A stretch of DNA of 64,000 nucleotides from Candidatus Marinacidobacterales bacterium (GTDB lineage Bacteria; Acidobacteriota; Vicinamibacteria; Marinacidobacterales; DATDRI01): positions 1,923,516 through 1,987,515 of the forward strand of contig OZ245365.1 in the NCBI GenBank assembly GCA_965226495.1, written 5' to 3'. Within the stretch, counting starts at the first letter, position 1, and the number at the start of each line of letters is the position of its first letter. Under the pieces are notes generated by a model. That model made no database searches. It was not told the origin of the DNA and saw only the letters and a list, made by a program, of their open reading frames with translations. This document shows positions 1 through 64,000 of the stretch, piece after piece. The translations under genes and the position numbers were made by a program.

Positions 1-237
1 GAACCAGTCATCGACGGCCGGAAAAAGGGTTCGCTGCCGGCGCCTTCACCCACAACCCTCTTATCAGCTCAGGTAGTTTCTCGCCTGATCGTCATGCTCG
101 TGGGTTTGAGCTCGCTCTGGGCTTGTCCGGTACGCACGAGCGTTTGCACGAGTGATGCGGTGCCGGTGTACGGTCCACCGCTTGAGGCATCTCGCCGAAC
201 GTTGGGCTGTCATACTGCGCGTCCCTTGAACGGCTCG

Positions 238-768
238 TCAATCGCGGAAGGCTTGCTTTGCGACTCTCTCGTAGACTTTTCGGTTTCCGTCTGAAAAGCA
301 GCAGAACACTACTCTCTCCGGTAGGCGGTTCGCTTCGAGCCAGTCACGGACCGTGATCTGGGCGATCTCCGCTGCCTTGTCGATCGGGAAACGGTAGGCA
401 CCGGTCGAGATGGAAGGAAAGGCGATGCTCTGGAGGTCATGGCCTAGCGCAAGCTCGAGGCTCCGCCGGTAGCAGCTCGCCAGAAGCTCGGGCTCACGCC
501 TCTTGCCGCCGCTCCATACGGGACCGACGGCGTGAATGACATATTTCGCGAGCAGGGCATAACCTTTCGTGATCTTGGCCTCGCCGGTAGCCGCGCCACC
601 GAGCGTTTTACATTCCGCGAGTAGCTCCGGGCCCGCGGTCCGATGGATGGCGCCGTCGACGCCGCCCCCGCCAAGCAAAGACGTGTTGGCCGCGTTGACG
701 ATGGCGTCTACATCGAGCTCGGTGATATCGCCCTGTGCGATCTCGACGCGACCGCCTATGTAGGGCAT
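238..768 (-). CDS. Macro-domain protein (ADP-ribose / O-acetyl-ADP-ribose processing, YmdB-like)
   Basis: 176-aa ORF with typical macro-domain motifs ([39 protein letters not shown]). Confidence 0.85.
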
Positions 769-878
769 GGCAGTTCGACTTTATGACCGCCGCGAACTGC
801 CGTCAAACCGTAGAGGCTCCTTGATTGTTAGTGCGCGTCGGGATCTGAGCTCGGTTTGTCTCATGAGGAGGACTCGAC

Positions 879-1655
879 ATGAGAAACATCGCGATCGTCG
901 GGGCTGGGCAAGCCGGCCTTCTGGCCGCGCACGCGCTTCACAAGAAAGGCTATGACATCACACTTTTCTCCGACAAGACATCCGAAGTTTTCCTGACCAA
1001 AACCAGACCGACGGGATCGGCGGGTCGATTCGACATGTCTCTCGATACGGGACGACGAGCAAATAGCGAGTTGTGTGGAGCGCACCGTTGCCGCTCTGGG
1101 CGGTGTAGATTTTCTCGTCAACCTGGCCTGCGTCTACACCGACGAGGGGGTTGCCACGAGCCGCAAAGATTTCCTCGACGCTTTCAATGTCAACGTCGTC
1201 GGCGGAACCATCCTGCTCCAGCAGGCCCGCCCGCACATGGCGAAGCGGGGCGGTGGAGCGGTCGTCAACTTTGGCAGCGTCAGCGGCAAGTTGGCGCAAC
1301 CGGGGCGGTGTGCTTACCCGGTGACGAAGGCGTCGATGCTCCAGATCACGCGCAGCCAAGCCCTGGAGTTGGCCGCCGACGGTATTCGAGTGAACTCGGT
1401 CTCGCCGGGTTGGATTTGGTGCCGGCTCATGGACGAGTGGACCCCACGGCGATCGCGCCAAGACCGACACGGTTGGAGGGCGATTTCACATCTTGGGTCG
1501 GGTCGGGAATCCGGATGAAGTCGCGCAAACCGTGTTGTTTCTTTGTTCCGATCACGCTTCGTTCATCACCGGGACCGATGTGGCGGTAGACGGCGGCTAC
1601 ACGGCGATGGGACCGGAGCGAGCCGACGCCGCCATCCCCGAGCTGATGTCGTAGA
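879..1655 (+). pseudogene. Short-chain dehydrogenase/reductase, reading frame broken twice
   Basis: Rossmann-type N-terminus (IAIVGAGQAGL) in frame 3. SDR core in frame 1 (GGVDFLVN.., active-site region SVSPGWI). C-terminal SDR tail ([35 protein letters not shown]) in a third frame ending 1655. Frame switches near 1000-1030 and 1495-1505. Confidence 0.6.
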
Positions 1656-1659
1656 AGGG

Positions 1660-2361
1660 TTATTTGGTCACGCGAAGGCTCGGCCCGTCGGGTAGCTGAA
1701 GCGTCTTACCGTCGAACGTGGCTTCGAACGTCTCGTCCGCGGCGTAGTGGGTTTTATCGGCTTGGACGGAGAACCAACGCAGAGCATCGAGTCGGAGCGC
1801 GTTTCCCTTTCGTTGGTAGTTACCGGAACCCGCCAACCAATCTCCGTCGGCTCCACCGGGGTTCGTCACTAGCACGAAGTGTTCGTCGGTGAGAGCGAGC
1901 ATGCCATGGTCCAAGGTGATGAGCTTCGTTTTCGTGGTGGGGACCTGGACGAGTTTTTCCGTTGCCCCGTTGTCGAAACTGAGGAGGAGACTGCCGCCCG
2001 AACGCTTGTAGCCGACTTCATGGCTAGTACCGGACCGTCCCGCCAGGAGAGTGTCTCCCGCCGGTGTGACCACAATGCCGGTTTCAACGTCGAACTGCAC
2101 GACGCCACCTGATTTGAGTTGGTACCTGCCGATATGGGCGTCGGTGAGTTGACGTTCCATGGGCTCGCTGCCGTGCATCGCTTGATGTACGAACCGGCCA
2201 TCGTGGAAGAGGAATAGTCCCACCAACGGCTTGACGCCATGCTCCGGCCTATCGAACGACTCGTAAGACCAAAGCCCCGCGATATCGTCGCCGAACGCCA
2301 TAGATGCTAGAGGGGGTAACAACAGCCAACAGGTCAGAGCAAGCACGGACTTTGTTTTCAT
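1660..2361 (-). CDS. Secreted hypothetical protein
   Basis: ORF with N-terminal signal peptide (MKTKSVLALTCWLLLPPLASMAFG). No recognisable catalytic motifs. Confidence 0.45.
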   Translation of the reverse strand: MKTKSVLALTCWLLLPPLASMAFGDDIAGLWSYESFDRPEHGVKPLVGLFLFHDGRFVHQAMHGSEPMERQLTDAHIGRYQLKSGGVVQFDVETGIVVTPAGDTLLAGRSGTSHEVGYKRSGGSLLLSFDNGATEKLVQVPTTKTKLITLDHGMLALTDEHFVLVTNPGGADGDWLAGSGNYQRKGNALRLDALRWFSVQADKTHYAADETFEATFDGKTLQLPDGPSLRVTK

Positions 2362-2525
2362 GTGGCCGGTTATATCACGTCTAAGGAAGCGCTCTAGTTC
2401 GTATTTAGACAACCGCTCGCAGCTTCATTTAGCGACGCCTTCGAGCTTATTCCAATATCGGAGTCATGATTACGTACGAGGATAGCTTCTTCGTCCTTCC
2501 CGTTATGACCCTTCGCAGAGGGTCA

Positions 2526-2609
2526 GGGTTACATTTCTGTAAGACTTTCCGTGCAGTTCAACGTGCAGGGTTACATTTCTGTAAGACTTTCCGTGCAGTT
2601 CATAAATGC
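2526..2609. repeat. 42-bp tandem direct repeat, 2 copies
   Basis: Unit GGGTTACATTTCTGTAAGACTTTCCGTGCAGTTCA.. occurs at 2526 and again at 2568. On the minus strand it encodes an in-frame 14-aa repeat (ELHGKSYRNVTLHV). Confidence 0.85.
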
Positions 2610-3177
2610 GCATCCCACGGACGTCGCGGTAGTTCAATCCCGCAAAGTTGAAAGTGATATCGATGTAACCGCTTTCCTCGAGGCTGCCCGTGAATTCAAA
2701 CTGGAGCGTTTTATTTCCCTGAAAAACGGCGTCCCCGTCATGGGGACAGAAAAGGAGAACCATACATCAACCAAGCAGGGTGATCGTCCGGTCGGGAGCT
2801 CGTATCCGCGGTGAATACGAGAAAGATTGTACGATGTCGACGCGTGACATTGAGGCGACGTTCGCGGACGTGCTGAGCGGCACGGGTGTCTCGAATCGAT
2901 GTCGTTTTCAATCTTGAGGGTCGCCTTGCCGCCTTTGGCAAGATTCTTAAAAACTAACCACGCGACCCCCTGGAAATCCACTGCCGAGTACCGGCCGGAC
3001 TTGACCGTGGCCGGCTGTAGCTCAGGGACGCTGAGGTCGAGTTCCATAGCGTTCAACCCCCGCGCCAATGTTTCTACCAAGCGGGGTGTCAGTTTTTTCG
3101 ATCCTTCCGTTTTTTGCAGGATGAACTCTTTCATCTCTTTGTTGAAATAAGTTCCGGTTGGAACTTCCGCAAACAAG

Positions 3178-4746
3178 TTACGCAACTGGCTTAGGGAAGT
3201 GTCTGCAACTTCCTCTCCGGCGATGGAGAGCAAAACCCTGTAGCTGGAGAGCAAAACCCCCGAATTCTTTGTACATTTCTGAGTGATATGGTGGGCCGGC
3301 GTGTGAACTCGAGCTGCTTCGACTGAAGTGTTCGCAACCGTAACAGCAAGGACCTGAAGTGGGACAAGCGTCGACGTCTTCTTCTTCTTGATGGTGCGCT
3401 TCGGCGGCAATATGCCAAAAGCTGTCGCAAACCAACTTAGGGAGTTCGGTCCATGAAGTGAATACCGCCCTACAACGTGATTTATAGTATCCCCCCCCAG
3501 AACTGCCTGCATAGAATGGGCTGCCTTCAGGATCGCAGCTCCCTGGATTACTATCGAGAACACCGTGGTCGTAGAGTAGGTGATTGTTTTGCGATTCATA
3601 GAAACTTACGTGCAGGTTATTGCAGGGATCGACGGCAAGGGATAGGTATTCTTCGCCATACCATTCCCAGTCTGATTCGTAGATCGTTTCCCCCGTCCAT
3701 GAGCCATTTTTCTTGACGTACCAAGGAGACATCACATCCCCGCCTCGAAGCAGGATGATCGGAGATCCGTTCGAATCAACTGCAACCATGGCCGAAAAAT
3801 AGATACTTTCGGGAAAGTACGGATCGCTCAAGTCAACTGACTCTGGTGTGCTCCAAGAGCTGCCTGTGTTGGCGAGGTAATAAAGCCTACTTGGAGGGTG
3901 TGGTGGTGGGACACCGAAGCTGGTCCCCACGATATAGCTGAGGTGATGTGTGCCGTCTCGCAGAACGGATGAAAGACTGTGGACCCTGTCGTTAGTATTG
4001 AAATCTCCTATGGTCTCTTCGCTCCAGTCACCGTTGGCAACAGAGTACGAAAGACGACGCAGCTGATTAAACATAGAATCATGAAATACAACATGCACGT
4101 TGGGAGGAGGAAAGACGCTCGGTTGATCGATAACTAGCTGGGCCCCTGACGAAGTCCGAACCGAAATCCCATTCTGTCGAACGAAAGGCACTAGCGCCCA
4201 AGAATATGGATAAACTGTAGAACGGTCTTCGAAAGCAAGCTTGAGCTCTTGCCCCTCCGTGTATGCGACGTAAGGGTGTCCCTGTCGATCCGCGGAGATT
4301 GAAAGCGCAAGGGCGAAAGGATAGTTGCCGGTATCTATCGTCTGAATCGACCAGCTGGTGCCTGTTTTTTTCGCGTATTTTAGGGCCCCATTCACAACGT
4401 CGCTATAAGCGAAGTGGGCCCGCCCTTTACGATCGATGTGGATGGCGATAGCGTTGCCTCCGACAGACGGCGAGGAGTCCACCGTCTCGGTAATCCAATT
4501 ACCGGACTCGTTCAAGTAGGCGTGTTTCAGTTCACCATTCGTCGCATCGTAGTAGGCAATGTGGACGTGATTGTTTTTGGGGTTGACCGCGATCGCACTG
4601 TGGAGACCGACGTCAGCGACGGCATCGACGGCATCGACGGTTGTGACTTCAAACGTGTACTGTGCGAAGCTCGCCTGCGGAATCCCAACGACAACTGACA
4701 GCTTAATAAGAAAAACACTCCGACAGACGGCGAGAAATGGCGACAA
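3178..4746 (-). CDS. Secreted beta-propeller-like repeat protein. Frame appears to break at a G8 tract and continue in ORF 2634..3599
   Basis: Signal peptide, then recurring H-x-AY-x-D..G-x-L(K/H)YA..W strand motifs. Protein-like sequence continues in a different frame below 3490 (..NLFAEVPTGTYFNKEMKEFILQK..ATLKIENDIDS). Confidence 0.5.
   Translation of the reverse strand: MSPFLAVCRSVFLIKLSVVVGIPQASFAQYTFEVTTVDAVDAVADVGLHSAIAVNPKNNHVHIAYYDATNGELKHAYLNESGNWITETVDSSPSVGGNAIAIHIDRKGRAHFAYSDVVNGALKYAKKTGTSWSIQTIDTGNYPFALALSISADRQGHPYVAYTEGQELKLAFEDRSTVYPYSWALVPFVRQNGISVRTSSGAQLVIDQPSVFPPPNVHVVFHDSMFNQLRRLSYSVANGDWSEETIGDFNTNDRVHSLSSVLRDGTHHLSYIVGTSFGVPPPHPPSRLYYLANTGSSWSTPESVDLSDPYFPESIYFSAMVAVDSNGSPIILLRGGDVMSPWYVKKNGSWTGETIYESDWEWYGEEYLSLAVDPCNNLHVSFYESQNNHLLYDHGVLDSNPGSCDPEGSPFYAGSSGGGYYKSRCRAVFTSWTELPKLVCDSFWHIAAEAHHQEEEDVDACPTSGPCCYGCEHFSRSSSSSHAGPPYHSEMYKEFGGFALQLQGFALHRRRGSCRHFPKPVA
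3491..3498. repeat. Homopolymeric C8 (G8 on coding strand) tract inside the beta-propeller gene
   Basis: Directly visible run of eight C, coinciding with the point where the reading frame changes. Confidence 0.9.
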
Positions 4747-5046
4747 CTCTACTGGTCTGCTCCCTAATCCGCGAACGTCGCCTCAATGTCACGCGTCGAC
4801 ATCCCGTGGAAATGGCGCCTGATTGCCGTTACCGCTCCCTCGCCCGTGAGGACCCATGGCACCCCTCCTTCGTCGCGGATTAGAGTTCAAACTTGAGCCC
4901 CCAATATCAACTTAGCTTGGGACGAAATCATACGCGGGTCGCTGTCTGCGTTCAAGCTTTGCGGTCTTGCGGCTCGGGGACATCTTGGACACGGCTAACC
5001 TAGGTAAAGGTTACAGGAAATTATGGGACTCTGATGGTGGGCCGTG

Positions 5047-5709
5047 TTAGCGGGAGACGATTTCGAGAAGCGTCGTATCATCCAGCCGGTGCCCGCCTTC
5101 GAAGCTTTTCTCCTCGAACGGGACGCCGAGTCGGTCGAGGCGCTCTCGGAGCTCGTCGCGGCGTGACTGCGTGAAGAACTCGTCGCGCGTGCCGCCGACG
5201 ATCGTCAATTGTATCGCGCGAAGGCGTTTCAGACTTTCGTCGTCCTCGAGCTCCGGCGGGAGGCTCTCCCCCCAAATGATTAGCCTCGCCGCGTCGACCG
5301 AGCCTCGGCACGCCCACCGCGCTGCGGTAGCCGCTCCTTGCGAGAAACCGAGGACGGTAATGTGCGCGGACGCGCCATGGATCCGAGAGAAAACCTCCGT
5401 CTTAACGGCATCGAGGTACTTCAGGTAATCACGCATCTCGTTTTCACGGTCCTCGCGGGTTATCCAGGAGGCACCAACCTTTTGATGTGTCCCGTCCACA
5501 TAGAACCGCGAAAGCGCCTCGGGAGCTACCAAGAGCCTTGTCCCGTCGTCGAGCACCGAGAGTCCTTGGACAAAGGGGGCGGCGAGCTCTCCGTACCCGT
5601 GGCAGACGAACCAGACCTCGGAGGGTTGTGCTGTGGACCCCATCGTGACGAAGCGTGCGGTGCGTTCGACGGTGACGTAGTGCTCGAAAGTGTTGCGGGA
5701 ACGAGACAT
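5047..5709 (-). CDS. Alpha/beta hydrolase (carboxylesterase/phospholipase family)
   Basis: GFSQGA nucleophile elbow and a typical esterase-length ORF. Confidence 0.7.
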   Translation of the reverse strand: MSRSRNTFEHYVTVERTARFVTMGSTAQPSEVWFVCHGYGELAAPFVQGLSVLDDGTRLLVAPEALSRFYVDGTHQKVGASWITREDRENEMRDYLKYLDAVKTEVFSRIHGASAHITVLGFSQGAATAARWACRGSVDAARLIIWGESLPPELEDDESLKRLRAIQLTIVGGTRDEFFTQSRRDELRERLDRLGVPFEEKSFEGGHRLDDTTLLEIVSR

Positions 5710-5885
5710 CTTCTATATTTTATACGAAGAAGGAGAAGGCTGAGACGTCCGGCGGAACCGGAATCGAGAACCGGTCAATCAGGCGCTTGTCTTGATTAGT
5801 GCTTCCCCTCACTGGCCTGGATGTGCTAGTTTCGGCGTCCAGATAGGCAAGAGTCAGCCGGCATTGAGGATTCTTCCTCGTTTTA

Positions 5886-7740
5886 TTGGGTAGCCGCGAT
5901 CGACATTCCTATCTTCCTACATTCGGAGAAGAAAGAGCCCTTATGAATGTTGGTTTGGTATCAGAGATGGCCTTCCACGTCGTTGGAGGTCTCGGCATTT
6001 TTCTGCTAGGCATGAAATACATGCAGCAGGGTCTTCAAGTCGTTGCCGGCGACAAAATAAGACGCCTGATCAACGCGGTCACCTCCAACCGATTTCTGGC
6101 AGTGGGCATAGGGCTCTTCATTACCACCCTCATTCAGTCGAGCTCGGTCACTTCGGTGATGGTGATTGGCCTCGTCAACAGTGAGCTAATGACCCTCAGC
6201 GGAGCGATTGGGGTCGTCATCGGTGCCAATATCGGCACCACGATCACTGGGTGGATACTGGCGTTGAAAATAGGACAATACGGTCTCCCCCTGCTCGGCC
6301 TGGCTGCCTTTTGGCTGTTTATTAAAGGGGAAAAACTACGGTACTCAGCCCTGGTGATACTTGGGATTGGCATGGTGTTTTTCGGCTTGGAGCTTATGAA
6401 GGATGGTTTCAGCCCTGGTGATACTTGGGATTGGCATGGTGTTTTTCGGCTTGGAGCTTATGAAGGATGGTTTCAAACCGGTGAGAGATCTCCCAGACTT
6501 CGCCGCGATGTTCCAAATGTTCGAGGCCACGGATTACCTCGGTGTGTTGAAATCCGCTCTGGTCGGCTGCGTGGTGACTCTGATCGTTCAATCCTCGTCA
6601 GCCACCCTCGGGATGACGATCGCCCTCGCCAATACCGGCGTTGTCGATTTTCAAACCGCAGGAGCTTTAGTTTTGGGCACAAATGTTGGGACGACAATTA
6701 CCGCCTTTCTGGCTTCCTTAGGGGCGGACGATGTCAACGCCAAACGGACCGCCTACTTTCACATATTGTTCAACGTGTTTGGAGTTGCAGTGATCACGGC
6801 TCTTTTCCTCCCTGTGTATCTCCCCTTCATAGATAACGTCGTGATGCGAGGTGTGGATCCCAACATGCAGCTGCCGGGGGGGACCTTTCCCTACATGACT
6901 GCCGGGATTGCTGTGGTACATACGGTGTTCAACGTTGTGACGGCGCTCTTGTTCATTCCGTTCATCACATCCATAGCAAATGCCCTGAGAAAACTGGTTA
7001 AGGACAAGCCCAAGGCGGAAAAAGTTCGTTTGACGCACTTGGATTTTGGCCTGGTAAGTTCACCTTTGATCGCGATCGAACAATCTGGCTTTGAAATTGC
7101 GCGTACGGATCAACACGTAAGAACGATGCTGGATGACTTGCGTACCGTTATTACCAATAAGAAGGAGCACCGAGAGCTGATCGATAAGACTTTCCAGCGA
7201 GAGGGGATTATCGACAACGTTCAAGTCGAAGTTACGCGGTTTCTAACCGATCTACTTGCCATTGACCTGAGTCATCACGTCGCTGAGGAGGCGAGATCCC
7301 AGCTGCGATTAGCAGACGAGTTCGAATCGGTTAGCGATTACGTCGCCAATGTCTTGAAGCTCTACCTGCGGTTACGAGAAGCTAACGTGGCTCTATCGCC
7401 GGTACAACAAAAAGAGTTGCTGGGGTTACACGACTTGATCGCCGCCTATTACGACAGCGTGCATGAAGGTTTTTCGGTTGACGTTTACGATGAGTACTTG
7501 GCTGGAATACGTCGGGGTAGCCGTGAGATTACCGATAAGATCAGGGCGTTGAGAGACCGCCACTGGAACCGATTATCTGAAGAGACTGTTGATCCGTTGA
7601 TCAGTACCTCTTATATGGACATTGCGAATGCCTACCGAAGAATGAAGGATCACCTATTGAACATCGGGGAGGCGATAGTGGGCGGCAAAGATATCGGCAG
7701 ACAAAGAATCGAGTCTCCGGAGGAAGTGGCCTCGGAGTGA
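5886..7740 (+). pseudogene. Na/Pi-cotransporter II-related protein with C-terminal PhoU-like domain (YjbB/NptA family), split by a 64-bp tandem duplication
   Basis: Two consecutive ORFs (5886..6836 and 6403..7740) with duplicated Na/Pi repeat motifs (QSSSVTS/QSSSATL, GANIGTT/GTNVGTT) and a PhoU-like C-terminus. Removing one copy of the 64-bp repeat restores one continuous frame (..RYSALVILGIGMVFFGLELMKDGFKPVRDL..). Confidence 0.75.
6347..6474. repeat. Perfect 64-bp tandem duplication (2 copies) within the Na/Pi transporter gene
   Basis: AGCCCTGGTGATACTTGGGATTGGCATGGTGTTTTTCGGCTTGGAGCTTATGAAGGATGGTTTC occurs twice back to back. 64 is not a multiple of 3. Confidence 0.95.
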
Positions 7741-7845
7741 GCAAGGAGAGGGCGAGCACTGTTCGCGAATTATCAAACAGGGAGAAGTGGGCCCGGTCAG
7801 TCCCGAGCGGGAGTGCCGGGCCCGCACTGCAGCAAGGGGTTCACA

Positions 7846-9177
7846 CTAATTTTTCTCCCAAAGCCGCTGCCACCAGCTCCCACCTTCAGGACTCCCCCCG
7901 CGCAGGTTCATCTTCTGGCGGATCTCATTGATGTTCCAACCGGTGATCGATGCCAGCGTCTGAGCCTCTTGCTCCTGCCGCTGTATGACGTTGCGCCGGT
8001 ACTCCTGCGCCACCGGACAGTTGTCACGGCCCTTCCACGGATGACGCAGTACGTAGCGTCCCTGAAAGTTGGTGCGATCGGAGGTTTCCTGGAAGACGAG
8101 GTCTTCGGGAAAGTGCTCGCCGTCGTAGCGAACGTGAAGTCGCGTCACGAAGACTTGCTGCGCCTTTGAGCCGCGTCCCTGGCGTCCGTCCAGCCAGAAA
8201 ACGCCCAGCTCGCGAAGCTCGTCATAAGAGAGAGGGTCCGCCGCACAAGGGTCGCACCAGGCCATGTCCCACGCGTACTCCAAGAACACCGTCCTCATAT
8301 TCTGCTTCCTGACTTGCTCCGCGAACATCGCGCGATAGAAGTCGCCGAACTCGTTCTTGACGAAGACGGGTATCTCCATCCCGGTGGGGAGCTGGGTGGT
8401 GCGGTAGTTGGTGGTCTCCACACGGCCGTTCTTGGTCAGGGCGTAGATGAAGAGCTCTTGCGGACCGTCGGCGTTCACTGTGCCGAGTCGGATGGGAAGC
8501 ATGAACTTCGGGGACTGGTAGGCGACCTGGAGGGGGCGAAGATAGTTGTAACCGAGCTTCGACTGCTCCTCGAGGTTCACCCTGGCCACGAAGAACCTCA
8601 TGTTCTGTTTGATGTAGCTTCCGAGGACGCGCGAAGCACCGGGCGGTAGCTTGTAGCCGTTCTGCTTGAGCCACTTTTCGAGGCCGTTGCTCTGCTCGGC
8701 CGAGAGGATCAAGATGTCGTACTCGGCGACGGTGTATTGGGCTTCGATGGTCACCCCGAGGCTTCGAGCCTCGGCATTCGCCGACTTTCGCAGGCGTCCT
8801 CCCGCTGCGGCCGGTGCCTCCTGGGCCATGTCGTACATACCGTAGCGGCAAGGGTCTTCGTCGAAGTACTCCACCAGTCGCGGCGACGTATAGGCATCCA
8901 GGTGATCGATCAGGGCCTTGTTAGTAACGTGGATCTGCCCGCGCTCGATGAAGGTGGGTACCGGGACGACCACCGCGAACTCCTTTGGGTCGCCCCGAAA
9001 ATCGTTGGCCATGGTGATGACGGTTTTGTCATCGTGTCGGACCAGGACCACCTGCGAGGCTTTGTTGAAGAGCTTCGCGTCGGCCTTGGCCACGTAGAAT
9101 CCGCAAAAGGCTCTCACCGATCCCTGCGAGAATGCCGCCGCCAGGACGAGAGCCGACAAGATCAATAACCGTTTCAT
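7846..9177 (-). CDS. Secreted DUF2330-like protein
   Basis: Signal peptide followed by the AFCGFYVAKAD motif characteristic of DUF2330 as I recall it. Family assignment is from memory. Confidence 0.45.
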   Translation of the reverse strand: MKRLLILSALVLAAAFSQGSVRAFCGFYVAKADAKLFNKASQVVLVRHDDKTVITMANDFRGDPKEFAVVVPVPTFIERGQIHVTNKALIDHLDAYTSPRLVEYFDEDPCRYGMYDMAQEAPAAAGGRLRKSANAEARSLGVTIEAQYTVAEYDILILSAEQSNGLEKWLKQNGYKLPPGASRVLGSYIKQNMRFFVARVNLEEQSKLGYNYLRPLQVAYQSPKFMLPIRLGTVNADGPQELFIYALTKNGRVETTNYRTTQLPTGMEIPVFVKNEFGDFYRAMFAEQVRKQNMRTVFLEYAWDMAWCDPCAADPLSYDELRELGVFWLDGRQGRGSKAQQVFVTRLHVRYDGEHFPEDLVFQETSDRTNFQGRYVLRHPWKGRDNCPVAQEYRRNVIQRQEQEAQTLASITGWNINEIRQKMNLRGGSPEGGSWWQRLWEKN

Positions 9178-10027
9178 TGTTGTCTCCTTTGCTAAGAGCG
9201 ACAGGTGTCACCGCCGCACGTTTCCATTGGTATTGGGTTCCCGGCAGCAGCCGGTCGATGAGTGGGACGAGCATCGCGAATAAGGCCAGAGACCAGAGCA
9301 ATCCGTTAGGGCGATAGAGAACGAAGTGGACGAATCCGGCTCCGACGGCGACGAGCAAGGCGAAGAGAATTCTGCCGGCGCGGGTGTCGGGGGTGGTCTT
9401 CGGATCGGAGATCATGAAGAACGCGAACAGAAGGAACGCTCCGCTTTGGAGCCGGTGCCAAGGAATCGTCATCGGCTCGCCAAGCCAGAAAGAGCGGCCA
9501 AAGAGGACCACGAGATAAAAACCGAGAAACGCGTAAGTCACGTCGCTGCGGGATGAACGGTTCACGACGAGTCCGCCGAGAGACGCCATCAAGAAACCGA
9601 AATAGAGACCGGCGCCCCATTGACCCGGTGAGACCCAGGCTTCACCGGTCAGAAGAATCGCGGCCACGAGACCGAAGTTCGTGGGGTTGAAGACGTGCTT
9701 TCCGTTCCAGCGGATGTAGAACTTACTGGCAATGGTGATGCCGGCGGCCCCCAGCGCGACGGCCAGGAAGTTGGTTCGCAGCAGCAGGCACAACGAGAGG
9801 CCAGAGATGAGAGCGCTTTTGGGATCGAATCGCGGCAATCCAGAAAGCCTTGTGCACACATACTGAGTGAGCTGAGCGGTAATCAGGATGCCGATGGCGT
9901 GCGCGGCGCGGACTTCGAAATCGAGCCAGAGAATGCCGTAAACGAGAAGGGTGGTCAGGACCGCGATCTGATAGTGGCGGGGGTCTCCGAGCTTTATGAG
10001 TTGGCCGAGTCGGCCTAGTTTGGTCAT
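9029..10027 (-). CDS. Standalone RnfD/NqrB-family-like polytopic membrane protein
   Basis: Multiple TM segments. Motifs GKHVFNPTNFG and FFMISDPKTTP resemble the RnfD/NqrB conserved GKH.F.NP and FFM.TDP.TSP regions. Its 3' end overlaps the start of the DUF2330 gene by ~150 nt. Confidence 0.45.
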   Translation of the reverse strand: MTKLGRLGQLIKLGDPRHYQIAVLTTLLVYGILWLDFEVRAAHAIGILITAQLTQYVCTRLSGLPRFDPKSALISGLSLCLLLRTNFLAVALGAAGITIASKFYIRWNGKHVFNPTNFGLVAAILLTGEAWVSPGQWGAGLYFGFLMASLGGLVVNRSSRSDVTYAFLGFYLVVLFGRSFWLGEPMTIPWHRLQSGAFLLFAFFMISDPKTTPDTRAGRILFALLVAVGAGFVHFVLYRPNGLLWSLALFAMLVPLIDRLLPGTQYQWKRAAVTPVALSKGDNNETVIDLVGSRPGGGILAGIGESLLRILRGQGRREALQQSLAGGPGPTR

Positions 10028-10263
10028 CCGTACCCTCCCATAGCTCCGTTCGCTATTGGAGGAGGTACTGGCGGGCGGCGGCTTTATTCCCTCGGGTCGA
10101 GGCTATAATCCTTTCTCCGACGGGGGACGCAATGCACATATTTCGCGCACTGAGCAGGCTGATGAGAAACGGGGGAGCCTGCGCGACCGGAGGGAGCCCG
10201 GCGCGACTGCGCGCCGACGAAAGGCCGGCCGTGGGGGTGGGGCCCCGCGGCCTTGGCATCCTA

Positions 10264-10893
10264 ATGATAGCGATTTTGGGAGCAAGTTCGGGCCTGGGAA
10301 GCGCTCAGACCTTGGAAATAGTGCCTTTTTACGGTTGGCAATTCGGCGGCGGGTTTGGTGTCGAAGACGGTCGTGTCGAGGTCAAGGCGGCCCCTGTTTT
10401 CGGGTTCTTGGTGGATGTGCGGGTGCGTCCGGATGCCGCGGTCGAGTTCATCTACAGCCGGCAACAGACGACGCTCGAGCTCAGGAGCACCGACGCCCTT
10501 CGGCCCAGCGCCGAGTTCTTGGACTTGAACGTCGAGTACTTCCAGGCGGGCGGGGTGTACGAGTTCTTGGGCGACGACGCAGAGTTTTTCGACGACGATG
10601 GCGACAAGCCCGCCGTGCGCCCGTTTATTGTACTGACCCTCGGCGCAACGCGGTTCAGCCCGAGCCTGGCTGGCGCAGGGAGCGATTGGCGTTTCTCGCT
10701 GAGCTTCGGTGGCGGCGTCAAAGTGTTTCTCTCCAGGCGGCTGGGCTTTCGCCTCGACGCCCGCGCTTGGCCCACATTTGTAGCGGGTGGTGGTGCCTTC
10801 TTTTGCTCGCTTCCGGGGGGATGCTTGTTTGCCTTTGGCGGCTCGGCATCGTGGCAGGCAAGCGGCACCGCCGGCCTGATCATCGCTTTTTAA
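10264..10893 (+). CDS. Outer-membrane beta-barrel protein (OmpW/porin-like)
   Basis: Signal peptide, alternating amphipathic beta-strand pattern, aromatic C-terminus (..GLIIAF). Confidence 0.4.
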   Translation: MIAILGASSGLGSAQTLEIVPFYGWQFGGGFGVEDGRVEVKAAPVFGFLVDVRVRPDAAVEFIYSRQQTTLELRSTDALRPSAEFLDLNVEYFQAGGVYEFLGDDAEFFDDDGDKPAVRPFIVLTLGATRFSPSLAGAGSDWRFSLSFGGGVKVFLSRRLGFRLDARAWPTFVAGGGAFFCSLPGGCLFAFGGSASWQASGTAGLIIAF

Positions 10894-10945
10894 CCCCTTG
10901 CACAGTTTTGGATCCGACCCCCAGTTGTGGTGCAAGGGTCGGATC
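10894..10945. terminator. GC-rich dyad-symmetry hairpin between the OMP gene and lexA promoter
   Basis: GATCCGACCC..GGGTCGGATC 10-bp perfect arms (plus CCTTGCAC/GTGCAAGG). No following T-run, so this may be a REP-like element or factor-dependent stop rather than an intrinsic terminator. Confidence 0.3.
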
Positions 10946-11009
10946 TAAAAATGTGCACGGTCCACTCACATATGGGGCCGGGAGGTCAAGGGACCCCTAC
11001 ATCTTGCCG

Positions 11010-11038
11010 TTGACCTACACCTAATTTGCACCTATATT
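11010..11038 (+). promoter_or_regulatory. Sigma70-type promoter of the lexA operon (TTGACC-17bp-TATATT). The predicted TSS falls at or next to the lexA ATG, so the mRNA may be leaderless
   Basis: -35 TTGACC 11010-11015, 17-bp spacer, -10 TATATT 11033-11038. lexA ATG at 11045 with no SD sequence. Confidence 0.5.
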
Positions 11039-11044
11039 ACCCCC

Positions 11045-11653
11045 ATGGATTTAACTCAGAAACAACAAGCCGTTTTCGATTACTTGAAGGCTTATCGGGG
11101 CGAGAACGGGCGACCTCCTTCCTATGAGGAAATCCGCGAGGAGTTCGGCTTCGCCTCTTTGAACTCGGTGCGGAAGCATCTGCAACAGCTTGAACGAAAA
11201 GGGTTTATCAAATCGCCCTGGGGGAACCAAAAAAGGGCCCTGGAGATTGTTTCCGACCAGCCGGAAGCGGCCGCCGCCGTTTCATTGCCCCTGCTAGGTA
11301 CGGTCGCGGCCGGTGGGCCTCTCGAAGTCTCAGAGGTTCCCGAGACCATCGATGTCCCTGAAGTTCTTATCGGTCGGGGCGAGCACTTCGCCTTGAAGGT
11401 AACCGGCGACAGCATGGTGGACGACGGCATTCATGAAGACGATTTACTGATCGTGCAGAGGCGAGAGAGTGCCGAGCCCGGCCAGACAGTGGTGGCGCTG
11501 GTTGAAGGCGAAGCCACCGTCAAGCGGTTCTACCGGCACGGGGAGCGAATCGAGCTCCGTCCGGCCAATCCGAATTACTCTCCCCTGATTGTGGGAGAGG
11601 AGGCAGTCCGCATCCGAGGAATCGTCGTCGGGCTGATACGAAAATATGCCTAG
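11045..11653 (+). CDS. lexA: LexA repressor (SOS regulator)
   Basis: N-terminal winged HTH. C-terminal S24 peptidase with cleavage site (VAAGGP), Ser (GDSM) and Lys (TVKRF) catalytic motifs. Confidence 0.9.
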   Translation: MDLTQKQQAVFDYLKAYRGENGRPPSYEEIREEFGFASLNSVRKHLQQLERKGFIKSPWGNQKRALEIVSDQPEAAAAVSLPLLGTVAAGGPLEVSEVPETIDVPEVLIGRGEHFALKVTGDSMVDDGIHEDDLLIVQRRESAEPGQTVVALVEGEATVKRFYRHGERIELRPANPNYSPLIVGEEAVRIRGIVVGLIRKYA

Positions 11654-11876
11654 CAAGAGGACAAGCAAGAAAATGGTCCGGCTCCCCAAGGATCTTTACC
11701 ATCGTCTCGAGAAGGTAGCCGGTCAGCAGGCCCGAGTAAAAGACAACCCATTGGATGATGTGATCCGCGATGCGGTAGAGATCCAATATGGCGAGGGAGG
11801 GCTTACCACGAGGTTGCGAGCTATCGGTGCTTGGCTCGAGTTCAGGCCTCGTCGTCACGTGGTCAAAGAAAGTTAA
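11646..11876 (+). CDS. Small ribbon-helix-helix (CopG/Arc-like) protein, translationally coupled to lexA
   Basis: ATG overlaps the lexA stop by 8 nt. N-terminal VRLPKDLYHRLEKVA..VIRDAV matches the RHH beta-strand/helix pattern (xxVxLPxxLxxxLxxxA...IRxAL). Confidence 0.45.
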   Translation: MPSKRTSKKMVRLPKDLYHRLEKVAGQQARVKDNPLDDVIRDAVEIQYGEGGLTTRLRAIGAWLEFRPRRHVVKES

Positions 11877-11964
11877 TCTTCATTTTTTCTAGTCGCAACT
11901 AGCGTTTTTCTCGGAAACACCCAGTCAATCTAAGGGGAGAAGTGTCTCTAGAGGGAGGTGTCAA

Positions 11965-12816
11965 GTGATTTTCATCGGCACGAGCGGGTACGGTTATCAC
12001 AACTGGTCTCCTAGCTTTTATCCATCGTGGTTGCTTTATGAAGACTACCTAGATTTTTACTCCGAACAATTCAATTGCTGCGAGCTGACATTCACCCGTT
12101 ACCGGATGCCGACCGTGGAGGATCAAGAGAGTTTGCTTCGCCGCTCGGCAGGAAGACTTGTGTTTACCGTGAAGGCGCATCGTCGCCTGACGCATCAACG
12201 TCCACTAGAGACGAAGGACCTGAGCCTGGCCCATCATTTTGCTGCTTCGCTGGCTCCGCTTGTCCAAGCCCGGAAGTTGGGAGCGGTGGTGGCCCAGTTT
12301 CCTTTTTCCTTCATCAATAACCCTGAGCATCGTGCTTACGTCTGTCGACTCCGGGCGGCACTGGATGGGCTTCCGCTGATAACGGAATTTCGTCACGACA
12401 GTTGGTTCGACGAGGAGACGCTCCACTTTCTCCGAGGATGGGATATCGGTGTCGCGTGTGTGGATGTTCCGAAACTAGCCAAGCTTCCCGGTCCTCGTGC
12501 TCTTGTGACCTCCGAGTTGGGCTACGTGCGCTTCCATGGACGCAACGCCTCTCGGTGGTGGAAGTGGTGGGCGCCAAGAAGCAAAGATCAAGGTTACCGC
12601 TACGATTACAATTACCGCCGTCGTGAGCTGATGGGCTGGATACCCCGCTTGCGAGAGATCGAGAAGCAGAGCCAACACACTTTCGTCATCTTCAATAACC
12701 ACTGGCAGGGCCAAGCGGTCATCAATGCTCAGGCGCTTCAGAAGATTCTGAATAAGCGGAACAGTTCGATCGCCACCGCCCGCCAGACGGTCGCTCCTCA
12801 GCTGCTAGCGGGGTAG
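11965..12816 (+). CDS. DUF72 (YecE-like) TIM-barrel protein
   Basis: Characteristic DUF72 N-terminus (IFIGTSGYGYHNWSPSFYP) and length. Confidence 0.8.
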   Translation: MIFIGTSGYGYHNWSPSFYPSWLLYEDYLDFYSEQFNCCELTFTRYRMPTVEDQESLLRRSAGRLVFTVKAHRRLTHQRPLETKDLSLAHHFAASLAPLVQARKLGAVVAQFPFSFINNPEHRAYVCRLRAALDGLPLITEFRHDSWFDEETLHFLRGWDIGVACVDVPKLAKLPGPRALVTSELGYVRFHGRNASRWWKWWAPRSKDQGYRYDYNYRRRELMGWIPRLREIEKQSQHTFVIFNNHWQGQAVINAQALQKILNKRNSSIATARQTVAPQLLAG

Positions 12817-12827
12817 GGGAGACAACC

Positions 12828-13475
12828 GTGGCTCGCCAGAGTTTTGTCACCACCCGTCTCTCTGCCGATAGCAAGTTACGAGTCGTCGCTCCCTGGGGGG
12901 TTCCTCAAATTGCCGGGCGCCTAGTAGAGCTTTCCGGAACCGGAGCGACGGCGACGCTGACCGCGGCTTTCGGGCTGGTGCTCGAGGCGCAATGGAGGGG
13001 CGAGCCCGTCGCCTGGATCACATTGCCGTCGAGCACATTTTTCCCGCCCGATGCTGCGGCGGGTGGTATCGACTTGGATTCCCTCGCGGTCGTTCGTGCC
13101 CGTGATTCTTACACTGCGGCGCGATCGGCGATGCAACTCGTTCGCTCGGGTGGGTTTGGACTCGTGGCGATTGACCTCGGCCCGAAGCCGGCCCCCGCAA
13201 GCATGGGACAAAAGCGCGTCGAATACACGTCCATTCCCACGTCGCTGCTGACGCGTCTAGTCGGACTGGCCAAGAAACACGACACCGCGGTCGTTGTCCT
13301 TACTGAAAAGCCGACCCATGCGAGCTCTCTCGGTTCCCTAGTTTCGCTGAGGGCAGAGGCTCGCCGGCCTCCAGCGGCTCCTTATCGCATCGAGCTCTCG
13401 GTTCTCAAAGACAAAAGACGCGGCCCGGGACAAGTACATCGGGAGACTTGCCGTGGTCCGGCTGGCATGTGTTGA
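12828..13475 (+). CDS. imuA: ImuA (SulA/RecA-fold mutagenesis cassette protein)
   Basis: Position immediately upstream of imuB-dnaE2. Motifs GRLVELSG.GA.ATLTAAFGLV.EAQWRGEPVAWI..VVRAR typical of ImuA. Confidence 0.7.
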   Translation: MARQSFVTTRLSADSKLRVVAPWGVPQIAGRLVELSGTGATATLTAAFGLVLEAQWRGEPVAWITLPSSTFFPPDAAAGGIDLDSLAVVRARDSYTAARSAMQLVRSGGFGLVAIDLGPKPAPASMGQKRVEYTSIPTSLLTRLVGLAKKHDTAVVVLTEKPTHASSLGSLVSLRAEARRPPAAPYRIELSVLKDKRRGPGQVHRETCRGPAGMC

Positions 13476-14940
13476 TGTTCCGGCGTTCCCACTCCAACTC
13501 CTCCTCCGGGAACATCCGGATTGGAAGGAGTTTCCGGTCGCCGTGGTTGCCGAAGATCGACCGAACTCTCCTCTGCTCTGGGTAAACGAGAAGGCTAGGC
13601 GAGCGCGCGTCCTCCCCGGGCAACGTTATGCCCAAGCGTTGTCGCTGTCGTCCGAACTAAGGGCCGGTACCGTTTCCCGTCATGAGATCGAAAAAGGCGT
13701 CGAGCTTCTCACCGATCGACTCCGTCATTTCACGCCGGAGGTGGAGCCGGGGCTCGACACGCCGGGCGTCTTCTGGCTGAATGCCCAAGGACTGGAGCGG
13801 CTCTACAAAAGCCTGGAGGACTGGGCGGGTGCGATCGGCAAAGATCTCCTGAAGGCTGGATTTTTATCCACCGTCGTCGTGGGCTTCACTCGCTTCGGGA
13901 CTTATGCGGTGGCCAAGTCCATCCTAGGAGTGAAGGTCTTCCAGGATGCCGGTGAGGAAAACCGGGTTGCCCGCCGTGTGAAGCTGGATCGTTTGGAGAT
14001 CGAGCCCGCGGTGCGTGACGCCCTGGATAAGCTCGGGGTTCGCACGGTTGCGGGTTTCCTCAAGCTTCCGGCCAAGGGACTCCTGAAGCGATTCGGCGTC
14101 GAAGCGCATCGGTTGTACCGTCTCGCCGCCGGAGATCTCTGGGCCCCTCTTCAACCTCATCCCGCCGTGGAGCCCCTCGAGCGCCAGTTCTTGCTGGATG
14201 CTCCGGACTCCGATTCCGAGCGCTTGTTGTTTCTCGTAAAAAGAATGCTGGACTCGCTTCTGGCGGAGTTGGTGCCGAAAAGCAAAGCGCTGACCGAGGT
14301 CGCGCTTCGCCTGGTTCTCGATCGCGAGGGAGAGTATGGAGAGCGGATTCGCACCGCGGCGCCGACCGTCGACAGCGCGCAGATCCTAGGACTCATCCGA
14401 CTGCGCCTGGAGTCTTTGCGACTCGATTCGGGCGTGGTGGCGCTCCACTTGACCGTTTGTGGAACGAAGGTTCTCCCTGAACAAGATCTTTTGTTCACCG
14501 AGAAACCGCGCCGCGATCTGGAGGCGGGCAGTCGCGCTCTTGCTCGTCTACGGGCAGAGTTTGGGGAGACGGTCGTGGTGCGCGCCCATTTGCAAAATAA
14601 CCATCTTCCTCAGGCGAGCTTCCGATGGGAGCCCATGGAAAAAACAACCATCCCTCATCCTCAAAAAAAGAGCAGTCCTCGTCTTCTGGTGAGAAGAATC
14701 TACGAAAGGCCACTTCTCCTTCCACATCGGTCCCGACACGAGCCCGATGGCTGGCTCTTGCGCGGGCTCGAGCACGGGCCTGTCCAAAAGTTCGTCGGCC
14801 CTTACGTTTTTTCCGGAGGTTGGTGGGCGGGTGGCGTCCACCGCGAGTATTACTTCGTGAACATGCTTCGCGGAGAGGTGCTTTGGGTTTTTTACGATCG
14901 AAAGCGACGTCGCTGGTTTCTGGAAGGACGCGTCGAGTGA
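13453..14940 (+). CDS. imuB: ImuB (catalytically inactive Y-family polymerase homologue)
   Basis: Y-family polymerase-like N-terminus ([17 protein letters not shown]..) and the conserved position between imuA and dnaE2. Overlaps imuA by 23 nt and dnaE2 by 4 nt. Confidence 0.85.
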
Positions 14941-17900
14941 CGTACGTGCCTCTCTGGTGCAAGACCAATGGCTCCTTCCTCGAGGGGGCGAGTCACCCGG
15001 AGGAGCTTGTCGAAGAGGCACAGCGTCTCGGCTTGCGCTCCCTCGCAGTCACCGATCGCGACGGTGTGTATGGCGTGGTGCGCGCCCATGTGAAAGCGAA
15101 AGAGATAGGTGTGCAGCTTCTCATCGGAGCGCAAGTGACGGTTGAGGACGATTCGGTCATTCTATTACTCGCTCAGAATCGTCGGGGTTACGCGAGTCTT
15201 TGCCGCCTCTTGACCGTTGGGCGACTCCGTTCGCCCAAAGGCGAGTCCTCGGTGAGTTGGGGTGAAGTTTACGAGCATCAGGACGGACTCCTTGCTCTTT
15301 GGGGAGGGGAGAGAAGTCTGTTGGTTGGGGAGCCGGATCCGGGGAGGGTTGCCGAGTCCTTACGGGAGGCTTTTGAGGATCGGCTCTACGCGATGGTAGT
15401 ACGACATCGCCGTGACACCGAGGCGCCTCAAGAGGCTCGACTGCGCGAGCGTGCCGTGCGCCACAAGCTTCCTATCGTTGCCGCGGTGGAGGTGCTCTAT
15501 CACACGCCCGAAAGACGGGATCTTCAAGATGTCTTGACCTGCATCCGTTACGGGTTGACGGTGCGGACGGCGGGCCGGCAAACCAAGCCGAACGCCGAGC
15601 ACGCGTTGAGGACGCCTTTTTCTTTCGATCAGCTCTTCGCCGACGATCCCTCGGCGGTGACGAGGACCGAAGAGATCGCGGCGCGTTGTGATTTTTCACT
15701 GGACCAGCTTCGCTACCGTTACCCTGCCGAACGCTTACCGGATGGCACAACCTCTGCGGAATGGCTTTATCGATTAACTATGGAAGGTGCACGTCGTCGT
15801 TATCAGGGCGACGTGCCTTCCAGCGTGCTGAGGCAAGTCGAAAAAGAGCTTCGCGTTATCGAGGAGCTGGATTACTGCGGATATTTCCTGACCATGTATG
15901 AGATCGTGCAATTTTGCCGCGCAAATGAAATTTTGTGTCAGGGCCGTGGCTCGGCTGCGAACTCGGCGGTTTGCTACTGCTTAGGCATCACCGCGGTGGA
16001 CCCGGTACGGATGGGGCTCTTGTTCGAACGCTTCTTGTCGAAAGATCGCAACGAGCCTCCGGACATTGATCTCGACATCATGCATCAGAGAAGGGAAGAG
16101 GTCATCCAATTCGTTTATAACAAGTATGGTCGGGATAAGGCAGCGATGGTGGCGAATATTATCCGTTATCGGGCCCGCTCGGCGGTGCGCGACGTTGGGA
16201 AAGCTCTGGGACTTCCGGAGACCTCTCTCGACCGGCTGGCCAAGGTTCTCTCTCATTACGACGGGGTTTCCTCACAAGCGCTTCGTCATGCAGGCCTCGA
16301 TCCGGAAATCCCGATCAATCAGCACTTGTTGAGACTGACTTACGAGATTCAAGACTTTCCGCGGCATTTGTCGATCCATCCGGGAGGGTTCCTTCTCGGC
16401 CACGAGCCGGTCCATGACATCGTTCCCATTGAGAATGCCACCATGGCCGACCGCACGGTGATCCAGTGGGACAAAGACGATATCGAGTCGCTGGGGCTCT
16501 TCAAAGTGGATCTCCTGGGGCTCGGTGCGCTCACTCAGCTCGACCTTTGCTTTCGCTTGCTGAAGAGACATCGAGGTATCGATCTCTCCATGGCTACTAT
16601 CCGCAAGGACGATCCCGAGACTTTCGACATGATTTGTCGCGCCGAGACAGTGGGCGTCTTCCAGATAGAAAGCCGTGCGCAGATGGCGATGCTGCCCCGC
16701 CTCCGGCCGCGTCATTATTACGACCTCGTCGTCGAGGTGAGTATCGTGCGGCCCGGTCCTATCACGGGAGGGATGGTGCATCCTTATCTTCGCCGGCGGA
16801 ACGGAGAAGAGCCGGTGGAATACCCTCATCCGTCTTTGAAACCGGTGCTCGAGAAGACGCTGGGGGTGCCTCTCTTCCAGGAGCAAGTGATGCGCCTGGC
16901 GGTAGTGGCGGCTGACTACACTCCCGGTGAAGCCGATCAACTGCGACGCGACATGGCGGCGTGGCGACGCACCGGACGCATCGAGAAGCACCGCGAGCGA
17001 CTGATTTCACGAATGCAGGCGAAGGGGATCAAGCCGGAGTTTGCAGAGAGGGTCTTCGAGCAGATCCGGGGTTTCGGCGAATACGGTTTTCCCGAGAGTC
17101 ATGCAGCGAGCTTCGCCTTGGTCGCCTATGCCGCGGCCTATCTTTTGAGACATCATCCGGCCGAGTTCACCTGCGCTCTCCTGAACGCTCAGCCGATGGG
17201 TTTTTATTCGCCGGCAACCATCATCGACGACGCCAAGCGGCGTGGCGTCGAGGTCCGCCCGGTGGATGTTCGTCTGAGCGACTGGGATTGCACGTTGGAG
17301 AAAATTGACCCCCTCACCCCGACCCTCTCCCCACAGGGGAGAGGGAGAAATTCGATTCCGTATGCGGTACGAATGGGACTCCGCTACGTCAAGAGTCTCG
17401 GCGAGAGAGATTGGAAGCGTGTCGACGCCGCTCGTCGCAAACGGATTTTTGTTTCTATCGAAGACTTCGTTCGCCGGACTCGATTGAACGAGGGGGCTCT
17501 CCAAGTTTTATCCGAAGCCGGTGCCTTCGAGGGGTTCGGCAAGGTGAGAAGAGCCGCCCTCTGGGACGTACGCGGTCTGGCTCGCGAGCCTTCACCGACT
17601 CTGCCTCTCGAAAGCACAGAGGAAACTCCGGAGTTTCCGAAGCTCGACGATTTCGAGACCATCGCATGGGATTACCACGCGTCTTCACATAGCACCCGGG
17701 GGCATCCTCTGGGGCCCTTGCGAGAAGCCCTCCGTGCGCAAGGCCTACCGGATGCGGAGACGGTCTCGAAGATGAAGCACGGAAGAAAGATTCGTTACGC
17801 AGGATTGGTGATCTGCCGACAGCGCCCGGGGACTGCCTCCGGCGTCACCTTCATGACCCTAGAAGACGAGACCGGCTTCGTGAATCTCGTAATTTGGACG

Positions 17901-18065
17901 AGAGTCTTCGAACGTTATGCGGTGCTGGTCAAGACAGCATCCTTTCTTGGCGTCACCGGCAAGCTCGAGGCCCGCGACAATGTCGTGCATCTCATCGCCG
18001 ACGAGCTATGGGTGCCCAGTCTCAAAGTGCAACCAGAGCACGGGCGAAGCCGGGATTTTCACTAA
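14937..18065 (+). CDS. dnaE2: Error-prone DNA polymerase DnaE2 (ImuC)
   Basis: PHP domain (SFLEGAS), polymerase III alpha core motifs, OB fold near the C-terminus. Likely start is GTG at 14937; the ORF-track M at 14625 is upstream in-frame read-through. Confidence 0.9.
17311..17350. repeat. Small palindromic (REP-like) element inserted in-frame within dnaE2
   Basis: CCCTCACCCCGACCCTCTCCCCACAGGGGAGAGGGAGAAA, with hairpin CCCTCTCCCC-ACAG-GGGGAGAGGG. Encodes ..[13 protein letters not shown].. in the gene frame and SPHRGEGE in another frame. An inverted copy is at 58936-58975. Confidence 0.6.
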
Positions 18066-18181
18066 ATACTAAATAAGGACTCGTACGACATCGGCGCTGC
18101 CACTCATCAGCCTATTGGGACCGTTGTGGACTCGCAGTATCCGGTTGAATTCTCGAGCCGCCTCGGTTAAACCTTCTGCCT

Positions 18182-18454
18182 ATGCGCGAGGTGCAGGCAG
18201 GCATGAAAGGGATCGTAGGCGCCTGCGTCGCGAGCATTCTGTTGACAGCGACGCTCGCAGCCCAGGAACTGTCCTCCCAATCGCGCCCCGCGGCGACGCA
18301 GCGAGGCGCGCCGCTGTATCGCAATCATTGCGCGCGCTGCCATGGGCTCCAAGGATTGGGTGGTACCGGACCGAGCCTGACTCGGCCGGTTCTGCGCCAC
18401 GCCCGAAGCGATAAGGTGGAGCCCCAGCACGGCAGGAGCCGTGACTTTCACTAG
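18182..18454 (+). pseudogene. Truncated class I c-type cytochrome remnant fused in-frame to a dnaE2-tail copy
   Basis: Signal peptide then CARCHG haem-binding motif and GGTGPSL. Ends after ~85 aa with [11 protein letters not shown], which is the dnaE2 C-terminal motif. Confidence 0.4.
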
Positions 18455-18564
18455 CCGTCGGTCACGGAAATGCGACGCTCCTGCTCATCACGGGGAGCCC
18501 GAAAGCACCTCCCGCAAGAACTCTTTGACACCCTTCCCGCCCGTGAGACGAAGAAGAATAGGGC
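18418..18564. repeat. Direct repeat copy 1 (~145 bp) beginning with a dnaE2 3'-end-like segment
   Basis: Near-identical to 18633-18776, with a 2-bp indel in the tail-like part. Confidence 0.9.
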
Positions 18565-18632
18565 CATCACTCGAAACATCCAGCTCGAACTTTAGGAACG
18601 GACAGCATTGACGTTCGAGGCCGAGATGAACT

Positions 18633-18776
18633 GGAGCCCCAGCACGGCAGGAGCCGACTTTCCTAGCCGTCGGTCACGGAAATGCGACGCTCCTGCTCAT
18701 CACGGGGAGCCCGAAAGCACCTCCCGCAAGAACTCTTTGACACCCTTCCCGCCCGTGAGACGAAGAAGAATAGGGC
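18633..18776. repeat. Direct repeat copy 2 (~145 bp) beginning with a dnaE2 3'-end-like segment
   Basis: Near-identical to 18418-18564. Provides the current 3' end of the minus-strand Cys-rich ORF. Confidence 0.9.
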
Positions 18777-19166
18777 GGGTAAAGCGAATTCATAACCCGC
18801 AGGAAGCTCGCGAATCTCCTCGACTGCGGATCGCAGCTGTCCCATCAATGCTTGGTGACGCTCTTGCTGCTCGGCGTTTAACGCCTGCCGTTCGCAGGCG
18901 AAAGAGGGTTCGGCCTCGATGGCTACTTCCCCTTCATCTTGTTCTGGCGGCTCAGAGTCGGTCCGGGGATGTGCCAGCGCTCGCACGAGGGCGAGAGCTC
19001 GCGATTGCGTGTCCTCGTCGCTTAGGAGGGCCTGACAATAGGTGCACGTGCACTCATCGAGCCGACTTTGGATTCCCGCATCCACCCGTTCCGCAGCCCA
19101 ACTGAACATACCCAAGCTCAACACTCCGAAGGCGACCAGCGCCAACCACTTCAAGCTTTGCGTCAT
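18663..19166 (-). CDS. Cys-rich membrane-anchored protein (CTCTYC motif), co-transcribed with MerR-family regulator. 3' end replaced by repeat copy 2
   Basis: N-terminal TM/signal segment, DECTCTYCQ cysteine cluster, acidic region. The last ~40 codons lie inside the direct repeat. Confidence 0.4.
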   Translation of the reverse strand: MTQSLKWLALVAFGVLSLGMFSWAAERVDAGIQSRLDECTCTYCQALLSDEDTQSRALALVRALAHPRTDSEPPEQDEGEVAIEAEPSFACERQALNAEQQERHQALMGQLRSAVEEIRELPAGYEFALPALFFFVSRAGRVSKSSCGRCFRAPRDEQERRISVTDG

Positions 19167-19207
19167 TTCTCTCCTCCAATCTTGTCAGGAGAGGGCCGCC
19201 GTCGTTG

Positions 19208-19597
19208 CTAGATATCGAGCGCCACCAGGGCTGAGCACGGTGCCTGATCGTCTCTGCAGCGGCAGTTCTGGAGAAGCGCATTGAGCTCCTCGCGCATTGA
19301 CTTCAGTAGTCCCACCTTCTCGTCGATACTTCGAATCTTCGCTTCCGCAATCGCTCGCACCTCGGCACCGCTGTGACGTTGCTCCTCCCGCAGCCGGATT
19401 AACTCCTTGATCTCCTTGAGGGTGAAACCGACTTCCTGGCTGCTTTTGATGAAACGCACCCGTCTCAACGCATCTTCCGGATAATCTCGGTACCGCGACG
19501 CAAGTCGATTCGGCTTCCTCAGGAGCTCACGGCGCTCGTAAAACCTTATGGTCTGGACGTTGACGTTGGCCCTCGCCGCCATCTCACCGATTCGCAT
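19208..19597 (-). CDS. MerR-family metal-responsive transcriptional regulator (CadR/PbrR/ZntR-like)
   Basis: N-terminal MerR HTH (MRIGEMAARANVNVQTIRFYERRELL), coiled-coil, C-terminal C-x-C-x6-C metal-binding cluster. RBS GGGGGAGAG upstream of ATG at 19597. Confidence 0.85.
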   Translation of the reverse strand: MRIGEMAARANVNVQTIRFYERRELLRKPNRLASRYRDYPEDALRRVRFIKSSQEVGFTLKEIKELIRLREEQRHSGAEVRAIAEAKIRSIDEKVGLLKSMREELNALLQNCRCRDDQAPCSALVALDI

Positions 19598-19613
19598 TTT
19601 TTCTCTCCCCCTT

Positions 19614-19645
19614 AATATGCATCCTATACCTAGGTATAGAGTCAA
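19614..19645 (-). promoter_or_regulatory. MerR-type promoter/operator: -35 TTGACT, 20-bp spacer containing perfect 16-bp palindrome CTATACCTAGGTATAG, -10 CATATT
   Basis: Read directly on the minus strand upstream of the MerR gene. A 19-20 bp spacer with a dyad operator is the hallmark of MerR-family promoters. Confidence 0.7.
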
Positions 19646-19670
19646 GGACAAATTGAAGTTTTTTGGTGAT

Positions 19671-19751
19671 GTGCACTTGATCGCCGACGAGCTATGGACG
19701 CCCCCCCTCAAGGTGCAGCTTCAGCGCGGCAGGAGCCGGGACTTTCGCTAA
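19671..19751 (+). repeat. Orphan copy of the dnaE2 3' end (encodes [26 protein letters not shown]-stop)
   Basis: About 75% identical at nucleotide level to 17984-18065. Same reading frame, ends with a stop. Confidence 0.85.
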
Positions 19752-19770
19752 ACGATGCCGAGAGAGTGCG

Positions 19771-22039
19771 CTACTGAATGTAGCCCAGCGCGCGCAGCTG
19801 CTCCATCGTCTTAGCGTCGAGCTCGGGAGTGGTAGTTTCTGCTTCCACTTTGGGGCGGGACAGATATTTCTGGGCAATGTCCTTCAGTCGCTCGAACTCG
19901 GACAGTCGATTCGGCGATTGCTCTTGGCTCCACTCGCGGCGTCGGCGGTAGACTTGGGAACCATCGTCTCTGTCCGAGCCCAGGTCGAGAAAGGAATAGG
20001 TTCCATCCTCTCGAGTGTAGAGCTTTTTGTCGCCGCGCCACGCGGCGGTCGTGCGTTCGAGTTGATACGCGTCGCTCGAATGGCTGAAAGCCACGTCGGG
20101 GCCGCGGCGGGCGCCGGTCACCAAACCGAGCAAAGAGCGGCCGTCCATCGTGGGGGCCTGGATGTGGTTCAGTTCAAGAAGGGTCGGCAAGACGTCGACG
20201 AGTTGGACGTTTGTGGTGACGCGTCTCCCTTCGGGAAAGTGTGTCCGCCCAAAAAAGATGAGAGGGACTCGTGTCTCCGATTGCTCCAGCGTCGCACCGT
20301 GAGGCACCGTGAGGCCCTGCCGGAAGTTCTCGCCGTGATCGGAAGTGAATGCGATGAGCGCACGGTCCAGTACACCGCTGGCGCTTAGCTCGTTCATCAG
20401 AGCACCGAAGGCCTCGTCCACGTACCGGATCTCTCCGTCGTAGGCAGCAATCTCTTCGGTCGTTTGTTCGTCGTCGAACGCCGTCGCCCAGCCGTCGGGG
20501 TCTCCATAAGGAAAGGTGCGGGTCGATGAGGTGGGCGTAGAGTAGCAATGGTTCATCACGGTGGCGCTCGATAGCCGATTTCAAGCCGGCCTGCACGGCT
20601 CGGGCATCGCTCTGTGAAGAGCTGTCCAGGCTCCGATCTACGACTCGATCGAAACCGCTATGCAGGTTCGAGCTCCAACCGGCGTGCGCATTCGCGATGA
20701 CACTCACCGTGACGAAGCCCGCGTCCCGGAAGAGCCGTCCCAGGCTCGGGATGCTCGTCGACAGCGCCTGGCCGTGCTCCCCGGCACGGTGAGCATCGGG
20801 TGCCAGGCCCGTGAACAAAGAAGTGACGGACGGTTTGGTCCAAGTGGCCTGAGAGTAGCAGTTCTCGAAGAGGGTAGCGCTTCGTGCGAATGCCTCGAGG
20901 TTGGGGCTGGTTGGTCTGGAATACCCATATGCTGAAAGATGATCGGCCCTCAGTGTGTCCACGAGGTAGACGATGACGAGAGGAGCTTCCGGTGAGTGTT
21001 CGGCCACCAGAGGTGAGCCAAGGTAGTAGACCCCATCGGCTTCGTCGGTCCTCATGGTGAAGCGGAGATCGACGGAGCGGCCTCCAAAACGAGTCAGCTC
21101 GACGGTGTGATCCGCCCATGCTTCGGTGTCGATGGCCCCTCGCAACAAGGACTCCCATGTGCCGTTGGCCCGGATGTCCACATCGAGGTTCGCCGGGGCG
21201 CCCCCCGCGCGGCGGGAGGTCGAGAAATGAAGTCGGCTCCGCGCCGCGAGCTCCAAGCCAAACACGAGCTCCGTGTCTCCACCGCCAAAAACGAAGCTCG
21301 GCTGAAGTGTGTCTCCGACGACCGCATCCTCGCGTACGGGCCCAACCCGACTGTAATCGGGCTCGTACAGAAGCTCGATCTCGTGAAGCTCAAAGCCACC
21401 GGAGACGTCCATCGGTGCGAACACGAGGTGGGCAGCCGTCCGTTCGCCGCCAGATACGTTCAAAGTTCTGACGTCGATGAGGTAAACATGCGCCTTTCCG
21501 TCCGTGAAAAGGCCGATTTTACGTTGAGGTTCCGTAGAATAGATGGAAAGAAGTTCCTCCGCCCTTTCGGCCGATCCCACGACGTTTAGCAGCAGATTCG
21601 CCGGCTCTTGTTTTGCCGGCGAGGCCGCGAGTTTCACCCTGATGTGGGCCACCGAGCTCAAGTCATAGCTTTTCTGGTTCCATAACTTGGAGCCGCCGTG
21701 GAGAGTTCCGGTGATTGGGGTGCTACTCGTGAGGACGACCCGTGCCGACGTTCGGAGCTCGCTGCTTGCAAGGTAGGACTCGCTCCGCGTTGCGAGCTTG
21801 CGCTCGGGCAGTTTCGAATCGGCGAGATCGGTGAGGCGCGTTACCCTCGGTTTGGGGAGCTCGGGGGAACCGCAGGCGGAAAGCGACACGATCAGCAGGA
21901 TGACTACCCATCGGATCACGCGCCGGATTATACCGCAGTTCAAATTTGGTATAGCATAGGCTGCCGCAGGACCCATGTGTGCCTGTGACCCGAATTTACA
22001 GTCCATCCAGAACGAAACTGATGGTGGATTAGCCCACAT
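19771..22039 (-). pseudogene. Sulfatase-like (alkaline phosphatase superfamily) secreted hydrolase, frameshifted near 20550
   Basis: N-terminal half (20174..22039) has signal peptide, DTLRADHL and TWTKPSVTSLFTG motifs. C-terminal half (19771..20559) has the SDHGE motif, in a different frame. Confidence 0.65.
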
Positions 22040-22123
22040 GGGAGTGGAGTTCGGCGAGCCGGGAGCGCTGCCTTAACGGCGCGAATCCTGAAACAAGCAT
22101 CGAGACAAAAGGAGGAAAGGACA

Positions 22124-22450
22124 GTGGCAAACTACCTACTCATCCAGTCTCGTGACCCGTTCGAGTACAACGAGGTGACTCGTGACTTTGAACTGGCCGC
22201 GAGTCTGGCCAAAGATGGCAACACGGTCACTTTATTCTTGGTTCAAAACGGGGTCCTGCCCGCCCGCAAAAACGCGAAGGGGAGCGGCCTCGAGGATGTG
22301 GTGACGAGTGGCGTCGAAGTTTTGAGCGATGAGTTCTCGCTTCGCGAGCGAGGCATTCATCACGACGATCTGGCTGCCGGAGTCAAGGCTGCCTCGTTGG
22401 ATAGCGTCGTTGACCAACTGGCAGAAGGCCGCAAGGCCATCTGGTTCTGA
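22124..22450 (+). CDS. DsrE/DsrF (TusD-like) sulfur-relay family protein
   Basis: Roughly 110 aa DsrE-like fold pattern with strong RBS (AAAGGAGG). Confidence 0.55.
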   Translation: MANYLLIQSRDPFEYNEVTRDFELAASLAKDGNTVTLFLVQNGVLPARKNAKGSGLEDVVTSGVEVLSDEFSLRERGIHHDDLAAGVKAASLDSVVDQLAEGRKAIWF

Positions 22451-22461
22451 GGAGATAAAAC

Positions 22462-22875
22462 ATGGCTGACAGGAAAACCTTGACCTTCTCGATCATGGAT
22501 GGCCCCTTTGAACAGGCGCGTACGGTAACGGTTTTTCGCCTCCTCGATATCGCTGCTCGCCGTGGCTACAACGTGCACGTCTTTGCCTACGAGGGAGCGG
22601 TGAGCCTCCCGTTTGCCAAGCAGTCAAAGCATGCGAACACAGTGCACGGTTGCGATGTCGAAGAAGAGGACCATCCTCTTTCCAAGGACTGGATCGCCGC
22701 TCTCATGAAGACCGCCCAGGAGAACGGCGGCAAGATCGACTGGATCAACTGCGGCCTCTGTGTCGACGAGCGCGGAGTCAACGAGGCCATCGAAGGCGTT
22801 CGGCGAGGCACTCCCGGTGATTTGTGGAGCTCTGCCAATGCATCCGACAACACTCTCGTCATCGGTACCCGCTAA
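22462..22875 (+). CDS. DsrE-family protein with conserved Cys
   Basis: 137 aa, DsrE-like N-terminus (TLTFSIMDGPFEQ..) and Cys-containing loop. Confidence 0.55.
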   Translation: MADRKTLTFSIMDGPFEQARTVTVFRLLDIAARRGYNVHVFAYEGAVSLPFAKQSKHANTVHGCDVEEEDHPLSKDWIAALMKTAQENGGKIDWINCGLCVDERGVNEAIEGVRRGTPGDLWSSANASDNTLVIGTR

Positions 22876-22889
22876 AAAGGAGCAAATCC

Positions 22890-23270
22890 ATGAAAGCACT
22901 GCAAGTGATTGAATCGGCCTATCGCTGTACCGTTGAAGAGCAGGACGACCCGATCGTTTGGATCACCCATGCCATGAAGGGTGCGGGCGCCGACCTAGGC
23001 GTGCTCCTTCGCGGCAACGCCGTCAACTACGCGGTCGCGGGGCAAGATGCCTCGGGGCTCGTTTTTGGCGGGCTCGCGCAGCAACATCCGCCACAGATCG
23101 ACCGAGACGTTAAATCGTTGACCGAGAAAGGAATCTCTGTTTACGTGGTGAAAGAAGACGCCGCTGAGCGAGGCATCGGAGAAGCGGACTTCATCGCTGG
23201 TGTGGAACACGTGTCGCGTACGAAATTAGCCAAGCTCTTTGGAGACTACGACCAAGTTTGGCACTGGTAG
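22890..23270 (+). CDS. DsrE/DsrF/TusC-like small protein
   Basis: Third small paralogue-like ORF in the same orientation. Assignment is weaker. Confidence 0.45.
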   Translation: MKALQVIESAYRCTVEEQDDPIVWITHAMKGAGADLGVLLRGNAVNYAVAGQDASGLVFGGLAQQHPPQIDRDVKSLTEKGISVYVVKEDAAERGIGEADFIAGVEHVSRTKLAKLFGDYDQVWHW

Positions 23271-23340
23271 AAGTTAGCGCCGGCCGATTTCGGCTCACCC
23301 TGACTCTAACCCGCATACTTCGCTACCGACGTGAGTGTGG

Positions 23341-25587
23341 CTAGAAATCGAAGAGAAAGGTGAATTTAGCGATCAACGCGCGGTCCAAGCGCGCGCCGGT
23401 GATGGCGTCGCGGCGCTCGTTGTAGACGAGGAAGAAATTGGACAGCGGCCGGTGAATCCAATTGAAACGAAGGTTGCTGCTCCATTCCTCGAGGACGGTG
23501 TTGTATTGAATGAGGCCATTGAGAAACATGCTGTTGCTAAAGGAGTAGTTGAACTGGCTGGTCACCAAATGGGTAATGAAGCTTCCCTCCACCAAATCCA
23601 CGTCATTCGTCGAAAAGATAACTTGGGCGTTGAGGCTGGCGCCCAACCTTACCGTTCCGCCGACCGTCCAATCCCGCTTAGTTCCGGAGAAGAAGTCGCC
23701 GTAGCCGGCCCGGAAGTTGCCCGAGAGCGTCCGGCTAGGGTCGGTGTAGTAGAAGGCGAAGTACTCCGTGAAGTTATAGAGACCGGCGCTGACTACTGTC
23801 GTGGGGTGGATCTCGAAGGGCTCGAGCGTGAGATCCAGGGTCTCGTTTCGGCCGACTTGGATGATGCCGCCTTTTTGGAGGTAGAACGGAATGTGGATGT
23901 TGAAATAGCGGTTAACCAGCTGCCCCTGTTGATCGGTGAAATAGTCGAACTCAGTATGGGCATTGATCTCCCGCATCCATCCTCGCCAGAACGGCTGCCG
24001 AATATGGAATCCGAGGTACGTGCTGGAGCGCCTGACGCCGACCCGTGGGGCGAAACCAACCTCAGGATTGAAATTGTCCTGCAGGCTCGACAGGGACGTG
24101 CGCAAATTGACGAAACTCCCGTCGAAATTGAACGCGAGCCGCCCAGCTAGGTCGTTCCCCTCGAGTCCTGGTGTCTCCGTCTTCGCGATGTACCCGAGGA
24201 TCTCTACCTTGGAGCCCAACCGGAAATCGGCGTCGACGCCGAAGCTTCGATTGTACTGCGGTGAATCCATGGTCGCCCGGTTGATGAACATGGCGCCCAC
24301 ATTGGAGGTCGCGAAGACGTCGCGCTTGACGCGGACCACGGTGAAGTTCTCCTCGTTAACAAAGGGCTCGAGGGCATCGGTTTGAATAGTGAGGAAACCG
24401 AGCTGGTAAGGCCCCGCCCGCCCGGTCAAGCGCGCTCCTGCGATAATGGGAATGGGCGTTCCAATCTCCGAAAGCCCAATGCGACGGCTGAAAAACAAGA
24501 GGAGGTCGTCACCTCGTGCCTGGGCGCCGCGGATGTTGGAGCCGACCAGGAGAGCGCCGAACTGGGCGCGGGCCAACTGAACCCTCTGTTTCTCTGGCGA
24601 CCCGAAGCGGAAGACCCCGGAGTTCTCGAGGAAGAACTCCCTCTTCTCGGGAAGAAAGAGGCTGAAACGTGTCAGGTTGACTTGCTGCACGTCGGCCTCG
24701 ACCTGTGAGAAGTCGGTATTCACAGTCAAATCCAGCGTGAGACCGGTCCCGATTCCCAGCTTGGAATCGAGTCCGCCGTCGATGTCTGTTTGCCGGCCCG
24801 TTATCCGCCTATCGGTCAGATCCCCTTTTGCGTACGGCGTCACCTTGATGTTTCGCCCGGGTTTGGTGCCGTGAAGATTGTCCAGCGTGCCGGCCAGCGA
24901 AACGCGGGGGAGCCGGTGAATCCGCGGCAGGGGTGACCAGTAGCTCTCCTCGTTCAAGCGCCGGACTCTTCGCACGAAGTTGATCCCCCAGGTTTGAACC
25001 TGCTGGTCACGGAAATTCAAGGACTTGAACGGTATGGCTATCTCGGTGCTCCAGCCTCGTGCGCCCACGGTACTGGCCACATGCCAAACGGCATCCCAGT
25101 TCACGTTGTACTCGGCGCCCTCGTTGAAAAATTGCGCGTCGTACTTCGCCCCTCCCGGATTAGTTTGGAAGATGTATCCGTTCCGATGGTCGAGGAACGT
25201 ATCGAGGACCACGCCGAAAGCATCACCGGAGCTGATGTTGAAATCGCGTGTGATGTCATTGAGTGTGATGCTGCCCGGATCGTCATCGAGGGCCATCACT
25301 CCCAAATAGAGAGTATCGTCGTCGTAAACGACTTTGACCAGGGTATCGAAGGTCGCGGGTTGGCCTTCGTGAGGCTCGTTTTGAATGAATCCCGAGGCTG
25401 CGGGTGCCTCTTCCCAAACTGCCTCGTCGAGCGAACCGTCGATGACGATGGAGCTGCCTGTACGAGTTGCCGATAGTCTTCGCTCCGTCCTCTCAGCTTT
25501 CCGGCTCGTGTTCTGCTGAGCGGTGAGGATCCCTGCGAAGCTGAAAGTTATCAGGGAGTAACCTAGGAGGCATCGGGCCCTCATCAA
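23341..25587 (-). CDS. DUF5916 / CBM9-like domain outer-membrane protein
   Basis: Signal peptide, N-terminal carbohydrate-binding-like region (DGSLDEAVWEEA), long beta-rich C-terminus ending in an aromatic residue. Confidence 0.6.
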   Translation of the reverse strand: MMRARCLLGYSLITFSFAGILTAQQNTSRKAERTERRLSATRTGSSIVIDGSLDEAVWEEAPAASGFIQNEPHEGQPATFDTLVKVVYDDDTLYLGVMALDDDPGSITLNDITRDFNISSGDAFGVVLDTFLDHRNGYIFQTNPGGAKYDAQFFNEGAEYNVNWDAVWHVASTVGARGWSTEIAIPFKSLNFRDQQVQTWGINFVRRVRRLNEESYWSPLPRIHRLPRVSLAGTLDNLHGTKPGRNIKVTPYAKGDLTDRRITGRQTDIDGGLDSKLGIGTGLTLDLTVNTDFSQVEADVQQVNLTRFSLFLPEKREFFLENSGVFRFGSPEKQRVQLARAQFGALLVGSNIRGAQARGDDLLLFFSRRIGLSEIGTPIPIIAGARLTGRAGPYQLGFLTIQTDALEPFVNEENFTVVRVKRDVFATSNVGAMFINRATMDSPQYNRSFGVDADFRLGSKVEILGYIAKTETPGLEGNDLAGRLAFNFDGSFVNLRTSLSSLQDNFNPEVGFAPRVGVRRSSTYLGFHIRQPFWRGWMREINAHTEFDYFTDQQGQLVNRYFNIHIPFYLQKGGIIQVGRNETLDLTLEPFEIHPTTVVSAGLYNFTEYFAFYYTDPSRTLSGNFRAGYGDFFSGTKRDWTVGGTVRLGASLNAQVIFSTNDVDLVEGSFITHLVTSQFNYSFSNSMFLNGLIQYNTVLEEWSSNLRFNWIHRPLSNFFLVYNERRDAITGARLDRALIAKFTFLFDF

Positions 25588-25794
25588 AGTGTCTTATCGC
25601 ATACTGTATGCCGCCCGTCAATGAGTTTGCGGCCCCGGTCGCACGGTGGCACCGCCGACCGAATCTGGCGCCCTTCTTGCGTAACTCCACTGAAACGCGA
25701 GAACTCCGTCCTTTTTCGAAAGTCCAACAGAAGCGAGTAGTGGGTTTTGTCGGCCATCCCTGTGGGGTTTCGGCCACGTACAGGAGCGCGAAAA

Positions 25795-26559
25795 ATGAAC
25801 GAAAACGAAGTCCAACCCTCGGAAGACCTCCGATTCGACAAAGTAGACGGGAACGCCGACCAACTCGCGTGCGAGTTTTGTGAGAGCCAGATCCACGATG
25901 CTTACTTCGACGTGAACGGTCAGACGGCCTGTCAAAAATGCCGCTATACAGTCGAGGAGCAACGGAACAACCGTTCGTCTGCGGGCCGATTCCTTCGCGC
26001 TTTCTTCGCAGGAAGCGTGGCGGCAGTCGTAGGCGCCGGCATCTACTATGCGGTCTTGGCGCTTACAGGATATGAGTTCGGGCTCCTGGCGATCTTGGTG
26101 GGTTTCATGGTCGGCGTGGCCGTCAACTGGGGCTCTTACGCTCGCGGTGGTTGGGTGTATCAAGCACTCGCAGTGAGCCTTACGTACGCGGCGATAGTGA
26201 GTACGTACGTTCCGTTCGTTTTCGAGGCATGGGAAGAAGAGGAGCCCGCGTTCGACGCGCAATCTGTCGATTCCATCGGCGCCGAGGGCGCCCAGGAGGA
26301 AGAAGTGATTTCCTTCAACACGCCCGCGGGAGCGCTCGAAGCCGAGGAAGGACCGCTGACGCCGGGTGATTTCTTCGTCGGGCTGGTTGCTTTCGTCTTT
26401 CTCGTGGCGGCGATACCTTTTCTTGCCGGTGTCGAGAACATCATCGGCCTTCTCATCATCGGATTCGGACTCTACGAGGCATGGAGGCTCAACCGCTATC
26501 GGGCTTTGATGATCGAGGGGCCGTTTAGGGTCGGGCAAGATCGAGCCAGCAGCCCCTAG
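25795..26559 (+). CDS. Zinc-ribbon (CxxC..CxxC) membrane protein, function unknown
   Basis: CEFCES..CQKC followed by four predicted TM segments. Confidence 0.4.
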   Translation: MNENEVQPSEDLRFDKVDGNADQLACEFCESQIHDAYFDVNGQTACQKCRYTVEEQRNNRSSAGRFLRAFFAGSVAAVVGAGIYYAVLALTGYEFGLLAILVGFMVGVAVNWGSYARGGWVYQALAVSLTYAAIVSTYVPFVFEAWEEEEPAFDAQSVDSIGAEGAQEEEVISFNTPAGALEAEEGPLTPGDFFVGLVAFVFLVAAIPFLAGVENIIGLLIIGFGLYEAWRLNRYRALMIEGPFRVGQDRASSP

Positions 26560-26592
26560 CCTTCTGCGTTCAGCGACGGGGCGCTCAGCTGT

Positions 26593-27186
26593 TTACTTGG
26601 CAAGCGCGGTCTTGCGAAAGGCGAAGTACAGAGACTCCTCGCACATGTCAGCAACGTCTTTTTGAGACGCGAACGGCCACTCTAGCACCGCTCGACGTGC
26701 CAACTGCTCGGAAATATCCCGCTCGCGGATCTTGTCCGCGAGCATCTGAGATACATCGCCGCTGTCGCGAAGAGTTAATCCGCGTAATAGTCGAGTGCGC
26801 ACGATGAGGACATCTTCGAGGTTCGCGCGCAAGTCCTGCCTCAAGGCGGAAGCCGCCCCGGCGGAGACCGCACCGTCGGGGAGCAACCGCTCGATGCGAT
26901 CTGCAAGCTCGGGCGCCACTCCCAAGATATAGAGCTCTTCCAACCTGTCGCCTTGTTCTCTCGTTACGACGGTTTGTCCTCGCTCGACGACCTCGATCAA
27001 GGAGTCGACCGAGAATGTCAACTGGTCGTAACGGGCTTGCGCCTTGGGTTGCATGAAGAGCACGTAATACAACACCAAGAATACGGCCAATCCGAATGTG
27101 CCGGTGAGCTGCATTGCCACCGACCAAGCTTCCGGCAATCCAAGAGTTCCGAGCCGGGGCTTGGTTGATTCGTCGTTGTTGTTCAT
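26593..27186 (-). CDS. Membrane-anchored hypothetical protein
   Basis: Single N-terminal TM segment, no recognisable motifs. Confidence 0.35.
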   Translation of the reverse strand: MNNNDESTKPRLGTLGLPEAWSVAMQLTGTFGLAVFLVLYYVLFMQPKAQARYDQLTFSVDSLIEVVERGQTVVTREQGDRLEELYILGVAPELADRIERLLPDGAVSAGAASALRQDLRANLEDVLIVRTRLLRGLTLRDSGDVSQMLADKIRERDISEQLARRAVLEWPFASQKDVADMCEESLYFAFRKTALAK

Positions 27187-27374
27187 TGCACACCTCCGCA
27201 GGAACCCCTGACCGATCCCAGTGTAGCGCTCGGAGAGTCCTCGTGTCGGTGACCGGTGTCCTAATCCTCGGAGTTTAGAAATGAAATGGAGGGGATTGCA
27301 GATTGCAACATGCGGGCTAGATCACTTCGCTCGGAACGAGAAGGGAGGAGAATCGGGGTGTCGGAGGAGACTTT

Positions 27375-28058
27375 ATGGCGCGGAAGTATCGGGTCAGAAA
27401 CCGAGACACCCTTAGGAAGATAGCAGAGCGTTTCTACAGGGAGGCGGAGTGCTTCGAGAAGCTAGCGCTTTACAACGGCATCCTCGACCCGGACCGGATC
27501 GGGATTGGGCAATGGATCGAGATTCCGTCAAAGCGGGAGCTTTTGGGAGCGAGCCTGCCGCGCGGCGGCCGCCTGGTGCGTCCCCATGGCCTGGAAGAAA
27601 TATTATCCACCTTCGGCGACATCTATGACTTTATCCTAGACGATGGGACGCTGGACCCCAGATGGGAATCGGAGTACCTGGCGAGGACCCAACTGCCGTT
27701 CCCGATCCCACTGTCGTGGGAGCCGTCGACAGTCGTCCGCTCGCTCTATTGCCACTCGCGCCTAGCGGAACTGTTTGCTGAGGTCTTTTCCGTGCTCGAT
27801 ATCGAGGGGCTGAGGGGAGCCATTCGAACGTACGGAGGGTGCTTCAATTTCCGAAGCAAGCGGACGCACAGCAAGCTATCCTCTCACTCCTGGGGCATCT
27901 CGATCGACCTAAACCCGGAGACGAACTGGCCGGGAGAAAAAGGAGATATGGACGAGGCAGTCGTCAACGTGTTTCGAAGCTTCGGTTTCGAATGGGGTGG
28001 CGACTGGTCCTATCGATCGAAAGACCCCATGCATTTTCAATTTTGTACGGGTTACTGA
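27375..28058 (+). CDS. LysM-domain peptidase M15 (D-Ala-D-Ala carboxypeptidase / L-Ala-D-Glu peptidase-like)
   Basis: N-terminal LysM (YRVRNRDTLRKIAERFY), C-terminal HSWGISIDLN and FGFEWGGDW..DPMHFQ motifs. Confidence 0.75.
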   Translation: MARKYRVRNRDTLRKIAERFYREAECFEKLALYNGILDPDRIGIGQWIEIPSKRELLGASLPRGGRLVRPHGLEEILSTFGDIYDFILDDGTLDPRWESEYLARTQLPFPIPLSWEPSTVVRSLYCHSRLAELFAEVFSVLDIEGLRGAIRTYGGCFNFRSKRTHSKLSSHSWGISIDLNPETNWPGEKGDMDEAVVNVFRSFGFEWGGDWSYRSKDPMHFQFCTGY

Positions 28059-28074
28059 GACGGGAGGGGTGTTG

Positions 28075-30036
28075 CTATTCGGAGGAGTCCTTTCCGTGCG
28101 ACTCCTCCAAATAAGTGTAGCCTTCCAGACCTTCTTCATAGAAGCGGAGGAGGCGTCCCGATTCTTCGTAGCCTATCTTGCCTGCTCTCAGAGCGGCTTC
28201 CACGTCCCGGCGGAAGTCGGAAAGCAGGTTTTCGGCCGAGAACTGAACATATTTCAAGACCTCGCGAACGGTATCGCCTTTGATGACTGTGTCGAGCATG
28301 ACGTTACCGTCGTCGCCCAGGCTGACGTGGACTGCGTGCGTATCACCGAGAAGGTTGTGAAGGTCGCCGAGGATCTCCTGATACGCGCCGATGAGGAATG
28401 CACCAATGTAGTAGGGTGGCCTATCGAAAGGGTGGAGCGAGAGCGTCTGCTTCAGCTCCCTGCGATCGATGAAGCGATCCACCTTTCCATCGGAGTCGCA
28501 GGAGATGTCGCCGAGCACCGCCTCACGGGTCGGCTTTTCGTCCAGCCGTTGGATGGGCATGATCGGAAAGAGTTGTTTGATCGCCCAGGCGTCCGGCATA
28601 CTCTGGAACACCGAGAAGTTGCAAAAATACGTGTCGGATAAGGCCGCCTCCAATCCGACGAGCTCGTCGGGCACGTACTCGAGCTCGGAAGCTAGTTTCG
28701 AAACGCGGCGACGAATTCTCCAGTACAGGTTCTCTGCCAAAACGCGCTGCTCGAGAGGAAGGTAGCCCAGGCTGAAGAGGTTCAGCACTTGGTCGAAGGC
28801 TTGCTGCGCATCGTGGAGGCTTTCGAGGATGTTCTCAGCGTCTAGCTCGTCATGAGTCTGCTGAAGGTCATAGACCGGTTGCTCGTCGTCTTCGGATGCT
28901 TTGGGAAGTTCCTGGTCTTCTCTTGGACCCAGCTCGCTGACTCCCAGCACATCGAACACTAGAGCACTGTGATACGCGACGATCGCTCGGCCGCTCTCAG
29001 AAAGGATCGTAGGGTGCGGGATTTCTGCTTCCTCGCACACGTTCTGAACATGGAAGACGATGTCGTTCGCGTACTCCTGCAGCGTATAGTTCACGCTGGA
29101 ATCGAAATCGGTCTGGGAGCCGTCGTAGTCAATGCCCAGTCCGCCACCCACGTCGATGAACTTCATGCCCGCGCCGTGGCGGGCGAGCTCTGCGTACATG
29201 CGGGCTCCCTCGATCACGGCGGCCTTGATCTGGCGAATATCGCTGATCTGACTGCCGAGGTGAAAGTGGAGCAGCTCGACGCAGTCGGCCATGCCGGTTT
29301 CTTTCAACTGCTCCACAGCGCTCAGCGCCTCTCCCGCAGTGAGGCCGAACTTCGATCGGTAGCCGCCTGACTCCGTCCACCGGCCGGCACCGCGGCTCGC
29401 CAACCTTACCCGCAAGCCGATGCGGGGGCGTACTCCGACGCGGTGGGAGTGCCGAGTGATGAAGTCCAGTTCGTTCGCCTTCTCGACGACGGGTATGATG
29501 TTGCGGCCGATCTTCTTGGCGAGCATCACCATTTCGATGTACTCGTCGTCTTTGAATCCGTTGCAGACGATCGGGGTCTCGTTGTCCGCGATGGCGAGGA
29601 CGGCTAGGAGCTCCGCCTTGGAGCCGACCTCCAGCCCGTATCCGTAGGGGCGGCCGAATTCAAGGACCTCTTCGACGACCTGACGTTGCTGGTTGACCTT
29701 GATGGGGTACACGCAGCAGTAACGCCCCTGGTAGCCATGGTCCCGCATGGCTTCCTGAAAGGCACTATGGATCTCGCCCAGACGTTGCTTAAGGATGCCG
29801 GCAAAGCGAATCAGGATTGGAGTAGAGATTCCGCGGAGCACGAGGGTATCGGTGAGCTCCCTCAAGTCGATGGATTGGCGCGGGTCCTTGTTCGGATGCA
29901 CGAGAAGGTGGCCGTTCTCGCCGACCGAAAAGTAACCTTTGCCCCACCGGGCTACGTCGTAATGTTCACTGGAGTCGTTGGCAGTCCAAGCGCGTGCACC
30001 GTTGAGCACACTCTTCGTCGAAGGTTTACCTTGCAA
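28075..30036 (-). CDS. speA: Biosynthetic arginine decarboxylase
   Basis: Full-length SpeA-type PLP decarboxylase (CCVYPIKVNQQR.., 653 aa). Confidence 0.9.
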   Translation of the reverse strand: MQGKPSTKSVLNGARAWTANDSSEHYDVARWGKGYFSVGENGHLLVHPNKDPRQSIDLRELTDTLVLRGISTPILIRFAGILKQRLGEIHSAFQEAMRDHGYQGRYCCVYPIKVNQQRQVVEEVLEFGRPYGYGLEVGSKAELLAVLAIADNETPIVCNGFKDDEYIEMVMLAKKIGRNIIPVVEKANELDFITRHSHRVGVRPRIGLRVRLASRGAGRWTESGGYRSKFGLTAGEALSAVEQLKETGMADCVELLHFHLGSQISDIRQIKAAVIEGARMYAELARHGAGMKFIDVGGGLGIDYDGSQTDFDSSVNYTLQEYANDIVFHVQNVCEEAEIPHPTILSESGRAIVAYHSALVFDVLGVSELGPREDQELPKASEDDEQPVYDLQQTHDELDAENILESLHDAQQAFDQVLNLFSLGYLPLEQRVLAENLYWRIRRRVSKLASELEYVPDELVGLEAALSDTYFCNFSVFQSMPDAWAIKQLFPIMPIQRLDEKPTREAVLGDISCDSDGKVDRFIDRRELKQTLSLHPFDRPPYYIGAFLIGAYQEILGDLHNLLGDTHAVHVSLGDDGNVMLDTVIKGDTVREVLKYVQFSAENLLSDFRRDVEAALRAGKIGYEESGRLLRFYEEGLEGYTYLEESHGKDSSE

Positions 30037-30218
30037 GCTGTCTCTCCCTGGAATTCTCTAGGACACCATTGTGCGTCCGAATTGCCGTGGAGGCAAACAA
30101 AAAGCCACGTTTCAAATCCTACCAGGACGCCAAAAGGTTGGGTTGCTTCTATCGATGGAGCCAGACGCCGGTCGCGCGCGCTTGCCGCGTCGGCGGTCGG
30201 ATGCCATAGTCAAGGGAT

Positions 30219-30620
30219 ATGACAGAGTCCAGGGACCGTGGGGCCGCGCGGGAGAGCCAAGTTCGTGCGGCACAGTCGGTGGGAGCTCACGTCACCCGTC
30301 GGCACATTTTTTTATGTTCTGATCAGACCAAGCCCAAGTGCAGCGAGAGGGAGCGATCGATCGCCGCCTGGAATTACCTGAAGCAGCGTCTCAAAGAGCT
30401 GGGTCTCTCGGAGCAGGGCGGCATCTTTCGGACCAAGGCCAACTGCCTCCGGGTTTGCGAAGGTGGGCCCATCGCGGTGGTTTATCCCGAAGGCGCTTGG
30501 TACGGCGGGTGCGATCCGCCGGTTCTCGAGCGGATCATCCAAGAGCATTTGGTGAACGGCCAAATCGTTGAAGAGCACGTGATCCTAGCGCGTACTCTCG
30601 AGCCGGGCTCTGGCAGCTAA
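30219..30620 (+). CDS. Thioredoxin-fold [2Fe-2S] ferredoxin-like protein
   Basis: [13 protein letters not shown] ... CLRVCEGGP cysteine pattern. Confidence 0.6.
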
Positions 30621-30629
30621 TGGAAATTC

Positions 30630-31079
30630 CTACTCTCCGATATCCTCGGCCCAAAGATCGGGTTTTTCACGCTGCAAGCGCTCCATAAGGCGGACGCAAC
30701 GGGGGTCGTCTAGGAGCACTAGCTCGATGTCGCTGGTTCGCATCCAGTCCTCGGCGCCCATGAACGTTCGGTTCTCTCCGATGATGACCCGCGGGATCTG
30801 GAAGAGGATGGCGGTACCCGAGCACATGGGGCAGGGGCTGAGCGTGGACACCAGGGTCAGCTGCCTCCAGTCCCGCCTCCTTCCGGCATTCCGGATGCAC
30901 ACGACTTCGGCGTGGGCGGTCGGATCCCCACTTTGGACGCGTTCGTTGTGGCCGCGCGCTACGATTTGGCCGCCCTGGTTCACGAGGACGGAGCCGATCG
31001 GAATGCCTCCCTGCGTCCATGACTCTTCTGCCTGGGCAAGCGCCGCTTCCATCCACTGATGGAACGAGTTCTGATCCAT
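30630..31079 (-). CDS. CMP/dCMP-type zinc deaminase (TadA/guanine-deaminase-like)
   Basis: HAE and PCPMC zinc-binding motifs. Confidence 0.75.
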   Translation of the reverse strand: MDQNSFHQWMEAALAQAEESWTQGGIPIGSVLVNQGGQIVARGHNERVQSGDPTAHAEVVCIRNAGRRRDWRQLTLVSTLSPCPMCSGTAILFQIPRVIIGENRTFMGAEDWMRTSDIELVLLDDPRCVRLMERLQREKPDLWAEDIGE

Positions 31080-31155
31080 GGATGGGGATCATTATTGAAA
31101 GTACTACGTGGGAGCAAACGGCAGGGGACTGCGGGAAGGGAAGGCCTATCCAGGG

Positions 31156-31746
31156 CTAGATCAAATTGGCTTTGGTCAGCGTGTCTTCCACCAACTCGTA
31201 GACGTAGTTGCTAAGTCGACCGCGGCTCCTGTCATCGAAGTTTAGGAACTGAACTCCGGCACCCTCGAGCAGTGTGTCCTTGCGCCCGGCCCCAGGGTTC
31301 TTCCAGGCGACCCGTCCTTCGAGCTCGAGGGGCATCTCCTCTCGAAACGTACAGAACGTGAGACGTAGCCAACTGCCTTCCGGGAAGGGAACCATCGCGT
31401 GGACGTACGCCCCACCGGTGCTGATATCCTGGAGTCGACCCGAGAAGAAATTTAGCGGGGTCTCGCAGAGTACGTCCACCTCCGCAGGCACCCGGAGATA
31501 CTCAATCGGTATCTGATTTCTTAGATCGGAACGCGATGTTTTCTTTCCAGTCCGTTCACTCGCACCGGGTTGGTACAATCCGGAGAAGATGCTGTCCAAG
31601 GTGAAGACGATTTGCTGCCACTCCTTTTCCAGTCTCGGATCGAGCTCTCCGCCTTGGAGGTTTCGCATCTGGAATAGGGTGGAGTATTGCTTGAAAACCT
31701 GAACGATTGGGACGCTCGTCGTGGCCATAATGATCCTTCCTGCCAA
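31156..31746 (-). CDS. PilZ-domain (c-di-GMP binding) protein
   Basis: R-x-x-x-R (RSDLR) and D-x-S-x-GG (QDISTGG) PilZ motifs. Confidence 0.6.
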   Translation of the reverse strand: MAGRIIMATTSVPIVQVFKQYSTLFQMRNLQGGELDPRLEKEWQQIVFTLDSIFSGLYQPGASERTGKKTSRSDLRNQIPIEYLRVPAEVDVLCETPLNFFSGRLQDISTGGAYVHAMVPFPEGSWLRLTFCTFREEMPLELEGRVAWKNPGAGRKDTLLEGAGVQFLNFDDRSRGRLSNYVYELVEDTLTKANLI

Positions 31747-32051
31747 CTTCCAAGTACAAGATCCATTCCACCCTTCTGTTTTGGAGGTGAGACTACCCCT
31801 CGCATCGACAGGAAGTCTTTTGAAATGAGTCTATTAGTTGGTGTGGCCGCGTGTCAGGAAGGTATCGTTCCAACGCCTGGAGTGGTACGGCGACCGGGGT
31901 CACTTTACTCCGATCACATGGGGGTTTCCCCACGCGCGTGTGTGCGATCCCCCGCGAGGGCCGTCTGACGAGGTCTATACTGGCAGTGCGTCTATTGACG
32001 GCGAGAACGGAGTGTAAGCAGCGGCGTGATGGCCTGGATGGCCCGCCCGTT

Positions 32052-33338
32052 TCATTCCTCACGAATTCTAAAACGTCGAGCCTTTAACTCGTATCGCGGC
32101 AAACTCCCGGCCGCGACGGGGCGAACGGTCGCTTGCAGTCCTAGTCGCGTCGCAACTGTCCGAGACAATTCCGTGCACACGGCGTCTTGCCGTGTCTCCG
32201 GCAGCACTTCCACCCGAATTTCCATCTCCAACATCTCACGATGTCGGAACACCTCGACTTCGAACTCTACGATTTCGTTTTGCGTTCTGACCAGCTCTTC
32301 CACTGCACTTGGATACACGTTCATGCCGCGGAGTTGAATCATGTCATCCGCCCGACCTAGGACGGCCCCGGGAAAGAAGACGTAGGGGCTACCGCATTCG
32401 CAAGCATCCTCCCCCAACCGCACGATGTCTCCGGTCCGGTAACGCACCACGGGCATATCCCAGCGGCCGAGATTGGTCAGAACGAGCTCCCCACTTTCAC
32501 CGAGTCCAACCGGGCGGTGGCCGCCGACCTCTAACACTTCTCCGATGAATTCCGATTCCAACAGATGCATACCCGCTCCCGCGGGGCATTCATACCCCCA
32601 TGCGCCAACTTCGGTGGAGCCAGCGTGATCGAACGCACGGGCGCCCCATGCCTCCTCGATCCGCCGTCGGGTCGCGGGGATGCTGGCACCCGGCTCGCCG
32701 GCGTGTATCGTCATCCTGACCGAGTCCGACGAGAGGTCGATTCCGTTTTCCCGTGCCACCTCTGCCAACCGAAGCGCGTAGGTGGGCGTGGAGAGGAGAA
32801 CTGTGGCCCGGCTGTCGCGGATCCAATCAAGGCGTTGCAACGAGCTCTGCGCGCCGCCGGCTACCACCATCGCTCCGAGTTCTTTGGCTGCTTCGAAGCC
32901 GCCCCAGAATCCCATGAACGGACCGAACCCGAAAGCTGCGAAGACGACGTCCTCGCAATCGAGATCGGCGGCTCGGTAGATCTCCCGCCAGCAGCGGATG
33001 AACCACGACCACGTGCGATCTGTGTCGAGCCATTTGAGCTTCCTACCGGTCGTACCAGAAGTTGTGTGGACACGGGTATATCGTGCGAGAGGCGAAGTGA
33101 GATTCGTTCCGTACGGCGGGTGCTCTTCCTGGTCACGGACGAGCTCGTCCTTGGCGGTAAAGGGCAGAGAGAGGATGTCTTCTGCGCTGACCAGAGGTAA
33201 CTTCGTGCTTTCGAGTTTGGCTTCGTAGAAGCGGTTTTGACGTCTCAATCGACCAAGTCCGTCGTTCAACTTGATCAGCTGAAGGCGGGCGAGCGCCTTT
33301 CGTCTCCGTGCTAAGTCGGCGGTGCTCTTCTTTTTCAT
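32052..33338 (-). CDS. Phenylacetate-CoA ligase family adenylating enzyme (PaaK / F390 synthetase-like)
   Basis: TSGTTG AMP-binding motif and PaaK-family length and architecture. Confidence 0.8.
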   Translation of the reverse strand: MKKKSTADLARRRKALARLQLIKLNDGLGRLRRQNRFYEAKLESTKLPLVSAEDILSLPFTAKDELVRDQEEHPPYGTNLTSPLARYTRVHTTSGTTGRKLKWLDTDRTWSWFIRCWREIYRAADLDCEDVVFAAFGFGPFMGFWGGFEAAKELGAMVVAGGAQSSLQRLDWIRDSRATVLLSTPTYALRLAEVARENGIDLSSDSVRMTIHAGEPGASIPATRRRIEEAWGARAFDHAGSTEVGAWGYECPAGAGMHLLESEFIGEVLEVGGHRPVGLGESGELVLTNLGRWDMPVVRYRTGDIVRLGEDACECGSPYVFFPGAVLGRADDMIQLRGMNVYPSAVEELVRTQNEIVEFEVEVFRHREMLEMEIRVEVLPETRQDAVCTELSRTVATRLGLQATVRPVAAGSLPRYELKARRFRIREE

Positions 33339-33431
33339 ATCCGATACCGTGACGGCTATTCCCAGACCAAAGAGTAGATCAAAATGCGGTCGACTTCGAG
33401 GGGCAGCGAGATTCTGATATGCTCTCGGTCG

Positions 33432-34559
33432 ATGAAGCTCGAGGAGCTAAAGACGCCCGCGGCGCTCCTAGATCGAGAGATCGTGGAGCGGAACACGACG
33501 CGCATGGCCGAGCGCGTCCATCGTCTCGGTGCGCGACTCCGACCGCACGTCAAGACACACAAGTGCGTGGAAGTCGCTCGGCTTCAGGTGCGAGGCCATT
33601 TTGGGGGTATCACCGTCTCCACTCTTGCCGAGGCCCGATTCTTTGCCGCCGCGGGTTTCCGAGATCTGACATACGCTTTTCCGGTGCCGCTCTCCCGAAT
33701 CGAGGAGGCGGCCGAGCTCGGTCAGAGTGTCGACAATTTGAATTTGTTAGTGGATCACGAGGCGACATTTCATGAGCTGGAAACTTGCGCAGCGGCAAAA
33801 GAGATTCGCTTCCCGGTGTTCCTAAAGGTTGACTGCGGCTATCACCGCGCCGGCGTGGATCCAGCTCGAGAGGGAAGTATAGCCCTCGCATCCAAGCTGG
33901 CGAGCTCGCCGCATCTCGATTTTCGCGGAATCCTGACTCACGCCGGCCATTCGTACGATTGCCGCAACCGCGACGAGATTCTCACCGTCGCTCGCCAAGA
34001 GCGGGAAGTCACCGCGCACTTCGCAGAGAAGCTTCGCGGGGCAGGCGTCGAGGTCGCGGAAGTGAGTATCGGATCCACTCCAACCATGTCCGTGACCGAC
34101 AGCCTGGAAGGGGTCACCGAGGCTCGCCCGGGAAATTACGCGCTCTATGACGGTTTCCAGGTGGCTATCGGCAGTTGTTCCCGAGAGGACGTGGCCTTCT
34201 CGATCTTGGTTACAGTGGTGGGCGAATACCCGGAGCAGAACAAAGTGGTCATCAACGCGGGGGGCCTCGCGTTCTCCATGGATCCCGGCCCGCATCACGT
34301 AGACCCCGGCTGCGGCTATGGCACGTTCTTCACATCCGACGGTCGACACGCTTTCCCAGAATTGCGGCTGACGTCGATTTCTCAGGAGCATGGGCAGGTT
34401 TGTGGCCTGAAGCCCATCGACTTCAAGAAGATCTCCATTGGTACACAGTTGCGCGTCGTACCGAATCATTCTTGCTTGGCGTCGGCGCTCTACGATCGGT
34501 ACCACGTCGTTCGCGAGAGCGAGGTGGAAGATGAATGGAGACCGGTCCGTGGTTGGTAG
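33432..34559 (+). CDS. Alanine-racemase-fold PLP enzyme of the D-serine dehydratase-like (DSD1) family
   Basis: PHVKTHKC PLP-lysine motif and DSD1-like length. Confidence 0.7.
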   Translation: MKLEELKTPAALLDREIVERNTTRMAERVHRLGARLRPHVKTHKCVEVARLQVRGHFGGITVSTLAEARFFAAAGFRDLTYAFPVPLSRIEEAAELGQSVDNLNLLVDHEATFHELETCAAAKEIRFPVFLKVDCGYHRAGVDPAREGSIALASKLASSPHLDFRGILTHAGHSYDCRNRDEILTVARQEREVTAHFAEKLRGAGVEVAEVSIGSTPTMSVTDSLEGVTEARPGNYALYDGFQVAIGSCSREDVAFSILVTVVGEYPEQNKVVINAGGLAFSMDPGPHHVDPGCGYGTFFTSDGRHAFPELRLTSISQEHGQVCGLKPIDFKKISIGTQLRVVPNHSCLASALYDRYHVVRESEVEDEWRPVRGW

Positions 34560-34569
34560 CGGATAACCC

Positions 34570-34989
34570 GTGGCCGCACACGCTTGCCGCAGCCTGTTTG
34601 TCTACGGGACGCTCAGAAGAGGCGCCCCCAAGGATCTCCGCGAGTTCTTCGAAAACGAGCCGAAGTTCCTAGGCCGAGCGATGTCTCCCGGACGTTTGTA
34701 CGACCTCGGCGAGTATCCCGGCATGCTCGAGCCAGGGAGGGACGAGGATCGAGTGGTCGGGGAGCTCTTCGAGTTGGAGGACGTCGAAACCAGCCTCGCT
34801 TGCCTCGACGACTACGAACACGCCACCTTGGATCACAGTCGTTTGTTCGAGCGGCGCCTCGGGGAAGTACAGTTGGAGGACGGGGCAATGATTGAGGGGG
34901 TTGAGGGGGTCGAGGCCTGGGTCTACTTTTATAAAGGTGAGGTCAGCGATGGGCAGAGAGTCTTATCGGGAGACTATCTCAAACCGTAA
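34570..34989 (+). CDS. Gamma-glutamyl cyclotransferase-like (AIG2/GGCT) protein
   Basis: LFVYGTLRRG N-terminal motif. GTG start. Confidence 0.65.
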   Translation: MAAHACRSLFVYGTLRRGAPKDLREFFENEPKFLGRAMSPGRLYDLGEYPGMLEPGRDEDRVVGELFELEDVETSLACLDDYEHATLDHSRLFERRLGEVQLEDGAMIEGVEGVEAWVYFYKGEVSDGQRVLSGDYLKP

Positions 34990-35941
34990 GCGAAACCGCT
35001 CCGCTCACATCTAAGTTGCCACCGCTCACCAGCGCAACGGTCTTGGCGTCCTTGGGCAACGAGACCTTCCCCGCGAGAAGTGCCGCTACCGTGGCGGCTC
35101 CCGCCGGTTCCGCGACGAGCTTCGCCCTTTCCATGAGCAGCGGGATCGCTTCACGTATCTCTTGGTCAGAGACGGTGACGAGATCATCCACGAGACGATC
35201 GATGCATCGAAAAACCTCGGCATCGGTCCCCTTGGTGGCGAGCCCATCGGCAATCGTGGTCACCCGTTCGAATTGAGTCGCAGACCCTTTCTCGCGACTC
35301 GTCCTCATGTTCGCAGCGCCTTCTGGCTCGACGCCGATGATTCGAACATGGGGCAGCGCCAGCCGTAAAGCCATGGCGATGCCGGAGATGAGGCCACCCC
35401 CTCCGATGGGAATCAGAATCGCCTCGAGGTCCGGAAGGTCTTCGAGGATCTCGGCCGCGATCGTGCCCTGACCCGCCATGATGTGGCGGTCTTTGAAAGG
35501 ATGGACGTAGACTAGGCCTTTCTCCTTTGCGAGCTGGATAGAATGTGCATACGCGTCGTCCCAGAACTTTCCGTGAAGGATCGCTTCCGCGCCGTACTCC
35601 TTGACGGCTCGCACCTTGCTGCGGTTCGCCCCGTCCGGCATCACCACGTAGCCGGGGATCTTCTGGTGAGACGAGACGAACGCGACGGCTTGGCCATGAT
35701 TACCCGCCGAGGCGGTGACGATGCCACGACCCTGCTCGGTAGGAGGGAGATGAAGGACCTTGTTGAAGGCACCACGGACTTTGAAGGAGCCCGTCTTCTG
35801 GAGATTCTCAGCCTTGAGCCAGACGCGAAGCGCGGTCCTCACACTCAGCGAGCGAGAAGACAGCAGCGGTGTGCGATGGACGAGCCCGTCGATCGTGGTC
35901 CTCGCGTCATCGAAGTCTTTTTGGGTAAGCTCGAGATCCAT
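34979..35941 (-). CDS. Threonine/serine dehydratase (PLP fold type II)
   Basis: KAENLQKTGSFKVRGA PLP-lysine motif, 320 aa. Confidence 0.8.
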   Translation of the reverse strand: MDLELTQKDFDDARTTIDGLVHRTPLLSSRSLSVRTALRVWLKAENLQKTGSFKVRGAFNKVLHLPPTEQGRGIVTASAGNHGQAVAFVSSHQKIPGYVVMPDGANRSKVRAVKEYGAEAILHGKFWDDAYAHSIQLAKEKGLVYVHPFKDRHIMAGQGTIAAEILEDLPDLEAILIPIGGGGLISGIAMALRLALPHVRIIGVEPEGAANMRTSREKGSATQFERVTTIADGLATKGTDAEVFRCIDRLVDDLVTVSDQEIREAIPLLMERAKLVAEPAGAATVAALLAGKVSLPKDAKTVALVSGGNLDVSGAVSLTV

Positions 35942-35951
35942 TCCGCGTCCA

Positions 35952-36914
35952 ATGATGGATAATATCGGCGGTCTTGGGAATTATCAAAGGAACCATCTTT
36001 TGAACGTGAGCGGGTTGGAGAAACGATGTCAAGGGGGTCAGCCAGTGATCCTCGATGGTGCGATGGGCACCGAGCTTCAGAGGCGAGGCGTCGAGACACG
36101 CCTTCCGCTCTGGTCGAGTTGGGCGCTGCTCGAGGCGCCGGAGACGGTTCAGGCAGTTCACCGGGAATACTTGGAGGCCGGGGCGGATATTATTACGGCT
36201 AACACGTTTCGTACCCATCGTCGGTCACTCGCCGAGGAGGGAATGGGCGAGCAAGCCAAAGAGCTCACCCGCATCGCCGTTGAGCTGGCCCAGAGCGCGA
36301 GAGAGGAAGCGTCTGTCGAAGCTTTGGTGGCGGGCTGCATCTCACCTCTCGAGGATTGCTACCATCCGGAACGTGTGCCATCGATGGATCGATTGAAGGA
36401 AGAGCACGCCGAGATTGCGGACAACCTTGCTTCCGCCGGCGCGGATCTTCTCTTAGTGGAAACGATGGGGACACTTGAAGAGCTCGACGCCGCCACCGAG
36501 GCAGCGCGACGAACGGGTCTCCCTGTCATGGTCAGCGTGATTCCCATTGAGGGAGCGAAGCTCATCGGTGGCCAATCGCTAGACGAGGTATTGGATCTCT
36601 TCGAGCGGCACCCCCCCCTAGTCTTAATGGTCAATTGCGCCAACCATCGCATGATCACGGCGGCGCTTGCTCATTTCTCTGAGGCCAGGGCACCGATTCC
36701 GTTTGGGGGCTATGCGAACATGGGAATGCCGGAGGACGATATGGGCTGGAGTTTCACGGACGAAGTGTCTCCAGACGACTATGCCGGCCAAGCCAGGGAA
36801 TGGGTGCGGCTTGGCGCGAGGGTGGTTGGAGGATGCTGCGGGACCACGCCGGCCCACATTCGGGAGCTGGCGCGAGTCTTCAAAGGTGGCGCCGGCGACC
36901 GTGGAAGCGTTTAG
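35952..36914 (+). CDS. mmuM: Homocysteine S-methyltransferase
   Basis: VILDGAMGTELQRRG N-terminus and GGCCGTTP zinc-binding C-terminus. Confidence 0.8.
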   Translation: MMDNIGGLGNYQRNHLLNVSGLEKRCQGGQPVILDGAMGTELQRRGVETRLPLWSSWALLEAPETVQAVHREYLEAGADIITANTFRTHRRSLAEEGMGEQAKELTRIAVELAQSAREEASVEALVAGCISPLEDCYHPERVPSMDRLKEEHAEIADNLASAGADLLLVETMGTLEELDAATEAARRTGLPVMVSVIPIEGAKLIGGQSLDEVLDLFERHPPLVLMVNCANHRMITAALAHFSEARAPIPFGGYANMGMPEDDMGWSFTDEVSPDDYAGQAREWVRLGARVVGGCCGTTPAHIRELARVFKGGAGDRGSV

Positions 36915-38046
36915 GCCGTTGCCACCGGATTGGTCCCAGATTCGCAGACGGTTCCCGGCAGTCGAGCGGTGCACTTACCTCAACACGGCGGGTGGTGGAC
37001 CGATGTGCGCGCCGGCGGTGGAAGAAGCCCGGCGCTACTTGGAGGAGGCACACAGCCACGGCGACGGTAAGTGGGATGAGTGGGTTGCAAGATCGGAGGG
37101 AGTCCGCCGCCACCTAGCATCCGTGCTCAAGGCAGCGCCGGAAGAGATTGCTTTCCTATCGAACGCGTCCTTCGGAATGAATACGCTTGCCGAGATGTTC
37201 GGCGGAGATGGAGAAGTCCTTGCCGCGGCCGACGATTTTCCCTCGGTAACGCTCCCATGGTTGCGCCGCGGCTATCCGGTCAGATTTCTCGCGTCGGGTT
37301 CAGGTGGAGCGCCGGACTACAAAGAAATCGAGGAGGCGGTAGGCGATGGCACTCGGTACCTGGTAATCAGTTTCGTACAGTTTGCCACCGGCTTTCGTTA
37401 CGACCTGGCGCGCTTGGGAGAAATTTGTCGCGCTCGGAACATGCTGCTGGTGGTCGATGCCACGCAGGGCTTCGGTGCTTTTCCCATTGACGTGCAGCGT
37501 GGTCGCATTGATGCGCTTGTGTTTAGCTGCTACAAGTGGACCACTGCAGGCTATGGAATCGCTCCGCTCTACGTACGAAAGGAGATACTAGAATCTCGAT
37601 CTCTTCCTCTGGTTGGTTGGCGAAGTGCGCGCGTGCCTTATGACCTAGTGTCCAACCGGCTGGACTTGACCAGCGAGGCGCGCGGACTCGAGTTGGGGCA
37701 TATGCCTTTCGCGGGGGTCTTTGCACTCGGCGGAGCGCTCCGCCTCTTGGAGGAGATCGGACTCGACAACATCGAAGCTCGCGTTCAAGACTTGACCGAG
37801 GAGCTGCACGCGCGGATGGCGAATGTTGGGCTCACGCTTTTGTCGCCGCGAGAGCGAGAAAGGCGTTCCGGCATTACCGTGCTGGAAGTTCCTGAGCCGG
37901 AGAGTGTAACCAGGCGACTCCGGGAGAGAAACATCTTCGTCGCAGCGCGACGTCGTGGCTTGCGGGTGGCGCTACACTTTTACAACGATCACGACGACAT
38001 CGAACGATTCACGGTCGCGATGACCGATATCTTGAATGAGGGCTAG
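36898..38046 (+). CDS. Class V aminotransferase (cysteine desulfurase / selenocysteine-lyase-like)
   Basis: AT-V fold motifs (YLNTAGGGP.., SCYKW PLP-lysine). Start assumed at GTG 36898, overlapping the mmuM end. Confidence 0.7.
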   Translation, partial: TVEAFRPLPPDWSQIRRRFPAVERCTYLNTAGGGPMCAPAVEEARRYLEEAHSHGDGKWDEWVARSEGVRRHLASVLKAAPEEIAFLSNASFGMNTLAEMFGGDGEVLAAADDFPSVTLPWLRRGYPVRFLASGSGGAPDYKEIEEAVGDGTRYLVISFVQFATGFRYDLARLGEICRARNMLLVVDATQGFGAFPIDVQRGRIDALVFSCYKWTTAGYGIAPLYVRKEILESRSLPLVGWRSARVPYDLVSNRLDLTSEARGLELGHMPFAGVFALGGALRLLEEIGLDNIEARVQDLTEELHARMANVGLTLLSPRERERRSGITVLEVPEPESVTRRLRERNIFVAARRRGLRVALHFYNDHDDIERFTVAMTDILNEG

Positions 38047-38057
38047 TGCCCTAGTCG

Positions 38058-39239
38058 CTATTGGCCGAGGAGGTACTTGGCGATCGTGTTGAGCTGCATG
38101 TTCGAGGTGCCTTCGTATATCTTGCCGATCTTGGCATCCCTCCAGTACTTCTCTGCCGGGAAGTCCTTGCTGTAGCCGTAGCCGCCATAGATCTCGATCA
38201 CCTGCGAAGTCACGCGCTCTGCCACATCGGAGGAGAAGAGCTTGGCCATTGCCGCCTCGACGACGAACGGACGTCCCGCGTCCCGGAGCCGGGCTGCGTT
38301 GTAGACCATGAGGCGAGCCGCCTCCAGCTCGGTTGCACACTGGGCGATCTGGAACTGGATGCCTTGAAACTTGGCGATGGACTGACCGAAAGCCTGCCGC
38401 TCCTTCGCGTAGTTGATTCCGCACTCGAGTGAGCCGCGGGCGACCCCGATCATTTGTGCGCCAATACCGATTCTCCCTTCGTTCAACGTCTCTATGGCGA
38501 TCTTGTAGCCCTTACCGAGCTCTCCAAGTACGTTGGCCTTAGGGACCTTGCAGTCATTCAAGATCAGCTCGGTGGTACTCGAGGCGCGAATCCCAAGCTT
38601 ATCTTCCTTTTTTCCGACGGTGAATCCAGGGGAGTCGCGCTCTACCAGAAAGGCGGTGATGCCACGGTAGCCATCGTCGGGGTTGATATTGGCGAAGACG
38701 ATGAACAGGCCAGCCTCGGCCCCATTGGTAATCCACAACTTGTTTCCGGTCAGCCGGTAATCCTCTCCGTCCTCGAGCGCACGGCACGAGAGCGCAAAGG
38801 CATCGCTACCCGACTCCGGTTCTGAAAGCGCGTAGGCTCCAACCGTGTCGGAGGCGAGCCGGGGTAAGTAACGCTTCTTCTGATCCTCTGAGCCGCAACG
38901 GATCAAGGCGTTGTTTACAAGGGTGTTCTGCACGTCCATGAAAACACCAAGTGATGCGTCCACGCGGGAGATCTCTTCCACCGCCAAGACCGCCATGAAA
39001 AAACTGGAGCCAGAGCCCCCGTGGTCTTCCGGGATCTCGATCCCCATCAATCCGAGCTCGAAGAATTTCGGGATGAGGGAGGGTTCGAACGCCGTTTCGC
39101 GATCCATGGTGGAGACCAGTGGGCCGATTTCTTTCTCGGCGAACTCTCGCACTATGTCACGAAATATTTCTTCCTCTTCGGTGAGGACGGTGAGGGCTCG
39201 TTGGGCGTTCTCGGCGGAGATTTGAGTGTCGGTGCTCAT
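38058..39239 (-). CDS. Acyl-CoA dehydrogenase (short/branched-chain type)
   Basis: Full-length ACAD with canonical motifs. Confidence 0.9.
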   Translation of the reverse strand: MSTDTQISAENAQRALTVLTEEEEIFRDIVREFAEKEIGPLVSTMDRETAFEPSLIPKFFELGLMGIEIPEDHGGSGSSFFMAVLAVEEISRVDASLGVFMDVQNTLVNNALIRCGSEDQKKRYLPRLASDTVGAYALSEPESGSDAFALSCRALEDGEDYRLTGNKLWITNGAEAGLFIVFANINPDDGYRGITAFLVERDSPGFTVGKKEDKLGIRASSTTELILNDCKVPKANVLGELGKGYKIAIETLNEGRIGIGAQMIGVARGSLECGINYAKERQAFGQSIAKFQGIQFQIAQCATELEAARLMVYNAARLRDAGRPFVVEAAMAKLFSSDVAERVTSQVIEIYGGYGYSKDFPAEKYWRDAKIGKIYEGTSNMQLNTIAKYLLGQ

Positions 39240-39261
39240 GGCAGCCTCGGGCGGTAAAGGT

Positions 39262-41427
<2,166 letters not shown>

Positions 41428-41828
41428 CCATGCCCCCTCTCCAAAATGCTGTCCCGCCGTTTCCAGGTCGAGGAATCGGCGACGTTCCCCACCTTCAACC
41501 CCACTCTCTCGATCGTGTCACGGCCGACGCCTTTTCTGGCCGCTGTCGAAAGGAGAGGCTCCTGTTGCTAGCCGGTGCGAAGAACAGGTAGTGCCGTTCC
41601 AACCAATCTCGCCATGCACGACGGTGCCGCCTGGCTGCGCTAACGGTGACCTTGAGTTTGACTCTAGGTCGAAAACAGTTGGAACGGTACTAGCAGCAAA
41701 CCGCGAACCGATGGAATGGACAGCTCAAGCGTTCTCCATTCGCAGGAACATTATATATGAATCGACGAACCGGATTACTAGAGGAAGGTGACTCTCGACT
41801 TACCGATCGGTAAGCCAAATGGCTTTTG

Positions 41829-43037
41829 CTAGGCCGGCTTGAGGTCTGACAGTGCGAATCCGCGGAAGGAGATGAGACGTTCGATGGACTCGTCGACCTT
41901 GACATCGGGCGTGGAGGCACCCGCGGTGATGCCGATAGTCAATCCTCCACTGCCCAACCAGTCCCGCGTCACCACTTCTTCAGCTTCATGAACTGGCTTG
42001 TGGTGAATCTCAGCAGGCGAAACGAGGCACATCGAGTCGGCGATGTGGTAGGTCGGCGAGTACTCGGCGGAGATCTCGGCGAGGTGGGTCGTATTGCTGC
42101 TGTTGTAACCGCCCAGTACCAACATCAGGTCGACCTTTTCTTGCATCAGTTCTATGATGGCGTCCTGGCGCTCTTGGGTGGCGCTGCAGATGGTGTCGAA
42201 GGAGCGGAAGCGTTCGGCGACCTCCGATTCCCCGTAGCGGCGAGCCATCGACTTGCGAAGGTCCTCCCCGATAGCAAGAGATTCCGAACTGAGCATCGTT
42301 GTTTGATTGGCCAGTCCGATCCTTTGCAGGTCGCGGACAGGGTCGAAATCGGATGAGCAAGCCGAAGCGAACTTCTCGAGGAAACTGGTTGCGCTACCTC
42401 CGTGCTCGATATACCGGCACACCTCGTGCGCCTCGTCCATGTCTCGCACCACGAGAAAGTGGCCTCCCGGGAAACAAGAGGCGCGCGATACCGTCGCCTT
42501 CGTCTCCTCGTGCCAGTACTTGCCGTGGACGATCGAGGTAAAGCCGCTGCGGGCGTATCGCTCGACGTTCTTCCAAACGTTCAAGACGGAGCCGCACGTG
42601 GTGTCTACCAAGACGCAGCCTCGTTCCTTGAGAATATCCATTTCCGTTGTGCTGACACCGAAGGCGGGCAGCAGGACCACATCGTCCCCCGTCACCGGCC
42701 CGAACTTTTCAGGGGTTCCGTAGGGTCCATCCAAGAAACGGATGCCCATCTCCTCGAGCCGGCGGTTGACGTACGGATTGTGGATGATCTCCCCGGTTAT
42801 GTAGATGTCACGGTCGGGGAATCGGGTGCGGGCCTCGTAGGCGTATTCCACCGCACGATCCACGCCATAGCAAAAGCCGAACTCCTTGGCGAGGCGAATG
42901 GTTAAGTCTCCAGCCTGTAAACGGTAATTGTTGGCGCGGGCCAGATCGACGATCCAACCCTTGTAGTCCTTCTCGAGGGGGCCCTTCACCTGGGACTTCA
43001 AGCCCAAGCCCTTTTGGAAAATCTTCGTTTCCGCCAT
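41829..43037 (-). CDS. ispH: 4-hydroxy-3-methylbut-2-enyl diphosphate reductase
   Basis: IspH/LytB motifs (IIHNPYV, TTCGSV, LVLGGYNSSNTTHL). Confidence 0.85.
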   Translation of the reverse strand: MAETKIFQKGLGLKSQVKGPLEKDYKGWIVDLARANNYRLQAGDLTIRLAKEFGFCYGVDRAVEYAYEARTRFPDRDIYITGEIIHNPYVNRRLEEMGIRFLDGPYGTPEKFGPVTGDDVVLLPAFGVSTTEMDILKERGCVLVDTTCGSVLNVWKNVERYARSGFTSIVHGKYWHEETKATVSRASCFPGGHFLVVRDMDEAHEVCRYIEHGGSATSFLEKFASACSSDFDPVRDLQRIGLANQTTMLSSESLAIGEDLRKSMARRYGESEVAERFRSFDTICSATQERQDAIIELMQEKVDLMLVLGGYNSSNTTHLAEISAEYSPTYHIADSMCLVSPAEIHHKPVHEAEEVVTRDWLGSGGLTIGITAGASTPDVKVDESIERLISFRGFALSDLKPA

Positions 43038-43248
43038 GGAGGCTCAAGTATAGCTGCTTTATTCGCGCGGCGCGAGGTACTCGAGCACGCCGCCACCACC
43101 GGGGGGTTCCGGAGAGCGTCTCATCGACCTCGCGGTCGGCCAACTCTTGGCGTCAACATACGACGGTGCCGGTCATCGGCCTTGGTCATATAGTAGCGGC
43201 CTGCCAGTCTTGAAGTTATAATCAACGATGATCGGAGGAGGGTAGCTG

Positions 43249-43599
43249 ATGCAAGACGTTTTGATCACCGGGCCCCGCAAGAAACAACCCAAGATGCTGG
43301 CATTTGTCGACCAAGGGAAGTGCTTTGGACGGGGATGCGAGTTTTGTATCAACGTTTGTCCGGTGAAGGACTGCATCACCCTCGTTCCGGATCCTGAGCC
43401 CGGTACGGTCGGGGAGGTCTGCGACGTGAACATGGACACCTGCATCGGCTGCCAGCTTTGTGTGAAATTCTGCCCGCCCGATTACGATGCGGTCCACATG
43501 TTTCCCCACGACAAGGGAATGGAGCTGGCACAAGAAGAAGTTCGGACCTACGAGTATCGCCAGTACAACAAAAAGAAGGGCGGGGCCCTACCTGGCTAG
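43249..43599 (+). CDS. 2x[4Fe-4S] ferredoxin
   Basis: Two C-x2-C-x2-C-x3-CP type clusters. Confidence 0.7.
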   Translation: MQDVLITGPRKKQPKMLAFVDQGKCFGRGCEFCINVCPVKDCITLVPDPEPGTVGEVCDVNMDTCIGCQLCVKFCPPDYDAVHMFPHDKGMELAQEEVRTYEYRQYNKKKGGALPG

Positions 43600-43705
43600 T
43601 TCCCGTCCCGCTGCAACAGGCTCTTCCGGCTTCATCAACGGGCGCGACCTTTTCACGCGTTCCAGCGCTTCTGGGCAGGCGGAACAAGTGTAGTGTTTCC
43701 AGAAG

Positions 43706-43734
43706 TTGACCCTCCTATCGGCGCGTGCTAACTT
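43706..43734 (+). promoter_or_regulatory. Candidate sigma70 promoter for uvrB (TTGACC-17bp-TAACTT)
   Basis: Hexamers with 17-bp spacing. This implies that the true uvrB start is the ATG at 43788 rather than the GTG at 43725. Confidence 0.35.
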
Positions 43735-43787
43735 CCGGAGTTGTTCAGCGAGTCAACCGGGCACTAGGCACCAACCAACAATCGTCG

Positions 43788-45839
43788 ATGTCGGTCTCCC
43801 AGACGGTACCAAAAGCGAAGCCTGGAGATTTTCGCCTGGTCTCGGAGTTCGAGGCCAAGGGTGATCAACCCCGCGCCATCGGAGAGCTCGTCGCCGGACT
43901 GAACCGCGGAGACCCGTACCAAGTCCTCTTGGGGGTCACGGGCTCCGGCAAGACCTTTTCCATCGCCAAGGTCATCGAGGCGGTAAACCGACCCACCCTG
44001 GTGATTGCCCACAACAAGACCTTGGGGGCGCAGCTCTACCAGGAGTTCCACGCGTTCTTCCCCGACAACGCGGTAGAGTATTTCGTCAGCTACTACGACT
44101 ATTACCAGCCGGAGGCCTACGTCCCGACGACCGATACCTATATCGAGAAAGAGGCAACTATCAACGACGAGATCGACCGTATGCGGCTTTCCGCAACCCG
44201 GTCGTTGTTCGAGCGGCGAGACGTGCTGATCGTCGCCAGCGTCTCGTGCATCTACGGACTGGGCTCTCCCGAGGCCTACTACGGCATGCTCCTGGTCGTC
44301 GAGGAGGGAGAGACCGTTGATCGCTCGAAGATCCTCAGAAAGCTCGTCGAGATTCAATACGAACGCAACGACTACGATCTGAAGCGGGGAACGTTCCGTG
44401 TTCGGGGCGACGTTATCGAGATCATCCCAGCACATGAGGATTCGGGCGTCAGAATCGAGCTATTCGGAGACGAGGTCGAGTCCATATCGCAGATCGATCC
44501 ACTTACCGGGAAGGCCTTGGGGGCTCTGAAGAGAGTCGTCATCTATCCCAAGACCCACTACGTGACGCCCCGTGAAAGAACGGTGCGAGCCATCGAGACG
44601 ATTCGGGAGGAGCTCGATGCGCACACCGCGACGCTCCGTTCCGAGGGCAAGCTTCTAGAAGCTCAACGAGTCGCGCAGCGCACCCTCTTCGATTTGGAGA
44701 TGCTTCAGGAAGTCGGCTATTGCCACGGCATCGAAAACTACTCGCGGCATCTCACCGGTCGACAACCAGGGCAACCACCGCCCACCTTGATGGACTACTT
44801 TCCGCGGGACGTTCTGATCGTCATTGATGAGAGTCATCAAACGATCCCTCAGCTTCGCGGCATGTATCACGGCGACCGCTCGCGCAAGGAAACGTTGGTG
44901 GACTACGGGTTCCGACTGCCGTCTGCCTTGGACAACCGACCTCTCAACTTTGGAGAGTTCGAAGAGCGCTTGGGGCAGGTGATCTTCGCATCTGCCACAC
45001 CCGCCGCGGCACAGCTCGAGAAGACTGAGGGGGTGGTTGTCGAGCAGATCATTCGTCCCACCGGCCTCATGGATCCCCAAGTCGAAGTTCGTCCGGTCAG
45101 CGGGCAGGTAGACGATTTGCTCCACGAGATTCGCGAACGGGAGAAACGCAAGGAACGAGTTCTGGTGACTACGCTGACGAAGAGGATGGCCGAGGATCTG
45201 AGCGAATACTACACCGAGCTCGGGGTCCGTTGCCGCTATCTCCACTCTGACATCGATACTCTGGAGCGCATGAAGATCCTTCGCGACCTACGCTTGGGAG
45301 AATTCGACGTTTTGATCGGAATCAACCTGCTTCGCGAGGGTCTCGACCTTCCGGAAGTTTCGCTGGTTGCGATTCTGGATGCCGATAAAGAGGGCTTCCT
45401 GCGGTCGGAGGGGTCCCTGATTCAGACGATGGGCCGCGCTGCCCGAAACGTCAACGGTACCTCTATCCTTTACGCAGATAAGGTCACGGACTCGATGCAG
45501 CGGGCCATGTCCGAGACCAGTCGTCGTCGCGAGCGCCAGCAGGAATACAACATCCAGCACGGGATTACGCCCGAAACGATCGTGAAATCCATCGGCGCCG
45601 TCTTCGGCAGCGTGTACGAGCAGGACTATCCCGCGATCCCGTCAGTCGCCGAGGGAAGACCGGACCTTGGGACAGCCGAAGAACTCGAGAGAGAGATCAA
45701 GAAGCTGAACAAAGCGATGAAGCGGGCCTCTCAGCAGCTTGAATTCGAAAAGGCGGCCGAGATCCGTGACAAAATCAAGGAGCTTCGGCAACTCGAGCTC
45801 TTCGATGACTTGATGCCTGAGAAACCATGGAAGCGGTAA
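43788..45839 (+). CDS. uvrB: Excinuclease ABC subunit B
   Basis: Full-length UvrB with helicase motifs and C-terminal UVR domain. Alternative start at 43725. Confidence 0.9.
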
Positions 45840-46609
45840 TCAGTGGCGCTTCGGTGCGCCTCAAACGTACGATTCTCGGTATCCAAGAGTTCACACTCTT
45901 GTCTTTCCGCGCGTTCCGAAATCTTTTTTCTCCTCCCCGGTATTGGAAGGACACTTTCGATATGATGGATATCATCGGGGTAGGCTCGGTGACCATCGTT
46001 TGTCTGACCGGACTATTTACCGGAATGGTACTCACCGTGCAAAGCTCCGCCACTCTAGACGCCTTTGGCGCGCGACCTTACGTGGGACGGATGGTTTCAC
46101 TTTCGATGATTCGCGAGCTGGGACCGGTCCTGACATCCCTGATGGTTGCCGGCCGAGTCGGCTCCGGTATGGCTGCCGAGCTCGGCTCGATGGTCGTGAC
46201 CCAGCAGATAGATGCGATGCGTTCCCTGGGCACCGATCCCATCCGAAAGTTGGTTACCCCAAGGATGGTGAGTGGGCTGGTGATGGTTCCGGTTCTGACC
46301 ATCTTGTCGGATGCGGTCGGAATGTTGGGGGGATTCTTGGTAGCGCGCTTTACGTTACGCTTGGCCACCGAGTTCTACTGGCACTCCGCGGTCGATGCCA
46401 TTCGGATGCAAGACATCTCGATGGGGCTCATAAAACCATTTGTCTTCGGGTACATTATTGTTGCGGTCGGATGCTATGTGGGACTTGGTACGCGCGGTGG
46501 AACCCAGGGGGTGGGCGTTTCGACGACACGCTCGGTGGTGATGGCCTCGGTTTTGATTCTGGCTGCTGACTATATCCTCAACTTACTCATCCTTCACTTC
46601 GTTTACTAG
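45827..46609 (+). CDS. mlaE: ABC transporter permease, MlaE/YrbE family
   Basis: Characteristic MlaE TM pattern and motifs. Confidence 0.8.
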
Positions 46610-47421
46610 TGAGCCCATCCGCCCCCGTCATTTCCTTCCGCAGTGTTTACTACGCCTATCCTGAGGCGGAGGAATACGCTCTCGAAGACATCACGTTCCA
46701 GATCCCTGCGTCTGGCACCGAGATCATCCTCGGTGGAAGCGGATCCGGGAAGTCGACGATCCTCAAGCTGGTTTTGGGCCTGATCAAGCCTGAATCGGGT
46801 TCGATCCAGATCGACGGTGTCGAGATCGCCGATATGAAAGAACTTGATCTGATGGCGATCCGCTCCAAGATCGGAATGGTTTTTCAAGAAGGAGCCCTGT
46901 TCGATTCTCTCACCGTGGCGGAGAACGTCGGGTTTCGGCTGCGCGAGCACGACAAATTGCCGGAGGAAGAGTTCGAGGACAAAGTCCGTGCGATGCTCGG
47001 ATTCGTAGAACTGGACGAGTTTTATGATCGGATGCCGTCGGAGCTCTCGGGTGGTCAGCGGCGCCGGGTGGCGGTGGCTCGAGCCATGGCGCACCGACCG
47101 GAGTTGATTCTCTACGACGAGGCAACAACCGGCCTCGACCCCATCACCGCCCGCACGGTCTGTGACCTCATTGTCAAGTTACGAGATCTTGAAGGAGTCA
47201 CGACGGTGCTGGTTACGCACCAGCTACGGGACGCGTTTCAGGTTGCTCAGAGTTTCGTCTTCATGCAGAACGGCGAGATGGCATACAACCATATCGACGA
47301 CCTAGACTTTCTAGTGGGCACCGAGTTCGTTGTCCTCAATGAGGGGCGGTCTGTTTTTCGAGGACGGCAGAAAGAGCTCTGGGAAACGTCGGACGATTAC
47401 GTAAGGAAATTCCTGTCCTGA
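46609..47421 (+). CDS. mlaF: ABC transporter ATP-binding protein, MlaF family
   Basis: Walker A (GGSGSGKST), signature LSGGQ, Walker B. Confidence 0.85.
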   Translation: MSPSAPVISFRSVYYAYPEAEEYALEDITFQIPASGTEIILGGSGSGKSTILKLVLGLIKPESGSIQIDGVEIADMKELDLMAIRSKIGMVFQEGALFDSLTVAENVGFRLREHDKLPEEEFEDKVRAMLGFVELDEFYDRMPSELSGGQRRRVAVARAMAHRPELILYDEATTGLDPITARTVCDLIVKLRDLEGVTTVLVTHQLRDAFQVAQSFVFMQNGEMAYNHIDDLDFLVGTEFVVLNEGRSVFRGRQKELWETSDDYVRKFLS

Positions 47422-47461
47422 TCTCTTTCAGGAATTCTCACCAGGAGCGGAGGAAAGCGTC

Positions 47462-48520
47462 ATGCCAACGAAGAAGACAATTAGCTACTCCCAGTTGCGA
47501 GTGGGCATCGTAGTTCTTATCGCGCTGGGTATATTCCTGTTCACCACGCTCTACATTACGCGCCAGGGGGGACTGCCATTGTTCGGTGGGCAGTACACTC
47601 TTTACAGCTATCTCGGCGATGTGAATGGGCTGAAGGCGGGTGCTCCTGTCCACCTATCCGGTGTGGAAGTGGGTTCGGTGACGCGAGTCGCGTTTGCGTC
47701 GCCGGAAGCACCTAGGCCGGTCCAAGTAACCATCAAGCTGCGAAGTGACATACACGACAGAGTGACTACGAGCTCACAGCTCAGTGTAGGTAGCCTCGGA
47801 GTCCTGGGCGAGAAAATGGTGAACATCGACTCCGGGCCAGCCGGTGGTGACCCGATTCCGGATGGAGGCGTGCTCGAGGGAGAGGCCGGCGACCCAATCA
47901 AGGGAATTATCACCGATGCCTCTCAAACCATGAAAGACGTCCGAGACTTAATGTCCAACATTCAGGAGGGCAAGGGATCGTTGGGCCAGATCCTGAAGGG
48001 TGAAGAGTTTCATCAACGGCTCTCGGATTTCATCGCTCGGGCGCAGGAGGTCTTCGGTCGAATGAACAGCGGAGACGGTACTCTGGGCAAGCTGCTCAAC
48101 GACCCGGAGGTGTACAACAACCTGAAGGAGCTCACGTCAGGATTGAATGACGTCGTGACCAAGATTAGGGACGGCGAAGGTGGCCTCGGCAAACTGGTGA
48201 ATGATACAGGGACCGCTGATTCTCTGAGCAACATGTTTCGGCAGCTCGACGTCGTCACGGCTCGCTTGGCCGAAGGAGAAGGCTCAATCGGTGCGCTAAT
48301 CAAAGAGCGGGAGTTCTATGACAGTCTCAATGCCCTGTCCGGCAACCTAGACAGCATCACCGCGCGCGTGGAAAAGGGGGACGGGACGTTGGGGCAGCTC
48401 GTCCAGGACCGCGAGCTCTACGACAACATAAACGGTACGGCTGGAGAGCTGCAGGGGTTGCTCAAGGACATCCGTGCGGATCCCAAGAGATACCTTCGGA
48501 TCAAGGTGAGCTTGTTCTAG
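47462..48520 (+). CDS. mlaD: MCE-domain substrate-binding protein (MlaD-like) with long C-terminal repeat region
   Basis: N-terminal TM, MCE domain, then repeated GxGxLGKL motifs. Confidence 0.75.
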   Translation: MPTKKTISYSQLRVGIVVLIALGIFLFTTLYITRQGGLPLFGGQYTLYSYLGDVNGLKAGAPVHLSGVEVGSVTRVAFASPEAPRPVQVTIKLRSDIHDRVTTSSQLSVGSLGVLGEKMVNIDSGPAGGDPIPDGGVLEGEAGDPIKGIITDASQTMKDVRDLMSNIQEGKGSLGQILKGEEFHQRLSDFIARAQEVFGRMNSGDGTLGKLLNDPEVYNNLKELTSGLNDVVTKIRDGEGGLGKLVNDTGTADSLSNMFRQLDVVTARLAEGEGSIGALIKEREFYDSLNALSGNLDSITARVEKGDGTLGQLVQDRELYDNINGTAGELQGLLKDIRADPKRYLRIKVSLF

Positions 48521-48537
48521 GGCCGTCTGGCCAACGA

Positions 48538-49269
48538 CTAGTTGGTGCGGTCCGGACTGGGGGCAGGTTGACGCTCTTGCTCGTCGTGGCGGCGAAGCGC
48601 CTCCATCATGAACTCAGTTGTCGAACGTACCGACTGGATGTTGGAGCGTATGTTCGAGTGCACGAAGTTGAAACGGCCCCGGCGCAGCGGGATGAGCCGA
48701 TAGACGGCCTCCTCGCCTTGGTGCGGGCCCGTGAATCCGCCACAAATGTATCCATCCAGCAGGTGAATCTCACCGGTGGCTTCCTCGGTGTCGATGCGTA
48801 GTACGCCGGTAGCCTGGTTCGCTTCCAGCAGTTGAAGGATATCGGTGGTCTTGAAGTGAGAGAGATCTCCGGACAGCTCTCCTTGCTCGTTTCGTTGGTG
48901 AGCCTCGATTTGAGTTCGACAACGCCGGACGAGCTCCTTCATGCTGAACGGTTTGAGCAGGTAGTCGTCGGCGCCGGCGTCTAGACACGCGAGCCGGTGT
49001 TCGGGCGTGGAGTCCCCGGATACCAGTATCAGCGGGAGGTTGTCGAATCCGTGCCCGGCCCGAAGTGCCTTGCTGAAGGCGAGCCCGTCCATTTCGGGGA
49101 GATCGTTCTCACAAAGTACGAGGTCGGGCGTCTCCCGGCGAACCGCTGGGAGCGCCTCCCGGGCGTCTCGAAAGGCAGCGACGTCGAAGTCAGACTTCGC
49201 GAGGTACTGCTGGAGGACGCCGCTCAGGTCGGGATTCGGCTCAATGATAAGGATACGGTAGCGCGCCAT
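48538..49269 (-). CDS. Response regulator receiver with C-terminal DUF4388-like domain
   Basis: REC domain (phospho-acceptor Asp in LVLCENDLPEMDG) followed by a DUF4388-like region (KTTDILQLL..). Confidence 0.7.
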   Translation of the reverse strand: MARYRILIIEPNPDLSGVLQQYLAKSDFDVAAFRDAREALPAVRRETPDLVLCENDLPEMDGLAFSKALRAGHGFDNLPLILVSGDSTPEHRLACLDAGADDYLLKPFSMKELVRRCRTQIEAHQRNEQGELSGDLSHFKTTDILQLLEANQATGVLRIDTEEATGEIHLLDGYICGGFTGPHQGEEAVYRLIPLRRGRFNFVHSNIRSNIQSVRSTTEFMMEALRRHDEQERQPAPSPDRTN

Positions 49270-49466
49270 AGACGCATCGTCGGGTTGCACTGACCATTGT
49301 AAGGAGCGGGCCGAAGTCCTGTCAAATGTGATAGAAAGGAGTTTGATGGCCTCGATCGGCAATGATAAACTGATTAAATTGCTACCTCTGCTAGCACTTT
49401 GCTGCGGTCGCCTGAGCGTCAACAGCCGTCAGGAGAGCGGAGAAGGCGATCGTAGTAAGTGAGCCC

Positions 49467-50228
49467 ATGATCGAAAGTTTTGGAGTCACCGATATCGGTA
49501 GGCGCCGCCAACTGAACGAAGATGCCATGCTCATCGACGACAAAGCGGGCCTCTACGTTGTCGCCGACGGCATGGGTGGACACAATGCCGGCGAGGTCGC
49601 CTCTCAATTGGCGGTCGAGACAGTCTCCAATTTCGTCGGGCGCTCCGGCCATGACGAAGAGATCACGTGGCCGTATGGAGTGGACCCCGCGATTTCCATC
49701 AACGCGAACCGTCTCCGAACCGCCATCATGCTCGCGAACAAGCGAGTATGGAAAGAGGCTGACAATCGTGAAGACTATACCGGTATGGGGACTACCATCG
49801 TCGGGGGGCTCGCCGAAGACGCGAGTTTGATCCTGTGTGGAGCAGGTGATAGTCGGGCTTACCGATTCCGCGGGGTTGCCCTCGACCAGATTACGGTCGA
49901 TGACTCGTGGGTGCAGGTAGCTTTGAGCGAAGGACTCCTCCAGGCAGAGGAGGCCGAAAACCATCCGATGAAGAACATAATCACCAAAGCGGTAGGGGCA
50001 AAGCAGAACATCGACTTGACCGTACACGAGGAGGTTCTGGAGGACGGAGACCTCTACCTTCTTTGCACCGACGGGCTTCATGGAATGCTGAATCACGCGG
50101 GAATCGTCGAGATTCTGACTGCCAAGAAGGCCAACCTAGAAGAAGCAGTCCAGGGGCTCGTAGCCGCCGCCAACGAGAACGGCGGAAAAGACAACATCAC
50201 CGCAGTCGTGGTTCGCTACAGCAAGTAA
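49467..50228 (+). CDS. PP2C-family Ser/Thr protein phosphatase
   Basis: DIGRRRQLNED..VADGMGGH motifs. Confidence 0.85.
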   Translation: MIESFGVTDIGRRRQLNEDAMLIDDKAGLYVVADGMGGHNAGEVASQLAVETVSNFVGRSGHDEEITWPYGVDPAISINANRLRTAIMLANKRVWKEADNREDYTGMGTTIVGGLAEDASLILCGAGDSRAYRFRGVALDQITVDDSWVQVALSEGLLQAEEAENHPMKNIITKAVGAKQNIDLTVHEEVLEDGDLYLLCTDGLHGMLNHAGIVEILTAKKANLEEAVQGLVAAANENGGKDNITAVVVRYSK

Positions 50229-50278
50229 GTGTCTGACTCCGACGCGCAAACGCTTCGCGCCTTCGTGGCTCTTCGTAA

Positions 50279-51456
50279 TTGCGCCCTCACTCCTCGTTCG
50301 GGCGCTGGCCGCTACGCCGCCTTCGCGGCTGCGCGGCGGCTGAGGGCTCACCCGGCCGGCGGGCCTTCGGCCCTCTGCTGGATCTAGCGGTGTCGTCCTA
50401 TACTCAAACTAAGCGGCCGTCTTTGCTGAGCGAGGTCTTGGGGCCTTTCTGGCGACGCTTCGCTTGGGCGAGCGGCTACTTCGTTGCCATTCTCCTGATG
50501 GGTACGGTGGCGTACCGATTCATCGAGCAGTGGGACTGGTTCAATTCGTTCTACATGGCAGTCACCACGGTGAGCTCCGTGGGATTCATGGAAGTCGAGC
50601 CCCTCTCTCCGGGTGGGCGAGTCTTTACGATGTTGCTGATTGTCTTTGCCGTCACTGGACTCGGGATCTGGTGGGGTCTCACAACTGCGCTCATCGTCGA
50701 GCTCGATCTGGGTGGGGTGCTGCGGAGGCGTCGAATCATGAGGAAAGTCTCAGAGCTGACGAACCATTTCATCGTTTGCGGTGGGGGACGAATGGGGAGG
50801 GTCGTTGTGGAGGAGCTGTACACAACGGGTAAGCCCTTCGTCGTCATTGAGCGGGATGCTGCAAGGGCGGCGGCGATTCTGGAGCAGTTTCCGGGCATCC
50901 TTCTTATTGCCGACGACGCGACCAAGGAGCACACCTTGACCGAGGCCGGTATCGAGCGGGCCAGTGGCTTGGCGGCTTGTCTCACCGATGACGCAGAGAA
51001 CTTGTTGTTGTGCCTTACGGCCCGCGGTATGCGTTCCGACATGACCATTGTGGCGAGAGCCGCCTACCAAGAATCCTTGGACAAGCTCCGGAGAGCAGGA
51101 GCCGACCATGTGATGTCACCGATTGTGACGGGCGGTATACGCATCGCTTCCATGCTTCTGCGGCCTTCCGTGGTGAGCTACCTCGATGTGGCGACGACCG
51201 GCGCCGATGAGATGGCCCTTCGTTTGGAGGAAACGGATATACCGCAGAGCTCTCCTTTGGTTGGACGCTCGCTGTCGGAAGCAAAGATTCCACAGTGAAC
51301 GGGGCTCATCGTGATGTCGGTGCGTCACCGCACTGGGGGTGCCACCGCGACCCATAACCCCGGTCCGGAAACGTGCCTCGAGGCCGGGGACGTTTTGATC
51401 GTGCTGGGCCGTCAGGAACAGATCCAGCGGCTGCGGGAGTATGTACAGAAGGGCTA
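50279..51456 (+). pseudogene. Two-TM K+ channel with RCK (TrkA-N/TrkA-C) domain, frameshifted near 51295
   Basis: Pore region and RCK-N GxGxxG (CGGGRMG). The RCK-C tail (..TGLIVMSVRHR..GDVLIVLGRQEQIQRL) continues in another frame after the stop at 51298. Confidence 0.6.
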
Positions 51457-51518
51457 GAGGCATGCTAGCGTTTTCTCAGGCCCGGTGGTAACCTTTTGCG
51501 AAAGCAAGGAGAACGAAC

Positions 51519-52388
51519 ATGGCTCGGATCGTACGGGGCGGACTCATTCAAGCGTCTACACCTGGATCAGGGGCGGATCCAATCGAAAAGATCAAGAAGG
51601 CGATGGTGGAAAAACACCTTGGCCTCATCGATGAAGCGGCCGGCAAGGGAGTCCAAGTACTGTGTCTTCAAGAGCTCTTCTACGGGCCGTACTTTTGCGC
51701 GGAACAGAATTCGCGATGGTACGAGCTGGTGGAGCCCGTGCCCGGCGGTCCGGCTACCAAACTAATGCAGGAGCAGGCGAAAAAGCACGGCATGGTCATG
51801 GTGGTTCCCGTCTACGAGGAGCATATGCCCGGTGTCTACTACAACACCGCCGCGGTCATCGACGCCGATGGCAAGTACCTCGGAAAATACAGGAAGCACC
51901 ACATCCCGCACTGCGAACCCGGTTTCTGGGAGAAGTTCTACTTCAAGCCGGGCAACTTGGGCTATCCGGTTTTCGAAACGGCATTTGCCAAGGTCGGCGT
52001 TTACATTTGCTACGATCGCCATTTCCCTGAGGGGGCTCGCATCCTGGGCCTAAACGGGGCGGAGATCGTTTTCAATCCTTCCGCTACAGTGGCCGGGCTA
52101 TCGGAGCATTTGTGGCGACTCGAACAACCTGCCCATGCTGCCGCCAATCAGTATTGGATCGGCGCGATCAACCGCGTGGGTCACGAGCAACCATGGGACA
52201 TTGGCGAATTCTACGGCTCTAGCTACTTCTGCGACCCGCGAGGGCAAATCGTCACCGAAGGAAGCCGCGACAAGGACGAGGTGGTAGTCGCCGATCTCGA
52301 CTTGGACAGGATCGCGGAAGTTCGGCACACCTGGCAGTTCTTCCGGGATCGTCGTCCTGAAACTTACAACGAGATGACGCAGGTGTAA
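51519..52388 (+). CDS. Carbon-nitrogen hydrolase (beta-ureidopropionase / N-carbamoyl-amine amidase-like)
   Basis: Nitrilase-superfamily E-K-C triad context (LCLQELF, ICYDRHFPE). Confidence 0.8.
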   Translation: MARIVRGGLIQASTPGSGADPIEKIKKAMVEKHLGLIDEAAGKGVQVLCLQELFYGPYFCAEQNSRWYELVEPVPGGPATKLMQEQAKKHGMVMVVPVYEEHMPGVYYNTAAVIDADGKYLGKYRKHHIPHCEPGFWEKFYFKPGNLGYPVFETAFAKVGVYICYDRHFPEGARILGLNGAEIVFNPSATVAGLSEHLWRLEQPAHAAANQYWIGAINRVGHEQPWDIGEFYGSSYFCDPRGQIVTEGSRDKDEVVVADLDLDRIAEVRHTWQFFRDRRPETYNEMTQV

Positions 52389-52389
52389 C

Positions 52390-53709
52390 ATGAGTACTCC
52401 TACGAAGCGGGTTCCCGCCGGCCGCATGACCGGCGAAGAGATCGTCTCCAAGCACCGGCAATACATTTTTCCTTCCGTCGCCAACTACTACTCGAACCCT
52501 TTGCCCTTCGTCAGAGGCGAGGGAAAGCACTTGTACGATGCCGACGGGCGAGAGTATCTAGATTTCTTTGGCGGAATCCTGACCGTGAGCCTCGGGCATT
52601 GCCACCCGGAGGTCAACGCCCAGGTCAAGGAACAAGTGGATACTTTGCAACACGCTTCCACCCTCTACCCCACTGAGCCCATGGTGGCGGTGGCGGAAAA
52701 GCTGGCCCAAATAACTCCCGGGGATCTGCAACAAAGCGTCTTCACCAACTCGGGGACGGAGGCCAACGAGACCGCCCTCTTGCTGGCTCAGCTCTATACA
52801 GGTTCGGGTGAGGTCGTGGCCTTGCGGCATAGCTATAGCGGGCGCTCCTCCCTCGCTATGTCGGTGACGGGGCAGTCGAGTTGGCGGCTGGGGGGGACCC
52901 ACGTTGCCGGGATCAAGCACGTGGCCAATGCTTACTGCTATCGCTGCCCGTTCGGGTTGACCTACCCCAGCTGCGAGCTGCGCTGTGCGACGGACGTGGA
53001 AGAAGCGATCCAGACAACGACGTCGGGCAAGGTGGCCGCGTTCATCGCCGAACCCATCCAAGGTGTTGGAGGTTTCATCACACCGCCGCCCGAGTATTTC
53101 AAGATCGTCGTCGATATCGTTCGCAAGTACGGCGGGGTGTTCATTTGCGACGAGGTGCAGACTGGCTGGGGCCGGACCGGCGATCACTGGTTCGGCATCG
53201 AGCATTGGGGAGTCGAGCCAGAGATCATGACGTTCGCCAAGGGTATGGCGAACGGTGCACCCATCGGCGCTACGATCACCACGCCGGAGATCGCGGATAG
53301 TATCAAGGGAAGCACTATCTCCACTTTTGGTGGCAACCCCGTCAGCATGAGCGCGGCGCGCGCCGTCATCGACATCATCGAGAGAGACAATCTCAAGGAA
53401 AACGCGCGCGTGGTCGGCGATCACCTCCGTCAGGGTTTGGAGGCCCTCGCCGGTAAGTACCCCGTGATCGGCGATGTTCGCGGCAAGGGTTTGATGCAGG
53501 CTCTAGAACTGGTCGGTGAAGGGAAGGCTCCTGCCCCTCGAGCTACGGCCGCCCTTCTCGAGAACACGCGGGTGGAGGGTCTGATCATCGGGAAGGGTGG
53601 ACTCTACGGGAACGTGATTCGCATCAGCCCTGCCCTCAACGTGACCAAAGGGGATGTGGACGAGGCGCTGCGAATGTTAGACGCAGCGCTCGCAAACGTG
53701 CGTCCCTAG
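52390..53709 (+). CDS. Class III (omega) aminotransferase
   Basis: AT-III motifs, PLP lysine in TFAKGMANG. Confidence 0.85.
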   Translation: MSTPTKRVPAGRMTGEEIVSKHRQYIFPSVANYYSNPLPFVRGEGKHLYDADGREYLDFFGGILTVSLGHCHPEVNAQVKEQVDTLQHASTLYPTEPMVAVAEKLAQITPGDLQQSVFTNSGTEANETALLLAQLYTGSGEVVALRHSYSGRSSLAMSVTGQSSWRLGGTHVAGIKHVANAYCYRCPFGLTYPSCELRCATDVEEAIQTTTSGKVAAFIAEPIQGVGGFITPPPEYFKIVVDIVRKYGGVFICDEVQTGWGRTGDHWFGIEHWGVEPEIMTFAKGMANGAPIGATITTPEIADSIKGSTISTFGGNPVSMSAARAVIDIIERDNLKENARVVGDHLRQGLEALAGKYPVIGDVRGKGLMQALELVGEGKAPAPRATAALLENTRVEGLIIGKGGLYGNVIRISPALNVTKGDVDEALRMLDAALANVRP

Positions 53710-53718
53710 GGATCGCTA

Positions 53719-54723
53719 TCACTGGAAGCTAGGAACAACGTCGTTCGCATAATGTTCCAGCTGGCGCTCTTCATCTCCGCTCATTAGATAGAGGTTGAAC
53801 TGATCGACGCCCGCCTCTATCAGTTCCTCGAGTTTTTGCCGATGCGCCTCGGCAGAACCCACGATGGTGAAGCGGTCGACGATCTCGTCGGTGATGAAGC
53901 CTAAGTGGTCGGCGTCCTTATCGGCGTGCTCTTGATAGTCGTATCCCTTCCGTCCTTCGATGTAGTCCGTGAGCTCTTTCGGCAGCTCGCCCTCATGGTA
54001 CCGTTCGACGAGATCTGCGACGTGGTTTCCGACCATGGCCGGGAACCACCGAACTTGGGCTCGGGCTTTCGCGAGGTCGTCTTCGATCCACACCGGCGCC
54101 GCTGCTAGGACTTTGACGTCCTTGGTCTTTCTCCCGCTCCTCTGAGCGCTCTCTCGAGCGACGCCGGTGAACCAGCGAATGAGAAACGGGTCCGCGATCT
54201 GGAGGATTAAGCCCTCCGCGACTTCTCCGGTCATGGCGAGCACCTTTGGCCCGTAACCAGCCACCCAAACCGGAAGATTCCCGGAAGCCCACTTGAGCTG
54301 GACCGGCTGACCGTTGTGCACGACCTCTTGGCCGGATGAGAGGTCGCGGATCACTTGAACCGCTGTCCTCAGGCCGGCTACCGTCGTGGGGCGTTGTCCC
54401 AGAACTCGCCGCGAGCTATCGCCGCGACCGATGCCCATATCCATTCGGCCCCCGGAGATGATGTTCAGGGTGGCAAACAGGCTCGCGGTCACGGTGAGGT
54501 CTCGGACCGCCGGATTGGTCACCATCGTTCCGAGTCGGACCTTGCGGGTGTTGGCGGCCAGCAGAGCCAACATCGGGTAAGGCTCTTTCCAGAGGACGTG
54601 CGAATCGAAAGTCCACACGTACTTGAAACCGGCATCCTCGGCCATCTTGGTCAGAGCGACCGTCCGCTCCGGCGACATGTCGCCCTTGAAGGTGATTCCA
54701 AAGTCCAGCCGTCGCTTGGTCAT
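53719..54723 (-). CDS. Luciferase-like monooxygenase family oxidoreductase (F420/flavin-dependent)
   Basis: LLM TIM-barrel N-terminal pattern. Confidence 0.75.
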   Translation of the reverse strand: MTKRRLDFGITFKGDMSPERTVALTKMAEDAGFKYVWTFDSHVLWKEPYPMLALLAANTRKVRLGTMVTNPAVRDLTVTASLFATLNIISGGRMDMGIGRGDSSRRVLGQRPTTVAGLRTAVQVIRDLSSGQEVVHNGQPVQLKWASGNLPVWVAGYGPKVLAMTGEVAEGLILQIADPFLIRWFTGVARESAQRSGRKTKDVKVLAAAPVWIEDDLAKARAQVRWFPAMVGNHVADLVERYHEGELPKELTDYIEGRKGYDYQEHADKDADHLGFITDEIVDRFTIVGSAEAHRQKLEELIEAGVDQFNLYLMSGDEERQLEHYANDVVPSFQ

Positions 54724-54911
54724 ACCGACCTCTTTTGAAAGCGCTTGTCCACTGTGCCGCTCTCGCGAGAAGCCCGTGCGGGAGAAGCCCGTGCGGGCCG
54801 TGATGAGGCTTCAGTCTTTCTCAACTCGGCTGGTAGGTCAACAGCGTCTTGTTGACAACCTGCGAAACCATTCCTTATCATCCGCTCCATATCTCGTTCC
54901 CGAAACTGAAA

Positions 54912-56393
54912 ATGCAAGAGTCTCTCCTAAAGATGTCTCGAAGCCGAGGAGGGCTCTACGAGCTCAACGTCGACTCCTTGGAGCCACGGCTCTACAACAG
55001 AGATCTGGCGCCCACCAAGGTCGCCGAGCGAGGGTGGGGTACGTACGACGTAGCCGCCTTGTGGGTCGGCCTTTCAGTGAACATACCGACTTACATGCTT
55101 GCCGCTGCGCTTATCGAAGGGGGCATGAATTGGTGGCAGGCGATCCTTACCATCACTTTAGGCAATCTCATCGTCTTGGTACCCATGATCTTGAACGCGC
55201 ACGCCGGGACCAAGTTTGGGATTCCTTTCCCGGTTCTGGCGCGGGTCTCGTTCGGAGTTCTCGGGTCGAATATACCGGCTCTCCTTCGTTCCTTCGTAGC
55301 CTGCGGTTGGTTTGGGATTCAAACCTGGATCGGGGGTTCCGCCATCAATGCGACGATGAACATTGTGTGGCCCGCTTGGTCGAGCTTCGCATTCGGCCCG
55401 GCGGTCTGTTTCATGGTTTTCTGGCTCATCAATATTTGTGTGATCGTCCGTGGACCGGAGAGCATTCGGAAGTTGGAGGGTTGGGCCGCCCCCTTTTTGA
55501 TCGTCGCCGGACTGGCGCTCCTGTTTTGGGCGATGTCGCGGGCCGGCGGGCTGGGTCCGATGCTGGCTCGCCCCAGCAGCTTTCAGTCGTCCGCCGAGTT
55601 CTTTCGATTCTTCATTCCCTCGCTCACCGCGATGGTGGGCTTCTGGGCGACGCTAGCTCTCAACATCCCGGACTTGACGCGATTCGCCCGGGGGCAGAAG
55701 GAGCAAATGCTGGGACAGGCATTGGGGCTTCCGCCTACCATGGCTCTCTTTGCGTTCATCGGAGTCGCCGTCACCTCGGCCACCGTCCTCATTTTCGGCG
55801 AAGCGATATGGGATCCGGTGGAACTAATTTCACGGTTGGGGAACCCGTTCGTGGTTGCGGTGGCGATGGTCGCGCTGGCGGTGGCTACGCTTTCCACGAA
55901 CGTGGCAGCGAACGTCGTCGCGCCGGCGAACGGATTCGCCAATTTATGGCCGGAAAAAATGACTTTCGCTCGCGGGGGGATTCTGACTGGCGTCATAGGC
56001 ATCGTGATGATGCCCTGGAAGCTTCTGGCCGACTATGGCACTTACATCTTCGGCTGGCTGGTGGGCTATTCCGGTTTCCTCGGCCCCATCGCAGGCATCT
56101 TCATCGTGGACTATTTCTTGATCCGAAAGCAGAACCTCTCCCTCTACGATCTCTATCGCCGCGGTGGGCTGTACGAGTATGAACACGGTTTCAATTGGAG
56201 GGCGGTGGGTGCGCTGGTCGCAGGGATCCTGGCGGCGCTGGTGGGACTGGTTTTTCCAGTTCTGCGAGTGCTCTACGACTATTCGTGGTTCGTTGGCTTC
56301 GGCGTGGCCGCGGTCGTCTATTACCTGTCCATGCCAGCCGTGCCGCAGCTCGATCTCTCTGTGGTGCCCCTGAGAACCGAGGACGAAAGGTGA
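54912..56393 (+). CDS. NCS1-family nucleobase:cation symporter (cytosine/uracil/hydantoin/allantoin permease-like)
   Basis: 12-TM NCS1 topology and N-terminal region typical of CodB/PucI-like permeases. Confidence 0.8.
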   Translation: MQESLLKMSRSRGGLYELNVDSLEPRLYNRDLAPTKVAERGWGTYDVAALWVGLSVNIPTYMLAAALIEGGMNWWQAILTITLGNLIVLVPMILNAHAGTKFGIPFPVLARVSFGVLGSNIPALLRSFVACGWFGIQTWIGGSAINATMNIVWPAWSSFAFGPAVCFMVFWLINICVIVRGPESIRKLEGWAAPFLIVAGLALLFWAMSRAGGLGPMLARPSSFQSSAEFFRFFIPSLTAMVGFWATLALNIPDLTRFARGQKEQMLGQALGLPPTMALFAFIGVAVTSATVLIFGEAIWDPVELISRLGNPFVVAVAMVALAVATLSTNVAANVVAPANGFANLWPEKMTFARGGILTGVIGIVMMPWKLLADYGTYIFGWLVGYSGFLGPIAGIFIVDYFLIRKQNLSLYDLYRRGGLYEYEHGFNWRAVGALVAGILAALVGLVFPVLRVLYDYSWFVGFGVAAVVYYLSMPAVPQLDLSVVPLRTEDER

Positions 56394-57580
56394 GCGCTCC
56401 GCTGTCAGGGATCACGATTCTAGACCTCTCGCGTATTTTAGCGGGTCCTTACTGCACGATGGTCCTCGGGGATCTGGGTGCAGAGGTGTTAAAGGTCGAG
56501 CCTCCATACGGCGACGATTCTCGCGGTTGGGGGCCGCCGTTCGTCGAAGGGGAAAGTGCGTATTTCCTTGCCGTCAATCGAAACAAAAGGAGCATTTGTA
56601 TCAATCTGAAGCGAGCCAGCGGCCGTGACCTCTTGCATCGGCTTGCCGGCAAGGCGGACGTCCTGGTGGAGAACTTCCGGCCCGGAACACTAGACCGTCT
56701 GGGCTTCAGCTACGAGACGATCCGAGCGACTCGCCCGGAGATCATCTATTGCTCGATCTCCGGTTACGGGCACAGCGGACGTCTCAAGCAGCGGCCTGGT
56801 TACGATGCGGTCATGCAGGGAGAAGGCGGGTGGATGAGCTTGACTGGCGAACCCGACGGTCCACCCCTGAAGCTGGGAGCCTCTTTGGCCGATATCTTCA
56901 CCGGGACGATGGCGACGCAAGGAATCCTCGCCGCCCTTCACCAACGCAATACCACCGGGAAGGGACAGAAAATAGATGTCGCCCTGTTCGACAGCGTCTT
57001 GGCGACGCTTTGCTACCAGGCGCAGGGCTATCTCCTCACTGGCGAAAGTCCAGAGCGCTTAGGAAATAGGCATCCCTCCTTGTCTCCATACGAAACGTTC
57101 GAGACCTCCGATGGCTATGTGATAGTCGGTGTGGGTAACGACGCGCTCTGGCGTTCATTCTGTCGCGCGGTCGGAAGGCCCGATCTCGACGAGCCAGGTT
57201 TCGAGACCAACGCGCTTCGGGTCGAAAATTATGTCGAGCTCAAAAAACTCCTGGTGCCGATGTTCCTGAGTGGCTCCACCCAACATTGGTTGGACGTGCT
57301 CGAGCCCGCGGAAATACCGGTGGGACGGGTGCGTTCGGTGCCAGAGGCTTTGTCCAATCCGCAAGCGGTCGATCGGCAGATGCTAATCGAGGTAGAGCAC
57401 CCCACCATTGGCCGAATGAGGATGACTGGCAACCCCATCAAAATGTCTGGCCTTCCGGACGTCCCCGCGCTTCCTCCTCCCCGGTTGGGACAACATACGG
57501 AGGAAGTGTTGTCGGAGAAACTAAACCTCAGCTCAGAGGAAATCGAAGCCCTTCGTGGGGAGGGTGCGCTGGGCTCGTGA
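56390..57580 (+). CDS. CoA-transferase family III (CaiB/BaiF)
   Basis: GITILDLSRILAGPYCTMVLGDLGAEV N-terminus. GTG start overlaps the NCS1 stop. Confidence 0.85.
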   Translation: MSAPLSGITILDLSRILAGPYCTMVLGDLGAEVLKVEPPYGDDSRGWGPPFVEGESAYFLAVNRNKRSICINLKRASGRDLLHRLAGKADVLVENFRPGTLDRLGFSYETIRATRPEIIYCSISGYGHSGRLKQRPGYDAVMQGEGGWMSLTGEPDGPPLKLGASLADIFTGTMATQGILAALHQRNTTGKGQKIDVALFDSVLATLCYQAQGYLLTGESPERLGNRHPSLSPYETFETSDGYVIVGVGNDALWRSFCRAVGRPDLDEPGFETNALRVENYVELKKLLVPMFLSGSTQHWLDVLEPAEIPVGRVRSVPEALSNPQAVDRQMLIEVEHPTIGRMRMTGNPIKMSGLPDVPALPPPRLGQHTEEVLSEKLNLSSEEIEALRGEGALGS

Positions 57581-58911
57581 TTCTCAACAACGCCAACGTC
57601 GTTACGTTCTGGGACTCTGAACCGTTCCTCAAAGGTGCGTTGGTCGCCATCGAGGGGAAGGTCATCGTCGATTTCGGCAGCGTGGGTAAGTTGGCCGACC
57701 GATACGACGACGCCGACACTCTCGACGTGGGCGGCCGGATCGTTATGCCCGGACTCATCAACGCGCACACTCATTTGGGCAGAACTTTGACACGGGGGAT
57801 GCCAATCAAAGGGGAAACACCGCGGACCTTTCAAGAGATGCAAGAAGCGCTTTGCTGGAAACCGGATCGGGCTTTGAGCGAGGAGGACGTCTATCTAGGT
57901 ACGTTGATAGGGCTGCTGGACTCCGTCCGCGCCGGAGTCACCACTGTAATCGATCACCACTCCAGTCCGGCGGTGGTCCCCGGTTGCCTCGATTCCGTTT
58001 GGAAGGCGTTCTCCGAAGTCGGAGTTCGGGGAGCACTCTCATATGCCGTTTCCGATCGGGACGGCTCTAGGGTGAGTCAGGCCGGAATCGACGAGAACCG
58101 CCGATTCATCGAGCGGTGCAAGGCGGAGGGCTCGGAAATGATGAGCGGATTGTTCGGGCTGGAGGCGTCTCATGCTGTCTCCCAACGGACTCTCGAGCAG
58201 GCCGTCGCTGCACACCGCGAGGTCGGCGGCGGTTTCCATGTACACGTAGCGGAGGATCGTGGCGATCTCGAGGCCACGCGTCGGGAGTACGGAGCGACAC
58301 CGGTCGCGCGCCTGGCTGCTGCCGGCGTTCTGAACAAAGGAAGCCTGGCCGTCCACTGTGTTCACCTGGAAGACTCCGACTATCGTGAGCTAAAGGTGCG
58401 CGGTGTGCGCGCCGTGGTTTGCCCTCAGTCGAACGCGGCATCGGGTGTCGCCGCGGAAGGCACCGCCGATCTGGCCCGCCTTCGGGGCGCCGGTGTTTCG
58501 ACCGTGCTCGGCACGGACGGAGTGACCGCCAGCGTGTTCGAGGAGTTCAGAGCGGCGGCGCTCATTCAGCGAGTGATGGGACTTCCTTCTTCGAGAGCGA
58601 AGAGGGAGGCGTTTCAGGCCACGTTCTCGGGCAACGGGTTACTGGCGGCCGAGCTCTTCGGGACGACACTCGGAAAGATCAAGCCTGGGGCCCGGGCCGA
58701 CCTCGTGGTGTTGGATCATCAACCGGCAACGCCTCTCACGGTTGAGAATTTCGCGGACCACTTTTTTTTCGGCATGAGCCGAGCGCCGGTCTACGCCGTC
58801 GTTATCAACGGCAGGCTCGTTTTCAAGCAAGGCGTATTTCTCAACCTCGACGAGTCGCGGATTCGGGGCCGGGCCCGTCGAGCCGCCGAAGCCTTGTGGA
58901 AACGCACGTGA
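57577..58911 (+). CDS. Amidohydrolase of the chlorohydrolase/cytosine-guanine deaminase (SsnA/TRZ-ATZ) family
   Basis: PGLINAHTHL metal-binding motif. GTG start overlaps the CoA-transferase stop. Confidence 0.8.
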   Translation: MILNNANVVTFWDSEPFLKGALVAIEGKVIVDFGSVGKLADRYDDADTLDVGGRIVMPGLINAHTHLGRTLTRGMPIKGETPRTFQEMQEALCWKPDRALSEEDVYLGTLIGLLDSVRAGVTTVIDHHSSPAVVPGCLDSVWKAFSEVGVRGALSYAVSDRDGSRVSQAGIDENRRFIERCKAEGSEMMSGLFGLEASHAVSQRTLEQAVAAHREVGGGFHVHVAEDRGDLEATRREYGATPVARLAAAGVLNKGSLAVHCVHLEDSDYRELKVRGVRAVVCPQSNAASGVAAEGTADLARLRGAGVSTVLGTDGVTASVFEEFRAAALIQRVMGLPSSRAKREAFQATFSGNGLLAAELFGTTLGKIKPGARADLVVLDHQPATPLTVENFADHFFFGMSRAPVYAVVINGRLVFKQGVFLNLDESRIRGRARRAAEALWKRT

Positions 58912-58915
58912 ATAG

Positions 58916-59010
58916 AGGTGCCTTTCTCCGTTAATCCCTCTCCCTTTGGGAGAGGGCCTGGGTGAGGGCGAGAGGTGCCTTTCTCCGTTAATCCCGCTCC
59001 CCGCTGCGGA
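58916..59010. repeat. Intergenic repeat block: 23-bp direct repeat x2 flanking an inverted copy of the small palindromic element, plus a second hairpin
   Basis: AGGTGCCTTTCTCCGTTAATCCC at 58916 and 58973. CCCTCTCCCTTTGGGAGAGGG hairpin at 58936-58956. CTCCCCGCTGCGGAG hairpin at 58997-59011. Confidence 0.7.
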
Positions 59011-59153
59011 GATTCCGGGCGTCAAAAGATGGCGTGCCGCTATCAGTCGAGCCAGACGGGCTTGCGTACGCTGTTGGCCGTCAAAATACGCTGTGCCAAA
59101 GAAAAATGTGGCCAGACGGCGGGTGAGGGCGCGGTGTTGTTGGGAGACGCGGG

Positions 59154-59675
59154 CTACAACTCAGTAACGGTGACGACGATCTGAGCCGTCCAGCCATCGG
59201 GATCGTTGCCGTTGTTTCTTCCGTCGTGGGGCCAGTCCCGTCCCGCGCCGTTACGGCCGTCGATGGACCAGCCATCGTTATCGGCGTCGTTCAAGTAACG
59301 CCTGAGTCGTCCTGTGGTGTCATCGAACGCCGCGCGATAGTCCGCGTCCGTAAACTGGTCGTTCACGCGATCGATGGCGGCTTGAAGAGCCACTCGAGCC
59401 GCTTCGTTATTCAAGTTCGTCGCGCCGACGGAGTTGCTCAGGTTGTCGACTCCCAACAGTATTTGGCCGATGCGGGCATCGGTCGTAGTACCTCGACTCC
59501 ACAGCGCGTCAGAGTCCGAGTTCCGGTAGACTGTGATCAGGGTGGTAATCTCGAACTGCGGTGCGGTCGAGGTCGGGGGCGGAGTCGTTGGGCTCGGACT
59601 CGTTGGACTGCTGTCGCTACCACAAGCAGCAAGTATGGCAACGGCGAGCAACGGGAGGATGGTGTGGATTCTCAT
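59154..59675 (-). CDS. Lipoprotein, hypothetical
   Basis: Signal peptide with lipobox (LAACGS), Pro/Thr/Ser-rich linker. Confidence 0.5.
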   Translation of the reverse strand: MRIHTILPLLAVAILAACGSDSSPTSPSPTTPPPTSTAPQFEITTLITVYRNSDSDALWSRGTTTDARIGQILLGVDNLSNSVGATNLNNEAARVALQAAIDRVNDQFTDADYRAAFDDTTGRLRRYLNDADNDGWSIDGRNGAGRDWPHDGRNNGNDPDGWTAQIVVTVTEL

Positions 59676-59761
59676 GGTGTCTAGCCTCATGTCAAAGAAG
59701 AAAGCTTAGCAACGGACAGAGGTTCTGTCAAAGTGAGATGTTAAATAGAGGAGGACAGCGA

Positions 59762-60046
59762 ATGGCGAAAGCGATGTGGAACGGCAAGGTCGTTGCCGAG
59801 TCGGACAAGACGGAAGTGGTCGAGGGGAATCAATACTTTCCTCCTGACTCTGTCAAAAAGGAATACCTGCAACCCAGCGATAAGGAAACCGTCTGTCCGT
59901 GGAAGGGGACGGCGAGTTATTACAATGTCGTGGTCGATGGGAACGTGAACGAGAATGCCGCTTGGTGTTACGCCAAGCCTAGGGATGCCGCGAAGCGGTT
60001 CAAGGACTATGTGGCTTTTTGGAACGGCATCGAAGTAGAAACCTAG
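59762..60046 (+). CDS. DUF427-domain protein
   Basis: Typical DUF427 N-terminus (MWNGKVVAESD..VEGNQYFP), ~95 aa. RBS GGAGGA. Confidence 0.7.
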   Translation: MAKAMWNGKVVAESDKTEVVEGNQYFPPDSVKKEYLQPSDKETVCPWKGTASYYNVVVDGNVNENAAWCYAKPRDAAKRFKDYVAFWNGIEVET

Positions 60047-61527
60047 GAAGCCCCCCCGGACATCAATTTCTCTATACCATCGGCCGATCGGGGCAACTCT
60101 TTGGTAAACACCTCGTGACCGTCATTGGTGATCAGGACGACTTCTTCCACCGTAATGCGCCAACCCTTGTCGGGGATATAGAGATGCAATTCGTAGGACA
60201 TGACCTGTCCTGGACGAAGAGGAGAAGTGTAGTCCTCGTGAATATGCATGTTCATCCCCAAGTAGTGCCCCGAACGGCGTTTTCCGACCCGCTCGGCGAA
60301 CCGTTCGGCGGGTCCGCGCAGCCAATCGGGTAGGCCGTCCAATCGCTCTTTCATGGTCTGGGCAGCCATCTCGCCAGCGCGCATGAACGGTACGCCGGGG
60401 CCCAGCGCCTCGAGTCCAGCCTCGTATGCGGCGAGGTAGGTTTCGTAGGCCAAGCGCTGTTCGGGGTTGAACCGACCGGAGACCGGCACCGTCCTCGCCA
60501 GATCGGAGACGTAATAGTTGACCTCGGCGCTGTGGTCGACCATCACCAGCTCCCCCGCCTCCATCGTTCGGTTCTCCAGATCGTAGGAACCGAAAATATC
60601 GATGAAGCCGCGCATGGAATTCGGACCCGACTGGATGTCGGCGCTATACGCCGTGAACTGAGCCCCCGCGCGTTTGAATGCGAGTTCGATCTCGGCCGCC
60701 ACTTCGCGCTCATCGACGCCCGGAGCGACGGTCGCGATGCCCGCCATAATCCCTCGTGTAGATATTTGCGCGGCCCGTCGCAGCGCGGCGATCTCCTCGT
60801 CGTCCTTCACCCGTCGCATGTCCTCCGTGATCGGCAAGATGGAGCGGACGTCGGCCTTGGGAAATCGCTTCTCGAAAGCCTCCACGATCGCGTCCTCGCG
60901 ATACGAGCCGTGCTCACCGCCCGGAAGGAATGAAGGGAAAGGAGCTTGGACTCCAAACGACGCCTGCCTGGAAACGGAATCGTGACTTCTCGCGACCATA
61001 TAGACCGGGTCTGCCCCAATCGCGTTGTCGAGATCCGTCTCGAATCGCTCCATGGGAATCGGCTCACCCAGACCGAGCCGCGTGAGTTCCGCCGCGACTT
61101 TGTCCGTGACTCGCGGGACGTAGACGCGTGTCATCGCGCTCTTCGGCGTCAAGACGATCGCCACACCCGGCATGCTCAGGCCGGTGAGATAGAAAAGGTT
61201 TTCCTCTTGCCGGAAACCCTGCACGCGGAAATAGGAATTGTGTCGGTGTTCGTCCCACGCATCGATGACGCCCTTTTCGCCGAAGAGAACAACGACCCCC
61301 CCGGGAATGCTCTCCGCCAGTCGCGTGCGGCGCGCCGCAAAAGTCGAGGGAGAGAAGACATCGGCATGTGTAAGGAATTTGCCGGAGGAGACTTGGTTGG
61401 TCCCTTGCTCGTCAGCGCCGACGGTGGCCGTCAGCTCTGACCCTTGCTGGCAGCCCCCGCTGAGAAAGACGGAAAGGGTGAAAAAGACGAAGGAGGAGAA
61501 AAGGAACATCAGTTTGTAGAGGTTCAT
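60043..61527 (-). CDS. Secreted M24-family Xaa-Pro aminopeptidase
   Basis: Signal peptide/lipobox (LSGGC), creatinase-type N-terminal domain, pita-bread metal ligands (..HYLGMNMHIHE..). Confidence 0.8.
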   Translation of the reverse strand: MNLYKLMFLFSSFVFFTLSVFLSGGCQQGSELTATVGADEQGTNQVSSGKFLTHADVFSPSTFAARRTRLAESIPGGVVVLFGEKGVIDAWDEHRHNSYFRVQGFRQEENLFYLTGLSMPGVAIVLTPKSAMTRVYVPRVTDKVAAELTRLGLGEPIPMERFETDLDNAIGADPVYMVARSHDSVSRQASFGVQAPFPSFLPGGEHGSYREDAIVEAFEKRFPKADVRSILPITEDMRRVKDDEEIAALRRAAQISTRGIMAGIATVAPGVDEREVAAEIELAFKRAGAQFTAYSADIQSGPNSMRGFIDIFGSYDLENRTMEAGELVMVDHSAEVNYYVSDLARTVPVSGRFNPEQRLAYETYLAAYEAGLEALGPGVPFMRAGEMAAQTMKERLDGLPDWLRGPAERFAERVGKRRSGHYLGMNMHIHEDYTSPLRPGQVMSYELHLYIPDKGWRITVEEVVLITNDGHEVFTKELPRSADGIEKLMSGGAS

Positions 61528-61652
61528 CAGAATCTCCTTTGGCTCCGAAGCCACGCCGAAGGAGCCTACCCCTGCCAATCGTGGGTGTCAAAATCTTCAG
61601 TCTGAGAACTGGGTGCGGGCATGGAGAACCTTTCCAGGATCGGCGAGTGCCA

Positions 61653-63965
61653 TTACAACTTGTCTTTCGGCTGATTTAGTTGGAACGGAACGAGTAGCCC
61701 TGCAAGCAGGTAGAGCGCCGCCGCCGAAATCATTACAACCCGGAAGCCGTAGCTCATGGCGAGGAGCGTCGCGAGAGGTGGCGCCAATACGCTGGCGCAA
61801 CCATTGACCGCCCACGCCCAGGGCGCCAGTCGTGCGGCTTTCGTTTTCACTTGCTCCAGGCCGCTGGGGAAGGGCATACCCATGAGGAATGCGATGGGTG
61901 CAAGCAGAATTGCCGTGATCAGGACTCGCGCCGTGTCGCTGAGCTTGAGGAGAAGCGAGAACACGGGGTTCAGAGCCAGAGCATAGATGGATGCCAGAAT
62001 CGCGATCCCGACGGCTACAGTGGGAAGCGGCAACCGATGACTCACCAGGCTACCCAGGCCCGAGAAAATGAGCATTGAGGCGATCACGATTGTCGCCGAG
62101 AGGACCGGATAAGACAAGAAGAGGGTGAATTTTTGAATGAGCGCGATCTCGAGGAAGAGATAGCCTAGCCCGAGGCATCCGAAGTAGAGGGCCACCTTCG
62201 AACGGCCGTATTCCGGTCTGCGCAGGTCCGGAACCAGGATGAATGGGGCGAGCACCAACCCGATCGAGGCAACGATCGCTTGCGCGAGCACCGCGAGTAA
62301 CATGACGTAGCCCCATTCGACGAAAGGAATCCACTGCAATCCCAATTCGGAGACGAGTGAGGGCAAGGTGTCCCACCGGAAGAAGTTGAAGAAATAGGGT
62401 CGGTCGTCGACCGCGGGCTCTAACTGAAACGGGTAATCGCGGAGAAACTCGCTTCGCCGAGGAGAGAGCATTTCTCTGGCGCTATGAGCGTAGTACGGTT
62501 CCGGCAAGACGTGATGGCGGTTCGTCTCTTCCGGTGTGAGTCCGGGGTGCCAGAAACGGTCGAAGGACCGAGCCTCGCTGAACTTGCGCACCGCTTGAAC
62601 GTTGGCGGCGCTCACGGGTGCAGCCGACACTAATAAGGTTGCGGTCGCCCAGCTCCGAATCCCCACCAGGTGATCGCCAGGTGCGCTCACCCCACGTTTT
62701 TCTAACGCGGCCGCAGCGGTATGGAATATACGAGGGACGTCACGAGGGGGTGTCTTGATCCAACGGGTGAGCGCGAGCACCCCTGTCGGAGTGAGTCGGC
62801 CTATCGCTGCATCCAGAGACTCGACGGTGTAGAGGTAACTCTCGCTCGTCGCCTGGACCCCGGCGGCGGAGGATGCGAACGAGTCCAGCAGGGAGATACT
62901 GATGACGTCGAAATTCTCGGAGCCCATCTCGAGGAATCGTCTGGCTTCTGTTAGTCGCACCTCGACTGCCGGATGATCGTAAAGGCCGCCGCTGTGGTCG
63001 CGGAGAGTATCTCCCACCAGCGTGGCCACGTTTTCGTCGAGCTCGACGGCAACGACCCGACGCGCACCGTGTTGTAGCGCCGACAAGACCTCGATCCCTC
63101 CTCCCGCTCCTAGGACGAGCACGGAAGGATCTGGTCGGGCCAGACGGTACGGCAGAGCAGAGGTCATGTAGTCAAGGAAACTGAGATCGGAATCCCTGGG
63201 TTGGGTTATCGAGCCCAACTGGTCGCCATCGGAGAAGAGTCCGACCTGCGGGGGGATGTCGCCGATGAACGCGAGCGAGAGGCCGGGCGCGTAACGAACG
63301 GTCGGTCCGGCGACGGCGTCGACCACGGCGAGCGGGCTTATCGCGTGAGCCTTTCTCCGGGAGCCAGTGGCTTGAAGTGCTGTGGCCAGACCCTTGTAGG
63401 GGGAGAACTTCTGGGGGATGAGCGAGGCGGCCACCGGTGCAATCAGGGCGGCGACGAGGGCGAGTAGGGCAACGCGTTTACGGGCTGCGGCGAGTGCGGC
63501 CGCGAGCGCCGCAGCGATGGCAACTGGTCCAACTGCCTGGAGCGGTTCCAGCCAATATAGAAGCAGTGTGATCGATAAAGCACCAAGTCCAGCTCCCACC
63601 AGGTCAGAGAAATAGATGATGCGCACGCGTCGCCAGCCGATTAACGCCAAGGCGAGCGCCGCTCCTCCCAGACCGAAAGGGACACCCAGAAAGAAGTAGA
63701 AGGCCAGCAACCACAACGCTTCCTTCGGCGTCCACACGATCATGAACGGTTCGAAAGAGACTTGGAGCGCTGCGGCCAGTCCACCGAGCTCCGCCACCGC
63801 TGTTCCGAGAGCCAAGGGTGCGAAGAGGCGATCGGCTGCACCGGGACGTGGTTGGACGATGGACAGGACGGTCCCACTCGCGCCGAGACCGAGCATGGCG
63901 ACGCTGAGGATCAAGTAGGCAAAGTGATACCAGAGAGAGATGGAGAAGACGCGAAGGAGGGTCAC
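61653..63965 (-). CDS. Polytopic membrane protein fused to spermidine-synthase-like (class I SAM MTase fold) domain
   Basis: Many TM helices plus VLVLGAGGGIEV..VVAVELDENV..FDVISISLLDS aminopropyltransferase-like motifs. Confidence 0.7.
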   Translation of the reverse strand: MTLLRVFSISLWYHFAYLILSVAMLGLGASGTVLSIVQPRPGAADRLFAPLALGTAVAELGGLAAALQVSFEPFMIVWTPKEALWLLAFYFFLGVPFGLGGAALALALIGWRRVRIIYFSDLVGAGLGALSITLLLYWLEPLQAVGPVAIAAALAAALAAARKRVALLALVAALIAPVAASLIPQKFSPYKGLATALQATGSRRKAHAISPLAVVDAVAGPTVRYAPGLSLAFIGDIPPQVGLFSDGDQLGSITQPRDSDLSFLDYMTSALPYRLARPDPSVLVLGAGGGIEVLSALQHGARRVVAVELDENVATLVGDTLRDHSGGLYDHPAVEVRLTEARRFLEMGSENFDVISISLLDSFASSAAGVQATSESYLYTVESLDAAIGRLTPTGVLALTRWIKTPPRDVPRIFHTAAAALEKRGVSAPGDHLVGIRSWATATLLVSAAPVSAANVQAVRKFSEARSFDRFWHPGLTPEETNRHHVLPEPYYAHSAREMLSPRRSEFLRDYPFQLEPAVDDRPYFFNFFRWDTLPSLVSELGLQWIPFVEWGYVMLLAVLAQAIVASIGLVLAPFILVPDLRRPEYGRSKVALYFGCLGLGYLFLEIALIQKFTLFLSYPVLSATIVIASMLIFSGLGSLVSHRLPLPTVAVGIAILASIYALALNPVFSLLLKLSDTARVLITAILLAPIAFLMGMPFPSGLEQVKTKAARLAPWAWAVNGCASVLAPPLATLLAMSYGFRVVMISAAALYLLAGLLVPFQLNQPKDKL

Positions 63966-64000
63966 TTCAAATGCAAGAAGCGACGCGGACAGCAGTGCTA

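Follow-up and report, generated by a model that had tools for sequence, protein, structure and literature searches.

The window analysed here, the whole 64,000-nt stretch of DNA introduced above, carries a same-strand (+) run of six genes: lexA, ORF2 (of the RHH type), a DUF72 gene, an imuA-like gene, imuB, and dnaE2. The first-pass annotation had described six co-oriented and tightly coupled genes with these identities, and the ORF positions, profile matches, and our reading of the junctions agree with it. The junction distances also hold: lexA and ORF2 overlap by 8 nt, a gap of 11 nt lies between DUF72 and imuA, imuA and imuB overlap by 23 nt, and the sequence at the imuB/dnaE2 boundary gives a 4-nt overlap (ATGA). 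Absent from the earlier list of junctions is an 88-nt spacer (11877-11964) that separates ORF2 from DUF72. The features are as follows.

11010..11038, +, sigma-70-type promoter (promoter scan and conservation in relatives)
11016..11035, +, putative LexA operator (conservation and PWM scan)
11045..11653, +, lexA, 202 aa (TIGR00498, Pfam LexA_DNA_bind and Peptidase_S24)
11646..11876, +, ORF2, RHH-type, 76 aa (dN/dS, RHH_1 matches of orthologues in Pfam)
11889..11909, +, weak hairpin and T5 (read from the sequence)
11965..12816, +, DUF72/YecE-family TIM barrel, 283 aa (PF01904, 174.6 bits)
12828..13475, +, imuA-like RecA-fold protein, 215 aa (weak matches, position, and coupling to imuB)
13453..14940, +, imuB, Y-family polymerase homologue, 495 aa (Pfam IMS)
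14937..18065, +, dnaE2, error-prone C-family DNA polymerase, 1042 aa (NF004225, Pfam domains)
30258..35920, strand not given, displaced ancestral downstream neighbours (tblastn of L146 proteins)

LexA matches TIGR00498 with 194 bits (cut-off 111) and is predicted to be competent for self-cleavage, because the Ala89-Gly90 cleavage site and the catalytic residues Ser123 (GDSM) and Lys160 (VKRF) are all present. The small RHH gene reported previously is real: ORF2 has a dN/dS of 0.10-0.24 with in-frame indels, and 4 of 6 orthologues match Pfam RHH_1 (best E 4.6e-6). The Pfam search gave no match for the window copy itself, and its AF2 model is of low confidence. L134, L138, and L146 each carry a homologous ORF between lexA and DUF72, and one protein, P0264, is named 'ribbon-helix-helix protein, CopG family' by NCBI. 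Public gene calls (P0262) start ORF2 at an internal Met at 11673; the upstream start, MPSKR, is the version conserved among orthologues.

The imuA-like protein reaches only 24.6 bits against ImuA_translesion NF033429 (cut-off 150) and matches RecA at E 5e-5 to 9e-5; it has no Walker-A GKT, and its gene is positioned, and coupled to imuB, as is usual for such cassettes. ImuB scores 30.9 bits against Pfam IMS (cut-off 23.2). When its N-terminus is aligned with E. coli DinB, Asp8 is kept and DinB Asp10 is replaced by Pro, and by eye the SLDE motif reads GLDT; orthologues that are 74-91% identical occupy the same position in relatives. DnaE2 matches the 'error-prone DNA polymerase' model NF004225 with 1375 bits (cut-off 939) over residues 2-1042 and contains the PHP, DNA_pol3_alpha, finger, HHH_6, and OB domains of Pfam. 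Its longest ORF runs from 14625, and the family-model alignment begins at 14937.

Promoter, operator, and transcription units

As proposed earlier, the only clear promoter lies upstream of lexA: TTGACC-17-TATATT is the sole sigma-70-like site in a scan of 10700-18600. A single match is within chance expectation for that interval (1.8), but the site is credible because it is conserved in all relatives, which keep both hexamers and their short spacing to the lexA ATG. Since the -10 ends 6 nt ahead of the ATG and a Shine-Dalgarno sequence is missing, the lexA mRNA is likely leaderless.

The -35/-10 spacer is filled by a direct repeat, TACACC-N5-TGCACCTA, that overlaps the -10 (consensus TAYACC-N7-CACCTA, period 11 bp) and that we regard as a putative LexA operator. 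All Vicinamibacteria-like loci keep it ahead of lexA, once per locus. In 301 kb searched on both strands, a PWM of the site scored 25-32.5 bits at lexA promoters only, including those of three loci outside the training set (L140, L141, L142); the next-best score anywhere was 15.4 bits, inside a PP2C gene, and neither DUF72 nor imuA was preceded by such a site at any locus. The operator assignment is a phylogenetic footprint; neither the window nor the loci contain a second SOS gene (recA, uvrA).

A single transcript from lexA to dnaE2 is plausible from this arrangement, and no more than plausible because of the 88-nt spacer ahead of DUF72 and the small hairpin in it. The hairpin, CTAGT-cgca-ACTAG (5-bp stem) followed by T5, stands directly behind ORF2, and the last ~60 nt before DUF72 show partial conservation across sub-clades, also where the RHH gene is absent. 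These features, together with a promoter scan confined to sigma-70 consensus sites, would fit two or more transcription units, with lexA-RHH autoregulated and DUF72-imuA-imuB-dnaE2 transcribed from an unrecognised spacer promoter that is possibly RHH-controlled or not damage-regulated at all. However, the sigma-70 and PWM scans found no promoter-like hexamers and no operator-like site in the spacer, the terminator scan did not call the weak hairpin, and the spacer folds no better than its shuffles (z = +0.65). The clade whose DUF72 is ~80% identical has, at the same position, a short hairpin with another sequence and no T run. The lexA-DUF72 gap is, moreover, just 103-137 nt in sub-clades without RHH and 19-20 nt in Atribacterota, and imuABC cassettes are typically under LexA control (PMC4951493, PMC6511836), and the sole operator here is at the lexA promoter. 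We regard separate units as a minority possibility. The hairpin, which is not a canonical terminator, may serve in attenuation or processing.

Relatives and ancestry of the locus

The six-gene order exceeds chance, since relatives with DUF72 77-93% identical share the full array; it is found in L133 and L082-L089, where DUF72 is 79-93% identical (L083-L089 also being counted among the loci without RHH). More distant relatives (L134, L135/L136, L138/L139, L145, L146-L148) have lexA-(RHH)-DUF72 without imuA-imuB-dnaE2 at the same syntenic chromosomal site, with DUF72 50-59% identical. The RHH gene is absent beside an intact DUF72 in L083-L089, L001, L135/L136, and L145, and DUF72 has been lost from the lexA site in L140 and L142. 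The window lexA is the resident chromosomal copy, at the syntenic DUF2330/RnfD-like/lexA site. Thus, the placement of DUF72 directly upstream of imuA, which the first-pass annotation had singled out, is restricted to a narrow clade with DUF72 identities of at least 77%, and imuA is not the primary partner of DUF72; the wider and older linkage is lexA-(RHH)-DUF72 without imuABC.

The genes that follow the module in L146 encode a 130-aa ferredoxin-like protein, a deaminase, and PilZ, AMP-binding, Ala-racemase-like, and PALP proteins. Their counterparts are found in the window by tblastn at 57-68% identity and in the same order, now 17.4 kb away, behind genes for MerR, sulfatases, DUF5916, an M15 peptidase, and arginine decarboxylase. 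The cassette and about 12 kb of other genes therefore mark a lineage-specific insertion or rearrangement. Because distant relatives keep the module without the cassette and the window's ancestral neighbours are displaced, lexA-RHH-DUF72 is the older module, and the mutagenesis cassette landed behind it.

Context and possible activity of DUF72

DUF72 starts with GTG behind a Shine-Dalgarno sequence (GGGAGG, 11953-11958). Among 80 distantly related DUF72 loci, lexA or a TLS/DnaE polymerase lies no more than 1.3 kb away in six, which come from four other phyla, against a roughly estimated chance expectation of ~0.3. These are two Atribacterota loci with lexA-DUF72-dnaE-dinB and LexA boxes of the AACATATGTT type (L033, L041), two Bacillota loci (L021, dnaE-DUF72-UDG4; L067, polY-x-DUF72 with lexA 3 kb away), one Spirochaetota locus (L026, DUF72-polY-dnaE2-like), and one Chloroflexota locus in which DUF72 adjoins a convergent imuB-dnaE2 (L069). 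Enrichment of DUF72 near polB2 together with lexA was reported in 2025 (PMC11791011). A DNA-damage link of DUF72 is thus supported by conserved and recurrent gene context. The nuclease activity itself is still inferred, and the endonuclease IV argument offered for the damage-processing role suggested earlier is weak. Resemblance to endonuclease IV stands at the superfold level only: the closest non-DUF72 folds are MbnB/DUF692 and ketose epimerases, scores are 15.8 for MbnB/DUF692 and 13-14.5 for sugar isomerases and epimerases, MbnB and the sugar epimerases rank above Endo IV, neither Endo IV nor UVDE is among the Foldseek top 50, and hhalign against E. coli Nfo gives a probability of 1.2%, with no profile similarity. 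No trinuclear Zn ligand set is apparent, and published DUF72 crystals are without active-site metals (PMC3828134). Structure, then, does not single out a nuclease, and our literature search found no reported biochemical activity for any DUF72 protein.

The same folds would suit a passenger with a non-DNA function, for example in sugar or phosphate-ester metabolism, whose adjacency to lexA is inherited synteny. Most DUF72 genes in the 80-locus sample do not adjoin repair genes, their immediate neighbours being diverse (YebC 8, FtsK 8, Hsp70 4, epimerases 4), and in some relatives the lexA site no longer has DUF72. However, co-directional and tightly spaced lexA-DUF72 is kept down to 50% DUF72 identity, linkages with lexA, dnaE, dinB, polY, and UDG4 arose independently in four other phyla, the polB2 report is separate, and imuABC inserted 11 nt behind DUF72 rather than behind lexA. 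We consider a passenger unlikely. Less probable still is a sanitation role on the nucleotide pool or small phosphorylated damage products, supporting TLS indirectly. The pocket has invariant Lys/Arg/His/Glu/Asp, its Lys/Arg-rich character suits phosphate binding, a phosphate site has been described (PMC3828134), and MazG neighbours DUF72 at one sampled locus; yet published modelling favours a DNA groove (PMC3828134), and the partners UDG4, UvrD, and FtsK act on DNA. A toxin-antitoxin-like pair under LexA control, with RHH as the antitoxin and DUF72 as a nuclease toxin, is highly improbable. The RHH gene does immediately precede DUF72, and one orthologue weakly matches Antitox_RHH (E 0.003-0.004). 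Several lineages, however, keep an intact DUF72 without RHH, a state that would be lethal if DUF72 were a toxin; DUF72 is broadly distributed, usually with no RHH neighbour, and RHH is coupled to lexA by its 8-nt overlap and not to DUF72, 88 nt away.

Proposed working and comparison with known systems

We favour, as somewhat probable overall, a reading in which the resident lexA locus of a Vicinamibacteria-like acidobacterium from soil or sediment combines a LexA-autoregulated lexA-RHH-DUF72 module with a captured imuABC cassette, and DUF72 acts on damaged DNA. LexA would repress the single promoter by binding the direct-repeat operator across the entire -35/-10 spacer. RecA-stimulated self-cleavage of LexA after DNA damage is established biology; here, cleavage at Ala89-Gly90 by Ser123/Lys160 would free the promoter. 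Lacking an operator of its own, the cassette would therefore depend on read-through from the lexA promoter. Expression would be from a leaderless polycistronic mRNA. Through overlapping or abutting frames, translation of RHH would be coupled to that of LexA, and DUF72, ImuA, ImuB, and DnaE2 would likewise be coupled to one another; the small hairpin in the 88-nt spacer may reduce the dose of the downstream genes. ImuA-ImuB-DnaE2, as established for the cassette elsewhere, would carry out error-prone lesion bypass. Gene context and published modelling suggest that DUF72 is a phosphate-binding TIM-barrel enzyme acting on damaged DNA, for example by cutting at lesions or gaps or by trimming the DNA around them, alongside the damage-tolerance polymerases. 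For the RHH protein, the likeliest role is that of a further DNA-binding regulator, produced in step with LexA. A family of 'unknown function' for 20 years thereby gains a testable link to DNA-damage handling, although the idea is not wholly new: an endonuclease was predicted in 2013 (PMC3828134), and the proximity to polB2 and lexA was noted in 2025 (PMC11791011).

The 2013 prediction concerned Tm1631 of Thermotoga maritima, a DUF72 protein with a crystal structure (PDB 1VPQ) whose endonuclease assignment is computational (PMC3828134, PMC4939058). Tm1631 was modelled as a DNA-binding endonuclease through K72, H79, Q114, R145, and R191 (PMC3828134), which correspond to the invariant K70, H77, Q111, R143, and R189 of the window protein. 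In contrast, the 'two-tyrosine' motif Tyr47-Tyr48 is Arg45-Tyr46 here and Ser10 is Gly10, and the window clade carries a Trp-rich insertion at residues about 198-210 (WWKWWAPRSKDQG) as well as a basic C-terminal tail that ends in QLLAG. Compared with endonuclease IV (Nfo) and xylose-isomerase-like TIM barrels, DUF72 is alike in superfold only, resembling Nfo in neither sequence nor profile and having no evident Zn ligand set.

At the level of the operon, lexA-imuA-imuB-dnaE2 arrangements are reported to be prevalent in Bacteria, for example in Opitutus terrae (PMC4951493, citing Erill et al. 2006). As there, lexA heads a co-directional string that ends in the ImuA-ImuB-DnaE2 mutasome genes, with an operator at the lexA promoter and damage-inducible error-prone bypass (predicted for the window). 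Unlike those operons, the window has RHH and DUF72 between lexA and imuA, and its lexA is the resident syntenic copy within a module that predates the cassette. The operator TAYACC-N7-CACCTA also differs from the motifs in PMC4951493, its architecture resembling the alphaproteobacterial GTTC-N7-GTTC. Geobacter sulfurreducens lexA-imuB-C-polY (PMC6511836) likewise places TLS genes behind lexA in one co-transcribed, damage-inducible unit, but with other polymerase modules and no DUF72 or RHH reported. The PolB2 neighbourhoods rich in lexA, SRAP, and DUF72 (PMC11791011) also set DUF72 beside lexA and a multi-subunit TLS system, with B-family PolB2, iRadA, and PPB2 there and C-family DnaE2, ImuB, and ImuA here; that study, in a passing mention without operon or ancestry analysis, likewise suggests a tie between DUF72 and the DNA-damage response.

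The lexA-to-dnaE2 array and its candidate operator

Gene calls and family profiles support the first-pass annotation, which had described an SOS operon of six co-directional genes at 11010–18065.

Genes of the array, all in the same direction (coordinates in the window)
11045–11653: lexA; TIGR00498, 194 bits (cut-off 110.95)
11646–11876: ORF2, 76 amino acids (aa), probably of ribbon-helix-helix (RHH) type by comparison with orthologues
11965–12816: DUF72, a YecE-family TIM-barrel gene; PF01904, E = 4e-51
12828–13475: imuA-like gene of RecA fold; weak ImuA and RecA matches
13453–14940: imuB; Pfam IMS above cut-off
14937–18065: dnaE2; NF004225 ("error-prone DNA polymerase"), 1375 bits (cut-off 939)

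The junctions described earlier were also found on the sequence: lexA and ORF2 overlap by 8 nt, an 11-nt gap separates DUF72 from imuA, and overlaps of 23 and 4 nt join imuA to imuB and imuB to dnaE2. An 88-nt spacer between ORF2 and DUF72 was absent from the original list of junctions. Within it, a weak 5-bp hairpin precedes five T residues (11889–11909). A terminator scan did not call this hairpin, and the whole spacer folds no better than shuffled sequence; we therefore make no claim for a riboswitch or terminator there. An Rfam scan found no RNA family within the operon. Co-transcription across the spacer is presumed. The single promoter proposed upstream of lexA (TTGACC-17-TATATT, 11010–11038) was the sole site recovered by a promoter scan of 10700–18600. 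Because no Shine-Dalgarno sequence is present and only 6 nt separate the end of its −10 element from the start codon (ATG) of lexA, the lexA mRNA is likely leaderless. Between an OMP-like ORF (10132–10893) and this promoter lies a long imperfect inverted repeat (10884–10969) with only a sub-threshold match to an Rfam miRNA family. L133, a closely related locus, has the core of this repeat (GGATCCGACCCC) ahead of its lexA as well. The repeat could represent a REP-like element or serve as terminator for the preceding gene.

The window LexA carries both the N-terminal DNA-binding domain (PF01726) and the C-terminal S24 peptidase domain (PF00717). By eye, against the E. coli pattern, we take its Ala-Gly self-cleavage site to be A89-G90 (VAAGGP) and its catalytic dyad to be S123 (GDSM) and K160 (VKRF). 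An alignment of lexA upstream regions revealed a conserved direct repeat with the consensus TAYACC-N7-CACCTA. The repeat fills the −35/−10 spacer of the promoter in the window (TACACCTAATTTGCACCTAT, 11016–11035) and is present in that spacer in every orthologous lexA promoter. A matrix built from eight of these sites and run over both strands of 301 kb scored 25–32.5 bits at lexA promoters only, once per locus, and recovered three loci outside its training set (L140, L141 and L142). The runner-up, at window position 50053 (15.4 bits), is taken as a chance match since it lies inside a PP2C phosphatase gene. The same scan found no operator-like site before DUF72 or imuA. We infer from these patterns that the direct repeat is a LexA binding site, through which LexA may control its own gene, and propose it as the candidate operator of the clade. 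With no such site before imuA, any LexA control of the imuA-imuB-dnaE2 cassette of error-prone translesion synthesis (TLS) genes would depend on read-through from the lexA promoter, where the one operator-like site lies.

ImuA proteins are accessory factors of RecA fold whose gene directly precedes imuB; the window product matches the ImuA and RecA families only weakly (NF033429, 24.6 bits against a cut-off of 150; RecA, E = 5e-5), and the position of its gene, immediately upstream of imuB and overlapping it, fits ImuA. ImuB proteins are Y-family homologues without the catalytic acidic residues. In the candidate here, the DinB Asp10 is replaced by Pro and, as judged by eye, the SLDE motif reads GLDT. 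The dnaE2 product is a DnaE2-type error-prone C-family polymerase.

History of the locus and the RHH-type gene

Named database relatives of LexA, DUF72 and ORF2 are all "Vicinamibacteria bacterium" MAGs, which assigns the window to a Vicinamibacteria-like member of the Acidobacteriota. Conservation of DUF72 upstream of imuA held among close relatives but not farther out. L133 (DUF72 93% identical) and L082–L089 (79–91%) share the full array, and the RHH gene is absent from those full-array loci in which DUF72 is about 80% identical. Relatives with 50–59% identical DUF72 have lexA-(RHH)-DUF72 at the same syntenic site without imuA-imuB-dnaE2 (L134, L135/L136 and L138/L139, 50–51%; L146–L148, 51%; L145, 59%). 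Behind DUF72, these cassette-free loci encode a NicO-like membrane protein, a 130-aa ferredoxin-like protein or both, and next DUF2461, a deaminase, PilZ and other proteins. The window has the 130-aa protein, deaminase, PilZ, AMP-binding, racemase-like and PALP genes in the order of the cassette-free loci at 30258–35920, so that about 17.4 kb now separates DUF72 from its former neighbors. The imuA-imuB-dnaE2 genes form the exact start of this stretch, and the rest encodes MerR, sulfatases, arginine decarboxylase and others.

Taken together, these comparisons indicate that lexA-RHH-DUF72 is the older module, behind which a single sub-lineage acquired the cassette. The DUF2330 and RnfD/NqrB-like genes upstream of lexA in the window are shared by all relatives examined, which argues that this lexA is the resident gene and not a second copy carried with the cassette. 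Arrival behind the resident lexA-RHH-DUF72 module is how the cassette would have come by its presumed SOS control. As far as the data go, the 17.4-kb stretch appears to be a rearrangement or insertion; a genomic island is unsupported, since the 12 kb after dnaE2 contain no integrase, transposase or tRNA gene.

The reciprocal view, from LexA, shows that not every relative has the module. In L140, lexA stands alone, and in L142 it is accompanied by IS elements and an RHH gene that is degenerate. In L141 (7826–9117), the DUF72 gene beside lexA is interrupted, with 30 N-terminal codons at 7826 and the rest from near 8518; the gene may be a pseudogene, or the assembly may be at fault. In L143 (7001–14627), a more distant lexA (product 58% identical) is the first of a long run of co-directional genes without DUF72: a HicB-like 81-aa ORF, DUF3224, cupin, glyoxalase and a Zn-ribbon protein, followed by a short opposite-strand gene, a 266-aa ORF, imuB and dnaE2; the operator matrix has no match at this locus. 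The module is eroded in some other sub-lineages. The small ORFs that follow lexA in L143 and L140 were rejected as homologues of ORF2, the former being HicB-like on sequence inspection and the latter ferredoxin-like.

Two further observations concern the surroundings of the module. At L001 (8957–11522), a locus with a cassette-type DUF72, the lexA promoter, operator and first 74 lexA codons are duplicated in tandem, DUF72 is followed by an uncalled imuA homologue (70% identical), and IS elements flank the region. No imuB or dnaE2 was found within 10 kb, and the cassette appears to have been partly lost. Separately, the ferredoxin-like protein of cassette-free loci (about 130 aa, rich in Cys and with a CCDQTKPKCC motif) is encoded co-directionally 3' of DUF72 in L134, L135, L137, L138, L141 and L146, sometimes after the NicO-like membrane protein. 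Its gene, of which the window copy lies 17 kb off (30258–30602), may have been part of the lexA operon ancestrally.

Several lines of sequence evidence indicate that ORF2 is a real gene, probably of RHH type. Comparison of the window with its two closest relatives gave dN/dS values of 0.10–0.24 with in-frame indels, and homologues lie between lexA and DUF72 in the much more distant L134, L138 and L146, which share the core L-Y-x-x-L ... D-(V/L)-(I/L)-R-(D/H)-A-(V/I)-E-I-(Q/H)-(Y/F). Four of six database orthologues match Pfam RHH_1 (best E = 4.6e-6), and NCBI annotates one orthologue as a CopG-family RHH protein. The window ORF2, which carries a 4-aa loop insertion, had no match to the RHH profile (PF01402). 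RHH proteins have a beta-alpha-alpha layout; the low-confidence AF2 monomer model of the window ORF2 (pLDDT 60.7) places helices at residues 15–30, 35–48 and 52–65 after an extended VRLP segment. We consider its product a candidate LexA-coupled RHH co-regulator. A type II toxin-antitoxin pair of RHH and DUF72 was rejected because several sub-lineages keep DUF72 without RHH: the RHH gene is absent and DUF72 intact in L083–L089, L001, L135/L136 and L145.

DUF72: fold, residues and gene context

The DUF72 family (YecE in E. coli) is large and has been represented by crystal structures since 2004, and to our knowledge no function has been demonstrated for any member. The window product gives a full-length PF01904 match above the Pfam gathering score and has the DUF72 TIM-barrel fold. 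The first-pass annotation had likened this fold to endonuclease IV (Nfo), a likeness that stands at the level of the superfold but does not single out a nuclease. After DUF72 entries, fold comparison ranked MbnB/DUF692 (15.8) and xylose-isomerase-like sugar isomerases and epimerases (13.4–14.5) above Nfo-type AP endonucleases (12.0–13.3), and Foldseek returned epimerases and MbnB, with no Endo IV or UV-damage endonuclease (UVDE) among the best 50. Alignment of the DUF72 profile to E. coli Nfo with hhalign gave a probability of 1.2% over 27 out-of-register columns, and a PDB profile search with DUF72 found no Nfo match at E values up to 10. No homology to endonuclease IV was detected in sequence or profile, and other characterized proteins match the fold more closely.

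Nfo binds its trinuclear metal center through nine residues (five His, two Asp and two Glu), whereas the DUF72 set (invariant E40, K70, H77, R79, Q111, E141, R143, D167, R189, R193, N244 and N245; nearly invariant H191 and H246) has, by composition, too few His and many Arg and Lys. Residues modeled to contact phosphate or DNA in Tm1631, the Thermotoga maritima DUF72 protein (K72, H79, Q114, R145 and R191; PMC3828134), are invariant here as K70, H77, Q111, R143 and R189. DUF72 crystals contain no metals (PMC3828134), so any DUF72 chemistry would differ from that of Endo IV. A close structural relation of DUF72 to UVDE has also been stated (PMC11791011).

Two clade-level features of the protein deserve mention. 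A Trp-rich insertion, WWKWWAPRSKDQG (residues ~198–210; window 12556–12594), is clade-specific, absent from most DUF72 proteins and modeled with lower confidence. Every imuABC-linked DUF72 (window 12730–12816, L133, L082–L089 and L001) has a basic C-terminal tail ending in QLLAG, QLLAS or QLRAG, whereas C-termini differ in loci without the cassette. Motifs that bind the beta clamp have the form QLxLF or QLxLxL. The tail faintly resembles these, a likeness that shared ancestry alone may explain.

Beyond the clade, scanning a genome collection with the DUF72 alignment gave at least 80 loci, mostly from Chloroflexota, with 37–46% identical DUF72, a background sample of distant members. Among the matches listed, 6 of 80 had lexA or a gene for a TLS/DnaE polymerase no more than 1.3 kb from DUF72.

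Distant loci with DUF72 near lexA or a TLS/DnaE polymerase gene
L033 and L041 (Atribacterota): lexA-DUF72-dnaE-dinB, lexA-DUF72 gap 19–20 nt, AACATATGTT-type LexA boxes upstream
L021 (Bacillota MAG), 4475–5874: dnaE-DUF72-UDG4, DUF72/UDG4 overlap 4 nt
L067 (Bacillota): polY-x-DUF72, lexA 3 kb away
L026 (Spirochaetota): DUF72-polY-dnaE2-like
L069 (Chloroflexota): DUF72 1 kb from convergent dnaE2-imuB

Roughly 0.3 such loci would be expected by chance if a 3000-gene genome has about five genes of this kind and the 1.3-kb flanks sampled comprise about 200 genes, a rough estimate and not a formal test. In all six, the nearest lexA, TLS or DnaE gene was no farther than 3.5 kb from DUF72; more distant flank, 56% of that sampled, contained only further members of the same clusters and one UDG4 match (L067). 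In L021, the pairing with UDG4, a family-4 uracil-DNA glycosylase, is an association of base-excision-repair type. Immediate neighbors among the listed loci were diverse (YebC 8, FtsK 8, Hsp70 4, UvrD 3), and the link to lexA and TLS genes is therefore recurrent, not general. Judged from its gene neighborhoods, DUF72 has been joined repeatedly to lexA or damage-tolerance polymerases in unrelated phyla, and it has independently been reported as enriched near polB2 together with lexA (PMC11791011). The DNA-damage link suggested at first pass is supported by this recurrent context, and the first-pass interpretation as a whole is partly supported; a biochemical activity of DUF72, like the role of the RHH protein, is postulated.

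Literature searches on DUF72 with imuA returned only work on Rv0004 and mycobacterial DNA replication, which is unrelated, and those on yecE with SOS returned only papers on E. coli topics, Shiga-toxin phages among them, without a tie between YecE and SOS. It is possible, though somewhat short of probable, that DUF72/YecE proteins are a widespread and as yet unrecognized class of damage-inducible DNA-lesion-processing enzymes working beside ImuABC, DnaE, Pol IV and PolB2, that they form a core lexA operon with a LexA-coupled RHH protein in Vicinamibacteria-like Acidobacteriota, and that the QLLAG tail could be a mutasome docking motif, for example for the beta clamp.

Implications and relation to known SOS systems

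The conserved place of DUF72 in the lexA operon and its independent joinings to lexA and to TLS or DnaE polymerases in five phyla provide a concrete hypothesis for its function. The locus would also illustrate how a mobile mutagenesis cassette that brings no operator can come under SOS control, by landing behind a resident operon that LexA controls. We found no published description of an SOS system for this clade, for which the locus supplies a candidate LexA operator and a candidate RHH co-regulator.

In summary, the window operon is a variant of the known lexA-imuABC arrangement, and one added insight is that DUF72, with the RHH gene, is the older partner of lexA in this clade. The candidate operator resembles the alphaproteobacterial LexA box, GTTC-N7-GTTC (PMC4951493), in its tetranucleotide-repeat layout and 11-bp period, but the bases differ.

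Follow-up and report, generated by a model that had tools for sequence, protein, structure and literature searches.

Partial copies of the dnaE2 3′ end behind an error-prone polymerase gene: a probable evolutionary scar

In the window analysed here, a 64-kb stretch of DNA, the error-prone polymerase gene dnaE2 is followed by further partial copies of its own 3′ end. The question raised by this locus is whether these copies mark site-specific integration into the end of the gene, as proposed in the initial annotation, or whether they reached their positions in another way. The gene belongs to a cassette of the order lexA-DUF72-imuA-imuB-dnaE2, in which LexA and DUF72 are encoded upstream of the imuA-like gene and the dnaE2 GTG start overlaps the imuB stop. 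DnaE2 carries the Pfam domains PHP, DNA_pol3_alpha, finger, HHH_6 and OB, and the dnaE2 gene call of the sister contigs is likewise 1042 aa long. The same gene order was also observed in L081, L084/85 and L090. The features of the region are the following.

12828-13475, plus strand: imuA-like gene, RecA-like/ImuA domain match
13453-14940, plus strand: imuB, IMS (Y-family) domain match
14937-18065, plus strand: dnaE2, error-prone DNA polymerase, intact, 1042 aa, GTG start at 14937
17985-18065, plus strand: T0, live dnaE2 3′ end; its distal 54 bp (18012-18065) are an outlier allele
18066-18181, no strand: spacer following the live end (type I flank); its initial ~22 bp share homology with the sequence after dnaE2 in L090
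18182-18412, plus strand: truncated cytochrome c gene, signal peptide and CxxCH, first 77 codons; Pfam/NCBIfam match to the N-terminal part only
18413-18454, plus strand: T1, last 41 bp and stop of a former dnaE2 end, joined to its original downstream flank
18451-18564, minus strand: R1, 3′ coding end of intact orf187 (a 187-aa ORF in sister assemblies); would-be stop at 18490-18492
18628-18668, plus strand: T2, equal to T1 minus 3 bases
18633-18773, plus strand: T2+R2 patch, 141 bp copied from 18416-18564 in place of 28 bp of orf187, specific to this assembly
18663-19166, minus strand: orf167, which is orf187 broken by the patch; secreted, Cys-rich, family not assigned; identical to the public protein P0005
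19208-19597, minus strand: merR-family regulator of heavy-metal type, MerR_1 and MerR-DNA-bind domains
19612-19645, minus strand: putative MerR-type promoter/operator, with the palindrome CTATACCTAGGTATAG at 19624-19639, read from sequence
19671-19751, plus strand: T3, all that is left of Tb, an old pseudogene fragment of the dnaE2 3′ end (~215 bp)
19771-22039, minus strand: frameshifted sulfatase gene bordering T3, two overlapping ORFs, both PF00884

The locus was compared with sister assemblies and with three related species. The usable relatives were found by exact-protein look-up; scans of genome and metagenome contigs gave relatives of at most 68% identity only, and a DnaE2 homologue search missed the full-length proteins of the clade, with P0013 (82%) offering only 204 bp of flank.

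All four tails listed in the initial annotation are present where it had placed them, in one orientation. Tail motifs of 29 nt and 18 nt were each observed twice, with 0.00 and 0.09 occurrences expected in shuffles, so that chance does not explain the copies. A generic dispersed repeat was also rejected, since the 64-kb window holds no further tail copy and, in related loci, the only copies are those flanking merR-orf187. T0 and T3 are 77% identical over 82 nt and have in common the exact 18-mer ATCGCCGACGAGCTATGG, which contains a weak dyad (CTCaTCG-C-CGAcGAG); T1 and T2 begin 39 bp further in and do not contain it. The lengths of the remnants are irregular (41, 75 and ~215 bp).

The downstream copies had been described as closer to each other than to the in-gene copy, and this holds for the last 54 bp of the tail. 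In this part, T0 shares 64-76% identity with each of the other tails (74% with T1), compared with ~88% for the rest of the gene, whereas T1 and T3 are 83% identical. When T0 is compared with L085, identity falls from ~88% to 67% within 18012-18065. T1 groups with the L085 and L087 copies of Ta (the gene end of which T1 would be the trimmed remnant), and T3 with the L087 copy of Tb. Divergence between Ta and Tb is 14-16%, and their identity in L085 reaches 91% over the last 54 bp. All tails encode closely similar peptides, typical of this clade only. Third codon positions account for 66-83% of the differences between tails, as in comparisons of live ends with each other, with the exception of comparisons involving T3 (30-60%). 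This bias suggests that much of the tail divergence dates from a time when the copies still encoded protein. However, the two Tb orthologues also show it (63%), which requires gene conversion and weakens the codon-position test; gene conversion may thus confound third-codon bias as a test of the allelic origin of the remnants.

Different DNA was found behind dnaE2 in sister lineages, in agreement with the earlier view of the copies as displaced dnaE2 3′ ends at a repeatedly remodelled junction. In L084/85, merR-orf187 directly adjoins dnaE2, the live end lying 23 bp from the orf188 stop, and Tb is present. In L090, a Fic/Pro-racemase/DctP block follows dnaE2, with one tail and no merR module. 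DctP was also seen in L087, where a 75-bp Ta remnant behind dctP is accompanied by Tb and the live dnaE2 end lies off the contig. The dctP gene of this junction lacks dctQM, and the relatives have dctPQM operons far from dnaE2. Displaced ends thus number 0 in L090, 1 in L084/85 and 2 in the window (T0 live, T1 and T3 displaced).

Two kinds of flank meet in the window. The DNA behind T0 is of the L090 type, with a weaker match in L089 (82% DnaE2 identity), in which a secreted-protein gene lies 76 bp after dnaE2 and the contig ends. The DNA behind T1 is of the type found at the live end of L085: T1 and the sequence that follows it can be aligned both to the L085 live dnaE2 end with its flank and to the remnant in L087, at a flank identity of 79-100%. 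Between T0 and T1, the cytochrome c fragment matches PF13442/PF00034 through its N-terminal part alone. Its in-frame fusion to T1, noticed in the initial annotation, is present as a 90-aa ORF made up of 77 cytochrome c codons and the last 13 codons and stop from T1. The fragment is absent from L084/85 and L090, and no homologue of it was found after dnaE2 in any of the ~170 loci compared.

On the right-hand side, Tb has the same position upstream of merR in three lineages (window, L085 and L087) and is therefore old. In L085 and L087, it comprises 155 bp of clear and ~60 bp of degenerate homology (FFTLEDEKG...ISTRGFEHYAVLVK...), with frame-breaking indels in both: a 3-bp deletion, an upstream frame change and a 1-nt gap near the end in L085, and a 1-nt deletion after ELWAPP in L087. 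The window copy is without 146 bp on the left, and the left edge of T3 is this simple deletion. Leftwards, Tb fades as a decaying pseudogene with no sharp att boundary. Beyond Tb, the DNA differs between species; the sulfatase gene, frameshifted in the window, is intact in L090 (737 aa).

The polymerase gene itself is a mosaic between lineages. A three-way informative-site scan (window, L090 and L085) placed 15226-16725 of dnaE2 nearer L090 and the rest of the gene nearer L085. The locus provides a clean, datable example of an imuA-imuB-dnaE2 mutagenesis cassette reshuffled by recombination between related lineages.

The best reading of the locus, which we consider somewhat better than an even chance, is that the gene end was displaced by homologous plus illegitimate recombination, or by single-crossover recombination, and that the displaced pieces then decayed by deletion. 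The tails would form a nested series of former dnaE2 3′ ends in which age increases with distance from the gene. Prior to the divergence of the three lineages, a piece of DNA with a 3′ portion of dnaE2 and merR-orf187 would have recombined into the resident dnaE2, providing the new gene end Ta and leaving the previous terminal ~215 bp (Tb, of which T3 remains) stranded beyond merR. On the window/L087 branch, a second new end (distal T0) would have arrived with its own downstream flank, consisting of the cytochrome c gene and probably of a larger block ending in dctP, and Ta would have been pushed downstream; later deletions would have shortened Ta to the 41 bp of T1 and truncated cytochrome c at codon 77. 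The last step, confined to this assembly, would have copied 141 bp comprising T1 and the orf187 end over 28 bp of orf187, giving T2 and R2. The three downstream copies, initially taken for three integration footprints, would then represent two old displacements and one recent patch, which may be artefactual.

We infer the mechanism of displacement from the sequence, and two routes can be envisaged. A crossover inside the conserved polymerase gene may have been accompanied by illegitimate joining on the opposite side (homology-facilitated illegitimate recombination, HFIR), or a recircularised fragment with a truncated dnaE2 end may have been integrated by a single crossover. Neither route would need a dedicated recombinase, and the resulting repeats would then undergo gene conversion and promote deletions. 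What displacement leads one to expect was found at this locus: an intact gene followed by 5′-truncated copies of its 3′ end on the same strand, different alleles, upstream tracts and intermediate states. Against it stand the related loci, none of which represents a donor genome with dnaE2 followed by cytochrome c, the layout of L087, which was reconstructed from that of L090, and the occurrence of two displacements at one gene end, which exceeds what is expected of rare illegitimate recombination. A RecA-dependent crossover would hardly be expected over only 41 bp, so T1 has to be explained by a later deletion. We regard the structure as an evolutionary scar and not as a functioning device or a working mobile element; dnaE2 and, in sister strains, merR-orf187 are likely to be the only parts with a function. 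The border of a conserved gene can thus gather captured DNA and dead gene ends without mobile-element machinery.

Site-specific recombinases make tandem islets at gene 3′ ends, such as the islands at tRNA and tmRNA genes and the SCC elements at rlmH/orfX, and recombinase-less remnants of tandem genomic islets are known. Following this model, the dnaE2 terminus would be an attB site occupied by tandem islets with a substitute gene end, the integrase would have been lost or be encoded elsewhere, and the copies would be decayed attL/attR sites. The likeness lies in the direct, same-strand partial gene ends that bracket discrete blocks of cargo, with new arrivals beside the live gene and old ones pushed outward; in addition, a complete promoter-merR-orf187 unit stands exactly between two tails in three lineages, the exact 18-mer of T0 and T3 has a weak dyad, three edges fall within ~25 bp of this 18-mer, and the DNA beyond Tb varies with the species. 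The clustering of several edges near 17985-18011 could hint at a preferred site. We nevertheless judge this origin unlikely. As already stated in the initial annotation, the window has no integrase: neither this nor another recombinase or a transposase was detected by Pfam domain among its ORFs that reach 180 aa or more. Gene calls with Pfam annotation for L081, L084/85 and L090, together with those of L172-175, include no recombinase within 10 kb of the query gene, and none was found in any of four lineages; the only mobile gene is an IS256-like transposase ~10 kb upstream, in some sister strains. Unlike att sites, the tails have neither an exact core common to all, T1 and T2 being without the 18-mer, nor a fixed outer boundary, Tb fading as a pseudogene and T3 being cut by a simple deletion. 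At its ends, the cargo consists of ordinary chromosomal genes that have been truncated (cytochrome c and a dctP without dctQM), and the merR-orf187 module of a lineage at 76% has no tail within 150 bp. Outside the clade, the site is unused: a duplicated own tail was found in 0 of 120 dnaE2 loci (62 from GTDB and 58 from metagenomes, each with at least 300 bp downstream and all at most 68% identical). In the titles and abstracts of the literature on dnaE2, attB and integrase, no report of dnaE2 as attB was found; one paper from this literature reports imuABC as cargo on an ICE. Site-specific integration is thus poorly supported. The displaced ends and the remodelled junction pointed out in the initial annotation stand, but the missing recombinase, the variable lengths, the truncated cargo and the 120 loci speak against integration as their cause. 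Duplicated gene ends are usually taken as att sites, and that reading would be wrong here. It is very improbable that the final ~80 bp of dnaE2 truly serve for the attachment of small cassettes without an integrase (such as promoter-merR-orf187), moved by a recombinase encoded elsewhere; if they were, an integron-like capture site would exist at the end of an SOS polymerase operon.

A purely local origin, in which the dnaE2 end and its neighbourhood were duplicated in tandem or dispersed form and then underwent drift, gene conversion and deletions with no incoming DNA, is also doubtful. T2/R2 shows that local copying can occur, or can be assembled, at this place, the closely similar tail peptides are typical of this clade alone, the 91% identity of Ta and Tb in L085 suggests conversion, and the Ta/Tb divergence fits a duplication shortly before the lineage split. 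However, the difference between distal T0 and T1 exceeds genome divergence in the clade and consists mostly of synonymous changes, the sequences that separate the copies (cytochrome c fragment, Fic-ProRac-DctP) do not duplicate anything in the neighbourhood, and dnaE2 carries inter-lineage mosaic tracts.

Other candidates were rejected. The window contains no tRNA gene for integration of the tRNA/tmRNA type; the tail DNA folds no better than shuffles (z from -1.7 to +0.4), which dismisses an attC-like or hairpin site; integron cassettes are not indicated either, as neither an integrase nor an attC-like fold was found; and the GC content of the cargo is within the local range, with no compositional anomaly indicating foreign DNA.

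By analogy, the displaced dnaE2 ends appear to resemble the orphan arrays of rhs and T6SS loci, whose strings of orphaned 3′ regions are explained by displacement in the account given in PMC5361080 (for rhs, Jackson et al. 2009, as cited there). In rhs orphan tips, cdiA-CT orphans and the T6SS effector-immunity arrays of Vibrio cholerae, an intact gene is likewise followed by same-strand, 5′-truncated copies of its own 3′ end, which are different alleles ordered by age; a homologous anchor in the conserved part and an illegitimate joint have been proposed, intermediate states occur in related strains, and no integrase is involved. In contrast, those arrays consist of polymorphic toxin tips and immunity genes under selection, whereas a function of the dnaE2 pieces (41-215 bp) is implausible, the co-transferred DNA is unrelated cargo (merR-orf187, cytochrome c fragment), and only two displacements in one small clade are concerned. 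HFIR offers a second parallel, as one-sided homology inserts foreign DNA beside the anchor. When HFIR was put to the test in E. coli, the majority of recombinants had arisen by single-crossover integration, with 109-950 bp of the gene end duplicated (PMC3240628), and the direct duplication flanking the insert has the geometry of Ta and Tb. That work used experimental plasmids in E. coli, whereas the present mechanism is deduced from sequence only, and the usual outcome of classical HFIR is a loss of recipient DNA, not its duplication.

The youngest element, T2 with its repeat, has to be considered separately. The exact direct repeat behind T1 and T2 is 114 nt long (18451-18564 and 18663-18776), and the ‘145-bp repeats’ earlier counted as cargo turned out to be the orf187 3′ end plus T1, recopied once. 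Neither T2 nor its 114-bp repeat occurs in L081, L082, L083 and L174, four independent assemblies from strains with ~99.97% identity, which have CCGCCGCCGCTAGAATTGTCGATGTCTC in place of the patch and an intact orf187. That the 141 bp of the patch stem from an error in the assembly or consensus of the long reads is a serious possibility, a little short of an even chance. Within 19 kb, this assembly alone contains no fewer than five other odd patches or perfect tandem duplications (2524-2602, 2702-2892, ~4717-4733, 4768-4853 and 6345-6472), against a background of 0-5 substitutions per aligned ~10-kb block, and two of them are stitched from non-adjacent pieces of an IS256-like gene. T2 is thus one of at least six such assembly-specific anomalies and may be artefactual. 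On the other hand, the variant stands in the public record as P0005, and its joints show 1-3 nt of microhomology each, T2 has lost 3 nt internally, and 2 nt are inserted at a distance of 8 bp; together with the small target loss, this fits end-joining repair with captured filler DNA. Furthermore, the sister assembly L174 carries a 190-bp duplication of its own, so such variants may be real in the population. As a caution, one of the four tail copies and the broken orf187 may exist in this assembly only.

Concerning the module itself, intact orf187 matched nothing in Pfam and NCBIfam, and the exact-protein look-up of orf167/P0005 and of a 443-aa ORF gave no match. The best NCBIfam matches of the merR product are MerR, ZntR, CueR and CadR, all under the equivalog cut-offs. 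A promoter scan with a 16-18-nt spacer returned nothing near merR, as expected for a long-spacer MerR promoter; the CTATACCTAGGTATAG palindrome lies between a TTGACT -35 element and a -10-like hexamer ~20 nt away.

The claim of the initial annotation that the 3' end of dnaE2 recurs three more times downstream of the gene was confirmed. The live end (T0) and the three partial tail copies (T1, T2 and T3) lie on the same strand, among the following features.

Features of the dnaE2 cassette and of the tail copies
11045-11653, lexA, upstream in the cassette with a DUF72 gene
12828-13475, imuA-like gene of the cassette
13453-14940, imuB, cassette gene
14937-18065, dnaE2 (1042 aa), with a GTG start overlapping the imuB stop
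17985-18065, strand of dnaE2, T0, the last 81 bp of the gene
18413-18454, strand of dnaE2, T1, only the last ~41 bp of the tail
18628-18668, strand of dnaE2, T2, only the last ~41 bp of the tail
between T2 and T3, minus strand, 167-aa ORF
between T2 and T3, minus strand, merR-family regulator of the heavy-metal type
19671-19751, strand of dnaE2, T3
19771-22039, sulfatase gene, frameshifted, next after T3

T3 is 77% identical to T0 over 82 nt and has an exact 18-mer (ATCGCCGACGAGCTATGG) in common with it. The tail motifs were each found twice, the expectations from shuffles being 0.00 and 0.09. No tail copy beyond T0-T3 was found in the 64-kb window, so that on this scale the tails are not a generic dispersed repeat. 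A 114-nt exact direct repeat follows both T1 (18451-18564) and T2 (18663-18776). In a 90-aa ORF, the final 13 codons and the stop come from T1, and codons 1-77 encode a c-type cytochrome signal peptide and a CxxCH motif, which matched the Pfam models N-terminally only.

Sister strains were retrieved by exact-protein look-up, giving four independent assemblies (L081/L172, L082/L173, L083 and L174), ~99.97% identical to the window. All four carry T0, T1, T3 and the cytochrome c fragment, and all four lack T2 and the second 114-bp repeat (R2). Among the three downstream copies first noticed, T1 and T3 are thus found in the sister strains as well, and T2 is specific to this assembly. The 141 bp at 18633-18773 correspond to 28 bp in the sisters (CCGCCGCCGCTAGAATTGTCGATGTCTC), where the gene on the minus strand is unbroken (orf187, 187 aa) and has its stop at the equivalent of 18490-18492. 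This ORF crosses a 63-bp unique stretch and enters the first 114-bp repeat in another frame. It follows from this structure that the "145-bp repeat", previously listed as cargo, actually consists of T1 together with the 3'-terminal coding part of orf187. The second copy of the repeat is a secondary one, which overwrote 28 bp of orf187 and broke the gene. The joints of this patch show 1-3 nt of microhomology, and T2 lacks 3 nt relative to T1, with a 2-nt insertion 8 bp away. A database protein from a public 6.34-Mb contig (P0005) is identical to the 167-aa ORF; the broken form is thus in the public record.

The baseline divergence between the window and its sisters is 0-5 substitutions per aligned ~10-kb block. 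In the first 19 kb, at least five further odd differences were found in this assembly alone.

Further differences present in this assembly only
2524-2602, 42-bp tandem duplication
2702-2892, 190-bp patch replacing 50 bp
near 4717-4733, 16-bp insertion
4768-4853, 85-bp patch replacing 8 bp
6345-6472, perfect 64-bp tandem duplication, which splits a Na/Pi cotransporter gene

Two patches are put together from pieces of an IS256-like transposase gene that are collinear but do not adjoin one another there. These patches and duplications are either repair scars or assembly artefacts. Since they occur in the same assembly, T2 and R2 are likewise either a scar of end joining or template switching, one of several in the window strain, or an assembly artefact, a reading to which we give somewhat less than an even chance.

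L174 has a tandem duplication of its own near position 9700 (window 10139-10328); it adds ~190 bp relative to the window, and a 253-aa ORF thereby grows to 316 aa. In addition, an IS256-family element (Transposase_mut/MULE, 416 aa, ~1.4 kb; L172 12208-13606) occupies the 7821-7829 site with a 9-bp target duplication in L172, L173 and L175, and is absent from the window and L174; this insertion is a polymorphism within the population.

The merR-orf187 pair (window 18490-19645; L081 10001-10995) has the look of an autonomous metal-responsive unit. A perfect 16-bp palindrome of MerR style, CTATACCTAGGTATAG (19624-19639), lies in the long spacer of the promoter. The MerR protein has cysteines at its C-terminus. 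The secreted orf187 product, which carries CTCTYC and CCPF motifs, matched neither a Pfam nor an NCBIfam family; close homologues were found, about a dozen in a collection of 5.8 billion proteins.

Further views of the locus, four in all, came from contigs of orf187 homologues and from one contig reached via DctP. In L084/L085, where the merR-orf188 region is 91.6% identical to the window at the DNA level, lexA-DUF72-imuA-imuB-dnaE2 is followed by convergent orf188-merR. The dnaE2 and orf188 stops are 23 bp apart, with no cytochrome c fragment between the two genes, and a second dnaE2 tail (Tb) is located 66 bp past the merR promoter. In L087/L088 (95% identical), merR-orf187 has Tb on one side and, on the other, a 75-bp tail remnant (Ta, a former dnaE2 end) directly after dctP. 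In L090, a 7.07-Mb contig 87% identical over the cassette, dnaE2 has a single tail without the merR module and is followed by a phosphodiesterase fragment, Fic, proline racemase and dctP; the ABC transporter, intact 737-aa sulfatase and DsrE genes beyond dctP are syntenic with the window. In L176 (orf187 at 76%), no tail was found within 150 bp of the orf187 stop. Tb in L085 and L087 shows clear dnaE2 homology over 155 bp, extends to the left as decayed sequence (FFTLEDEKG ...) and amounts to ~215 bp altogether, with frame-breaking indels. T3 of the window is what a left-hand deletion of 146 bp has left of this fragment.

From the old tail remnant as far as the arginine decarboxylase gene (~8 kb), the gene content of the two species differs entirely: a sulfatase, three DsrE genes, DUF5916 and peptidase M15 in the window (19752-28075), and an ABC transporter, TetR, a protein kinase, an amidohydrolase and DUF1761 in L084 (1040-9277), with no mobile-element gene in either interval. 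Genes bordering the remnant are decaying: the sulfatase is frameshifted in the window's species and intact in L090, and the ABC transporter adjoining Tb (L085 7420-9202) is split in two in L084/L085 and intact (619 aa) in L090. For the uncultured source bacterium, the nearest DnaE2 relatives in GTDB are only 63-68% identical, mostly from Vicinamibacterales and other Acidobacteriota MAGs; the top ten also includes one Binatia and two Syntrophobacteraceae MAGs.

The tails were compared by joint alignment and an identity matrix. The flank of T1, which is the 3' end of orf187, is also that of the L085 live end and of the L087 remnant (79-100% identical). The T0 flank differs from it, and its first ~22 bp match L090 DNA behind dnaE2. 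Over 17906-18011, all copies are 78-93% identical; the exception is the Ta remnant of L087, which aligns only in part (67-74%). T0 is the outlier over the final 54 bp, at 64-76% to every other tail, and the remainder of dnaE2 is ~88% identical to L085. The earlier remark that the downstream copies resemble each other more than the in-gene copy holds for these 54 bp. T3 clusters with Tb of L087 (96% in 17985-18011). The groupings and flanks argue that the chromosomal order of the tails is an age series, in which the gene itself would have the newest end (T0), T1 would be its predecessor on the old flank, and T3, past merR, would be older. Gene conversion among the copies is also suggested, since the L087 Ta remnant has motifs in common with T0 and Ta and Tb of L085, where Ta is the live end, are 91% identical in the last 54 bp.

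The dnaE2 gene (14937-18065) is a mosaic between lineages. Per 200 nt of the 15226-16725 interval, 20-29 informative sites unite the window with L090, the more distant species, versus 4-11 that unite it with L085; in the rest of dnaE2, imuA and imuB the pattern is reversed, the window being nearer L085. Differences among tail copies fall at third codon positions in 66-83% of cases, as in live-versus-live comparisons, except in comparisons involving T3 (30-60%). The bias points to functional genes as the source of much of this divergence, which would predate the juxtaposition of the copies. The two Tb orthologues show a 63% bias too, and gene conversion is thus a confounder of this test. The remnants are irregular in length (41, 75 and ~215 bp), and the cargo is ordinary chromosomal DNA with truncated genes at its ends, the cytochrome c being cut at codon 77. 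Beside dnaE2, dctP stands without dctQM; relatives have dctPQM operons that are complete and lie near a proline racemase gene, far from dnaE2. The GC content of the cargo is unremarkable, and the tail DNA folds no better than shuffles. As first reported for integrases in the window, no integrase, recombinase or transposase was found among its ORFs of at least 180 aa, nor in the annotated neighbourhoods of the related loci.

From the mosaic gene, the third-position bias, the irregular remnants, the truncated cargo and the lack of an integrase, we infer two displacement events at the dnaE2 end without a dedicated recombinase. Incoming DNA consisting of a dnaE2 3' portion and donor flank would cross over inside the conserved part of the gene, and its far end would be joined illegitimately; alternatively, a recircularised fragment could integrate via a single crossover. 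The resident end would thereby be displaced downstream. The cytochrome c fragment would be either the end of the incoming DNA or the product of a later deletion, possibly from a larger block like that of L090 and L087, as favoured by the T0-like motifs of the L087 remnant. The same displacement model has been proposed for rhs and T6SS loci, where orphaned 3' regions stand in strings (PMC5361080). In an E. coli test of homology-facilitated illegitimate recombination (HFIR), most products were single-crossover integrations duplicating 109-950 bp of the gene end (PMC3240628), the geometry of which is the same as at the dnaE2 locus.

The initial annotation had proposed site-specific integration into the end of the gene. 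Displaced gene ends and repeated remodelling of one site are upheld by the present data, and the complete merR-orf187 unit does lie exactly between two tails in three lineages. Furthermore, the exact 18-mer, which has a weak dyad, is found near three edges (17985, 17990 and ~18011). However, this 18-mer is absent from T1, which leaves no common core, a simple deletion accounts for one of the three edges, and the boundaries are not sharp. Neither a recombinase nor recurrence outside the clade was found (a second copy of the own tail occurs in 0/62 GTDB and 0/58 metagenome dnaE2 loci from other taxa), and the cargo is of the ordinary, truncated kind. The dnaE2 end is probably not an att site; we consider integration of this type unlikely, and a true site for trans-mobilised cassettes very unlikely. 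Purely local duplication followed by decay, of similarly low weight, would account for the similarity of all tails, but neither for the foreign-looking T0 end nor for the unrelated inserted DNA.

In its operation, the locus resembles 3'-end (C-terminal) displacement arrays and HFIR or single-crossover capture. Its likeness to integrase-made tandem islets is superficial, as their defining features were looked for and not found. The dnaE2 locus is a new instance of the displacement kind in an unusual gene rather than a new kind of system, useful both as a caution and as an evolutionary example.

Further pairs of long overlapping same-strand ORFs were observed at 35760-38046 and 54623-58911 (for example, 35760-36914 with 36667-38046, and 56195-57580 with 57286-58911). 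Because the Pfam domains within each pair differ, these are probably mostly over-extended ORF starts and not frameshifts.

Follow-up and report, generated by a model that had tools for sequence, protein, structure and literature searches.

The window analysed here is a stretch of DNA of 64,000 nucleotides, in which positions 51519-58911 carry six genes that are real at their coordinates and all seemingly intact (Table 1). Families were assigned by Pfam and NCBIfam profile scores. A sequence-only reading of this DNA had counted seven consecutive genes; the count is corrected here, as is the orientation of the LLM gene, which lies on the minus strand and diverges from the NCS1 gene. The aminotransferase gene starts 2 nt past the stop of the CN-hydrolase gene. 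The 4-nt overlaps that the same reading described among the last three genes are present in the sequence, both as GTGA (NCS1/CoA-transferase and CoA-transferase/SsnA). The start of NCS1 was set at the first in-frame ATG of an open reading frame that opens at TTG 54849, and the promoter candidate, which matches 11 of 12 consensus positions, lies about 30 nt 5' of this ATG. Because sigma-70-like sites are no more numerous in the region than in shuffles, the candidate is only suggestive. Mla, PatA and TrkA genes flank the block on one side and a spermine-synthase-like gene on the other.

Table 1 Genes and promoter candidate of the locus, in window coordinates
Feature	Coordinates	Strand	Basis (profile score, with cut-off where given)
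CN-hydrolase (nitrilase superfamily)	51519..52388	+	PF00795 CN_hydrolase, 208 bits
Class-III (omega) aminotransferase	52390..53709	+	PF00202 Aminotran_3, 346 bits
LLM-class F420-dependent oxidoreductase (LLM)	53719..54723	-	TIGR03842, 449 bits vs cut-off 295
Sigma-70-like promoter candidate	54852..54881	+	TTGACA, 18 nt, TATCAT; divergent LLM/NCS1 intergenic region
NCS1 nucleobase:cation symporter	54912..56393	+	TIGR00800, 388 vs cut-off 353
Family-III CoA-transferase, dicarboxylate (SUGCT/YfdE-like) type	56390..57580	+	PF02515 CoA_transf_3, 449 bits
SsnA-family amidohydrolase	57577..58911	+	NF005540, 419 vs 444; TIGR03314, 408 vs 455.5

The gene-neighbourhood comparison bears out the grouping of these genes. 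The block order recurs in relatives (L009, L024/L134 and L132) and is split in L010, so the arrangement is not due to chance. Many of the genomes compared are MAGs, and those that are kin are not independent of one another; neighbouring genes were annotated by tblastn with reference proteins.

The nearest structure to the LLM is that of Mer, the F420-dependent 5,10-methylenetetrahydromethanopterin reductase (PDB 1f07, 130 bits over the full length; further structures 1z69 and 8qpl). Both belong to the LLM/TIM-barrel family, and the window LLM presumably uses F420 as well. However, its host is no methanogen, its context is pyrimidine-catabolic, and the reaction proposed for it is reduction of a C=C bond of the pyrimidine ring. 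Assignment as Mer itself was rejected, the Mer models falling far under their cut-offs (167 vs 276 and 148 vs 349). All ten close homologues (55-61% identity) in a sample of the phylum adjoin dihydropyrimidinase and/or CN-hydrolase plus NCS1, with aminotransferase and aldehyde dehydrogenase also among their neighbours, and an orthologue next to dihydropyrimidinase is found in Chloroflexota and other contigs, too. The CN-hydrolase, the aminotransferase and NCS1 likewise have orthologues that adjoin a canonical dihydropyrimidinase in other Acidobacteriota and in Chloroflexota. Among 300 genomes of the phylum, 15 carry a TIGR03842 LLM; all 15 have a dihydropyrimidinase and none has a PreA-type dihydropyrimidine dehydrogenase, a PreA-like gene being present in 45 of the 300. 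The overlap between LLM and PreA among the dihydropyrimidinase-positive genomes is 0 against 6.9 expected (hypergeometric P ~3e-5, with related genomes that are not independent). CofD accompanies the LLM in 15 of 15 genomes, compared with 29 of 300 overall, and the F420 genes of the source genome are CofD, CofH and CofE. The conserved dihydropyrimidinase neighbourhoods, the zero overlap with PreA and the restriction to F420 makers thus support the earlier suggestion that the LLM is a non-orthologous replacement for dihydropyrimidine dehydrogenase, that is, a putative F420H2-dependent uracil/thymine reductase in place of PydA/PreTA. Our literature search found no paper describing the idea of an F420-dependent uracil reductase.

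The canonical dehydrogenase had been called absent, and this is upheld. A profile search of the window finds no PydA, PreT-PreA or PydAc-type dehydrogenase, and genome-wide tblastn with the E. coli proteins yields no match to PreT and only a 27% match to PreA, at about 293 kb, which we take to be probably the biosynthetic dihydroorotate dehydrogenase. The parallel statement on dihydropyrimidinase holds for the window but not for the genome, which encodes a single such enzyme at G000:C1:3394906-3396381 (TIGR02033, 645 vs 393). The gene, surrounded by unrelated genes, is separated from the window by about 1.4 Mb, and its product shares 60-65% identity with dihydropyrimidinases that adjoin an LLM elsewhere. 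A second locus of the genome contains another LLM (LLM2), a selenium-dependent XDH and an SsnA paralogue. Because a 79% orthologue of the remote dihydropyrimidinase adjoins the LLM2 type and a selenium-dependent XDH in G417, this enzyme may primarily be a purine-pathway hydantoinase.

The two terminal steps of pyrimidine degradation were said to be present in the window, and the conserved neighbourhoods with dihydropyrimidinase agree with these predicted functions of the CN-hydrolase and the aminotransferase. Among solved structures, the CN-hydrolase matches Drosophila beta-alanine synthase best (2vhh, 217 bits), with N-carbamoylputrescine amidase and human beta-ureidopropionase close behind; Glu/Lys/Cys motifs are seen in the translation. 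It was not assigned as N-carbamoylputrescine amidase (AguB) because TIGR03381 gives 254 bits against a cut-off of 410. In other Acidobacteriota, orthologues of 70-91% identity adjoin LLM, NCS1 and dihydropyrimidinase. The enzyme is proposed to be of the beta-ureidopropionase/N-carbamoyl amidase type, with N-carbamoyl-beta-alanine and N-carbamoyl-beta-aminoisobutyrate as substrates, and possibly acts on beta-ureido groups of purine-derived intermediates as well. The aminotransferase reaches the cut-off of no NCBIfam equivalog, and among solved structures it comes closest to AGXT2-like phospho-lyase, amino-acid racemases and GABA aminotransferases. Its orthologues occur within LLM/CN-hydrolase/dihydropyrimidinase clusters (58% in L121, 79% in L151), and a 77% orthologue comes first in the aminotransferase-CoA-transferase-SsnA operons of L129, L130 and L137; a beta-alanine/beta-aminoisobutyrate aminotransferase is proposed. 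NCS1 scores below the cut-offs of the allantoin and cytosine permease equivalog models, and orthologues (49-64%) lie within LLM/dihydropyrimidinase clusters. We propose that it imports uracil/thymine (or dihydropyrimidines) and is the first gene of an NCS1-CoA-transferase-SsnA unit.

From gene content, orthology, neighbourhoods and phyletic patterns we infer the catalytic assignments, including the use of F420 and the substrates of the LLM, SsnA and CoA-transferase, and we lean towards reading the locus as a composite nucleobase-catabolic island of two modules in a Vicinamibacteria-type (soil-type) acidobacterium. The first module, comprising the CN-hydrolase, the aminotransferase, the divergent LLM and NCS1, would be a reductive pyrimidine pathway without PydA. 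Uracil or thymine would enter through NCS1, be reduced at C5=C6 with F420H2 by the TIGR03842 LLM, be ring-opened by the remote canonical dihydropyrimidinase and lose its carbamoyl group to the CN-hydrolase; the aminotransferase would then convert beta-alanine or beta-aminoisobutyrate to (methyl)malonate semialdehyde. The logic (reduce, open the ring, decarbamoylate, transaminate) is that of the Pyd pathway, which consists of PydA/PreTA (or the ferredoxin-dependent PydAc, PMC7332683), the dihydropyrimidinase PydB and the beta-ureidopropionase PydC, with an aminotransferase extension. As in that pathway, a nucleobase permease, a beta-ureidopropionase-like CN-hydrolase and an omega-aminotransferase lie at the locus, and a canonical dihydropyrimidinase is encoded in the genome. 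However, an unrelated TIM-barrel F420-class LLM takes the place of the PydA/PreTA-type flavin/Fe-S reductase, the dihydropyrimidinase lies outside the cluster, and the locus adds an SsnA amidohydrolase and a family-III CoA-transferase.

These two added genes would form the second module, a translationally coupled CoA-transferase-SsnA pair that became fused behind NCS1 in the source genus. The CoA-transferase is the conserved partner of the window SsnA clade: of 18 clade loci, about 14 have it immediately 5' of SsnA, and it is absent from every other SsnA or LLM locus examined. Across the order, the steady partners of SsnA are the CoA-transferase (often with a window-type aminotransferase and a GDSL hydrolase) and maturation genes for selenium/molybdenum hydroxylases. 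The CoA-transferase matches human SUGCT (succinate-hydroxymethylglutarate; PDB 9br6, 352 bits, the best structure) and the YfdE-type acetyl-CoA:oxalate CoA-transferase (4hl6, 314 bits) over its full length, shares their fold family and has the presumed catalytic Asp region. Unlike them, it falls well under the cut-offs of the curated equivalogs of named specificity (SucGlutTfsCaiB, YfdE, Frc, mesaconate; best 367 vs 750), and no described family-III CoA-transferase is coupled to an SsnA-type amidohydrolase.

The window SsnA is 34% identical to E. coli SsnA and falls just short of the cut-offs of both curated models. A quick maximum-likelihood tree (87 sequences, GuaD as root) nests its clade among the SsnAs as sister (SH-aLRT 80) to those of Acidobacteriota/Gemmatimonadota, Bryobacterales among them, which have Xdh, YgeW and YgeY as neighbours. 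Family-invariant residues are retained, including the H64/H66, H221/H223 and D314 motifs. Out of 97 columns at least 90% conserved in uricolytic-context SsnAs, the clade keeps 86 and changes 11. The clade-wide changes include positions invariant in 51 of 51 uricolytic-context SsnAs: E157 to A/G/V, H196 to D/E, N289 to S/G and L89 to Q/R; H196 corresponds to the APHAPYT-motif His in 4f0r. The window SsnA, from a diverged clade within a Vicinamibacteria order, would be a hydrolase of the ring-opening or deaminase type and, given the lost residues, may have shifted towards dihydropyrimidines.

Such a shift is compatible with a model that follows the sequence-only reading, in which the six genes would form one self-contained pyrimidine pathway, with the LLM reducing uracil/thymine, SsnA opening the dihydropyrimidine ring, the CN-hydrolase and aminotransferase carrying out the last steps and the CoA-transferase activating malonate, methylmalonate or a related C3 acid. 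NCS1, CoA-transferase and SsnA overlap behind a promoter-like site divergent from the LLM, at least four related genomes keep the block order, the CoA-transferase has dicarboxylate CoA-transferases as its nearest relatives, and SsnA has been termed 'related to PydB' by the depositors of the E. coli work. We nevertheless judge this pathway unlikely. The canonical dihydropyrimidinase is kept in the PydA-less source genome and in 14 of the 16 relatives searched, 15 of which carry the window-type SsnA (the exception is G384), so the two enzymes show no complementarity. In most of the order, CoA-transferase-SsnA occurs without LLM, NCS1 or CN-hydrolase nearby, and genomes with the LLM at another site still conserve CoA-transferase-SsnA(-GDSL) together with YqeC/MobA/XdhC(/carbamate kinase). 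Neither SsnA nor the window-type CoA-transferase is found at any of the 15 LLM loci of the phylum sample or of 5 other LLM loci examined, and the LLM/dihydropyrimidinase clusters seen in other genomes lack this CoA-transferase. G357, a genome of the same genus, has an apparent SsnA pseudogene with 3-4 in-frame stops and a frameshifted NCS1, whereas its genes for the LLM, CN-hydrolase, aminotransferase and CoA-transferase remain intact. The proposal that SsnA replaces dihydropyrimidinase is therefore not sustained: the canonical enzyme persists, and the partners of SsnA are the CoA-transferase and selenium/molybdenum-cofactor maturation genes. SsnA probably belongs to a separate, diverged purine-linked pair. 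As a counterpoint, the same-family genome G387 has the arrangement CN-hydrolase-aminotransferase, LLM, dihydropyrimidinase-like gene, in which the last sits in place of NCS1-CoA-transferase-SsnA; this speaks for the pyrimidine role of the LLM, but is also readable as a positional replacement and fits the self-contained pathway.

The published function of SsnA is purine ring opening in the reductive uric acid/2,8-dioxopurine pathway of E. coli and clostridia, which involves XdhD, YgfK/UacX, SsnA, HyuA, YgeW/UacY, YgeY, YgeX and YqeA (PMC12507026; bioRxiv 10.1101/2025.04.24.650524). The whole block might be a variant of this pathway, with the LLM as an F420-dependent purine reductase for YgfK, SsnA opening the six-membered ring, the remote dihydropyrimidinase as HyuA, the CN-hydrolase replacing YgeW/YgeY in ureido cleavage and the aminotransferase acting on 2,3-diaminopropionate. 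Purine ring opening is the only characterised role of SsnA, and PF00296 F420-type LLMs adjoin SsnA in Chloroflexota (Li et al.). Genes for YqeC, a MocA-like protein, a YqeB/XdhC-like protein and a carbamate kinase (47-49% identical to YqeA) lie 5-12 kb downstream, as do CysK-like and ThrC-like PLP genes, which are recurrent members of SsnA clusters. Class-level relatives have a CN-hydrolase orthologue (69-70%) within an SsnA-CN-hydrolase-(UacY-like amidohydrolase) run, the UacY-like gene being detected in L146 only. However, the LLMs next to SsnA in Chloroflexota share 73-75% identity with LLM2 of the second locus and only 24-25% with the window LLM. Orthologues of the latter go with dihydropyrimidinase, never with SsnA outside the source family, and are anti-correlated with PreA, a pyrimidine enzyme. 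Within 10 kb of the window SsnA there is no XdhD/XdhA, YgfK/UacX, HyuA or YgeW/Y/X, and searches of the genome gave no orthologue of YgeW, YgeY, YgeX or YgfK. The fixed partner of the window SsnA, a CoA-transferase, also sets it apart from all described uricolytic clusters. A uric acid variant is thus improbable.

In the two-module reading, CoA-transferase-SsnA would be an older unit of the order, adjoining YqeC/MocA/YqeB-type selenium-molybdenum hydroxylase maturation genes and carbamate kinase. The window SsnA would belong to a diverged, paralogue-like branch of the enzyme responsible for opening reduced 2,8-dioxopurine, most likely with another reduced or amidine-type N-heterocycle as substrate, and would not be the dihydropyrimidinase of the first module. 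The CN-hydrolase and aminotransferase of the first module would also complete the breakdown of the beta-ureido/beta-amino products of SsnA. Because orthologue groups of these two enzymes are found with both SsnA and LLM, it may not be possible to draw a line between the modules.

Among relatives, the segment between the flanks named above differs widely: it may hold SsnA alone (L011), CoA-transferase-SsnA, aminotransferase-CoA-transferase-SsnA or the full block, and L010 has extra CNNM and GGACT genes. Such variation would be expected if unrelated catabolic genes had been joined by rearrangement at a recombination-prone site, leaving the halves functionally unlinked. However, this is very unlikely, since the inserted genes are all genes of N-heterocycle or beta-amino-acid catabolism, orthologue groups of the aminotransferase and the CN-hydrolase have joined SsnA and LLM contexts independently in other lineages, and NCS1 is translationally coupled to CoA-transferase-SsnA.

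The six-gene block is a real, non-random observation. The ORF listing and the family scans place its genes exactly where the sequence-only reading had put them, and they give six consecutive genes, not the seven it counted. Both 4-nt overlaps that it described in the last three genes are found in the sequence as GTGA start/stop overlaps. As far as the translations show, each of the six proteins has its catalytic motifs intact. The divergently oriented LLM oxidoreductase and NCS1 permease genes are separated by a 190-nt spacer with a sigma-70-like site matching 11/12 consensus positions, a kind of site that is regionally no commoner than in shuffles. The promoter and terminator scan gave counts not above shuffles and this single good promoter-like site, and an Rfam scan of window positions 50000-60500 found no riboswitch or other RNA family. 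The block is flanked by unrelated genes, upstream by those for an Mla transporter, a PatA-like regulator and a TrkA-type channel, and downstream by those for a 178-aa unknown protein, an M24 peptidase and a spermine-synthase-like protein.

Genes of the block and of the second nucleobase locus (L105) in the source genome (G000), and contents of the common syntenic SsnA site across the order
Feature	Position or loci	Strand	Basis or remark
CN-hydrolase	51519-52388	+	ORF listing + family scans
Class-III aminotransferase	52390-53709	+	Start 2 nt past CN-hydrolase stop
LLM oxidoreductase	53719-54723	-	ORF listing + family scans
NCS1 permease	ORF opens 54849, first in-frame ATG 54912	+	ORF listing + family scans
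Family-III CoA-transferase	56390-57580	+	ORF listing + family scans
SsnA-like amidohydrolase	57577-58911	+	ORF listing + family scans
pucD-like XDH	within G000:C1:3906001-3926000 (L105)		
M28 peptidase	within G000:C1:3906001-3926000 (L105)		
D-aminoacylase-like (UacY-like) amidohydrolase	within G000:C1:3906001-3926000 (L105)		
Selenium-dependent XDH	within G000:C1:3906001-3926000 (L105)		TIGR03311, 933 vs 830
Very divergent SsnA paralogue	within G000:C1:3906001-3926000 (L105)		290 bits
Mer-like LLM (LLM2)	within G000:C1:3906001-3926000 (L105)		
SsnA alone	L011, L135, L136, L141		Content of syntenic site
CoA-transferase-SsnA-GDSL	L128, L138-L140, L144		Content of syntenic site
Aminotransferase-CoA-transferase-SsnA-GDSL	L129/L137, L130		Content of syntenic site
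LLM / NCS1-CoA-transferase-SsnA	L131		Content of syntenic site
Full block	G000, L009, L024/L134, L132, L010 (with insertions)		Content of syntenic site

The block is best read as a composite island of two fused modules. An F420-dependent, PydA-less pyrimidine module would have been joined, within one Vicinamibacteria family, to an older CoA-transferase-SsnA unit that would belong with purine and selenium-molybdenum hydroxylase genes. We infer every catalytic assignment in the block from homology, gene neighbourhood and phyletic pattern.

The source genome (6.34 Mb, single contig; the window spans G000:C1:1923516-1987515) is that of an acidobacterium, as its nearest proteins in the database are labelled Vicinamibacteria and the genome that matches it best is a 'Candidatus Marinacidobacterales' MAG. 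The organism is an F420 maker, with CofD, CofH and CofE each above cut-off. When the genome was searched with E. coli PreT, no match was obtained, and E. coli PreA found only a 27% match, which is probably the biosynthetic dihydroorotate dehydrogenase. Thus, a PydA-type dihydropyrimidine dehydrogenase was not found genome-wide with these queries, in agreement with the absence first claimed. The absence of dihydropyrimidinase, claimed alongside it, holds for the block itself but not for the genome, where a canonical enzyme (TIGR02033, 645 bits against a cut-off of 393) lies isolated amid signalling genes about 1.4 Mb from the window.

The pyrimidine reductase that is missing from this genome is very probably the window LLM (TIGR03842, 449 against a cut-off of 295; nearest structure, Mer). 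Its proposed role as a non-orthologous replacement of dihydropyrimidine dehydrogenase is favoured by dihydropyrimidinase neighbourhoods, by zero overlap with PreA and by restriction to CofD genomes. Homologues of about 60% identity on long contigs adjoin a 464-aa dihydropyrimidinase, and the same contigs carry a carbamoylase (M20 or CN-hydrolase), an importer (NCS1 or NMT1-type ABC), a class-III aminotransferase and an aldehyde dehydrogenase. A TIGR03842 protein is present in 15 of the 300 other phylum genomes. Close homologues (55-61%) adjoin a dihydropyrimidinase and/or orthologues of window genes in 10/10 genomes, the latter being CN-hydrolase (70-91%), NCS1 (49-64%) and, once, aminotransferase (58%); neither SsnA nor the CoA-transferase occurs at these phylum-sample LLM loci. 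In five of the 15 genomes, all of family f72, the LLM is more distant (43%) and does not adjoin dihydropyrimidinase. Dihydropyrimidinase is found in 94 and a PreA-like gene in 45 of the 300 sampled genomes, and dihydropyrimidinase accompanies 15/15 LLM and 43/45 PreA genomes. No genome carries both the LLM and PreA, against an expectation of 6.9 among the dihydropyrimidinase-positive genomes (hypergeometric P ~3e-5, which overstates the case because kin are not independent). These counts include G024, an unpublished genome positive for PreA-like gene and dihydropyrimidinase, and are unchanged when it is dropped. Family f37 contains both LLM-bearing and PreA-bearing genera. CofD is present in 15/15 LLM genomes against 29/300 overall, and in none of the PreA genomes.

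In Acidobacteriota and Chloroflexota that make F420, a luciferase-like, F420H2-dependent uracil/thymine reductase would take the place of the flavin/Fe-S dihydropyrimidine dehydrogenase. No description of an F420-dependent dihydropyrimidine dehydrogenase turned up in a literature search, which retrieved only a paper on uric acid. If the assignment is true, coenzyme F420 would gain a defined housekeeping role in soil members of both phyla, and pyrimidine breakdown a third, structurally unrelated first step besides the NAD(P)H- and ferredoxin-dependent ones. Genomes that now seem pathway-incomplete could then receive correct annotation.

The f72 proteins (L113-L117, in G296, G196, G186, G236 and G206) form a TIGR03842 subgroup that scores above the window LLM (520-528 bits), yet is 43% identical to it. 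Dihydropyrimidinase and CofD are both present in the f72 genomes, PreA is absent, and G236 carries an extra truncated TIGR03842 copy with a TGA stop.

F420-type LLMs adjoining SsnA have been noted in Chloroflexota (Li et al.). Equating the window LLM with this Chloroflexota F420 reductase was rejected, as the Chloroflexota proteins are only 24-25% identical to it. Instead, the LLMs located after SsnA in eight Chloroflexota loci share 73-75% identity with LLM2 of locus L105, which itself shares only 25% with the window LLM, so that the F420 uric-acid variant inferred by Li et al. corresponds to L105 and not to the window. L105 would be an F420 reductive uric-acid variant in an acidobacterium; Li et al. 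report Chloroflexota only. In another genome (G417), the LLM2 orthologue adjoins a 79% orthologue of the G000 dihydropyrimidinase together with genes resembling YgeX and SsnA, and a selenium-dependent XDH lies near. This arrangement suggests that the sole dihydropyrimidinase of G000 may serve both the pyrimidine and the purine routes.

Among solved structures, the CN-hydrolase is closest to Drosophila beta-alanine synthase, followed by N-carbamoylputrescine amidase and human beta-ureidopropionase, and the protein falls below the cut-off of the AguB model. The aminotransferase is AGXT2-like or GABA-AT-like, and no equivalog passes. A genome of the same family (G387) combines CN-hydrolase-aminotransferase, LLM and a dihydropyrimidinase-like gene, that is, the left half of the window block plus a canonical-type ring opener. 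This arrangement supports the view, already taken from the sequence, that the two enzymes would catalyse the two terminal steps of reductive pyrimidine degradation. The orthologue groups of both also occur with SsnA: a 77% aminotransferase orthologue leads aminotransferase-CoA-transferase-SsnA operons, and a 69-70% CN-hydrolase orthologue in class-level relatives belongs to a run of the type SsnA-CN-hydrolase-(UacY-like amidohydrolase), the amidohydrolase being detected in locus L146 only. The purine-pathway compounds 2,3-diureidopropionate and 3-ureido-2-aminopropionate are substituted N-carbamoyl-beta-amino acids, and it is plausible that one enzyme of the beta-ureidopropionase type could act in both routes. 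CN-hydrolase and aminotransferase are probably common to both modules of the island.

Two studies from 2025 (PMC12507026; bioRxiv 10.1101/2025.04.24.650524) show that E. coli SsnA, acting in tandem with the reductase YgfK, opens reduced 2,8-dioxopurine at its six-membered ring and so gives a ureido-substituted hydantoin; they take YqeB and YqeC to be markers of the selenium cofactor trait. The window SsnA is 34% identical to E. coli SsnA, falls just below both curated cut-offs and is nested inside the family, as sister to Bryobacterales and Gemmatimonadota SsnAs whose neighbours include Xdh, YgeW, YgeY and carbamate kinase. Just past the right end of the window come genes for two PLP enzymes, one CysK-like and one ThrC-like, and for YqeC, a MocA-like transferase and a YqeB/XdhC-like protein; the carbamate kinase that accompanies them is 47-49% identical to YqeA. 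A minus-strand 351-aa ORF after XdhC is spurious; the real gene is that of the plus-strand carbamate kinase. Maturation genes almost always lie downstream of the syntenic SsnA site across the order. Orthologues of YgeX, YgfK, YgeW and YgeY were not found in the G000 genome. The downstream 427-aa PLP enzyme was rejected as YgeX, as it passes the threonine-synthase model NF006050 (305 vs 303) and E. coli YgeX is 21% identical.

The CysK/SbnA-like and ThrC-like enzymes (L012:1360-3742; G000:C1:1988360-1990742) have homologues (28-52%) that recur beside SsnA in Bacillota, Acidobacteriota and Verrucomicrobiota, and most of these clusters have no YgeX match. They may replace diaminopropionate ammonia-lyase in such SsnA clusters.

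When 51 SsnAs from uricolytic contexts were compared with 15 of the window clade, 11 of the 97 columns conserved at >=90% were replaced in the latter. The replaced positions that are invariant in 51/51 uricolytic-context SsnAs include L89, E157, H196, T200 and N289. The position aligned with H196 is presumably a beta-4-end residue close to the substrate in this amidohydrolase subgroup. In the alignment, H196 pairs with the APHAPYT-motif His of the deaminase 4f0r; the active-site mapping rests on this one motif because a solved-structure search with SsnA matches distant deaminases only (3hpa, 119 bits). The window SsnA keeps invariant or near-invariant residues of the family, including the H64/H66, H221/H223 and D314 motifs, taken to be metal-binding. 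Retention of the family-invariant residues and replacement of the uricolytic-invariant ones make a substrate change in the window clade plausible.

Such a change keeps alive the minority view that SsnA stands in for dihydropyrimidinase, as the sequence-only reading proposed. However, the canonical enzyme is retained in G000 and in 14 of the 16 relatives searched, 15 of which (all but G384) carry a window-clade SsnA; there is no complementarity, and the two relatives in which it was not found are the least complete assemblies of the 16. In several SsnA genomes the LLM lies away from the SsnA locus: in G387 it adjoins a dihydropyrimidinase-like gene, in G306 such a gene is 14 kb from it, and in G346 and G390 its distance to SsnA is 62-415 kb. 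In a genome of the same genus (G357; L132, G357:C23:213300-233299), SsnA, at 80% identity, is interrupted by 3-4 in-frame stops and frameshifts split NCS1 across three frames, while CN-hydrolase (95%), aminotransferase (94%), LLM (89%) and CoA-transferase (91%) are intact; the damage reflects either gene decay or MAG assembly error. The proposal is thus wrong, or at least unsupported, and was rejected as a genome-level replacement.

The plausible substrate change makes the CoA-transferase-SsnA unit interesting on its own account. The CoA-transferase, nearest to the dicarboxylate CoA-transferases SUGCT and YfdE with no equivalog passing, is tied to the window SsnA clade at about 14 of 18 loci, some possibly of the same species, and was found at none of the 76 other SsnA and 20 LLM loci examined. 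Our guess is that it activates malonate or methylmalonate. An SsnA with a remodelled pocket and a dicarboxylate-type CoA-transferase may form, in this Vicinamibacteria order, a new route of N-heterocycle breakdown, often with a block-type aminotransferase and a GDSL hydrolase as partners. The route would use a beta-ureido amidase and a beta-amino transaminase in common with pyrimidine catabolism; in one candidate form it would start with a molybdenum hydroxylase and end at malonyl- or methylmalonyl-CoA. That such a route and an F420H2-dependent uracil/thymine reductase, both undescribed, meet in this block is a tentative proposal that we consider rather doubtful as a whole. Conservation of the CoA-transferase-SsnA unit may point to a catabolic route for N-heterocycles that is still unexplored. 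Although SsnA has been put forward as a robust marker of gene clusters for uric-acid degradation, the diverged clade calls for caution: it scores almost at the cut-off with neither the pathway context nor several of the invariant residues.

A GDSL/SGNH hydrolase gene directly follows SsnA in most relatives (L128-L131, L135-L141, L144, L010, L011) and is missing in G000, L009 and L024. The conserved left flank of this variable locus throughout the order consists of the MlaE-ABC-MlaD lipid-transport genes and the following gene for a PatA-type response regulator with a DUF4388 (PatA_N) domain (window 45827-49422). On the right, the 178-aa ORF without a Pfam match (59154-59690, minus strand) adjoins SsnA or GDSL in nearly every locus of the order at 55-82% identity. 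A 770-aa protein with only a weak spermine/spermidine-synthase domain match (61653-63965, minus strand) keeps its position in the relatives at 56-88% identity.
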